The notes under the pieces are model-generated. The model ran no database searches, was not told the origin of the DNA, and saw only the letters and a list, made by a program, of their open reading frames with translations. A stretch of DNA of 25,901 nucleotides, taken from NCBI GenBank assembly GCA_029856365.1, contig JAHQWW010000046.1, forward strand, positions 1 to 25,901, in the 5' to 3' direction. This document shows, piece after piece, positions 1 through 25,901 of the stretch. Both the position numbers and the translations under genes were made by a program. Source of the stretch: Candidatus Hodarchaeota archaeon. Lineage in GTDB: Archaea; Asgardarchaeota; Heimdallarchaeia; Hodarchaeales; Hodarchaeaceae. How positions within the stretch are numbered: position 1 is the first letter of the stretch; each line of letters begins with the position of its first letter.

Positions 1-384
1 TATTTCTATAATTAAAGCTGACAAGCTTTTATTTAGCGACTTCTTTGTTGTCCTTTTCACATTGAATTTTCTCTCCCATCTCTGATTTATTCACCTCATT
101 TGAGAAAAAATCAAAAGAATTTTGCAATTAGCTAATGAATTGGATACACTTTATAAATTGGAATAAGAAATTGAAAAGACTAAAGGATTTTGAAAAACAA
201 ATCTACGAAGAGCTTGATCTCGACACTGAATTATTGCTAATTTATGGCGATCATTAAGATCTAAAAGAGATTAAAGAAATTCTCGATCGACAGAACCAAA
301 AATTCACAGTGAAATCTGCCCATATTATAAGAAATCAAAGTGATTCAATCAGAATGAATTGTAATAAGATAAGTAGTAGAAAAA

Positions 385-888
385 TTATTCTAAATAGCTT
401 ACTATCTCATTTTCTGGTTTTCTGGATGTAGCTTTAGGTTTCTCTGCAGCATAACCGATTGGAGTTAAAGCTAGAAACTGAAAATTAGTAGGTATATTAC
501 AAGCTTTCTTCATGGCCATAGGATCCGTATTCGCTATCCAAACTGTAGATAATCCCTCAGCTGTTGCAGCAAGAATAACATGTTCAAAGACAATACTACC
601 ATCCATCCATGCGAAATTTTTGCCATCAAATTTTCTCACCCATGCAGCTGTTTCGTCTACAAATATGGCTAGTACAAGGGGAGCTTGATGAACTGCTTTC
701 TGTTTGACAAAATCAAGTGTTTTTTTAGGATTCTTAATAACAACAAGTTTGTACGGTTGTTTATTAGCAGCAGTAGGTGCTGATCTTGCTGCTTGCAAAA
801 TTCTCTTCAATTGTTCATCTGTTATTGGTCTGTCAGGATGATAAGCTCTAATACTTCTTCTGGTCTCAATTACCTTGAAAAACTCCAT
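385..888 (-). CDS. Nitroreductase family flavoprotein
   Basis: RRSIRAY FMN-phosphate motif, APTAANKQP loop, LAATAEGLSTVWI and LTPIGYA; GAGGAG Shine-Dalgarno-like site upstream on the minus strand. Confidence 0.93.
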   Translation of the reverse strand: MEFFKVIETRRSIRAYHPDRPITDEQLKRILQAARSAPTAANKQPYKLVVIKNPKKTLDFVKQKAVHQAPLVLAIFVDETAAWVRKFDGKNFAWMDGSIVFEHVILAATAEGLSTVWIANTDPMAMKKACNIPTNFQFLALTPIGYAAEKPKATSRKPENEIVSYLE

Positions 889-965
889 TAGAATCTCCTC
901 AAATCATTTAATTCATGAAGTTTAAAGTATGAGATAATCTTCAAAACTAATACTAAAATACTTGG

Positions 966-2387
966 GTGTTCTTCTTGACTGATATAATGATTAAAAATGC
1001 TACAATAATAACAGTTAATTCAAAAAATGAGGTGATTTCCGATGGAGGGATAATAATTGAGGGAAACGAGATCATCGATATTGGTACGATGGAGCAAATG
1101 AAGAAATATTTTACAGATGAGGTGGTCGACGCAGAGGGAATGGTAGTAATGCCAGGACTCATCAATTCTCACACACATCTAGCAATGACCTTATTCAGGG
1201 GGGTAGCTGATGATGTTCCAGGTATAAACTGGCTTCCAATAATTTGGTCAATTGAAAAGAACATTTCAGCAGATTTTTGTCATGTTGGTTCTCTTTTGGG
1301 TTGTTTGGAGATGATTAAGACCGGTACAACTTGTTTCGCTGATCAATACTGGCACATGGAGAAAACTGCTGAGGCTGTTCAGGAGTCTGGGATGCGTGCA
1401 AACCTTTCTCAAGGGATTCTGGAACTGAATGATCCCAACAAAGGAGAAAAAGACTTAGTAGAAAGTGTTACTTTTGCAAAGAAATGGAATAATTCGTTAG
1501 ATGGCCGAATCGTATGTAAATTAGGCCCCCACTCTATTTACACATGTTCACCTACATTACTTCAGAATACTCGTGAGGCAGCTGATAGTATTAATGTAGG
1601 CTTACATATTCATGTTGCAGAAGCCCCAAACGAATCAAAAATGGCTAAAAAAAGTCATGGTGGTACATCTATTGACCATCTAAACAGTTTAGGTATTTTA
1701 AAAGGGGATGTATTGGCTGCTCATTGTGTGTTTGTAAATGACCGAGACAGAGAAATTATGAAACGTACAAATACATCCGTTGCCCATTGTCCCTCATCAA
1801 TGATGAAATATGGTAATGAAATTGCTCCAATACCAGAATTAATTGATAAGAATGTTGTGGTGGGGATTGGAACTGATGGATGTGGAAGTAATAATAATCT
1901 TGACATGATTGAAGAGATGAGAACTGCTGCTTTTCTACATAAAATGAATAAAAAAGATGCAACTGTTCTTCCTGCTCACCAGATCATTCGGATGGCAACG
2001 ATTCTCGGTGCACAAGGATTAGGGTTAGAAAAAAGCATTGGTTCACTTGAAATTGGCAAGAAAGCTGATATTATAATAATAAATTTTAAAAAACCTCATC
2101 TCACTCCTTTCCATAATTGCCCTTCACATATTGTATATTCTGCATTTGGATCAGATGTTGACACAGTGATAATTGATGGAACCTTAGTTATGAAGAACAG
2201 GCAAGTCTTAACTTTAGATGAAATGAAAATTCTTGAAACAGCTCAGCAAGCTTTCGAAAAACTCCTCGAAATGGGTGGATATACTTCCAATTCTGAAAAA
2301 AATCCTAAACCAAGCTTTAAAACTAATTTAATAGTGAAATCATTTCAAACATACTTGAAAATTTCTCAAAAACTTAAAGGGGGGTAA
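966..2387 (+). CDS. Metal-dependent amidohydrolase, MTA/SAH deaminase (MtaD/AtzA/TrzA)-like, with a basic C-terminal extension
   Basis: MPGLINSHTH (HxH), PHSIYTC, HIHVAE, AAHCV, GIGTDG and GSLEIGKKAD motifs. True start may be TTG 976 region or ATG 987-990. Substrate is not certain. Confidence 0.88.
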   Translation: MFFLTDIMIKNATIITVNSKNEVISDGGIIIEGNEIIDIGTMEQMKKYFTDEVVDAEGMVVMPGLINSHTHLAMTLFRGVADDVPGINWLPIIWSIEKNISADFCHVGSLLGCLEMIKTGTTCFADQYWHMEKTAEAVQESGMRANLSQGILELNDPNKGEKDLVESVTFAKKWNNSLDGRIVCKLGPHSIYTCSPTLLQNTREAADSINVGLHIHVAEAPNESKMAKKSHGGTSIDHLNSLGILKGDVLAAHCVFVNDRDREIMKRTNTSVAHCPSSMMKYGNEIAPIPELIDKNVVVGIGTDGCGSNNNLDMIEEMRTAAFLHKMNKKDATVLPAHQIIRMATILGAQGLGLEKSIGSLEIGKKADIIIINFKKPHLTPFHNCPSHIVYSAFGSDVDTVIIDGTLVMKNRQVLTLDEMKILETAQQAFEKLLEMGGYTSNSEKNPKPSFKTNLIVKSFQTYLKISQKLKGG

Positions 2388-2439
2388 TTTTAATCTAAGA
2401 TTATTCAAATAATTATTCCGTCATGGAGATAATCCTTTA

Positions 2440-3750
2440 ATGAATATTCACAGATCCTCATTAACCGAAGAAAGAATCGAAACACCCTCTAACGAATTAA
2501 TACAAAAAGTCGAAAACATAATGACTTCAGGAATTGATCCAATCAAACATTTAAAGCAGATTAATTACCCAAGAAGAGCGGGAACTGAAGGAGACGAGAA
2601 GGCTGCTGATTATATATTCACAACTTTACAAGAATATGGATTTCAACCCAAAACCCAAGAATTTCATTTTCTAAGAATGAGAACTAGATTTACTCTAATA
2701 CTACCCCTATTATTCCTATGTTGGGGATTATTAAGTTTGATCAATATTTTATATTTGGAGAATAACCTAATTGTCTCTATTGTTATTCTTTCAGCACCGA
2801 CCACTGCATTATTAGTCTTATTTAAGCTTAATTTTTTTGTAAAGTATTTCTTAAGCAGAAAAGCAAAGCAGATGCAGAAGTTGGAAGACAAAATAAGAAA
2901 TCATGCATTGACAGAAAAAGAGAAAGCACACATTATGACGAGTAAAAATATCATTGCTGATGTCGGGACTCCTGAAGCAGAAAATCATATTTTATTCACA
3001 GCACACATTGACACAATTTCCTCAAAGCTTTCAATAAGATTCATTAAGAATCTTGGAATATTAGGCACAATTAGTTTTGGTGCTTATTCAGGAGCTTATT
3101 TATTGAATATATTCAGTGATTTCTTTTTACATTGGAATTTTATGATGGAATTTATCCCTTTATTCATAATTCTATTAATTCTTGTGTATGCATCGCTTGG
3201 GATTCTCTTCATATCCCAAAGTATGAGAAGTAATGAATCTCATGGCATTATTGACGATGGTACGGGGATTGCTATATTATTAGAACTAGCAAAGTTCGTA
3301 AAAGATCAGAATATTCAAAATCGGAAATTTATCTTTGGATTTTTCGGCGCAGAAGAAGCTGGATTGATTGGTTCTTCCAATTACTACCATAAAACTCAAT
3401 TTGATAAGAATAAATTACATGTGATTTCATTTGATATGATTGGGGAAAAAACTCCATTAGCTTATATAAAGGGAATTAATCCAATAATCAAGACACCTAT
3501 GGATTCTATGTTTAATTCGAATATTACTGAGGTTGCTGAGAGGCTGAATATTGAGATAAAAGGAATAAACTTCATTTATCCCGGATCTGATTTCGCTCAT
3601 TGGTTATTTGATGGATATAAAACAAATTGGTTTATCAACAATAGTAAGTTCATTCATTCAAAACATGATAATTTAAACAATCTAAATGAGAAATTGGTTA
3701 ACAATGCTTTAAGAATAATTATTGGTTACCTCATAGAATATTTATCTTAA
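2440..3750 (+). CDS. Membrane-embedded M28 family metallopeptidase
   Basis: PRRAGTEG, AHIDT, GIIDDGTG, AEEAGLIGS, FDMIG, GSDF and IHSKHD metal/catalytic motifs, with two hydrophobic hairpins inserted. Confidence 0.85.
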   Translation: MNIHRSSLTEERIETPSNELIQKVENIMTSGIDPIKHLKQINYPRRAGTEGDEKAADYIFTTLQEYGFQPKTQEFHFLRMRTRFTLILPLLFLCWGLLSLINILYLENNLIVSIVILSAPTTALLVLFKLNFFVKYFLSRKAKQMQKLEDKIRNHALTEKEKAHIMTSKNIIADVGTPEAENHILFTAHIDTISSKLSIRFIKNLGILGTISFGAYSGAYLLNIFSDFFLHWNFMMEFIPLFIILLILVYASLGILFISQSMRSNESHGIIDDGTGIAILLELAKFVKDQNIQNRKFIFGFFGAEEAGLIGSSNYYHKTQFDKNKLHVISFDMIGEKTPLAYIKGINPIIKTPMDSMFNSNITEVAERLNIEIKGINFIYPGSDFAHWLFDGYKTNWFINNSKFIHSKHDNLNNLNEKLVNNALRIIIGYLIEYLS

Positions 3751-3766
3751 TTATGATTAAAACCTC

Positions 3767-3776
3767 GTTTTTTTTC
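3767..3776 (+). terminator. Oligo-T archaeal-type terminator candidate after the M28 gene
   Basis: Run of about nine T about 17 nt after the stop codon. Confidence 0.4.
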
Positions 3777-3854
3777 ATGTTGGTTATCAATAGTCCTAAT
3801 AAAAACTAGTATGTTTTACAATTAATCGTTCTCTTGACCTTCTATAATCGATAC

Positions 3855-3900
3855 ATATATATAACTAACATACTATAACTCATATAGTATAACTCATAGG
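3855..3900 (+). promoter_or_regulatory. Putative TATA region and PadR operator
   Basis: TATAACT at 3860, 3874 and 3888 (14-bp period); inverted repeat ATACTAT-N7-ATAGTAT at 3870-3890; immediately upstream of the PadR ATG at 3910. Confidence 0.6.
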
Positions 3901-3909
3901 GTTTGAAAA

Positions 3910-4269
3910 ATGAATCATCAAGATTTATTGCATAAATGGCAAACAGAATTCAAGAAAGGCTTTTCCAAACCACTAATCCTGCAATCACTTTCAGAAGGGA
4001 AAAATTATCCATATCCCTTGACAAAAAAAATCAAAGAATTATCAAATGGAATGATTTCCATTGCAGGATCTAATATCTATCCAATGCTTACAAATCTTGA
4101 AAAAGAAGAATTAATCGCGAGTCAATCTGTTGAAATAACGACCAAGGAGGGGAAAACAAAGAAAAGAAATATTTATGAAATTACTGAAGAGGGAAAGGAA
4201 TTTCTTGAACATCTTAAGTTATCTATGCAAGAATTTACCGAGGTTATACAAAAAATAATTTATCCATAA
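3910..4269 (+). CDS. PadR family transcriptional regulator
   Basis: EFKKG..LIL, GSNIYPMLTNLEKEELI and RNIYEITEEG winged-helix motifs. Confidence 0.93.
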   Translation: MNHQDLLHKWQTEFKKGFSKPLILQSLSEGKNYPYPLTKKIKELSNGMISIAGSNIYPMLTNLEKEELIASQSVEITTKEGKTKKRNIYEITEEGKEFLEHLKLSMQEFTEVIQKIIYP

Positions 4270-4273
4270 GAGC

Positions 4274-4951
4274 GTGAGCGAAAAAAGTATGAAGAATGCT
4301 AAAATACTAAATCCAATTAAATTTTACATAAAAAAAATCAACAAACTGTTACCTTATCCAAAATCAGTAAAAAAATCGATACTAGAAAGTTTAGAACAAG
4401 ATATAGTGGAAGCCATGGAAGATACTAATAATCCTGATCCAACAGAAGTGTTTGGTGACCCTTATACAGTAGCTAAAAACCTTAGTCATAGTAAAGGTTT
4501 AGGAATATCACCAGTTGGGTTTGGAATTAGGACAGTAGCTTATTTTATTGACTTCTTCCTTAGTCTCATAGTTTGTATCATCTTAATAATTCCTACAGTA
4601 TTTTTAATTGGTCCACATGTTGTTTATGAAACGAACCCGATTGTTTTCATTGCTGAATTCCTTTTGTTAATTTTGGGACTTATTTCTGGAATTTTCGTCT
4701 TTTTCGGTTACCCTATCCTTTTAGAGGGCCTTTTCTCAACCACAATAGGGAAGAAACTATTTGGATTGATCGTAATTGATGTTTCAGGAATAAGAATTTC
4801 TTGGAAACAAGCTATTATCCGGAATCTTCCAAAAACACAAGCAGAATTCCTATTCTTCGATGTTCTTATTGGGAAGTACATTCAAAAAACTACAAATCAA
4901 CGAGCGTTAGATCAAGTTGCTGAAACCCTTGTAGTAAGAGTAAAAAGTTAA
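4274..4951 (+). CDS. HAAS-like N-terminal helical domain fused to an RDD family membrane domain
   Basis: N-terminal FYIKKINKLL...FGDPYTVAKNL (HAAS-like); RDD motifs IRTVAYFIDF, TIGKKLFGLIV, IIRN and QRALDQVAETLVV. Confidence 0.85.
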   Translation: MSEKSMKNAKILNPIKFYIKKINKLLPYPKSVKKSILESLEQDIVEAMEDTNNPDPTEVFGDPYTVAKNLSHSKGLGISPVGFGIRTVAYFIDFFLSLIVCIILIIPTVFLIGPHVVYETNPIVFIAEFLLLILGLISGIFVFFGYPILLEGLFSTTIGKKLFGLIVIDVSGIRISWKQAIIRNLPKTQAEFLFFDVLIGKYIQKTTNQRALDQVAETLVVRVKS

Positions 4952-5018
4952 TCATGGTTCAATCATACTAAAACTGCTATTGGTGTAGAAAACCAATTGA
5001 AACACGGGATGAAACAAA

Positions 5019-5843
5019 TTGAAAAATTGTCAAAACTGTGCAAATGAGTTTCCTAATGATTATCTATTTTGTCCAAAGTGTGGAGTTAAATTTAGCGGTA
5101 AAGAATTGGTTAGCTTCGAAGATAAAGATTCAAACCTCATGGTAGCCTGTTATAATCTCCATAAATCCTATTTGATGGGAAAAACTGCAGTTAATGCCTT
5201 AAGAGGTGTGGATCTCAAGGTCAATATTGGTGACTTTATATCAATTATGGGGCCATCTGGTTCTGGTAAATCAACATTAATGCACCTCTTGGGAGGATTA
5301 GATTCTCCATCTCGAGGCCATGTAGTCATAAGAAACTGGGAAAACAAACTAGTTGAAATCTCAAACCTCTCAAAAAATGAATTATCAGCTATCCGACTTC
5401 ATGTAACGGGATTTATTTTTCAACAGTTCTATTTATTACCAACTCTCACTGCAGCAGAAAACATTGCCATACCATTAATTTTCACTGGAGACAAATCAGA
5501 TTCATTTACAAAAACACGAACAAGTGAATTATTAGAGCTGGTTGGCCTTTCAAAAAGGGATCATCATCTCCCTTCAGAACTAAGCGGGGGTGAGCAGCAG
5601 CGTGTCGCTATAGCTCGAGCATTAGCCAACGATCCACCCCTTGTTCTTGCAGATGAACCCACGGGTGATCTAGACTCTCGAACTGGTCATATGATAATAC
5701 AAATACTTAAGAATCTTAATAAAATGGGAAAAACAGTAATTATGGTGACTCATGACTCCAGCGTCGCTGAATACGCAAAAACAACAATAAATATGATTGA
5801 TGGGAGGTTCACTAGAGGTCAAAAGATTTCTGGTGAGGGATAA
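5019..5843 (+). CDS. ABC transporter ATP-binding protein (LolD/MacB type) with an N-terminal zinc ribbon
   Basis: Walker [10 protein letters not shown]-loop [19 protein letters not shown], Walker B LADEPTG, H-loop VTHD; N-terminal CQNC..CPKCG. Confidence 0.95.
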
Positions 5844-5845
5844 TT

Positions 5846-8653
5846 TTGAATAATTTACAATCACCTTTTAAACAGTTTATATGGATGTTAAAATTCATTT
5901 ATCGCGATGCAAAAAAACATAAATTAAGAAATGCGATTGGAATTGTATCTATTGGCTTAAGTATAGGACTTTTAGTCGCTATGAACGCTACTGTTGATAC
6001 TTTATCCAATTCATATGTTGATTTAATTTTAAATACAACTCAAGATTATGATTATGAGATAAACCCCTCAGAAGGAATTTTTATTACCAATTATTCATAT
6101 CTTATTTCAGAAATCAATGAGCTTAATGAGATAAATGATGCAACACCTAGATACATTTCTCAGGCGTTCATGAGGATTCGATATGAATCACACGACATAA
6201 TTGATATTCCTGCTGTTTTAATTGGATTAAATATTACTAAAGAAAATGAGTTACAAATAGGGAGTTTTGATCCCGAAATAAGAGAGCCAATTGGTATAAA
6301 TCAATGTTTATTGATTGGAAATTTCGGTAAGAATGTTAAAACTGTATTAAACGAGAATTTATCAATAAATCACTTCTATATCAATTTTCAGGATACTATA
6401 GGTACTACTCATGAACATAAACTGGAAATTTCCCAAGTTATTGAAGACGATCAAAGATTACCAGCAAGATTCAACGTCGTTGTCGTTGATCTATCATTGA
6501 TAGAATCGTGGGTACAAATTGATGAAATTTGTACTACTGTTATTGGTAAATTTCAAGATACATCTATTTACTCAGCCATTGATCCCGAAACTTCAGTCCA
6601 AAAAGCTCAACAATTGGCAATTAAGATTCAATCCAAAATTGGGTTTGAATATTCTGTTGTGTTGCCTAAAGCCACAGCAATTGAAGCTGCGGATTTCTCT
6701 GGAATAAGATTGCTATTAAACTTTATTGGGATTCTAATCCTTTTACTGTCTACTTTATTAATCTACAGTCTTAATACAATATCAATTGAAGAGAAGAACC
6801 GTGAGTATGGAATGTTACGAACATTGGGGGTCAAAGATTTAAAAATTTTAATGATACTATTCTTAAATCAATTATTCAGTGTATTTTGGGGTATAATTGT
6901 AGGATTAGGCTTGGGATATATTTTTAGCATGTTTATTTCAAACATCCTTCTCTCAAGTTTGGAAAAATACACTATAGCCATTTCAGCTCAAACCATCTTA
7001 TTCTCTACTTCTATTGGCGCTCTAGCTGGATTTCTCTCTGCAATAAAACCAAGTATAAGCTTAATTAACAGAAACATTGTATTATCATTAGAAGTAGGTC
7101 GTCATTATGATCAAGAATACTCGATCAAGCGGGAGCGGCGTGTTTCTAAGTCGATGGGGTTGGTCGGATTAGCAATAGCAGGTGTTGGTTCAATATTTTT
7201 TGTTATTTTCCCCTTACTCAATATCCTTGATGATCCAAATTTATCGCAAATATTGTTCCTAAGCTTACTATTGTCGTTCTTAATAGGATCTGTTCTTCTA
7301 GTTGTTGGCGTTGTTTCTCCGCTTTTTGAGGGAATTCTTGCTAAGATTCTAATGTTACCCAAGAAAACCCGTAAAATAGGAATTCTCACAAAGACTTTTC
7401 TGTTAAAAAACCAAAGACGTAATTCCTTAACAGCTACAATCTTTGCTTTAAGTTTAGCTTTCATACTATATTTGTCAATGTCTAATAGCCTTCAGAACTA
7501 TACGATGATGGAGAATCTTAGACATTATTATGGTTCAGATATTGTTGTTCAGTCATCTGGTGCAATTAATGACTATGTTGATCCTTCTGTAATTTCTTTT
7601 ATTAGGAATCATGAAAATGTCTCAGGAGTTTCTTATACAAGCGCTGGAAACATTCTCTTATTGATTGGATGTCAAACCTCGTTAGGAGATATGGCTTTAT
7701 TCAACTCGATCTCACCAAGCGGTATCTATGCAATACCTGATCAAGAATTTGGAAATAGCCTATATTCATCTCCGTCTGTAAATAATAATGCTTGGAAAAA
7801 TCTTGTAGGAAAAAATAACACAGTTGTTGTTTCTCGAGCAATTGTTGAACGGCTAAAGATAAAAATAAATGAATCAGTTCGATTAAAAATCTATAGTCAA
7901 GTTGAGAATAATAATGAACTTTATGGTAAAAATTTGAATCTGACTATTGTTGGGATTGCTGATCGTGTGCCTGGTTTTAATGATGTACATATTACCTCAA
8001 AATTCGCTGATTCTTCAGCAGTATTTGTTGGGAATGAAACTTGGAATACGATAATGAAAAATAAGAAATTGAATGTAAGCGAACAAATTACTGTTAATTC
8101 ACATATAGACAGGGTTTTTATCAGAGGAGTTAGAGATGATTCTGAAATAATTGAAAGCATTCAACTTGACTTATTCTTAGAATATGGAACAGCTATTCAA
8201 ACAATTCGTATAGATACTCTTCTAGAAGATCTTGTAGCTCAACAGGAAGACAGTCGTGAAACTTTATCAGTCATTCTTTCATTGAGTCTTATTATCGCCT
8301 TCTTTTCAATCTTTAGCAGCACCCAGACAAGCATTATTGAAGCTTTACATGAGATTGGGATCATTAAAGCTATTGGACTTAAAGAAAAGGAATTAATACT
8401 GGTCTTTATTTCACAGGCGTTGATTCTAACTTTGATTTCTACGATTCTTGGTGGCTTAGTTGGTTACAGCCTAGCTTATCTTCAATGGCTTCAGAGTGCG
8501 ATTTCAACCGAGTTTCCTATAACAATCATTGCACCTGACCCAATTGTTCTATCAATTTATCTGATTGCGCTGTTACTAAGTATATTTGGAACTTATCTAC
8601 CTGTAAGATCGTTAAAGCACAAAGAACCCTCAGAAATATTAAGAACACTTTGA
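5846..8653 (+). CDS. ABC transporter permease with duplicated MacB/FtsX modules
   Basis: Two FtsX-type motifs (EKNREYGMLRTLG; EIGIIKAIG), two extracytoplasmic domains, C-terminal PSEILR; 2 bp after the ATPase stop. Confidence 0.92.
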   Translation: MNNLQSPFKQFIWMLKFIYRDAKKHKLRNAIGIVSIGLSIGLLVAMNATVDTLSNSYVDLILNTTQDYDYEINPSEGIFITNYSYLISEINELNEINDATPRYISQAFMRIRYESHDIIDIPAVLIGLNITKENELQIGSFDPEIREPIGINQCLLIGNFGKNVKTVLNENLSINHFYINFQDTIGTTHEHKLEISQVIEDDQRLPARFNVVVVDLSLIESWVQIDEICTTVIGKFQDTSIYSAIDPETSVQKAQQLAIKIQSKIGFEYSVVLPKATAIEAADFSGIRLLLNFIGILILLLSTLLIYSLNTISIEEKNREYGMLRTLGVKDLKILMILFLNQLFSVFWGIIVGLGLGYIFSMFISNILLSSLEKYTIAISAQTILFSTSIGALAGFLSAIKPSISLINRNIVLSLEVGRHYDQEYSIKRERRVSKSMGLVGLAIAGVGSIFFVIFPLLNILDDPNLSQILFLSLLLSFLIGSVLLVVGVVSPLFEGILAKILMLPKKTRKIGILTKTFLLKNQRRNSLTATIFALSLAFILYLSMSNSLQNYTMMENLRHYYGSDIVVQSSGAINDYVDPSVISFIRNHENVSGVSYTSAGNILLLIGCQTSLGDMALFNSISPSGIYAIPDQEFGNSLYSSPSVNNNAWKNLVGKNNTVVVSRAIVERLKIKINESVRLKIYSQVENNNELYGKNLNLTIVGIADRVPGFNDVHITSKFADSSAVFVGNETWNTIMKNKKLNVSEQITVNSHIDRVFIRGVRDDSEIIESIQLDLFLEYGTAIQTIRIDTLLEDLVAQQEDSRETLSVILSLSLIIAFFSIFSSTQTSIIEALHEIGIIKAIGLKEKELILVFISQALILTLISTILGGLVGYSLAYLQWLQSAISTEFPITIIAPDPIVLSIYLIALLLSIFGTYLPVRSLKHKEPSEILRTL

Positions 8654-8768
8654 TATAAGAGTTTAGATATCTTTTGGTTGTAAAAGAGATTAGGATGAGT
8701 GAGAGTTCTTTATTATCCAAAAACTTAATCTAGTATTGGATAAGACTAAATCCAAACTGGTGGAAATT

Positions 8769-9257
8769 ATGGTAAAGTTGGATACTGTAAAAATTGAGAT
8801 ACCAGAAGGAATAAACATAATTTTGGGTCAAACTCACTTCATTAAAACTGTGGAAGACTTGTACGAAGCTTTATCTGAGGCCTCTGCAGGAATAAAATTT
8901 GGCCTTGCCTTTTGTGAGGCATCAGGCCCTTGTCTTGTACGACATTCGGGGAATGACCCCGAACTTGAGAAAATCGCTTCAGAGATGGCCCTGAAGATAG
9001 GAGCAGGACATACTTTCATCATTTATTTAAGAAATGCTTTCCCAGTTAACGTTTTGAAACGTGTTCAGGCTGTTTCAGAGACAGTTTCAACTTTTTGTGC
9101 CACTGCTAATCCTATGGAGGTAATTATAGCAGAATCTGATCAGGGTCGGGGCATTCTTGGCGTGATTGATGGTTTTTCTCCCAAAGGTATTGAAACGAGT
9201 GAAGATATTGAAGAACGGAAAAAGTTTTTACGGACAATAGGTTATAAAACACCGTAA
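8769..9257 (+). CDS. DUF355 / adenosine-specific kinase family protein
   Basis: NIILGQTHFIKTVEDLYE, FGLAFCEASG, IGAGHTF, FCATANP, GRGILGVIDG and FLRTIGYK. Start placed at ATG 8769 after GGTGGA; the ORF track starts at 8736. Confidence 0.92.
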   Translation: MVKLDTVKIEIPEGINIILGQTHFIKTVEDLYEALSEASAGIKFGLAFCEASGPCLVRHSGNDPELEKIASEMALKIGAGHTFIIYLRNAFPVNVLKRVQAVSETVSTFCATANPMEVIIAESDQGRGILGVIDGFSPKGIETSEDIEERKKFLRTIGYKTP

Positions 9258-9302
9258 TTAACAATACTAAAGATCCTAACTTTATAAAAGTTACTTATTT
9301 CT

Positions 9303-10718
9303 TTAAAGTTTGACCCCACAATAAACACAGTATTGTGTATTATGAACGATTTCGCGTCCACAGGAACTACAAGATCTCGTGGTTTTGGTACCACAATAAA
9401 CACAAAATTGTGTATTAGGGACGATCTCACGCCCACATGAGCTACAAAAATTCTGGAACTTAGCTACAGGAGTTGGATAACCATAGGGATAGCTAGGAAT
9501 CGTTGCTTCAGGAAATGTGAGGTCTGAAACCCAATCAGGTTCCTTCAAAGGGCCAGATTTTTTGAAAATGAAAAATGCTAGTATTCCAATTAAAAGAACT
9601 AAATATACAACTCTAATGACATATTGAAGAACTAATAGATTTCCATTTGACTCTCCAAAAAGGTCAAATATTAAGTCAAAAACAATGGATGCTCCCCCCT
9701 CAATTCCTATAAACCCTAAAGCAATCAAACATACTGGGAGAAAACGGGAGGAACGAATGTTCATATCAGTAAGAATTTGAACCCATGCGGGAGGGTAAGG
9801 AGACCTTCTTTTTAGTATCAATTGAATAATTACAACCACGGCCGTCACAACACCTACAATAAGGAATGTTAACACCCAAAATACGTAGAATAAGAAGAGG
9901 GTATCGTCGTTAAGTTCTTGTGACCTGACTAATCCTATCTGTGCTACAGCTGCTACTCCATTATTTAAACCATGTAAAATAATTGGCCAGATAACTCTAC
10001 GTGTTCGCATATAAATATAACCTAATGTTATTCCACCAGCAAGAGTCCCAAAAAAATGGATGATTGTAAAACCAATAGAACCAAATAATAAATCCTGAGG
10101 AGTGTGCATCAGAGAAAATAGTAGACTAGAAAAAAGCAGAACCCAAAAAGTTCCTAGACCTCGACGTTCTAAAAAGGGGATAAAAGATCTTCGAAAGACT
10201 ACTTCCTCACTTATTGAAGCTCCTATAACATACATACCAAAGAATAAGACATAAAAAAGCGGAATCCCTAGTAATTCTACAGTTGGCTCAAATGCTTCAT
10301 AAGGGCTTTTGAACGAATAACCTAACTCCTCGAAAATTGCCGCAAAAATTGCAATACAAAATGTAAACGCAGATAACAACGAATAAACAAGCAATAGTGT
10401 AATCAAATGAGAACCCGATGGCATATTCTTCTCCTCTGGTTCCACTTTCTTATTATTATATAGAAATATGAAAATTATAATGGATCCTATTTGCGCTATT
10501 ACATTGATTGCGAGATTAGCAATTGTCTGGATTGACTCAGAATCAATTTCAAGAATTTTAAGAATAGTTGCAGCGACAAGACTAAGAAGCGTTAAATATC
10601 CAGTTAAATCAGAGAATGACATAATAAATAGGATAATTGCAAAAGGATAAAGTAAATCTTTATCTTGAATTGCCGTTTCTAATTTATTTTCACTATATAA
10701 TTCATCTTGTTTATCCAT
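9303..10718 (-). CDS. CPBP (Abi / CAAX protease type II, Rce1-like) intramembrane metalloprotease with C-terminal tandem zinc ribbons
   Basis: EEVVFR, FSLMH and HGLNN motifs in a multi-TM protein; C-terminal 2x CSSCGREIVxNTQxCVYCG. Confidence 0.9.
   Translation of the reverse strand: MDKQDELYSENKLETAIQDKDLLYPFAIILFIMSFSDLTGYLTLLSLVAATILKILEIDSESIQTIANLAINVIAQIGSIIIFIFLYNNKKVEPEEKNMPSGSHLITLLLVYSLLSAFTFCIAIFAAIFEELGYSFKSPYEAFEPTVELLGIPLFYVLFFGMYVIGASISEEVVFRRSFIPFLERRGLGTFWVLLFSSLLFSLMHTPQDLLFGSIGFTIIHFFGTLAGGITLGYIYMRTRRVIWPIILHGLNNGVAAVAQIGLVRSQELNDDTLFLFYVFWVLTFLIVGVVTAVVVIIQLILKRRSPYPPAWVQILTDMNIRSSRFLPVCLIALGFIGIEGGASIVFDLIFDLFGESNGNLLVLQYVIRVVYLVLLIGILAFFIFKKSGPLKEPDWVSDLTFPEATIPSYPYGYPTPVAKFQNFCSSCGREIVPNTQFCVYCGTKTTRSCSSCGREIVHNTQYCVYCGVKL
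9316..9447. repeat. Imperfect intragenic direct repeat (about 57 bp, 75-bp period) encoding the duplicated zinc ribbon
   Basis: ccacaataaacaca...ttgtgtatta...acgat...ccaca...ctacaa at 9316-9372 and 9391-9447. Confidence 0.85.
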
Positions 10719-10752
10719 ATCTGTTCACAAATCATTTAGTTTTAGTCGATAA

Positions 10753-11685
10753 TTAATATATGAAAAAAACTCCAAAGAAGAAAGCCCCTAATGCCCACCA
10801 TAGAGACCAACGGGTATACTTACGCGCTTTCTTCCCACCTGACGAAGGGGATTCTGTAATAACTGTGATGGAAGTTATTCCCAGAATAATAACTAAAGCT
10901 ACAAGAAAAAACCAAAATACTAAGTTATTATATTCCAGAACACCTACAATTGCTGCACAAATTACAGTAACGGTAAAGAATATTATCGCAACATAAGCTG
11001 CATTTTTAGGACCAAATTTAACTGCCAACGAGTTGAGATTAGATTTTAGGTCTCCTTCATAATCTTGGATATCTTTAACAATTTCTCTCCCAGTTGCCAA
11101 GAAAAATGTAGCAGCCATCATTAACAAACAGCTCAGGATAATTATATCATCTTGGGGTCTTAACAGGAAGAAACCTATAAAGAGAGGAGCAACGTAACCA
11201 ATTGAGACCCACATATTGCCAAAAAAACCATATCTTTTGACATAATTATATCCAACTCCTACAATCACACAGAATAACGTTGTGAGTACAAGAAATATTG
11301 TAACATCAAACGCAATTACTAAAATTGCTGAAATTAGAATTGAAATAGAATACATAACAATACATAATATCATCACATATTCAGGTGAAAAAGCCCCCCG
11401 AGCTATTGGACGATCGAATCTCTTATTTGCAATGTCTGTCTCAACATCATAAACATCATTTGTAGCTTCTATAGCAGAAGCAAGTAATAGGGTCGCAAGC
11501 ATCCCCAAGCTCAAACCTTGGATGTTTATAACACCATTCTCGAATAGGAATAAGCCAAAATCTGGAGGATCGCCTCTTAGCACAAACACGATAAAACCAG
11601 CTGCCAATACCGTAATAGAACTTAAAATACCTAATGAAAATCTGAATAAGTCCATGTAGTCCTTAATTCGCGTTTTTACTGCCAT
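10753..11685 (-). CDS. UbiA family prenyltransferase, digeranylgeranylglyceryl phosphate synthase (DGGGPS)-like
   Basis: NDVYDVETD..NKRFDRPIARG, YNYVKRYGFFGN and REIVKDIQDYEGD (DGGGPS-type second acidic motif); multi-TM. Confidence 0.88.
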   Translation of the reverse strand: MAVKTRIKDYMDLFRFSLGILSSITVLAAGFIVFVLRGDPPDFGLFLFENGVINIQGLSLGMLATLLLASAIEATNDVYDVETDIANKRFDRPIARGAFSPEYVMILCIVMYSISILISAILVIAFDVTIFLVLTTLFCVIVGVGYNYVKRYGFFGNMWVSIGYVAPLFIGFFLLRPQDDIIILSCLLMMAATFFLATGREIVKDIQDYEGDLKSNLNSLAVKFGPKNAAYVAIIFFTVTVICAAIVGVLEYNNLVFWFFLVALVIILGITSITVITESPSSGGKKARKYTRWSLWWALGAFFFGVFFIY

Positions 11686-11702
11686 AATTTTATCTTTCCA
11701 CT

Positions 11703-14015
11703 TTAATAGCGCTCTTTTTCTTTCATTGACTGATTTAGGTAGTTATTGACGACGTTCTTTTCAGTTTTGCCAAGGTAAAACCAATCAAAAATTAAGTCAT
11801 CAATAATTTCTTGTTTATTAGAAAAATCTGCTTCAGGATTTGCTTTTAATAATCCAATTATTTCATTCACCTTCTCTACTACTTGATTTTTTAACTTCTC
11901 GAAAAAACTATTTTTCTCCTTGGTAGTCGGTAATCGGATTGGTAGTCTTTTAAAATCCTCTGGAGTGGCATGTCCGCTCATACCACCAAGAGAAGTATTG
12001 ATAACTTTCCCTAGGAAGTAACTAGCAAGTTTCGAATTCAAATAACCTAGAATAAACTCGGTTTCCAATGTTATTCCATATAACAGATTACTATTCCCAG
12101 CCACAATAGAATGTTCAACTAGAGTTGCTTTTATTATACCTTCGTGTGCATTTGTTGTTATTCCCCTCTTGAAGTATAGATGAGGATTTCGAAAGACTGC
12201 TTTTCTCCCTCTTGATTCTCTCGCCTTTTTTTTTATTTGATTGACTGAATCAACACTCCAATCGATATACCATCCCTCTGTACCCCAATAAGGAAAGTAT
12301 GAACCTCTTTCAAAAGGAACTAGAAATTTTTTTCCCACAATGCCATTATGTCTATAGCATTCTAATGTCTCTTCATCTAAATCAGCTAGATTTATAATTT
12401 TGCCAGCATTAAGAACCCGATATTTTTCAACTTTCGTACTATGTTGGTGTTTTAATTTTTCCCAGAGTGGTGAATCCTGTATGATCACCAAGTGAGAATA
12501 ATTATCACCAGTTGAAATACCTTCCCCTCCACCAATATGGTGTCTTAATTCTTCATATTTCCAACCTTTAATAATATTGGTTGATTTCATTGAATTAGTG
12601 AATCTCATTATTTTAACAAATTTAGGATTTACATTAATCCAGAATGGATTTCCATTTATTCCCTCGTATTCTGCCTGATTAATAAACTGAACGCGATTTT
12701 TTTGGGGAATGAAATAATCTGATTGATTCTTAAGGCGATCAACCAATCTAATTCTATTGCTTCTTCGATCACGGCAAGATACACATTCACAATGACTTTT
12801 AATCTGTTGCTTAGAGTTTGTTGCCTCGTGACTATATCCCTTCTCACATAATTGCTTAGTTAAAGTGATTATACAAGTTCGTGAGATTGTCATTGGTCTG
12901 AAAAGGTCAATAGGGGCAAGTAAAATTTCATTAATCTTACAAGTGTCTAAGATCAGTCGTCTAAGGGTGGTATGAGATCGTAACGAGAGAAAAGTATCAC
13001 TGATTAAGAAACAAATTCGACCTCCATTTTTCACTCTCCTTACAGCATTTGCCAGAAAATATCCATAAAGGTCATTTCCACTTATTTTATAGCTATAAAC
13101 GCTCGCTTGGTCTCTATAGATTTTTTGATACAATTTTCTATCTTCAGAGGAAATTCTTTTCCCGTAGGGGGGATTTCCAATAATACAATCGTAGCCATCG
13201 CTATCGGTAACACCATTAAGATCCATTAATTTTAGAGTATCAGAGTTGGTTATTGTTGATCTACTTTTTATTTGCTCCCCAATACATAAAAAGGTTATTC
13301 GAAGATTTGAAAGAAGTACGGCAAATGGGTCAATATCGTTGCCCCAAACTTGAGAAATTGCCCTTTGAGTAGCGCTGATTTCGTCACTTCCTTGATTAAA
13401 GAGTTTTTCCTTAATCTGAGTAATACTTGCCTCTAGAAAATGTCCACTTCCGCAAGCAGGGTCGAAAACGGTTGAAACTGAAGATAGATTTAGTTTTGAC
13501 ACCATATAATCTACTGTTTCTCTAGGAGTGTAAAACGCCCCAAGAGCTTGTTGACGATGACATAATCTCAAAAGTTCTTGGTAAATCGCTCCTAATTGAT
13601 GGTAACTTAGTTTTTCAAAGTTATATCTTTTAAAATACTTAATTAAAGTCGTTTTTGTTTTCTGTGTAGGATTTAGATAATCGAAATCCGTTTTTGGAAG
13701 GTTGAGTTGAAAGTCAGATGCATTATTTCTACTATTAAGATATCTATATAGAATTTGCTTACTTAAATAATTTAATGAGGCTCGGGATACAATCTCTCTT
13801 TCTATTTTCTTTTCAGAATTGAAAAATGTTTCTTGTTTAAATTGAGAGAGTAATTTTGTTAAGGATTCATGAGTGTCTTCCTTATATTCTTTCCCATCCA
13901 AATCTGTAAGCTCTCTCTGGATTATTCGCTTGATTTGACTAGTTAAAGACTCTTGGACAGCAGAAGTGATTACAGGAAGTTCTCGTATTAAGTTTTTAAA
14001 TGAATGATCAGTCAT
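11703..14015 (-). CDS. Orphan N6-adenine DNA methyltransferase with a C-terminal target-recognition region (Eco57I/PglX-like)
   Basis: GAFYTP, FDPACGSGHF (SAM binding), GNDID, IGNPPY (catalytic), DLYGYF and LGYLNS; no recognisable nuclease domain. Confidence 0.88.
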   Translation of the reverse strand: MTDHSFKNLIRELPVITSAVQESLTSQIKRIIQRELTDLDGKEYKEDTHESLTKLLSQFKQETFFNSEKKIEREIVSRASLNYLSKQILYRYLNSRNNASDFQLNLPKTDFDYLNPTQKTKTTLIKYFKRYNFEKLSYHQLGAIYQELLRLCHRQQALGAFYTPRETVDYMVSKLNLSSVSTVFDPACGSGHFLEASITQIKEKLFNQGSDEISATQRAISQVWGNDIDPFAVLLSNLRITFLCIGEQIKSRSTITNSDTLKLMDLNGVTDSDGYDCIIGNPPYGKRISSEDRKLYQKIYRDQASVYSYKISGNDLYGYFLANAVRRVKNGGRICFLISDTFLSLRSHTTLRRLILDTCKINEILLAPIDLFRPMTISRTCIITLTKQLCEKGYSHEATNSKQQIKSHCECVSCRDRRSNRIRLVDRLKNQSDYFIPQKNRVQFINQAEYEGINGNPFWINVNPKFVKIMRFTNSMKSTNIIKGWKYEELRHHIGGGEGISTGDNYSHLVIIQDSPLWEKLKHQHSTKVEKYRVLNAGKIINLADLDEETLECYRHNGIVGKKFLVPFERGSYFPYWGTEGWYIDWSVDSVNQIKKKARESRGRKAVFRNPHLYFKRGITTNAHEGIIKATLVEHSIVAGNSNLLYGITLETEFILGYLNSKLASYFLGKVINTSLGGMSGHATPEDFKRLPIRLPTTKEKNSFFEKLKNQVVEKVNEIIGLLKANPEADFSNKQEIIDDLIFDWFYLGKTEKNVVNNYLNQSMKEKERY

Positions 14016-14021
14016 TATTGA

Positions 14022-15560
14022 TCAATCAATATACAGAATTGCTTCTAATGCTCTCTTCCAACGAGTTATTTTTTCAACACGTTTTTGAGAATCCAGGGAG
14101 GGATGAAAGTGTTGTGGCTCCATCTTTGAATATATCTCTTTTAGCTGCTTTTTGTCTTGCCAAAAGCCAACACTTAATCCTGCTAGGTATGCTGCTCCAG
14201 TCGCAGTCATGTCTGGTTCTGGGGCACGTATAACTTCCAAATTAGCAAAATCAGCAAGGCATTGCATCATAATATCTGATTTTGAAACTCCACCATCAGC
14301 TCTAAGCGAACGAATTGGTATTTTAGTATCCTTTTCTAAACCCTCAAGAATATCTACAAGTCGAAGCGCTATTCCTTCAAAAACAGCTCTTGCTACATGG
14401 CTACGATGTGTGTTTAATGATAATCCCAAAATGGTTCCTCGTGCATTAGGAAAAAAGTAAGGGAATCGTATCCCTGAAGGTGTTGGTATAAAAATTACTC
14501 CCTCTGTATCCTCACACTTTGCTGCATATTCATTCAGAATTTTTGGTGTATCACTTAACCCAATTCCTTGGCCAAGCCAGTCTATCAATGTACCTGCAGT
14601 AGCAACAAATCCCTCAAGCATATATGTTCCCCTTCCATTAATTACCCACGCAACAAGAGGAAATAAACCTCGTTTTGAGAGCTTTCCTGTTTTCCCTACG
14701 TTCATATCAACAAAACTCCCTGATCCTTGAGAGATTTTTACATCTCCTTGTTCAAAACAACATTGTCCAAAGAGGGCAGCCTGTTGGTCACCACACGCAG
14801 CGCGAATTTGAATCTCAGCTCCGTGAAATAAATTAGGATCAGTAGTTCCATAGTTGCCGTTCGTATCTTTTAATTCAGGAAGAATTTCTAATGGAATGTT
14901 AAAAATGTTTAAAATGGGTTTATTCCATTTTAGTTGAAAGGGATTTAAGAGTCCTGTTGCTGCATTACTATAATCAGAAGCATGAACTTTTCCCCCTGTT
15001 AATTTGTAAATAAACCAAGAATCAATAGTTCCAAAGGCTATCTCTCCTACTTTACATCGTTCGTAAAGGCCTTCAATATTATCTAAGACCCAACATAGCC
15101 GTACAGTAACATGATCTGTGGTGTAATTAAGCATAGAAGTTGCAGTAAGCATGGTATTTCGGGTAATTCTACACGCGACCCAAGCAAACTTCTTTAAAAG
15201 CCGCCATTTCTTATTTTTATTCATCTGATTGCATGTATCTACTGCACGAACATCAGCCCAGTTAATGAAGTTGATAACAGGTTTTCCAGTGTCTCTTTCC
15301 CAAAGTGTGAAGCTAGCACGTTGATTTGCAATTCCAATTGCTGCAATATCCTTTGGAGATACCTCTGGGTTCTCAAAGATTCGATTGACAATTGTAATTA
15401 ATGATTGCCAAAGCTCGATAGGATCATGTTCAATCCACCCTACTTTTGGATAAAGCGCCGTTGTTTTTTGATACTCACGGGCAATTATTTCTCCCTTTTT
15501 GTTAAACAGAACTGCTCGAATACCAGTTGATCCACTATCAATTGCCAGAATGTAATGCAT
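14022..15560 (-). CDS. glpK: FGGY family glycerol kinase, GK5-like subtype
   Basis: AIDSGSTG, NQRAS, FGTIDSW, GDQQAALFGQCC, LRADGGVS and TGAAYLAGLSVGFW. Confidence 0.88.
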   Translation of the reverse strand: MHYILAIDSGSTGIRAVLFNKKGEIIAREYQKTTALYPKVGWIEHDPIELWQSLITIVNRIFENPEVSPKDIAAIGIANQRASFTLWERDTGKPVINFINWADVRAVDTCNQMNKNKKWRLLKKFAWVACRITRNTMLTATSMLNYTTDHVTVRLCWVLDNIEGLYERCKVGEIAFGTIDSWFIYKLTGGKVHASDYSNAATGLLNPFQLKWNKPILNIFNIPLEILPELKDTNGNYGTTDPNLFHGAEIQIRAACGDQQAALFGQCCFEQGDVKISQGSGSFVDMNVGKTGKLSKRGLFPLVAWVINGRGTYMLEGFVATAGTLIDWLGQGIGLSDTPKILNEYAAKCEDTEGVIFIPTPSGIRFPYFFPNARGTILGLSLNTHRSHVARAVFEGIALRLVDILEGLEKDTKIPIRSLRADGGVSKSDIMMQCLADFANLEVIRAPEPDMTATGAAYLAGLSVGFWQDKKQLKEIYSKMEPQHFHPSLDSQKRVEKITRWKRALEAILYID

Positions 15561-15787
15561 ATTGATCTCTTCAATTTTTAGAAACTTTTAATCTTGAGGA
15601 AATGATTATTGCAATTTTCACTCCTCTGTTTTCTTTCAATTTAGTCACATTATAAATATATCTCGAAAAAAATGTGTCAGATAAGGAGGATTTTTTAAGT
15701 GGCAAATCTTCAGCTTAATTGTAAATTTTCATTTGTTGACTGGAATATTTCTCTTAAGATTTAAGTAAAATATAAAGTGATTAAAAC

Positions 15788-17056
15788 ATGCCAGAACAAC
15801 AAAAAGTGTTTATTGCCGGAGGCACCACCACACCCTTTGATTATCCATTAAATCTTCAAATTGAAGAGATGGTGGCGAATTGTATCCGGCAACTCTATAA
15901 AGATGTCCCTGAGTTTCATCTGAAGGATGTCAGGGATAACGGAATGGTAGTTTACTCCCATTTCTCAGTCCACTTTAGTCATCAGTTAACTGCTTATTGG
16001 ATTTTGCACGATCATCTTGGACTTGTAGGTGTTCCCCACTTTCGAATCGATAATGGTGGCAATACGGGTGGCTCCGCTTTGTATGCTGCCTATGCTCTTG
16101 TGCGAGCAGGGCTCGCAGATGTTGTTCCAGTAATCGGATACGAATTAATGGGTTCTGTTTCACAAAGTAAAGGATCAGAATTCATTGCCATTGCGTCAGA
16201 TACTAGATATGAAGCAATGCTTGGAGCCAATTATACCAATTACTATGCAGGATTAGCACGGGTTTTTATGGAAGAATATGGATTAACAGAAGAAGATTTC
16301 GCTGAAATAGCAGCCAAAAATAAAAATAATGCCGTAGCCACAGGTGAAAAAGCTCAGCATTATCGTAAAGTCGGAAATAAATTGACTGTTGAAGATGTCA
16401 TGAATAGCCGATTAATTTCCTATCCACTAAAAAAATGGGATTGTTGTTTTATGTCTGAGGGAGCCGCAACAGTCTTAGTGTGCAATGAACAGTTTGCTAA
16501 GCAATATTCTCCTGACTATTATGTTGAGATTGTTGGAGCAGGTTTATCATCTTGCACTATTCGTGCAGGTGATCGTTATGCCTTTCCAGGATGGACAGAA
16601 CGATACGGGGAAGGTTACCCTGGACTAGGAGAATTCGCTGCATGTCGTCATTCCGCGGAAGTCGCGTTCAAAATGGCTGGTATCGAATGGAAAGATTCCT
16701 ACAAATATTTAGACGTAGCAGAAGTACATGATGCCTTCTCAACCTCTGAATTCCAAATATACAATGCTCTTGGTTGGTGTCAGTCAATTACGCCAAAACA
16801 ATTCATTCGAGACAGAATGCCCATGATGGAAGGCGAAATTCCCACAAACCCTGGTGGTGGGCTTATTGGTTACGGACACCCAGTTGGGGCTACTGGATTA
16901 ATGTCTACTGTCGAATGTTACTACCAGCTCGCAGGTTTGATTTCAAGAGAGCACAGATCAACAGATAATGAAGTAAAAGATGCTGAAGTTGGTTTAGTCA
17001 ATTCTCATGCAGGGACAGGAACATCAATTAGCAATTTCATATTAAAGAGAGTGTGA
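15788..17056 (+). CDS. SCP2-type thiolase-fold protein lacking the nucleophilic cysteine
   Basis: AKNKNNA, DCCFMSEGAA, EVHDAF, NPGGGLIGYGHPVGATG and SHAGTG; the nucleophile loop reads DNGGNTGG instead of xxACASG. Confidence 0.88.
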   Translation: MPEQQKVFIAGGTTTPFDYPLNLQIEEMVANCIRQLYKDVPEFHLKDVRDNGMVVYSHFSVHFSHQLTAYWILHDHLGLVGVPHFRIDNGGNTGGSALYAAYALVRAGLADVVPVIGYELMGSVSQSKGSEFIAIASDTRYEAMLGANYTNYYAGLARVFMEEYGLTEEDFAEIAAKNKNNAVATGEKAQHYRKVGNKLTVEDVMNSRLISYPLKKWDCCFMSEGAATVLVCNEQFAKQYSPDYYVEIVGAGLSSCTIRAGDRYAFPGWTERYGEGYPGLGEFAACRHSAEVAFKMAGIEWKDSYKYLDVAEVHDAFSTSEFQIYNALGWCQSITPKQFIRDRMPMMEGEIPTNPGGGLIGYGHPVGATGLMSTVECYYQLAGLISREHRSTDNEVKDAEVGLVNSHAGTGTSISNFILKRV

Positions 17057-17061
17057 GGTGA

Positions 17062-17733
17062 ATGTTGATGGAAAAGAATTTACATCCAACCCCAAATAAC
17101 AAAGATTTTATCTGGGAAAAATGGATTAAACTAAATGAAAAAATTCCTGAAAAAGGTTGGACATGGCAGAATGTTCGCTCAGGTATTGCGGGGAACGTCG
17201 AATGGATAGAGCAGCAAATCTATTATGACATGTTATATACTTTCAGGTTAGGTGCCTTAAGTCCATACGCTAAAGGATTACTAGAAGGAAAACTACTTGG
17301 TACAAAATGTCCAAAGTGTGGTGACATAACATTTCCTCCTCGAGTCAATTGCTGGCGGCTTGACTGTAATCTTGAAATAACAGAGTGGATCGAAATGCCA
17401 CATTCGGGAATTCTACATACTTTCACCATCTGTGGCTTTGCTGCCAAAAGTGCGTTGAAGAAGTTACCTTTTGTTCTTGCATATGTTCTTGTTGGGAAGA
17501 GTAAGACTGCAATTGCGAACATATTAAAAATAGCAGAACCTTGGCACGTGGAATCAGATATGCCAGTCATTGTAAAGTTTACTGAGAAGAAGCGAGTCGG
17601 TAACCTTATTGACTTCTGGTTTGAACCAGATCCAAGCTGGCATCCATCTCCAATGACTCCTGAAAAGGAACGAATTAAAAAATTATGTGAACCTGTTTAT
17701 GAATGGATTAAGATATTAAAGAGGAGTATTTAG
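17062..17733 (+). CDS. DUF35 family zinc-ribbon / OB-fold protein (thiolase partner)
   Basis: GKLLGTKCPKCG..FPPRVNCWRLDC, EWIEMPHSGILHTFT and PFVLAYV; GAGGTG SD overlapping the thiolase stop. Confidence 0.9.
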   Translation: MLMEKNLHPTPNNKDFIWEKWIKLNEKIPEKGWTWQNVRSGIAGNVEWIEQQIYYDMLYTFRLGALSPYAKGLLEGKLLGTKCPKCGDITFPPRVNCWRLDCNLEITEWIEMPHSGILHTFTICGFAAKSALKKLPFVLAYVLVGKSKTAIANILKIAEPWHVESDMPVIVKFTEKKRVGNLIDFWFEPDPSWHPSPMTPEKERIKKLCEPVYEWIKILKRSI

Positions 17734-17734
17734 T

Positions 17735-17752
17735 CTTTTTCACATTTTTTTG
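17735..17752 (+). terminator. T-rich terminator candidate after DUF35
   Basis: tctttttcacattttttt directly after the stop codon. Confidence 0.4.
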
Positions 17753-17884
17753 ATTATTCTTTAGAATTTAGTTATGTACGTTAAATCATAATCGAACTGA
17801 ATTGATTAGATAATTTTAATTATAAAAATAGTATATAATGAAAAAGATCATATTTTAAAAATCTAGGTAATAGAATTAGCAATC

Positions 17885-19876
17885 TTGGTGGTGAAGATCT
17901 TGCCTAAATTACTTTGGGCACCCTCTGAGGAGCAAATCAAACAAACAAACATGACTGGTTTCATTGAGTTTGTGAATAATGAATATAATCTTGATTTGAC
18001 CTCTTATCATCAACTCTATAATTGGTCTATTGAAAACATTCCAGATTTTTGGGCAGCAATGTGGGATTATGGGGGAATTATTGCTTCTAGAAAGTATAAA
18101 ACGGTGGTTGACAACTTTGATGACTTTTTTACCGTTGAATGGTTTCCAGGCGCACGATTAAATTTTGCAGAAAATTTATTACGATATCACGATGATAAAA
18201 ACCACCTTGCTTTCATATTTCATGGGGAAAATCAAAGATCAAGAAGAATGACTTACAGCGAGCTCTTTTCTCAAGTTACACGATTTGCCAAAACATTACA
18301 TGAGTTAAATGTTACTCTTGGAGATTGTGTTGCTGGCTATATCCCGAATTTAATAGAGACAGTAATAGCTATGTTGGCTGCTACAAGTCTTGGAGCAACA
18401 TGGGCATCTTGTGGAGCGGAGCTAGGCCCAACAGCTGTCTTAGATCGCTTTAGCCAGATAGAGCCCAAGATTATAATCACGTCTGATGGATATTTCTACA
18501 AAGGAAAAACATTTTCCAGTATAAATAATGTTGAACAGGTTATCAGGGAACTACCTTCTGTAGAAAGAGTTATAGTGACCCCCTATATTAAAGAAACTCC
18601 AAATATTGATACTATTCCTCATTCCACACATTATTTGGAGTTTCTAGCTCCAGAAACCCATCCGCATATTAAATTTGAACAATTACCCTTTTCTCATCCT
18701 GGTTATATTATGTTTTCTAGTGGAACGACTGGAAAACCTAAGTGTATGGTTCAAAGCACGGGAGGAGTCTTACTTACTCAATTAAGAGATTTAATATTGC
18801 ATACAGATGTAAAAAAAACCGATCGAATCACCTACAACACTTCACCTTCTTGGATGATGTGGAATTGGCTGAACTGTTCACTAGCGGTTGGAGCGACTAT
18901 TTTACTTTATGATGGAAATCCACTATATCCTGATTGGGGAGCTATGTGGAAATTAATTCAAGGTGAAAAAATTACAATTTTTGGCACAAGTGCTAGTTAT
19001 CTCCATTATCTAAGTGGGATTGGCGCTCAACCAGGTAAGAAGTATGATTTGTCCTCTTTACGGGTAATCTCTCAAACTGCCTCACCCATATCATCAGAAG
19101 CAATGGAATGGCTCTATAAAGAAGTGAAGAAAGATTTTCATTTCAATTCAATTACTGGAGGGTCTGATCTTAACGCAATATTTGCAGGGGGGTGCCCAAT
19201 CCTACCGCTTTATGCCGAGGTACCCATACAATGCCGAGCTTTAGGGATGAAGGTTGAGGCGTATAATGATAAAGCTGTAGCTGTTAGAGATCAGCAAGCA
19301 GAACTTGTAGTAGAACATCCATTTCCTAGTGCTCCATTGTACTTTTGGAATGATCCCAAGAATAAGAAGTATGAACAAGCATATTTCACTTTTTTCAAAC
19401 CAACGGGTAAAACAGTCTGGCGACACGGGGATTATATTATCATCCATCGTGAAACGGAGGGAATAACCGTCTTTGGAAGGTCGGATGCGGTTTTGAAACC
19501 TTCTGGAGTTCGTATTGGAACATCAGAGATTTATAATACTGTGGAAACATTACCTGAGATTGAGGATAGTCTTGCCATAGGACAGAACTGGAAGGGAGAT
19601 CAAAGAATCATTCTCTTTGTAAAAATAACCGAAGGTTATTCTTTAACAGAAGAATTAAAGAATAAGATTAAGAAAATTTTACGAGAAAAGGCCTCACCTC
19701 GCCATGTTCCTACATTAATCTTAGAAACACCTGATATCCCATATACATTCTCAATGAAAAAAGTTGAAATTGCAGTCACAAATATTATTCATGGCAAACC
19801 AGTGACAAATCGAGGTGCATTATCCAATCCAGAATCGTTGGATTTTTTCGAAAAAATTCGTTTTGATTTAGTCTGA
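17885..19876 (+). CDS. Acetoacetyl-CoA synthetase (acetoacetate-CoA ligase)
   Basis: WFPGARLNFAENLL, YIMFSSGTTGKPKC, WMMWNW, WRHGD, GRSDAVLKPSGVRIGTSEIY, SPRHVP, KKVEIAV and ALSNPESL. Start may be TTG 17900 after GGTGGTGA. Confidence 0.93.
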   Translation: MVVKILPKLLWAPSEEQIKQTNMTGFIEFVNNEYNLDLTSYHQLYNWSIENIPDFWAAMWDYGGIIASRKYKTVVDNFDDFFTVEWFPGARLNFAENLLRYHDDKNHLAFIFHGENQRSRRMTYSELFSQVTRFAKTLHELNVTLGDCVAGYIPNLIETVIAMLAATSLGATWASCGAELGPTAVLDRFSQIEPKIIITSDGYFYKGKTFSSINNVEQVIRELPSVERVIVTPYIKETPNIDTIPHSTHYLEFLAPETHPHIKFEQLPFSHPGYIMFSSGTTGKPKCMVQSTGGVLLTQLRDLILHTDVKKTDRITYNTSPSWMMWNWLNCSLAVGATILLYDGNPLYPDWGAMWKLIQGEKITIFGTSASYLHYLSGIGAQPGKKYDLSSLRVISQTASPISSEAMEWLYKEVKKDFHFNSITGGSDLNAIFAGGCPILPLYAEVPIQCRALGMKVEAYNDKAVAVRDQQAELVVEHPFPSAPLYFWNDPKNKKYEQAYFTFFKPTGKTVWRHGDYIIIHRETEGITVFGRSDAVLKPSGVRIGTSEIYNTVETLPEIEDSLAIGQNWKGDQRIILFVKITEGYSLTEELKNKIKKILREKASPRHVPTLILETPDIPYTFSMKKVEIAVTNIIHGKPVTNRGALSNPESLDFFEKIRFDLV

Positions 19877-19919
19877 AAAGTGATCATATCTTCTTACGTT
19901 AAGAATGAATGATTATACG

Positions 19920-20561
19920 TTAATCAGATCCAGTACTGGCTTTTTCGCGCTCAATGTCCTTCTTCAGATTTGCAATTTCAACCATCTTTTTATCTATTGC
20001 TTCTTTGACACGAATGACTTCTCTATTCGCTTTTTCTATTTCTTTAGCTACTTCTTTCTTTTTCTCCTCATCATGGGTCTCGATCTGGAATTCTTCAAGA
20101 GTAAAAAGCTTGTATTGTTGCGAACCAAGTTGAAGTTTTAATTCTTTCAATTGGCTTTCTTTAGATTCCAGCTCTTGTTCAACCAACTCAACACGGTCAA
20201 CATCCAGCAAATTTTCAGCTAGTTCAATATAACGCCGAATAGAGCGAATTTTCAACTCTCCAGCTCTTTTTTTCTTTTGAAAGAACAAAGCTAGATTACT
20301 ATTTTCCCCAAGCTTTAAGACAATAACGTTAATGTCATCCGTGTCGAATACAAGTTTGTTGTAACTTGTAAAATCATAATTACAAATTTCGTACATCTTT
20401 TGTATAGAAACTAAAGTTTCAGAAAAATTGTTTCCGAGTTTAGGAATGTTTACCGTATGTTCAAACGTAGTGTGGAACACTGTACCATCGTTATAAAACA
20501 TAACTACGTGTTCTACTTCTGGCAAAATTTTCTTAATACGTTCTATAGTATTCTCAATCAT
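19920..20561 (-). CDS. Hypothetical protein: roadblock/LC7-like N-terminal domain plus acidic/basic coiled coil
   Basis: Helix-strand-strand (VVMFYNDGTVF)-helix-three strands (LVFDTD, VIVLKL, NLALFF)-helix pattern, then about 90 aa of E/K-rich heptads; fold call is by pattern only. Confidence 0.65.
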   Translation of the reverse strand: MIENTIERIKKILPEVEHVVMFYNDGTVFHTTFEHTVNIPKLGNNFSETLVSIQKMYEICNYDFTSYNKLVFDTDDINVIVLKLGENSNLALFFQKKKRAGELKIRSIRRYIELAENLLDVDRVELVEQELESKESQLKELKLQLGSQQYKLFTLEEFQIETHDEEKKKEVAKEIEKANREVIRVKEAIDKKMVEIANLKKDIEREKASTGSD

Positions 20562-20572
20562 AATTCTCGCCT

Positions 20573-22030
20573 TTAAGTAATTATGAAGTTTCTTAATTGT
20601 AGAAATGCTTTATTTACTCCTAATTGGATTTTATATGGACCTATTTTTTGTAAAATGAGAATTAAAATCGTTAAAATACCAATTACTCCAATAATAACTA
20701 ACCCTAGAGTGAAACGGTAAATTAAAGTAAAGTAAAGGGTTGCTAAAAATAACTGGTATACTGTCGCAATAAATCCAAGTTTCCAAAAAGTTAAAATGTT
20801 GATTGGCCTATTATTTTCTCTTGCAATATTTAAGACAAGAATATTATCTCCCAAAGGAGTCAAATTATCACCCCAATTCGCACCAATGGAAAGACTGAAA
20901 AAAAACCTTTTTGTTAATGAAGAATTATTACCAGAGATACCCGTTACTATTGGAATAAGAGCTTTAGTAATTGGAACGTTATCAATTATAGCACTTGAAA
21001 AGGCTGAAATCCACATGATCAAGATTAATCGAAGAAAATCATCTCTAGGACCCATATTCCTTAAGATACTCTCTACAAAAGTTAATACACCTGCTACCTC
21101 CAATCCTCCAACAATAACGAAAATTCCAAGGAGATAAAAAATTAATTCGAAATCAAATTTTTTAATTATCTCTCTTGCGTCTAAACGACTAAAAATTGTT
21201 AATACCATTGCTATGCTTAAAGCGATCGCATCTGGTGCAAGAATTTCTTCAGGTATTGCAAAAAAAGAGATCATTAAAACGATTAAAGCTCCCAAGGATG
21301 CAACTAGCAAACGAGGACTTTGAACCACATTCCAAATATCAAAATCATATAGAAGGATATGGATGGCTTTGTCTTTTGGAATCGACAATTCATTTTTATA
21401 CACAAATACGAATAGTAGAAGGGTAAAAGCAAATGTAACAATCGAAAAAACCCCAATTCCTAAAAAGTAATCTGGAAACGAAATGCCAGCTTCCCTTGTA
21501 ATCAAAATATTAGGGATAGAAGAGATAGGAAAAAAGGTTCCCCCAATATTTACCATTATTGCTTGTGTTAAAATATAGGGAGTTGGAGATACGTTCAACA
21601 CGCGTGATATTGTGATTGTAAGAGGGATCAATATCATAACAGTTAAGATATTATTCAGAATAGATGAGAAAACAGCTGAAACAATACATAGTATAATCAT
21701 CAAAGGAATAGGTTTTCCTTTACTCATTTTGATTGCAATCACTGCTAAAAATTGAAATGTCCCGATTTCATCGGAAATATGGACAATAAACATAATACCA
21801 ACAATTAACATTAAAGAATGCAGATTAACATAATCCTCTTTTTGAGTTCCTAATAGGAGATCTACAATCAATGAAAAATCCCTTTGTTCGATGAGTGTTA
21901 GCACAAAATACGTTATCAAAGCCCCTGAGATAGCCAAAATGGCACGATTCATCTTTTCTGTCATTATGAGAACAATTAAAGCAATAAAGCAACATGTAAT
22001 GATCAAAGCACTGATTAAAATCCTAATCAC
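20573..22030 (-). CDS. IT-superfamily anion/cation permease (ArsB/NhaD/CitMHS/P-protein-like)
   Basis: SSILNNILTV, NIGGTFFPISSIPNILI, SAIIDNVP and GANWGDNLTPLG motifs; many TM segments. Confidence 0.88.
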   Translation of the reverse strand: MIRILISALIITCCFIALIVLIMTEKMNRAILAISGALITYFVLTLIEQRDFSLIVDLLLGTQKEDYVNLHSLMLIVGIMFIVHISDEIGTFQFLAVIAIKMSKGKPIPLMIILCIVSAVFSSILNNILTVMILIPLTITISRVLNVSPTPYILTQAIMVNIGGTFFPISSIPNILITREAGISFPDYFLGIGVFSIVTFAFTLLLFVFVYKNELSIPKDKAIHILLYDFDIWNVVQSPRLLVASLGALIVLMISFFAIPEEILAPDAIALSIAMVLTIFSRLDAREIIKKFDFELIFYLLGIFVIVGGLEVAGVLTFVESILRNMGPRDDFLRLILIMWISAFSSAIIDNVPITKALIPIVTGISGNNSSLTKRFFFSLSIGANWGDNLTPLGDNILVLNIARENNRPINILTFWKLGFIATVYQLFLATLYFTLIYRFTLGLVIIGVIGILTILILILQKIGPYKIQLGVNKAFLQLRNFIIT

Positions 22031-22490
22031 CGTGAAATTATTCGTGTTCTTTTTCCTTTTTCATATAATAGAACTGGGGGACTGATTCGAGATGAATGAC
22101 ATTAACATCATTTTTATCCTATCTATTTTTCATTCAGAAATTTTTTTCAATATCTATATTAGTATCTCTTAAAATTCTCTCGCTCAAAAATAAAAAAGTT
22201 GGGAAATTATACTCGATTTTATTTAACCGCTGTGAGGTAACCAGAATAATGGTAAGATTTCATAATACAAGCAAGTATCCATTTTTTCTGATTTTAAGCT
22301 CCTCTAATGCTGAAAATATCAATTCTCATATTGTAGAGAACGATTTAAGCAAGGAAACCCGGGAACCTTTGGTTTTTGGATCCTCTGGGGTAATTTTTAT
22401 TATTGATATATTGATATCCACGAATCTTACTGAGATTTATACATTATTTCAGGAAATAAGAATAAATTCCTACATCTAGGAAATAATAAA

Positions 22491-23102
22491 ATGGTTCAAC
22501 CTCATTCCAAAAGCCCTTTATACGCTCTTAATCTCGCTCTTCAATCACCCATTATTCTCGATTTTAGCGAAAAAACGAGATTTTCTAAGTTTTCTTGTAT
22601 TCCAGGTTGTAAGAAGTGTTGTGGATACTCATATTTCCTACCTGCAGAAGTTACTAACCTCCCAAACAATATAAGAAAAGAATTAACATTGAAAGAAGAT
22701 GGAAAATACGATATATTGCGTCTAGGCGGACGATGTATATTCTACAATACTGAAAATGAATTTTTTTGCACCATCTATAATGAAAGACCTCTTCGATGTA
22801 AAATATTTCCATATTTTCCCCTAATTGTCGACCAGAGAATTGTAATTACTTTAGAACCAGCTTTAAAGATGAAAAATGAAACTACCAAAATAAAAACTTG
22901 CCCTGGAGTTGGAAAGCTTGGAGAGCCTTTGAAAAAATCTATTACATATTGTTTATCTTTTTTAGCGAAGTTAGCAGATGTTCCTGCTCTTCTTTCTACT
23001 ATCGTGATTAATAGTGAAATTTTTAATGGAATAAGGAATGATCGATGGTTTATCGAAAACTGGAACGAAAAAATGGAACACAAACCTATAGAAAAAACCT
23101 GA
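22491..23102 (+). CDS. YkgJ family cysteine-cluster (CxxCxxCC) protein
   Basis: FSCIPGCKKCCG, RCIFY, CTIYNERPLRCKIFP and CPGVG. Confidence 0.88.
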   Translation: MVQPHSKSPLYALNLALQSPIILDFSEKTRFSKFSCIPGCKKCCGYSYFLPAEVTNLPNNIRKELTLKEDGKYDILRLGGRCIFYNTENEFFCTIYNERPLRCKIFPYFPLIVDQRIVITLEPALKMKNETTKIKTCPGVGKLGEPLKKSITYCLSFLAKLADVPALLSTIVINSEIFNGIRNDRWFIENWNEKMEHKPIEKT

Positions 23103-23145
23103 AGTTAAACCATTTTCAGTTTAAGAAAGCACTGAATAAATACTT

Positions 23146-23360
23146 ATGGCTAAAAAGCGTTTTCAAGATAGTGAATTATGGTTGGAGATTGATCTCGAGT
23201 TGTGTACAGGTGCAAGGGAATGCGTTGACGTTTGTCCCAAGGATTGTTATGAAATTATAGAAGGAAAAGTCACCGCTGATAACATTGGCATGTGTATCGA
23301 AAGTGCTGCTTGGATGGAGTCTGTCCAAACGATGCAATCCTTTCCCATTGTTCTTGGTGA
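23146..23360 (+). pseudogene. Frameshifted ferredoxin, tandem paralogue of 23538-23753
   Basis: Colinear with the downstream copy but 215 nt instead of 216: gct TG- gat at about 23311 versus gcc TGT gat. The shifted frame continues DGVCPNDAILSHCSW*. A ligand Cys is also changed (tgt to agt). Confidence 0.82.
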
Positions 23361-23537
23361 ATTATTACATCTTTCTTTTATCGGCTTATCTTATCCGCAG
23401 ACCTTTTTTTGAACAAATTTTTCATGAAAATGTTCCAAGGTTAAAGAAGAAAAATTATTTATTGAATGCAACTAAGCCAGTTTTTAGTCCTTAAAAATTC
23501 AATAACTATCTTAGAAACAGAATTGGAGACGGAATCA

Positions 23538-23753
23538 ATGGCTAAACAGCGTTTTGAAGACGGAGATTTGTGGGTAGAGATTGATCTCGATTTGTGTACA
23601 GGTGCAGGCGAATGTGTTGACGTCTGTCCAGAGGATGTTTATGAAATAGTCGGAGGAAAGGTTACCGTTCCTAATATAGGTGATTGCTCTGAATGTGCCG
23701 CCTGTGATGGCGTGTGCCCGAATGATGCAATCCTTGATCATTGTTCCTGGTGA
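23538..23753 (+). CDS. Small acidic dicluster ferredoxin (probable 7Fe: [3Fe-4S] plus [4Fe-4S])
   Basis: CTGAGECVDVCP and CSECAACDGVCP; ATG 23538 follows GGAG and aligns with the start of the upstream paralogue. Confidence 0.92.
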   Translation: MAKQRFEDGDLWVEIDLDLCTGAGECVDVCPEDVYEIVGGKVTVPNIGDCSECAACDGVCPNDAILDHCSW

Positions 23754-23770
23754 ATTCAGTCCTCTCCTCC

Positions 23771-23790
23771 CATCTTTCTTTTTTTTATTT
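23771..23790 (+). terminator. Oligo-T terminator candidate after the ferredoxin
   Basis: catctttcttttttttattt; catctttctttt also follows the upstream copy at 23368. Confidence 0.5.
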
Positions 23791-23928
23791 GAATATAGAT
23801 AAAAATTTCCACCCTAGGCTTTTATTCCACATAACATTTTATTCTGTAAAAGAATTGTTTATCATATTCAACTTGGTATTCCTTAATTAAGTTCAATTTT
23901 ATTAATTTAATCAAGAGGTTTTTAGAAA

Positions 23929-24585
23929 CTGCAACACAACCTAGAAGAAATAGGACGTACTCAAATAAAACGGGCCACGTTTGTTGAGGAAATAGATTAT
24001 ATTAAAAGCCCTAAGACGGTGTTAGCGGTTGCCATACATCAGAAAAAACAAGAAATCAGAGCAGGTGGGATCCTTTATGATATTGAATTCGCCAAGCAGA
24101 TAGACTCTTGGTTGGGAGAGACAATACCTGCTCCTTATCCATATATTAGCACTTATCTAACTTTGCGAAACAAGCAGCCACTTCGTCAGGTTATCAATCA
24201 ATTTCAGAGATTTGACCTTCTAATGGTAGAAGGCGCAGGAAGACAACATCCGAGATATTTTGGACTTGCTTGTGAATTGGGACTGGATCTCGACATTCCT
24301 ACTGTTGGTATTACCCAGAGGCCCTTATTAGGCGTAATTAATTTTTTGCAGCCTCTTGAAAAGAAAGATTATAATTATTATATTTTCCCTGTTTTAGATG
24401 AAGAAAATCTTATTGCTTATTTCATTAGGAAAAAAAGCAATAAAAAAGGAATATTTTTGTCAATCGGTCATAAAATTACATTACTAACCGCAGTTAACAT
24501 TATTTTACCTCTTCTTCTATTCAAACTCCCTGAACCTCTACGACTTGTCAAAATGCTACTTAAAAAATCCAATATTCCGAATTAA
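23929..24585 (+). CDS. nfi: Endonuclease V family protein, catalytically degenerate; probable CTG start
   Basis: PYPYIS wedge-like motif, LLMVEGAGRQHPRYFGLA, LDIPTVG, IFLSIGHKITL and KLPEPLRL. The frame is open back to CTG 23929 (TAG at 23923) and gives an EndoV-like N-terminal helix (LEEIGRTQIK). The ORF track starts at 24019. Confidence 0.82.
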   Translation: MQHNLEEIGRTQIKRATFVEEIDYIKSPKTVLAVAIHQKKQEIRAGGILYDIEFAKQIDSWLGETIPAPYPYISTYLTLRNKQPLRQVINQFQRFDLLMVEGAGRQHPRYFGLACELGLDLDIPTVGITQRPLLGVINFLQPLEKKDYNYYIFPVLDEENLIAYFIRKKSNKKGIFLSIGHKITLLTAVNIILPLLLFKLPEPLRLVKMLLKKSNIPN

Positions 24586-24596
24586 TATAGCTTCTT

Positions 24597-24833
24597 ATGA
24601 TTAATGTGACACTTGAATATTTATCTTGCCCTGATTGTGACAAATGCACTTCATGCCAATCGGAGCTCTTCATTTCTTATAAAACCATACGAATCCAGAG
24701 TAAATCCATTACTAACATCCCATTCACTTCCAAAAATGTGAATAATTCTTTAAATCACATTTCTACAAACTCTACTCCTCAGAAAGCCCTGCTTAAGCGC
24801 CAGATGGCTTTCAATATTCAATTTAACCTTTAA
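24597..24833 (+). CDS. Possible small Cys-rich protein
   Basis: ATG 11 nt after the EndoV stop; CPDCDKCTSC motif; the rest has no recognisable homology. Confidence 0.3.
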   Translation: MINVTLEYLSCPDCDKCTSCQSELFISYKTIRIQSKSITNIPFTSKNVNNSLNHISTNSTPQKALLKRQMAFNIQFNL

Positions 24834-24944
24834 CTAAGGATTATTTCATTATTTAGCTCAAAAAAAATCACGATTTAAAATGCTTGCATAAAAGATAAAG
24901 TTTTTTCTTATTTTAATAGCAATCACTCAATAACCGAGGGATTT

Positions 24945-25817
24945 ATTATTTCTATTTCACAAATTATCTATGAGATCGATACACAGCAAGGATTAGCAAA
25001 ACTTCACCATAGGACACCTGATTCGACTGGTTTCCCAGTATTATTGATCCATGGTTTTGGATCTAGTTCAGATGTTTGGTTTGCCTATAGCGACTCTCTT
25101 GGTAATTATTTCATTGACAACAAAATGGATTGCTGGGCATTAAATTTAAGTAACGCTATATCTGGGAACATCCAAATTTTAGCCCATGAGGATCTACTAA
25201 CAGCAGTTGATTTTATTTACAAGGAACGAAACCAACGAGTTCTAATTGTATCACATAGTATGGGAGGAATTATTTCACGCGTATTTACGAGCTCCCATTT
25301 TAACCATCCATATCCACTGCAGAAAATCGAACGGATGATCCAAGGGATTGTCTTACTCACGGTCCCGAATCATGGCGTTGGATCCACAGATATTTCTCGA
25401 ATTGAAGAAACAGTAAAACTGCTTCATAGCTTTATTAAAAGCGACCAAGAACCTGTAGCTGCAGATTTCGGGCTAGGATTTATCCAATTAACCCCAAAAA
25501 GCCATTTAATTACATCTTTGAATGCATCTCTTCCTTTAAATCCCAATATATCATGGTTGAACGTTGTTGGAAGCTTTGATAAAGTAGTTCCCCTTCAAAG
25601 TGCACTTTTTACCGAATCAGAGATTACTCAAATTCCTCATTTTTCTCAGCAAGAGTTTCCATGTGATCATATGGTCTATCCTTTCACTTCTACAATTTCT
25701 AAAGTAATTAAAGCAATTCCACAGTTCATTGAATCAGCAAAACACGTGCTTAAAATTTATCCCGCTATCCACAGATATCAACCTGTTGGAGATTGGATTT
25801 TAGACCAGTTAAATTAA
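24945..25817 (+). CDS. Alpha/beta hydrolase (lipase/PGAP1-like); start uncertain, possibly ATT
   Basis: PVLLIHGFG oxyanion motif, SHSMGG nucleophile elbow, LLTVPNHG, FDKVVP and CDH. The annotated TTG 25044 cuts into the PVLLIHG strand; the frame is open to 24879. Confidence 0.82.
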   Translation: MISISQIIYEIDTQQGLAKLHHRTPDSTGFPVLLIHGFGSSSDVWFAYSDSLGNYFIDNKMDCWALNLSNAISGNIQILAHEDLLTAVDFIYKERNQRVLIVSHSMGGIISRVFTSSHFNHPYPLQKIERMIQGIVLLTVPNHGVGSTDISRIEETVKLLHSFIKSDQEPVAADFGLGFIQLTPKSHLITSLNASLPLNPNISWLNVVGSFDKVVPLQSALFTESEITQIPHFSQQEFPCDHMVYPFTSTISKVIKAIPQFIESAKHVLKIYPAIHRYQPVGDWILDQLN

Positions 25818-25834
25818 CTGGAGCCAATTGAATA

Positions 25835-25901
25835 ATGTCAGTGCAATATTTAGAAGGAGCTGAACCATTTTTTATTGAGGGGTCTAATATTGGATATTTA
25901 T
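25835..25901 (+). CDS. N-terminus of a carboxylesterase/monoacylglycerol lipase-like alpha/beta hydrolase, truncated by the window end
   Basis: MSVQYLEGAEPFFIEGSNIGYL; GAEPF is typical of the N-terminus of Est30/MGL-type esterases; GGAG upstream. Only 22 codons visible. Confidence 0.6.
   Translation, partial: MSVQYLEGAEPFFIEGSNIGYL

Follow-up and report, generated by a model that had tools for sequence, protein, structure and literature searches.

The minus-strand genes between positions 9303 and 15560 of a Hodarchaeales genome (Heimdallarchaeia, Asgard) are, with reasonable probability, a composite cluster in which a lineage-specific UbiA-CPBP membrane operon is joined by accessory genes in a variable slot. 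In the core that we propose, a DGGGPS-like UbiA paralogue is followed, after 0-39 bp, by a protease of the CPBP/Rce1 fold that has its catalytic residues intact and carries a cytoplasmic zinc ribbon, and in the genomes sampled this putative two-gene operon is confined to a single, diverse genus. The slot lies between the UbiA-CPBP pair and a divergent operon encoding a thiolase-like protein, a DUF35 protein, and an acetoacetate-CoA ligase, its contents differing by species. In the source genome and its nearest relatives, it is occupied by a GK5-type kinase and an orphan DNA methyltransferase, which would be accessory genes riding the same transcription direction. Asgard lipid genes have been scrutinised for clues to the origin of bacterial-type membranes in eukaryotes, and this locus resembled a physical link between glycerol-3-phosphate (G3P) supply and ether-lipid synthesis. 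That link represents no conserved pathway, and the lead that remains, modest but clean, is a lineage-specific DGGGPS-like paralogue paired with an Rce1-fold protease.

Layout and synteny of the locus

The window, i.e. the whole stretch of 25,901 nucleotides that was analysed, contains a run of four minus-strand genes. These encode a GK5-type FGGY kinase (14022-15560, 512 aa, with FGGY_N and FGGY_C domains in Pfam/NCBIfam), an N6-adenine DNA methyltransferase (11703-14015, 770 aa, N6_Mtase/Eco57I and TaqI_C), a UbiA-family prenyltransferase that is a DGGGPS-like paralogue (10753-11685, 310 aa, UbiA domain), and a CPBP/Rce1-fold protease (9303-10718, 471 aa, Rce1-like and zinc-ribbon domains). 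The ORF coordinates bear out the gaps of 6, 17, and 34 bp given for this run in the initial annotation. Genome-wide, there are 41 runs of at least four co-directional genes in which every gap is ≤34 bp, covering ∼5% of the ∼3550 genes that a crude gene call yields, and therefore the four-gene arrangement is operon-like but not exceptional. Among same-strand neighbours in the genome, 37% are separated by gaps of ≤34 bp.

Upstream of the kinase gene, an intergenic region of 227 bp that reads as AT-rich (15561-15787) separates it from divergent plus-strand context genes encoding a thiolase-fold protein, a DUF35/zf-ChsH2 protein, and an acetoacetate-CoA ligase (15788-19876). This is the presumed promoter region. 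In congeners that have neither the kinase nor the methyltransferase gene, a similar region of 400-430 bp directly parts UbiA from the thiolase-like gene. With 815 bits, the ligase exceeds its cut-off of 639, and alignment of the thiolase-like protein to thiolase 7yvy places an Asn where the catalytic Cys nucleophile would be. In 13/17 of the loci compared, UbiA or GK5 has an orthologue of the thiolase-like gene nearby.

Synteny was assessed in 17 loci/genomes from the same Hodarchaeales genus, a single genus that supplies all the synteny evidence for the UbiA-CPBP pairing. UbiA is followed by CPBP in each of the 16 congener loci where both are visible, with a gap of 0-39 bp in 14 of the 15 that were measured. 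Upstream of this pair, the slot contains GK5 and the methyltransferase in five genomes, including the source genome, the methyltransferase alone in two, GK5 alone in one, GK5 with a GH3 gene in one, and DinB with a GH5 gene in two; it is empty in six. The initial annotation had staked its candidate operon on a conserved gene order, and this order is largely not conserved: all four genes are found together in 5/17 loci, and UbiA-CPBP is the sole constant part. The tight co-directional spacing of the four genes is real, but across congeners the link that persists wherever it is visible is UbiA-CPBP, the kinase and the methylase being optional. Both sub-clades of the genus nevertheless include genomes with GK5 at this locus (e.g. 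G020 and G021), and therefore GK5-UbiA-CPBP may be the ancestral order.

Predicted products of the four genes

The UbiA-family protein scores 130 bits against the Pfam UbiA domain and falls under every NCBIfam cut-off for DGGGPS, including those of the equivalogs NF009521 (86 bits, cut-off 296) and NF009522 (71 bits, cut-off 353). Its AF2 model (pLDDT 91.7) superposes on MjDGGGPS (6m31) over 279 of 280 residues with a Z score of 30.7. The motifs NDxxDxxxD, YNxxK, and KDxxDxxxD, defined for DGGGPS in PMC9385802, are invariant among 32 relatives, as is a basic C-terminal motif of the KKARKYTRW type in the family of the window protein. At the sequence level, similarity to MjDGGGPS is modest (20% identity, 47.5 bits), compared with 133 bits for a second UbiA protein, encoded on contig C94, which is the closest DGGGPS homologue in the genome. 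In a midpoint-rooted tree with few named references, the C94 protein groups with a named DGGGPS (support 96/91), whereas the window protein sits apart from it, in a Hodarchaeales-only clade with two other Hodarchaeales paralogues.

The protease matches the Rce1-like family PF02517 with 65.9 bits (cut-off 22.4), in addition to zinc-ribbon domains. Residues Glu171, Glu172, Arg176, His205, His249, and Asn253, which make up the EExxxR, FxxxH, and HxxxN/D motifs, are invariant in 26 orthologues, and a zinc ribbon is found in all orthologues aligned; at the C terminus of the window protein it is double. When the AF2 model (pLDDT 84) was searched against 48,161 chains, with a fold match spanning residues 17-321, SpdC ranked first (Z 10.8, rmsd 4.8, 220 aligned residues) and MmRce1 second (Z 9.7, rmsd 4.6, 204 aligned residues), followed by short helical matches with Z ≤8.1. 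A phmmer search with the protein sequence against PDB chain sequences returned no CPBP/Rce1 chain at E ≤ 1. Judging by their motifs and models, both the UbiA and the CPBP enzymes look active.

For the kinase, scores against the GlpK models TIGR01311 and NF000756, which have curated whole-protein cut-offs, are 473 bits (cut-off 590) and 478 bits (cut-off 498), respectively, both under the cut-off, and NCBI names its orthologues "glycerol kinase 5". Five signature residues of GlpK contact glycerol: Arg83, Glu84, Tyr135, Asp245, and Phe270 (PMC3245297). The equivalents of Arg83, Asp245, and Phe270 are kept in the window protein, but Glu84 is replaced by Ala and Tyr135 by Asp; across the GK5-type clade, these positions are occupied by Ala/Gly/Ser and Asp/Glu/Thr, respectively. 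The clade also carries a 16-residue basic-aromatic insert. The GK5-type clade is probably no plain glycerol kinase. Its distribution is patchy. GK5 is encoded by 9 of the 22 genus genomes scored for its presence and is missing from 13, i.e. it is an accessory gene in the genus. Among 300 Asgard genomes, it is found only in this genus and in a second family, in which no UbiA, CPBP, or thiolase gene adjoins it, and it is 57-59% identical to proteins from Leptospira.

The methyltransferase scores 100 bits against N6_Mtase, with further matches to Eco57I and TaqI_C, and its translation displays DPACGSGHF (AdoMet motif I) and a catalytic NPPY. Its best PADLOC matches are type II methyltransferase models, and its PDB relatives are M.TaqI and the M subunits of type I systems. 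No nuclease gene adjoins it. From these features we classify it as a stand-alone N6-adenine enzyme of the gamma class with a TaqI-like target-recognition domain. It is an accessory insert, present at this position in 7/17 congener loci. Identity with BREX PglX, which calls for a protein of ∼1200 aa, a score above the model cut-off, and BREX neighbour genes, was rejected, because this protein has 770 aa, its 79.8 bits fall far short of the cut-off of 500, and the genes flanking it, for a kinase and a prenyltransferase, are not BREX genes.

Lipid-pathway genes and competing explanations

Elsewhere in the genome, a canonical GlpK is encoded on contig C34, which exceeds both cut-offs (771 and 711 bits) and retains all five glycerol-signature residues, and a GlpD-type G3P dehydrogenase on C94. 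The initial annotation had proposed checking the genome for G1PDH and GGGPS, whose presence speaks against its reading: G1PDH is encoded on C154 (168 bits to PDB 5fb3), and a divergent gene of the PcrB/GGGPS family is found on C112. There is also CarS on C46, so that homologues of an apparently complete archaeal lipid pathway (G1PDH, GGGPS-family, DGGGPS-like, and CarS) stand beside GlpK, GlpD, and bacterial-type PlsY and PlsC. The family labels first given to the window genes stand, but "glycerol kinase" and "DGGGP synthase" were too precise, because both proteins are paralogues of better candidates elsewhere.

The coupling originally suspected, with sn-glycerol-3-phosphate as the kinase product and UbiA building G3P-based isoprenoid ether ("chimeric") lipids, is hence unsupported, the kinase being a GK5-type paralogue present in a minority of the genus, with the canonical GlpK and the closest DGGGPS homologue on other contigs. 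Its appeal is understandable: the genes share one direction and have short gaps between them, GK5 adjoins UbiA in all seven genus genomes that have both, the UbiA model most resembles DGGGPS, and the PlsY and PlsC homologues make G3P lipid chemistry plausible in the organism. Moreover, DGGGPS is reported in a review to take G3P-based GGGP as a substrate (PMC9385802), so that chirality is not fixed at the DGGGPS step. We nonetheless regard such an operon as very unlikely. Besides the sub-threshold scores of the kinase and its altered Glu84 and Tyr135, most of the genomes without GK5 still have UbiA-CPBP, a DNA methylase or GH3 gene stands between GK5 and UbiA in most genomes, the cluster has no GGGPS-like gene to attach the first chain to G3P, the genome has the G1PDH-to-CarS set, and GK5 of the other Asgard family is unlinked to UbiA. 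GK5, GH3, and GH5, as polyol- or sugar-acting slot genes, could instead point to a common lipid head-group theme, i.e. remodelling or salvage in which they act on the polar part of a lipid that UbiA re-prenylates; the kinase, for example, could phosphorylate a prenyl- or alkyl-glycerol. Three different slot occupants would fit this scheme and, speculatively, so would the loss by GK5 of two glycerol-hydroxyl ligands and its gain of an insert, which might suit a bulkier or membrane-bound substrate. With the slot empty in six genomes and occupied by a DNA methylase alone in two, we give it hardly any credence.

Strictly conserved adjacency of UbiA to a protease with an Rce1 fold and intact catalytic residues also brings to mind prenyl-protein processing, in which UbiA would lipidate a protein or peptide and the protease would trim it, by analogy with eukaryotic CaaX processing. 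Hodarchaeales is the archaeal order that has been suggested to be nearest to eukaryotes, and the genome yields 17 ICMT-family matches and one weak match to a prenyltransferase beta-repeat. Yet a eukaryote-type CaaX substrate pool was not detected in the proteome: in a crude ORF set from this 84%-complete genome, Cys is not enriched at position −4 (67 occurrences, compared with 52-88 at neighbouring positions, in ∼4800 ORFs), and a CaaX box is missing from the ends of all 51 small-GTPase-like ORFs. The UbiA-CPBP pair neither contains nor adjoins a small ORF for a precursor, the UbiA fold best matches a lipid synthase, and we know of no UbiA-family enzyme that prenylates proteins. Most prokaryotic CPBP proteins studied serve other roles. 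Such processing is thus very improbable. The absence of any coupling, with four unrelated neighbours kept by descent in one genus and short gaps reflecting a compact genome, is unlikely. It would agree with the frequency of short gaps and tight runs in this genome, and with the flanking genes, which are also syntenic; a wider block comprising adenosine kinase and the thiolase-like operon is partly conserved in the genus, and therefore descent alone could account for UbiA-CPBP adjacency. One congener (G010) retains CPBP at the locus with other genes where UbiA would stand, and the relatives of UbiA in a sister family have no CPBP neighbour. Against mere descent, the pair persists while all upstream content turns over, and its gaps hold at 0-39 bp although identity drops to 55% for UbiA and 35% for CPBP. 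Tandem duplications have occurred in its neighbourhood (two UbiA copies in G008, two CPBP copies in G016 and G001), and the two families share the same narrow phyletic range.

We therefore favour the composite cluster described above. In its core, UbiA would use a polyprenyl diphosphate, with Mg2+ held by the two Asp-rich motifs, and would O-prenylate an acceptor that is embedded in the membrane but is not the bulk-lipid intermediate. The product would be a specialised, minor isoprenoid lipid or a lipid-linked molecule. The CPBP protein would be co-expressed with UbiA and would cleave or scaffold a membrane-associated partner, and the kinase would phosphorylate a polyol, either glycerol or one related to it, to serve general metabolism and not to feed UbiA. 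A bolder proposal is that UbiA and the zinc-ribbon Rce1-like protein, sometimes with GK5 or a glycolipid-type glycosidase upstream, form a previously undescribed Hodarchaeales membrane system making or recycling a special prenylated lipid or anchor, possibly attached to protein and then processed by the protease, as a prokaryotic precursor of, or counterpart to, eukaryotic prenyl-anchor processing; we consider this decidedly unlikely.

Comparison with known systems

Like GlpK and animal GK5, the window kinase has the full length of an FGGY kinase, and it scores 385 bits against S. aureus GlpK, but it differs from GlpK in its scores under the cut-offs, its two altered signature residues, its 16-residue insert, and its patchy spread. 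The methyltransferase shares motif I, NPPY, and a TaqI_C-type recognition domain with orphan type II enzymes resembling M.TaqI or the Eco57I methylase, from which it is set apart by its length of 770 aa and an uncharacterised N-terminal stretch of 135 residues. The prenyltransferase has in common with DGGGPS (6M31) the UbiA fold and the N62/D66/D70-type, Y..K, and KDxxDxxxD motifs, all present and invariant; unlike DGGGPS, it is trailed by a CPBP gene, belongs to a clade of its own, and ends in a basic C-terminal motif. Finally, whereas the protease resembles M. maripaludis Rce1 (4CAD) and S. aureus SpdC (6U0O) in its PF02517 domain, catalytic motifs, and fold, it is distinguished from both by two extra C-terminal transmembrane helices, a disordered Pro/Tyr-rich linker, and one or two zinc ribbons.

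Conservation of the UbiA-CPBP gene pair

Four genes follow one another closely on the minus strand of the window (contig C43). Pfam and NCBIfam predict an FGGY kinase (14022-15560, 512 aa), an N6-adenine DNA methyltransferase with N6_Mtase/Eco57I and TaqI_C recognition domains (11703-14015, 770 aa), a UbiA prenyltransferase family protein (10753-11685, 310 aa), and a Rce1-like/CPBP family protein with C-terminal zinc ribbons (9303-10718, 471 aa). The ORF coordinates bear out the initial annotation of four minus-strand ORFs spaced by 6, 17, and 34 bp. In a crude gene set for the whole assembly (4.24 Mb, 84% complete), 37% of same-strand neighbors are separated by ≤34 bp and there are 41 runs of at least four genes with such gaps, so the arrangement is operon-like, yet not rare. 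A sigma-70 promoter/terminator scan, which is not suited to archaea, found fewer promoter-like sites than in shuffled sequence. Orthologs of UbiA, the kinase, and CPBP are present in NCBI in Candidatus Hodarchaeales/Hodarchaeota archaeon and Heimdallarchaeota archaeon B3_Heim, among others.

We compared the orthologous locus in 17 other genomes of the same genus, together with two loci of the GK5 ("glycerol kinase 5") type, to which the window kinase belongs. UbiA is followed by CPBP in all 16 loci where both are visible, with a gap of 0-39 bp in 14 of the 15 measured, and this order is kept although UbiA identity drops to about 55% and CPBP identity to about 35%. The variable content lies in a slot, i.e. 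the stretch from UbiA to a divergent thiolase-like operon. On the UbiA strand, this slot holds GK5 and the methylase in five genomes (the present one, G000, and G007, G011, G009, and G014), the methylase only in G008 and G015, GK5 only in G020, GK5 with a GH3 glycosidase in G021, DinB and a GH5 glycosidase in G016 and G001, and nothing in G003, G018, G013, G002, G005, and G019. In G010, GK5 and CPBP are kept and four unrelated genes replace UbiA. Because UbiA-CPBP is constant while the slot varies, the conserved unit is this pair, to which kinase and methylase are accessory; the four-gene cluster first described does not hold across related genomes. GK5 may be an old slot resident that has been repeatedly lost. 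In the sister family of the order, no CPBP gene adjoins the UbiA relatives.

Duplications are also seen. G008 has tandem UbiA copies (region L040, G008:C75, 1498-3444), 67-70% identical to window UbiA. G016 (region L044, G016:C3, 5162-8002) and G001 have tandem CPBP copies in GH5-UbiA-2xCPBP runs, the GH5 glycosidase and the DinB-family gene lying upstream.

Kinase, methylase, and divergent operon

The window kinase, initially labeled a glycerol kinase, scores 478 and 473 bits on two GlpK models, below both cut-offs (498 and 590, respectively), whereas another FGGY gene, located on contig C34, reaches 771 and 711 bits. The glycerol signature of FGGY kinases consists of Arg83, Glu84, Tyr135, Asp245, and Phe270 (PMC3245297). 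Canonical signature residues are retained in the C34 protein, but the window kinase and the entire GK5-type clade have Ala/Gly/Ser in place of Glu84 and Asp/Glu/Thr in place of Tyr135. The window kinase and its clade also share a 16-residue basic-aromatic insert. Judging from these sequence features, the predicted glycerol kinase of this genome is not the window kinase, whose substrate is made uncertain by the Glu84/Tyr135 changes and the insert. No usable biochemical substrate data were found in the GK5 literature.

Orthologs, named "glycerol kinase 5" in NCBI, occur in Asgard lineages, Bathyarchaeota, Leptospira, and other spirochaetes (55-60% identity), a patchy distribution that suggests horizontal transfer. 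GK5 is present in 9 of 22 genomes of the genus, where canonical GlpK is nearly universal, and in 16 of 300 Asgard genomes, confined to this genus and one other family. In the regions fetched from that family, no UbiA, CPBP, or thiolase-like gene adjoins GK5. Within the clade (e.g. window kinase, P0151, P0159, and P0172), Hodarchaeales and Leptospira proteins are 57-59% identical, a closeness equal to that between Hodarchaeales and other Asgard families.

The methylase combines a TaqI-type recognition domain with the motifs DPACGSGHF and NPPY. Its best model matches are type II MTases, and it scores far under the PglX cut-offs. We rejected both a BREX/PglX and a type IIG reading because of score, length, and context, and there is no adjacent nuclease gene. 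This gene seems to be an orphan DNA adenine methylase that was inserted, in one sub-clade, between GK5 and UbiA, and we saw no tie to lipid chemistry.

Divergent to the cluster lie, in this order, a thiolase-fold gene, a DUF35/zf-ChsH2 gene, and a confidently assigned acetoacetate-CoA ligase gene; according to the initial annotation, genes on this side could supply acetoacetyl-CoA. The ligase assignment holds, but the thiolase-fold protein (15788-17733) has an Asn (NGGNTGG) in place of the nucleophile Cys of thiolases, which makes thiolase chemistry, and supply by this gene, doubtful. Its sequence would fit a non-thiolase enzyme, which may be of e.g. aldolase or scaffold type. This protein is 86-96% identical across the genus, a conservation far above that of its neighbors. 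The 227-bp divergent region contains no small ORF as a candidate peptide substrate.

The prenyltransferase and lipid genes elsewhere

There are about eleven UbiA-family genes in the genome. For the window UbiA, initially labeled a digeranylgeranylglyceryl phosphate synthase (DGGGPS), the score is 86 bits with the DGGGPS equivalog NF009521 and 47.5 bits with 6M31, the M. jannaschii DGGGPS structure; the corresponding values of a UbiA gene on contig C94 are 178 and 133 bits. In a maximum-likelihood tree, midpoint-rooted and with few named references, C94 UbiA falls in a clade with a named haloarchaeal DGGGPS (support 96/91), and window UbiA groups with two other Hodarchaeales paralogs (C183 and C160 types). 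When 1.84 billion representatives were searched exhaustively with HMMER, only ten proteins reached E ≤ 1e-30, all named ones being from Hodarchaeales. The NDxxDxxxD, YNxxK, and KDxxDxxxD motifs are invariant across 32 relatives, and an AlphaFold model (pLDDT 91.7) superposes on 6M31 over 279 of 280 residues (Z 30.7), well above other UbiA structures (Z 24.6 and 21). Motifs and fold of window UbiA are DGGGPS-like, but the C94 gene is by sequence the better DGGGPS candidate. Window UbiA looks still functional; its invariant motifs and 6M31-like model indicate that it is probably a DGGGPS-type O-prenyltransferase, which would probably work on another, putative acceptor.

Near the C terminus, window-type and C183-type paralogs have in common a basic motif that does not vary (GGKKARKYTRWSLW type, residues about 283-296 of window UbiA) and may bind an anionic group of the acceptor. 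On contig C160 (38595-42128; L056:5596-9129), a further paralog of this Hodarchaeales UbiA clade lies directly between myo-inositol-1-phosphate synthase and BpsA_C + AdoMet-decarboxylase fusion genes on one strand. With a prenyltransferase gene so near one for inositol-phosphate synthesis, an inositol-linked lipid may be made. Nothing relevant was found in the literature on Hodarchaeales lipids and prenyltransferases.

A G1PDH and a GGGPS-family protein, by which the initial annotation had proposed to check its G3P-isoprenoid idea, are encoded in the genome. The G1PDH scores 282 bits on NF002022 and its best PDB matches are G1PDHs (168 and 142 bits); the PcrB/GGGPS-family protein is divergent. 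CarS is also encoded, and no GGGPS-like gene lies within the four-gene cluster. According to a review (PMC9385802), DGGGPS accepts G3P-based GGGP and chirality is mainly set by GGGPS. A GlpD-type G3P dehydrogenase gene lies on C94 about 7 kb from the DGGGPS-like gene (L054:6530-8176 and 14154-15074), adjoining a GlcD-like FAD oxidase and a TatD nuclease. Alongside G1PDH, GGGPS-family, DGGGPS-like, and CarS genes, there are homologs of bacterial-type PlsY and three PlsC-like acyltransferases (C19:25844-26422, C185, C33, and C204), families with no match in any of four archaeal control genomes.

The protease and the readings of the locus

The residues E171, E172, R176, H205, H249, and N253, which belong to the EExxxR, FxxxH, and HxxxN motifs, do not vary among 26 CPBP orthologs, and every aligned ortholog has at least one zinc ribbon, the closer ones two. 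Genome-wide, there are 14 CPBP/Rce1-like and 17 isoprenylcysteine carboxyl methyltransferase (ICMT) family matches, none of the others being located beside the UbiA-CPBP pair. On contig C204 (about 82.8-84.1 kb), one ICMT-like gene adjoins that of a PlsC-like acyltransferase. A search for CaaX substrates was negative: there was no enrichment of Cys at position -4, and of 51 GTPase-like ORFs none had a CaaX end. The literature on Asgard Rce1/prenylation yielded nothing relevant, and a review of plastid prenylation does not mention UbiA or CPBP partners.

We think it rather likely that the locus is a genus-restricted, predicted membrane operon of a DGGGPS-like UbiA and CPBP, and that the GK5-type kinase and the orphan methylase occupy a variable slot upstream of it. 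That these genes are neighbors by pure coincidence is a distinctly smaller, although real, possibility. The coupling of G3P supply to ether-lipid synthesis, the idea from which this analysis started, is not supported and seems very improbable, considering that the kinase is not the predicted GlpK of this genome and that UbiA-CPBP alone is conserved. Its companion proposal, prenyl-protein processing, is weakly disfavored by the negative CaaX result, and we give it little chance. Head-group remodeling is suggested by the slot occupants GK5, GH3, and GH5, but we regard this theme as a long shot.

Within the favored UbiA-CPBP operon, the CPBP model (pLDDT 84) shows a CPBP core to which two more TM helices, a disordered linker, and the zinc ribbons are added. 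Foldseek found no significant match to this model in the PDB, and phmmer with the protein gave weak zinc-ribbon matches only. As assessed by VIA-align against 48,161 PDB representatives, the top match of the model is SpdC (Z 10.8, 220 residues), followed by M. maripaludis Rce1 (Z 9.7, 204 residues).

What the first reader, a model, noticed from the sequence alone, without database searches (positions are those of the whole stretch)
14022..15560. Glycerol kinase of the animal GK5 type rather than the bacterial GlpK type
Seen: QRAS instead of the GlpK QRET, NFINWADVRA, and an insertion NKNKKWRLLKKFAWVACRITRNTMLTATSMLNYTTDHVTVRL replacing the GlpK 'TGL..DPYFS..K' segment; also CCFEQGDVKI, GSFVDMN, GLFPLVAW and IPIRSLRADGGV. 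From recall these match the metazoan GK5 subfamily (QRAT, NFISWQDLRA, a basic amphipathic insertion, CCFxxGDVKL, GFYPLIGW, IRADGGV). Mammalian GK5 is linked to SREBP and lipid regulation. Inference: a possible archaeal antecedent of eukaryotic GK5 whose insertion binds membrane, located next to lipid genes.
Basis: partly seen in the sequence, partly recalled or inferred. Interest (0 to 1): 0.7.

Follow-up and report, generated by a model that had tools for sequence, protein, structure and literature searches.

The report
Asgard GK5-type glycerol kinase paralogue
This Asgard archaeon carries, beside its ordinary glycerol kinase, a second kinase of the "GK5" type whose archaeal clade is the closest prokaryotic relative of animal and amoebal GK5, so eukaryotic GK5 may come from the archaeal side; databases already name the protein type, and its substrate is untested.

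Summary
The ORF at 14022-15560 (-) is real and every quoted motif is present. It is an intact FGGY kinase that scores below both NCBIfam GlpK cut-offs. The same genome also holds a canonical GlpK on another contig.

A careful IQ-TREE mixture-model tree puts it in a prokaryotic clade made of Asgard lineages, with Spirochaetota nested among them. That clade is sister to eukaryotic GK5 (Metazoa, Capsaspora, Chromosphaera, Acanthamoeba, Balamuthia, Arcella) with support 100/96. An AU test rejects pairing the eukaryotes with the next-closest prokaryotic group (p = 0.0009).

Both clades share four features:
- QR[A/G/S/N][S/T] in place of QRET.
- Loss of the DPYFS tyrosine.
- DGGV in place of DGGA.
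- A basic helical segment of almost constant length, 29 residues against about 13 in GlpK.

The GK5-type call and the possible archaeal antecedent are therefore supported. Membrane binding by the insertion is untested. The "lipid neighbours" are positional only: the gene sits in a variable slot that is empty or differently filled in GK5-less species of the same genus.

NCBI, UniRef and the ESM Atlas already call these proteins "glycerol kinase 5", so this is a new member of a known kind. The most likely function is a second glycerol kinase. A different substrate remains a serious rival.

The parts
14022..15560 (-). GK5-type FGGY kinase gene, 512 aa (P0001)
   Evidence: ORF. FGGY_N plus FGGY_C. 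Below both GlpK cut-offs. Placed in the GK5-like clade. AlphaFold2 mean pLDDT 95.3.
15312..15323 (-). QRAS (residues 80-83), in place of the QRET of GlpK. The Arg is kept; the Glu that I recall as a glycerol contact is Ala82.
   Evidence: Alignments. QR[A/G/S/N][S/T] occurs in both the Asgard and the eukaryotic GK5 rows.
15141..15227 (-). Basic helical segment, residues 112-140 (net charge +8), about 16 residues longer than in GlpK
   Evidence: Helices 117-133 and 136-143 in blocks of mean pLDDT 93-97. Hydrophobic moment among the top 12 windows of the protein. Length almost constant at about 29 residues and net charge +2 to +9 across all GK5 clades, against about 13 residues and about 0 in GlpK.
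15117..15119 (-). Asp148 codon (in TTDH), aligned to the tyrosine of the GlpK DPYFS motif
   Evidence: phmmer alignment to 3g25. MAFFT alignments.
14787..14789 (-). Asp258 codon (in GDQQAA), the conserved catalytic-base position of FGGY kinases
   Evidence: Invariant column in the 85-sequence alignment A1.
14286..14297 (-). DGGV (residues 422-425). GK5-type rows have DGGV; all the other groups aligned except one (Theionarchaea, DGNA) have DGGA.
   Evidence: Alignment. G423 is invariant.
11703..14015 (-). 770-aa N6-adenine DNA methyltransferase-like gene, 6 bp downstream of the kinase. It shares the variable slot with it.
   Evidence: N6_Mtase, Eco57I and TaqI_C domains. Weak matches to PglX and MAD2 models. 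Only 58-70% identical in syntenic loci, replaced by an unrelated 702-aa ORF in L035, and absent in G118.
10753..11685 (-). UbiA-family prenyltransferase paralogue (conserved flank)
   Evidence: PF01040. Below all NCBIfam cut-offs. Fourth-best DGGGP-synthase-like match in the genome.
9303..10718 (-). CPBP/CAAX-type intramembrane protease with C-terminal zinc ribbons (conserved flank)
   Evidence: Rce1-like plus zinc-ribbon domains. Syntenic in relatives.
15788..19876 (+). Divergently transcribed thiolase (15788-17056), DUF35/ChsH2-type zinc-ribbon protein (17062-17733) and acetoacetate-CoA ligase (17885-19876). Conserved flank.
   Evidence: acetoacetate-CoA ligase 815 bits, above its cut-off. 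71-96% identical in syntenic loci. The thiolase/DUF35 pair is also present in GK5-less species.

Best explanation
The gene encodes an intact, soluble, ATP-dependent FGGY sugar kinase of the GK5-like subfamily. It is a paralogue of the genome's canonical glycerol kinase.

Most likely it phosphorylates glycerol to glycerol phosphate as a second isozyme (inferred). It would use the conserved Asp258 as catalytic base and the conserved phosphate- and adenosine-binding glycines (shown to be present). Its polyol pocket is remodelled: the Arg, Trp and Phe positions are kept, Glu is replaced by Ala82, and Tyr is replaced by Asp148. A conserved basic helical segment is added between two positions that contact the substrate in GlpK.

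In evolutionary terms it belongs to an old clade dominated by Asgard archaea, which has also been passed to Spirochaetota. This clade is the sister group of eukaryotic GK5. Eukaryotic GK5 therefore plausibly descends from the archaeal side of eukaryote ancestry (inferred from the tree; the direction of descent is not shown).
For: Architecture and fold:
- FGGY_N plus FGGY_C.
- AlphaFold2 mean pLDDT 95.3. The best Foldseek hits are all glycerol kinases with TM-scores of 0.84-0.91.

Catalytic residues:
- D8, G10, D258, G279, G423 and G455 are invariant; Q80, R81 and W101 are nearly invariant.

Not a canonical GlpK:
- 478 bits against a cut-off of 498, and 473 against 590.
- A canonical GlpK (711 bits, above its cut-off) lies at C34 of the same genome.

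Phylogeny:
- FastTree with 186 rows gives the GK5 superclade 99.
- Quick PMSF trees give 97.
- The careful LG+C20+F+G4 PMSF tree with 60 rows gives 100/96 for eukaryotes plus the prokaryotic GK5-like clade. The deepest prokaryotic branches are Asgard: P0322, and the G040-like clade found in 17 of 41 genomes of one Asgard family.
- The AU test rejects eukaryotes plus the 521-aa Actinomycetota/Thermoplasmatota group (p = 0.0009).

Eukaryotic members named by their sources: Metazoa, Chromosphaera, Arcella; Acanthamoeba, Balamuthia, Capsaspora.

Shared derived characters.

Support for glycerol as substrate:
- A paper citing Zhang 2017 states that mouse GK5 has glycerol kinase activity in vitro (PMC6473107).
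- In the sister Asgard subclade the kinase sits in a strictly conserved operon: FAD oxidase, CCG iron-sulphur protein (weak GlpC/GlcF/LdhH-like matches), kinase, alpha/beta hydrolase. This is the logic of kinase plus dehydrogenase seen in GlpK/GlpD.

Independent naming: NCBI, UniRef and the ESM Atlas all use 'glycerol kinase 5'.
Against: - No enzyme of the prokaryotic clade has been assayed.
- Two of the six residues that I recall as contacting glycerol in E. coli GlpK are changed. A canonical GlpK is already present, so a different substrate is quite possible.
- The query's own subclade has no conserved functional partner. The gene lies in a variable slot, occurs in only 9 of 22 genomes of its genus, and does not track PlsY.
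- The first careful tree, which lacked the deep Asgard lineages, left the eukaryote/prokaryote GK5 node unresolved.
- By raw identity, the 521-aa group is closer to amoebozoan GK5 (44-46%) than the Asgard core clade is (about 40-42%).
- Monophyly of the prokaryotic clade has only 93/81 support.
- The eukaryotes I saw are all Amorphea, so presence in the last eukaryotic common ancestor is not shown.
Confidence: 0.6

Rival explanations
1. The enzyme is an active kinase whose physiological substrate is not free glycerol. Candidates are a glycerol derivative (monoalkyl- or monoacylglycerol, glycerophospho compound), another small polyol, or a hydroxy acid. The basic insertion would help to bind an anionic or lipidic moiety.
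For: - Glu to Ala82 and Tyr to Asp148 at positions that I recall as glycerol contacts in GlpK.
- The added segment is conservedly basic and lies between those two positions.
- A canonical GlpK coexists in the genome.
- In the sister subclade the partners are a GlcD-like FAD oxidase and a CCG iron-sulphur protein, which in known systems oxidise 2-hydroxy acids as often as glycerol-3-phosphate.
Against: - Mouse GK5 shares QR[A/S]T and the insertion, and is reported to phosphorylate glycerol in vitro (PMC6473107).
- The Arg, Trp, Asp and Phe positions of the pocket are kept.
- No transporter or pathway gene points to another substrate.
Confidence: 0.3
2. The sister relation between Asgard and eukaryotes does not reflect descent from the archaeal host. 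Either eukaryotic GK5 was acquired by an early amorphean from a prokaryote by horizontal transfer, or Asgard archaea acquired it from a eukaryote or a bacterium.
For: - All named eukaryotic members seen are Amoebozoa or Holozoa.
- The gene is patchy in Asgard: 9 of 22 genomes in the genus, and 4 of 120 in a sample of the phylum.
- It has clearly moved between Asgard and Spirochaetota.
- The tree cannot give the direction of transfer.
Against: - Three deep Asgard lineages lie at the base of the prokaryotic clade, and bacteria are nested within it.
- The clade spans MAGs labelled Heimdall, Hod, Loki, Thor, Odin, Hermod and Sigyn and three GTDB families. That argues for long residence in Asgard.
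- The eukaryotes are not nested in any bacterial group.
Confidence: 0.4
3. It is merely a divergent canonical GlpK, and the resemblance to GK5 is convergent or an artefact of long branches.
For: - phmmer scores against metazoan GK5 (337-370 bits) are no higher than against bacterial GlpK (about 360 bits).
- The core clade sits on a long stem of 0.61.
Against: - Five trees of different size and method never place it with canonical GlpK.
- The near-identical length of the indel and the DGGV motif are shared with eukaryotic GK5.
- The AU test.
- Features from a protein language model put GK5 clusters first.
Confidence: 0.04

Closest known systems
Metazoan glycerol kinase 5 (GK5; mouse Gk5 and human GK5)
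   Same: - FGGY_N plus FGGY_C architecture.
- QR[A/G/S/N][S/T] in place of QRET, loss of the DPYFS tyrosine, and DGGV.
- A 29-residue basic helical segment of the same length.
- Sister clades in the tree.
   Different: - Only 34-36% identical.
- The archaeal core clade has Asp at the former Tyr position and IDSGSTG rather than LDVGTT at the N-terminal phosphate loop.
- Some eukaryotic members carry extra domains: FHA in Acanthamoeba, NUDIX in Capsaspora.
- Binding to SREBP is a mammalian property with no counterpart tested here.
Canonical glycerol kinase GlpK (E. coli, Enterococcus, Staphylococcus, Thermococcus; PDB 1bu6, 3flc, 3g25, 6k78)
   Same: - Same fold (TM-score 0.84-0.91).
- 35-38% identity over the full length.
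- The catalytic Asp and the ATP-binding motifs are kept.
   Different: - Below both NCBIfam GlpK cut-offs.
- Glu84 and Tyr135 (E. coli numbering, from memory) are replaced.
- A 16-residue basic insertion is present.
- A separate canonical GlpK exists in the same genome.
Spirochaetota 'glycerol kinase 5' (Leptospira and Spirochaetales proteins, named so by UniRef and NCBI)
   Same: Same core clade (100/100). 55-59% identical, with the same motifs and insertion.
   Different: The hosts are bacteria, and no neighbouring genes are shared. None has been characterised as far as I could find.
G040-like Asgard GK5-like kinases in the operon FAD oxidase, CCG iron-sulphur protein, kinase, alpha/beta hydrolase
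   Same: Sister subclade within the prokaryotic GK5-like clade (96/93). Has QRAS, TTDH or STEH, DGGV and the same insertion length.
   Different: About 41% identical to the query. Sits in a strictly conserved four-gene operon in at least six genera, which the query's subclade lacks.

Membership tests
GK5-like subfamily of FGGY kinases | FGGY_N plus FGGY_C two-domain architecture with intact catalytic Asp and ATP-binding glycines | tested here: met
   (D8, G10, D258, G279, G423 invariant).
GK5-like subfamily of FGGY kinases | Groups phylogenetically with bona fide eukaryotic GK5 to the exclusion of canonical GK/GlpK | tested here: met
   100/96 in the careful PMSF tree; AU p = 0.0009 against the rival pairing. 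It is the sister clade, not nested inside eukaryotic GK5.
GK5-like subfamily of FGGY kinases | Sequence signatures: QR[A/G/S/N][S/T] in place of QRET; DGGV in place of DGGA; a roughly 29-residue basic segment between the Trp and the former DPYFS motif | tested here: met
   These signatures were derived here from sequences that their sources name as GK5.
GK5-like subfamily of FGGY kinases | Membership of the curated CDD model 'GK5-like' as against 'EcGK-like' | not testable with these tools
   No CDD search is available. As proxies, NCBI names relatives that are 60-91% identical 'glycerol kinase 5', and the ESM Atlas nearest clusters are named 'Glycerol kinase 5'.
GK5-like subfamily of FGGY kinases | Glycerol kinase activity | not testable with these tools
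   Known only second-hand for mouse GK5 (PMC6473107). The primary paper (PMC5495269) is not held.
Canonical glycerol kinase GlpK (NCBIfam TIGR01311 / NF000756) | Score above the curated cut-off of the family model | tested here: not met
   473 bits against 590, and 478 against 498. The genome's other copy scores 711.
Canonical glycerol kinase GlpK (NCBIfam TIGR01311 / NF000756) | Glycerol-contact residues Glu (in QRET) and Tyr (in DPYFS) | tested here: not met
   Ala82 and Asp148 at the aligned positions. The role of these residues in GlpK is from my memory of the E. coli structures.

The most novel reading that the evidence does not exclude
GK5 is a gene that eukaryotes inherited vertically from their Asgard ancestor. 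On this reading the archaeal host already had a second, remodelled glycerol kinase with a basic surface helix. Its product fed glycerol-phosphate lipid metabolism, and the gene survives today in Amorphea as GK5. It would then be one of the few lipid-related metabolic enzymes of archaeal rather than bacterial origin, and it would make the chirality and substrate of the Asgard enzyme directly relevant to the 'lipid divide'.
Probability: 0.35. Interest if true: 0.6.

Novelty: new member of a known kind. Interest (0 to 1): 0.42.

Why it matters
Most eukaryotic lipid and glycerol metabolism is thought to be of bacterial origin. A glycerol-kinase paralogue whose closest prokaryotic relatives are Asgard archaea is a small but concrete exception that can be tested.

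Two purified enzymes from one Hodarchaeales-type genome, the canonical GlpK and the GK5-type kinase, could be compared for substrate, product chirality and lipid binding.

It also gives the poorly understood animal GK5 a set of simple prokaryotic homologues for structural and enzymatic work.

The practical limit is that the type is already named in the databases, and its function in archaea is unknown.

Tried and rejected
I took genomic context from the search for related loci, the genome search and the fetch from genomes instead.
- The primary GK5 paper (Zhang 2017, PMC5495269) is not held. Its kinase-activity result is cited only through PMC6473107.
- A literature search for GK5 in archaea or Asgard found nothing relevant. 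One Loki/Thor paper notes several glpK homologues, most of them not bona fide glpK.
- Co-occurrence with a PlsY-family gene in the genus: both present in 6 genomes, GK5 only in 3, PlsY only in 5, neither in 8. This shows no association.
- The neighbouring UbiA as the organism's DGGGP synthase: rejected. It is the fourth-best match, and a better candidate lies at C94.
- A functional operon with UbiA and the thiolase: rejected as evidence, because GK5-less congeners keep that locus.
- No neighbours are shared with the Spirochaetales loci or with Asgard family f25.
- The canonical GlpK has no glp operon around it.
- No GpsA-type glycerol-3-phosphate dehydrogenase was found in the genome, which is 83.6% complete. 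One GlpA/GlpD-type gene was found.
- The first careful tree (70 rows) left the key node unresolved. Adding the deep Asgard lineages found with a eukaryotic query resolved it.
- Model coordinates cannot be read in the script box. I therefore could not measure burial of the insertion or its distance from the pocket.
Full report
**Observation**

The window carries an uninterrupted 512-codon ORF at 14022..15560 on the minus strand. Pfam finds FGGY_N (residues 3-265) and FGGY_C (275-462).

The two NCBIfam glycerol-kinase models are the best hits, but both fall below their curated cut-offs: 478 bits against 498 for NF000756, and 473 against 590 for TIGR01311. The antisense ORF at 14152..14460 lies inside the gene and I take it to be spurious.

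**A paralogue, not the organism's glycerol kinase**

The same assembly (4.24 Mb, 204 contigs, 83.6% complete; the window is contig C43) holds a canonical GlpK at C34:3280-4770. It scores 711 bits, above the cut-off. In every tree it sits among canonical QRET-type kinases, together with the GlpK of other Asgard genomes.

**Who has it**

- The closest proteins (60-91% identical) come from Asgard MAGs labelled Hodarchaeota/Hodarchaeales, Promethearchaeota, Thor-, Hermod-, Odin-, Heimdall-, Loki- and Sigynarchaeota. NCBI already names many of them 'glycerol kinase 5'.
- Leptospira and other Spirochaetota follow at 55-59% identity. UniRef also calls these 'Glycerol kinase 5'.
- In the GTDB genus of the window, 9 of 22 genomes carry the gene (65-100% identical).
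- In an even sample of 120 genomes of the phylum, only the window's genome, two genomes of another family (56-59%) and one divergent copy (41%, G040) matched above the level of canonical GlpK.
- The divergent G040-like form occurs in 17 of 41 genomes (7 of 13 genera) of a further Asgard family.

**Relation to eukaryotic GK5**

The search of cluster representatives and the look-ups of cluster members gave real eukaryotic GK5 sequences:
- Styela, Anopheles and Macrobrachium.
- The ichthyosporean Chromosphaera and the amoebozoan Arcella.
- A second search seeded with an amoebozoan-like protein added Acanthamoeba, Balamuthia and Capsaspora.
- A search seeded with a eukaryotic protein also uncovered deep prokaryotic lineages that my first query had not reached: a Promethearchaeota protein (P0322), the G040-like clade, and a 521-aa group from Actinomycetota, Thermoplasmatota, Theionarchaea and Bathyarchaeia.

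Trees:

| Tree | Rows | Support for eukaryotic plus prokaryotic GK5 |
|---|---|---|
| FastTree | 186 | 99 |
| Quick PMSF | 70 | 97 |
| Quick PMSF | 85 | 97 |
| Careful PMSF, without the deep Asgard lineages | 70 | unresolved |
| Careful LG+C20+F+G4 PMSF, with the deep Asgard lineages | 60 | 100/96 |

In the final tree the eukaryotes are monophyletic (95/92) and the prokaryotic clade is monophyletic (93/81). Within the prokaryotic clade:
- P0322 (Asgard) branches first.
- The G040-like Asgard clade (100/100) comes next.
- Then comes a core clade (100/100). There the query sits with Heimdall-, Hod-, Odin- and Thor-labelled sequences (100/98), and Spirochaetota, Leptospira and one other bacterial lineage are nested among the Asgard lines.

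By raw identity the 521-aa group is closer to amoebozoan GK5 (44-46%) than the Asgard core clade is (40-42%). I therefore tested 'eukaryotes plus 521-aa group' as one clade. The AU test rejects it (delta lnL 60.9, p = 0.0009).

**Shared characters**

| Character | Asgard/Spirochaete and eukaryotic GK5 clades | Other groups |
|---|---|---|
| QRET motif | QR[A/G/S/N][S/T] | QRET in canonical GlpK |
| Tyr of DPYFS | Lost | Present in the bacterial canonical GlpK rows |
| C-terminal motif | DGGV | DGGA in the canonical, E. limosum-type, Planctomycetota and Actinomycetota rows; DGNA in Theionarchaea |
| Segment at query 112-140 | About 29 residues | 13-15 in canonical GlpK; 39 in the 521-aa group |
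| Net charge of that segment | +2 to +9 | About 0 in canonical GlpK |

A search based on a protein language model independently puts three 'Glycerol kinase 5' clusters first, from Spirochaetota, Chordata and Arthropoda (scores 0.98-0.99).

**Structure**

AlphaFold2 with an 85-sequence alignment gives mean pLDDT 95.3 and pTM 0.93. The best Foldseek matches are all glycerol kinases (TM-scores 0.84-0.91).

The extra residues form part of a long helix (117-133) and a further helix (136-143), in 10-residue blocks of mean pLDDT 93-97. The helix is amphipathic: two 11-residue windows are among the 12 highest hydrophobic moments of the protein. Residues 112-140 carry a net charge of +8.

A confidently modelled amphipathic helix is what one expects of a helix packed on the domain with its basic face outward. 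This is compatible with binding an anionic surface such as a membrane, but it does not show that. I could not read the coordinates, so I measured neither burial nor distance to the pocket.

**Active site**

D8, G10, D258 (in GDQQ), G279, G423 and G455 are invariant across 85 sequences. Q80, R81 and W101 are nearly so. The protein should therefore be an active kinase.

From memory, six residues contact glycerol in E. coli GlpK: Arg83, Glu84, Trp103, Tyr135, Asp245 and Phe270. Here the Arg, Trp, Asp and Phe positions are kept, Glu is Ala82 and Tyr is Asp148. The Asp or Glu at the former Tyr position is conserved in the core and G040-like Asgard clades but not in eukaryotes. It may take over the role of the lost Glu, which is an inference.

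**Context**

In six related Asgard loci, one of them on a complete 4.9-Mb chromosome, the gene order is conserved. On one strand lie acetoacetate-CoA ligase, DUF35 and thiolase. They are transcribed divergently from the GK5-like gene, the 770-aa N6-methyltransferase-like gene, UbiA, and the CPBP protease.

However:
- Species of the same genus without the kinase keep UbiA and the protease directly beside the thiolase/DUF35 pair (G118), or have other ORFs in between (G101, G132).
- In one GK5-positive relative (L035) the methyltransferase is replaced by an unrelated 702-aa ORF.

The kinase and the methyltransferase therefore occupy a variable slot, and the adjacency to 'lipid genes' is positional. 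The UbiA is only the fourth-best DGGGP-synthase-like gene of the genome.

The Spirochaetales loci and Asgard family f25 share no neighbours with the window.

By contrast, the G040-like subclade has a strictly conserved, tightly spaced operon in at least six genera:
- a GlcD-like FAD oxidase;
- a CCG iron-sulphur protein, with weak matches to TfrB, LdhH, GlpC and GlcF;
- the GK5-like kinase;
- an alpha/beta hydrolase.

This is the logic of a hydrolase, a kinase and a dehydrogenase acting in sequence, as in glycerol catabolism. It is indirect support for a glycerol-type substrate in the wider clade.

**Function**

A paper citing the primary study states that mouse GK5 has glycerol kinase activity in vitro, unlike GK2 and GYKL1 (PMC6473107). 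The primary paper is not held.

Together with the retained catalytic residues, this makes a second glycerol kinase the most likely function (about 0.6). A different substrate remains a serious rival (about 0.3), given the changed pocket, the basic insertion and the coexisting canonical GlpK.

The genome shows no GpsA-type glycerol-3-phosphate dehydrogenase, one GlpA/GlpD-type gene and one PlsY-family gene. The kinase does not co-occur with PlsY across the genus.

**Novelty and verdict**

The assignment to type is already in public annotation, so this is a new member of a known kind. I found no paper that discusses GK5 in archaea.

The result that adds something is phylogenetic. Eukaryotic GK5, which is not confined to animals but also occurs in Amoebozoa and unicellular Holozoa, is sister to an old clade dominated by Asgard archaea. 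This is compatible with inheritance from the archaeal host. It does not prove it: the eukaryotes seen are all Amorphea, the gene is patchy in Asgard, and it has moved into Spirochaetota.

An earlier first-reader note of this scan covers the same stretch as a 'candidate operon' (e1-5680628). My synteny comparison argues against a functional operon.

Noticed in passing
window 11703-14015 (-): A 770-aa N6-adenine methyltransferase-like gene (N6_Mtase, Eco57I and TaqI_C domains; weak PglX/MAD2-like matches) starts 6 bp after the kinase. It diverges much faster than its neighbours (58-70% against 85-96%). It is replaced by an unrelated 702-aa ORF in L035 and is absent in G118. The region looks like a variable defence or modification slot.
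   Followed up: partly
L113 (G040:C15) 7079-12483; L123-L127: A conserved four-gene operon in one Asgard family, across at least six genera: GlcD-like FAD oxidase, CCG iron-sulphur protein, GK5-like kinase, alpha/beta hydrolase. It may be a non-orthologous counterpart of GlpK/GlpABC, or a 2-hydroxy-acid pathway.
   Followed up: partly
window 15788-19876 (+): A thiolase, a DUF35 zinc-ribbon protein and an acetoacetate-CoA ligase (815 bits, above its cut-off) form a conserved cluster (71-96% identical in relatives). It suggests acetoacetate activation feeding acetoacetyl-CoA metabolism or the mevalonate pathway.
   Followed up: no
P0438 (Acanthamoeba castellanii), P0442 (Capsaspora owczarzaki): Two eukaryotic GK5 homologues are fused to extra domains according to precomputed Pfam hits: FHA in Acanthamoeba (803 aa) and NUDIX in Capsaspora (828 aa).
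   Followed up: no
window 5019-8653 (+): An ABC ATPase with an N-terminal double zinc ribbon is followed by a 935-aa FtsX-type permease. A PadR regulator and an RDD-family membrane protein (3910-4951) precede them.
   Followed up: no
window 8736-9257 (+): A gene of the 'adenosine-specific kinase' family (PF04008, 249 bits) lies beside the CPBP protease. It is syntenic in all related loci.
   Followed up: no
G000:C94:34577-34966 and C94:42186-43049: The genome's only GlpA/GlpD-type glycerol-3-phosphate dehydrogenase match lies about 7 kb from its best DGGGP-synthase-like UbiA gene (177 bits). This may be a more meaningful glycerol-phosphate/lipid neighbourhood than the one in the window.
   Followed up: no
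P0125, P0352, P0368, P0382, P0191 and relatives: A separate group of about 521-aa non-canonical glycerol-kinase homologues from Actinomycetota, Thermoplasmatota, Theionarchaea and Bathyarchaeia. They have QR[A/S]T and an even longer basic insertion (39 residues), but the DGGA motif. They are uncharacterised as far as I could see.
   Followed up: partly

Follow-up and report, generated by a model that had tools for sequence, protein, structure and literature searches.

An endonuclease V homolog with a dismantled catalytic site, conserved within one genus of Hodarchaeales, as a possible non-cleaving binder of deaminated purines

Endonuclease V (EndoV, or Nfi; Pfam family PF04493; structures 2W35/2W36 and 4XPU) is used in its Ca2+-bound form to enrich inosine RNA. 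The metal and catalytic site of the T. maritima enzyme consists of residues D43, E89, D110, and H214; of 36 mutants, D43A, D43C, and D43H alone failed to yield an inosine-specific product (PMC3025561). The hypoxanthine pocket of this enzyme is made up of G83, L85, G111, G113, G121, and L142, and a PYIP motif serves as its strand-separating wedge (PMC4650699). The D43A protein, a lesion-recognition trap in which wedge and pocket are intact and the metal site is disabled, showed no specific cleavage (PMC3025561), yet it was crystallized on inosine DNA (2w36). PMC7192598 describes the role of EndoV as still debated, even for mammals. Another point of reference is provided by inactive PIWI/Argonaute proteins (e.g., A. 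fulgidus Ago), which are RNase H-like nucleic acid binders that have lost their catalytic carboxylates. We analyzed a window, i.e., the whole stretch of 25,901 nucleotides of DNA from a Candidatus Hodarchaeota archaeon, that encodes a catalytically dismantled EndoV (23929..24585, + strand), referred to below as the variant. Its archaeal group is placed nearest to eukaryotes by some analyses. From its sequence and modeled fold, we consider that the gene product is probably a pseudo-nuclease derived from EndoV that binds deaminated purines without cleaving and occupies the niche of EndoV, a reading to which we assign a probability of roughly 55%.

The assignment of the variant to the EndoV family is based on several lines of evidence. 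It matched the PF04493 profile (Endonuclease_5) with an E value of 6.1e-33 and 114.6 bits, against a cut-off of 23.4, over profile positions 19 to 195 of 198, and it could be aligned along its entire length with the EndoV structures from E. coli (4xpu) and T. maritima (2w36). An AlphaFold2 model, generated with the clade alignment as input, had a pLDDT of 92.6 and a pTM of 0.91. Compared by Foldseek with the T. maritima EndoV-DNA complexes (2w36), this model gave a TM score of 0.86 and an rmsd of 2.1 to 2.2 Å, so that the structural comparison proposed along with the original prediction points to an intact fold. The best 30 PDB matches were EndoVs throughout, and PIWI domains came next with TM scores of about 0.3 to 0.46. 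The variant and EndoV thus belong to a common family by sequence and fold; they are of similar length, both are single-domain proteins, and they share the Tyr wedge, the HPR motif, and five of the six hypoxanthine-pocket residues. The inactive PIWI/Argonaute proteins offer an analogy, from a different family, for its possible mode of action; the variant lacks a guide strand as well as MID and PAZ domains. The variant did not reach the NCBIfam equivalog cut-offs (NF008629, 95.7 versus 230 bits; NF041102, 85 versus 300 bits), and the canonical EndoV of a sister species scored 196.7 bits with NF008629, for which the cut-off is 230. A role in anti-phage defense was considered and rejected, as neither the variant nor the small open reading frame (ORF) downstream of it matched any of the PADLOC models.

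To define the relatives of the variant, we used a word-indexed search, which returned 32 sequences from metagenome-assembled genomes (MAGs) named Hodarchaeota, Hodarchaeales, Heimdallarchaeota, or Promethearchaeota by their sources, and a profile search of 1.84 billion representatives, in which members of the clade scored 150 to 267 bits and ordinary EndoVs at most 137 bits. The clade comprises about 35 proteins from MAGs labeled Hodarchaeales or Heimdallarchaeota and from unlabeled metagenome contigs. In a maximum-likelihood tree these proteins grouped together (SH-aLRT, 99) at the end of a long stem (0.74), apart from canonical EndoV; their sister group is not formed by the canonical EndoVs of their own genus.

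Residue equivalences were read from the HMMER alignment to T. maritima 2w36, and they bear out the list of substitutions given in the original prediction, namely, D43, E89, D110, K139, and H214 changed to A, N, E, Q, and K. The metal ligand D43 is replaced by A36 (24031..24033, +), the E89-G90 pair by N82-K83 (24169..24174, +; N82 codon 24169-24171), D110 by E102 (24229..24231, +), K139 by Q131 (24316..24318, +), and H214 by K209 (24550..24552, +); the metal and catalytic residues D43/E89/D110/H214 of EndoV thus stand against A/N/E/K in the variant. The same note had stated that every catalytic residue was replaced. All five positions do differ, but the D110-to-E102 change is conservative, and the replacement of K139 by Q is peculiar to the subgroup of the window, most clade members having K or R at this position. 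The substitutions are shared across the clade, as had been suggested for verification, with the consensus [A/T/S]-N-E-[K/Q/R]-K in about 35 proteins, compared to D-E-D-K-[H/D] in canonical representatives. Individually, N82 was present in 29 of 35 members, K83 in 34, E102 in 30, and Lys at position 209 in 32 (Arg in the other 3). The D43 column holds a variable small residue (A/T/S/G), as is expected for a site without a role. A subclade nested within the variant clade (support, 97) reads [S/T/Y]-Y-P-K-[K/R], with P at the position of E102, and carries no carboxylate at any ligand site; genome G005, in which the gene occupies the same locus, belongs to it. Conserved residues specific to the clade are N82, K83, E102, A104, Q107 (35/35), T130, A164, G175, and K209. 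The possibility that alternative acidic residues fill the site had been named as an argument against loss of function; at the sequence level, E102 was the only clade-specific conserved acidic residue in the 35 sequences. Compared to the D43A protein, a laboratory construct with a single change, the variant has four to five natural replacements and a site lined by Lys/Asn, a state that has been fixed and selected in a lineage.

The wedge and most of the pocket are retained. The wedge reads PYIS (24139..24150, +) and contains Y73, which was the same residue in all 35 variants and all 141 canonical EndoVs; its last Pro is replaced by Ser in 24 of the 35 variants. The core of the hypoxanthine pocket is formed by GAGRQHPR (24232..24255, +), in which, by alignment, G103 and G105 correspond to G111 and G113, H108 to H116, and R110 to R118, and in which A104 and Q107 are clade-specific. 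As noted from the sequence at the outset, the wedge, the GAGRQHPRYFGLA stretch (24232 onward), and the SIGH and LPEP motifs were located in a frame that is open from 23926 to 24585. Of the pocket residues, L78, G103, G105, G113, and L134 are identical to those of T. maritima, and the G83 position is T, S, or G; within the clade, L78, G105, G113, and L134 are invariant, and G103 is 94% conserved. The residues conserved to at least 80% in both the variant (35) and the canonical (141) sequences are Q13, Y73, L78, R81, D97, G103, G105, H108, P109, R110, G113, A115, G119, G128, L134, G136, S179, G181, H182, and PEP202-204. By alignment to 2w36, this shared set covers the wedge Tyr, the equivalents of L85, G111, G113, G121, and L142, as well as H116 and R118, and Y73, L78, R81, G103, G105, H108, P109, R110, G113, G128, L134, and G136 are predicted binding residues. 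Unlike canonical EndoV, the variant has a pocket rim with A104, Q107, and T130. These invariant, clade-specific rim changes, together with the replacement of G83 by T, S, or G, mean that the ligand may not be hypoxanthine.

The 5' end of the gene is unusual. The open frame extends from 23926 to 24585 (+), with a Lys codon at 23926 as residue 1, and an in-frame TAG (23923..23925, +) shuts it upstream. We found no in-frame ATG, GTG, or TTG upstream of the GTG at 24019, where the public gene call P0001 (188 amino acids) begins, within strand 1. The gene very probably spans 23929-24585 (+; 218 codons, CTG to TAA) and is initiated at the CTG at 23929..23931, judging from the following observations: (i) the CTG is aligned with Met1 of full-length homologs; (ii) a Shine-Dalgarno-like motif, GAGGT (23914..23918, +), is located 10 nt 5' of it; (iii) the start column is CTG in 7 of the 15 variant-bearing species (G000, the genome of the window, and G007, G008, G011, G012, G015, and G021) and ATG or TTG in the remaining variant genes of the genus; (iv) each of the CTG species has an in-frame stop 0 to 2 codons 5' of the CTG and a GGAGG-, GAGGT-, or AGGAG-like motif 8 to 12 nt 5' of it; and (v) constraint is evident in the 29-codon stretch from the CTG to GTG 24019, with a pN of 0.131 versus a pS of 0.324 against the nearest relative. 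Two of the CTG species lack any canonical start across the first ~60 codons. The conserved CTG start suggests that the protein is kept at a low level, and it is of minor interest for translation initiation in Asgard archaea. The alpha/beta hydrolase gene downstream (24948-25817, +) is also without a canonical start. Its orthologs begin with M-S-I-K/R in G002, G003, G018, G010, and G019, and the aligned start position is Ile in the genome of the window (ATT) and in G004, G007, G009, G011, G012, and G014, with a stop codon a few codons upstream in the Ile-start genomes. With CTG in one gene and ATT in the other, these are therefore two neighboring genes with near-cognate starts that are conserved across species.

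When a score above 240 bits against the clade profile was used to call the variant in 300 Asgard genomes, it was confined to the GTDB genus of the window. In this genus, 15 genomes had only the variant, 6 had only a canonical EndoV (G002, G003, G004, G013, G018, and G020), none had both, and one partial genome of 1.4 Mb had neither. MAGs are incomplete (83.6% completeness for G000 and 74% for G004), and the variant-only genomes include G007, which is 99% complete, and G009, a single 4.9-Mb contig that is 96% complete. The search for a second, active nfi that had been recommended returned none in G000, where the variant was the single PF04493 match, and none in G009, where it is the sole EndoV homolog. 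To look for remnants of a canonical nfi in G000, we ran tblastn (E ≤ 1) with six canonical EndoVs from the genus as queries; the search matched the variant alone, and the G000 locus syntenic to the nfi of G002 contained no nfi trace. The canonical EndoV of the genus (D-E-D-K-[D/H]) is found at a locus other than that of the variant, which usually lies between one or more ferredoxin genes and the alpha/beta hydrolase gene. In G002, G003, and G018, the ferredoxin-hydrolase gap is about 170 bp and harbors no variant. In G004, a variant-sized segment is gone, and the downstream spacer and small ORF are kept; no protein-level trace of a variant relic was detected in this gap, and the DNA match to G019 was limited to the flanks and the downstream spacer. 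In a species tree that was based on RpoB alone and built with a quick search, the canonical-bearing genomes fell in two separate places, the G002 group being sister to the variant-bearing G005 (94) and G004 being sister to the variant-bearing G019 (99). The canonical genes also differ in affinity, those of the G002 type grouping with one Heimdall family (98) and that of G004 with another (90). The G004 nfi contig looks native, having 32% GC and neighbors that are 59 to 61% identical to their G000 orthologs. Either the variant was present in the ancestor of most of the genus and gave way to canonical EndoV at least twice, or two ancestral paralogs were sorted reciprocally; the estimate of at least two independent swaps is derived from the positions in the RpoB tree and the syntenic deletions. 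As related genomes are not independent, we count events (at least two) and not genomes.

The surroundings of the variant show both stable and variable features. Upstream of it are two tandem 4Fe-4S ferredoxin genes (23146-23412 and 23466-23753, +). Relatives match the upstream copy over about 55 residues, followed by unrelated sequence, and this copy looks like a decaying duplicate, as judged from these matches. Relatives have one or two ferredoxin copies, and in G014 and G017 the pair lies in the reverse orientation with respect to the variant. A CxxCxxCC gene (PF03692, YkgJ-like; 22491-23102, +) precedes the ferredoxin gene or genes in G004, G005, G007, G010, G012, G019, and G021 and is part of a stable synteny block that frames the site of variant insertion or deletion. 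A functional link between the variant and the ferredoxin was rejected, since the ferredoxin-hydrolase adjacency survives without the variant and the ferredoxin orientation varies. On the 3' side, 12 nt after the variant stop, is a small zinc-ribbon ORF (CPDC...KCxxC; 24597..24833, +), which in the window has a 16-residue internal deletion and for which no Pfam family scored above cut-off. An intact copy lies 3' of the variant in 8 of the 15 variant-bearing genomes, and in G001 and G016 the variant and Zn-ribbon genes occur as a pair in a different genomic context. The gene is absent from G005, G011, G012, and G015, decayed in G007 and G019, and internally deleted in the window copy, and G004 retains it without the variant. 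Across the order (24 genomes), it was restricted to the position of the variant locus, apart from a marginal match in G009 (E, 0.004), and only 12 relatives were found among 5.8 billion proteins. The predicted complex of the G009 variant with the Zn-ribbon protein scored 0.53, compared to 0.47 for the control, and is not counted as evidence for or against an interaction. Since 7 of the 15 variant genomes have no copy of the gene or a decayed one, and since it survives in G004 without the variant, it is not obligatory; on the basis of gene neighborhoods, it is possibly a linked but dispensable accessory.

No repair or RNA metabolism gene was linked to the variant. It had been left open whether an adenosine-derivative deaminase and a DUF355 gene in the window are related to it. 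These genes are an amidohydrolase (PF01979; 966-2384, +), which is possibly such a deaminase, and a PF04008 "adenosine specific kinase," the former DUF355 (8736-9254, +). Peptidase, PadR, RDD, ABC/FtsX, lipid, and CoA-metabolism genes lie between the two and between them and the variant, and the link was rejected because they are located more than 14 kb away from the variant behind unrelated genes. In the G000 MAG, in which only 32 tRNAs were found, the aragorn intron mode called tRNA-Pyl(CTA) (C32:26888-26997), tRNA-Leu(AAG) (C81:46213-46369), and tRNA-Asp(ATC) (C142:30329-30436), which have odd intron positions and are probably mis-modeled intron-bearing tRNAs. The Leu(AAG) and Asp(ATC) calls, whose A34 might have hinted at I34 editing, have odd introns and poor arms and were discarded as not credible.

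We considered several explanations for these data. One of them, a decaying pseudogene in which an inactive nfi without its ATG is subject to neutral drift, could appeal to a 5' end devoid of ATG, GTG, and TTG and to a called product that begins inside strand 1. This reading is already contradicted by the data, and we regard it as highly improbable. The dN/dS ratio of the variant, calculated by the Nei-Gojobori method for pairs with unsaturated dS, was 0.10 to 0.28, well below 1, as would be expected if the clade is functional; for the nearest pair (G000/G007; 81% identical), a pN of 0.098 and a pS of 0.432 gave an omega of about 0.16. The canonical EndoV of sister species had values of 0.14 to 0.28, and purifying selection on the variant is therefore as strong as that on the active enzyme. 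In addition, all 15 genomic copies have open frames, 26 columns are invariant over 29 variant sequences, and the CTG is kept in seven species together with its Shine-Dalgarno-like motif and the constrained codons up to GTG 24019.

Three functions were considered for the conserved protein. According to the reading that we prefer, that of a non-cleaving binder, the variant would still flip and hold deaminated purines, either deoxyinosine in DNA or inosine in RNA, and the Lys/Asn-lined former metal site (N82, K83, K/Q131, and K209) would grip the phosphate backbone without metal and without cutting. Bound tightly, the protein may mark or shield the lesion, e.g., for another nuclease, for polymerase stalling, or for RNA protection, and where an active EndoV is present, the two would compete for identical sites; we propose that lineages hold either the variant or canonical EndoV because a binder would shield the sites of the enzyme. 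The main rival is a rebuilt inosine-directed nuclease that replaces canonical EndoV, using either a metal held by E102 and waters or a metal-independent Lys/His chemistry via the RNA 2'-OH. The strict either/or distribution and the two independent swaps suggest functional equivalence, and the mutual exclusion fits equally well with a variant that carries out repair by other chemistry. The conservative E102, kept in most of the clade, counts against a binder, as do the changed pocket rim and the lack of a linked repair or RNA metabolism gene; a K or R at position 209 in all members and a selection equal to that on an enzyme would also suit a nuclease. We nevertheless judge it unlikely, since the first-strand Asp is the single residue without which T. 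maritima EndoV showed no specific cleavage at all (PMC3025561) and this position is a variable A/T/S/G here, since the nested Y-P subclade has lost E102 as well, and since no other conserved acidic residue has arisen. Similarly improbable in our estimation is that the scaffold has been re-used, with hypoxanthine no longer the target, for another modified or damaged base or as a non-catalytic subunit acting with the Zn-ribbon protein or another factor. The invariant A104 and Q107 (35/35) and T130, which flank the pocket, a changed loop at 164-175, and the lineage-restricted Zn-ribbon gene that accompanies the variant into another context in G001 and G016 would agree with this idea. The backbone-forming glycines of the pocket do not vary, however, nor do L78, L134, or the wedge Tyr; this and the patchy retention of the Zn-ribbon gene described above argue against the idea. 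A more specific form of the binder reading is put forward tentatively: the variant may be a dedicated, metal-independent inosine/hypoxanthine reader that is functionally incompatible with active EndoV because it would cap the sites of cleavage, such that lineages toggle between cutting and binding as responses to deaminated adenine, with the Zn-ribbon protein as an optional adaptor.

A literature search that covered few subscription journals turned up no account of a naturally inactive EndoV clade and none of EndoV in Hodarchaeales or Heimdallarchaeia. The present data add the confinement of the variant to a single genus, the two independent swaps together with their syntenic deletions, a subclade free of carboxylates, the dN/dS equal to that of the active enzyme, the conserved CTG start, and the Zn-ribbon companion. 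NCBI-derived names label the variant proteins "endonuclease V," and roughly two thirds of the genomes in the genus would therefore be assigned deamination repair in error. If binding without cutting holds true, the consequences would be the following. (i) The variant would be a natural counterpart of the D43A- or Ca2+-based capture of inosine nucleic acids and could serve as a reagent. (ii) The repeated either/or exchange would be a clean evolutionary handle on the role of EndoV in archaea. (iii) The variant would be another case of an RNase H-fold nuclease turned reader. Should the more specific, metal-independent reader be confirmed, it would be the first natural inosine-binding pseudo-nuclease.

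Several other EndoVs with altered sites were observed. L021 (G035:C275:3585-4181, - strand), from a member of the Heimdallarchaeia that belongs to another family, reads K-E-N-Q-K at the five catalytic positions and is located inside the canonical EndoV clade; it is apparently an independent, second dismantled EndoV site. At least 24 of the 141 canonical-like EndoV representatives (P0041-P0181) have N in the D110 column (e.g., D-E-N-K-H), which may reflect natural D110N forms or alignment shifts. Finally, P0039, a protein of 1285 amino acids in the representative library, contains three tandem EndoV domains (PF04493; 366.8 bits in 3 stretches) and a Gln-rich tail, and none of the three domains retains the wedge Tyr, which is I, S, or L instead, or D110, which reads H or Y.
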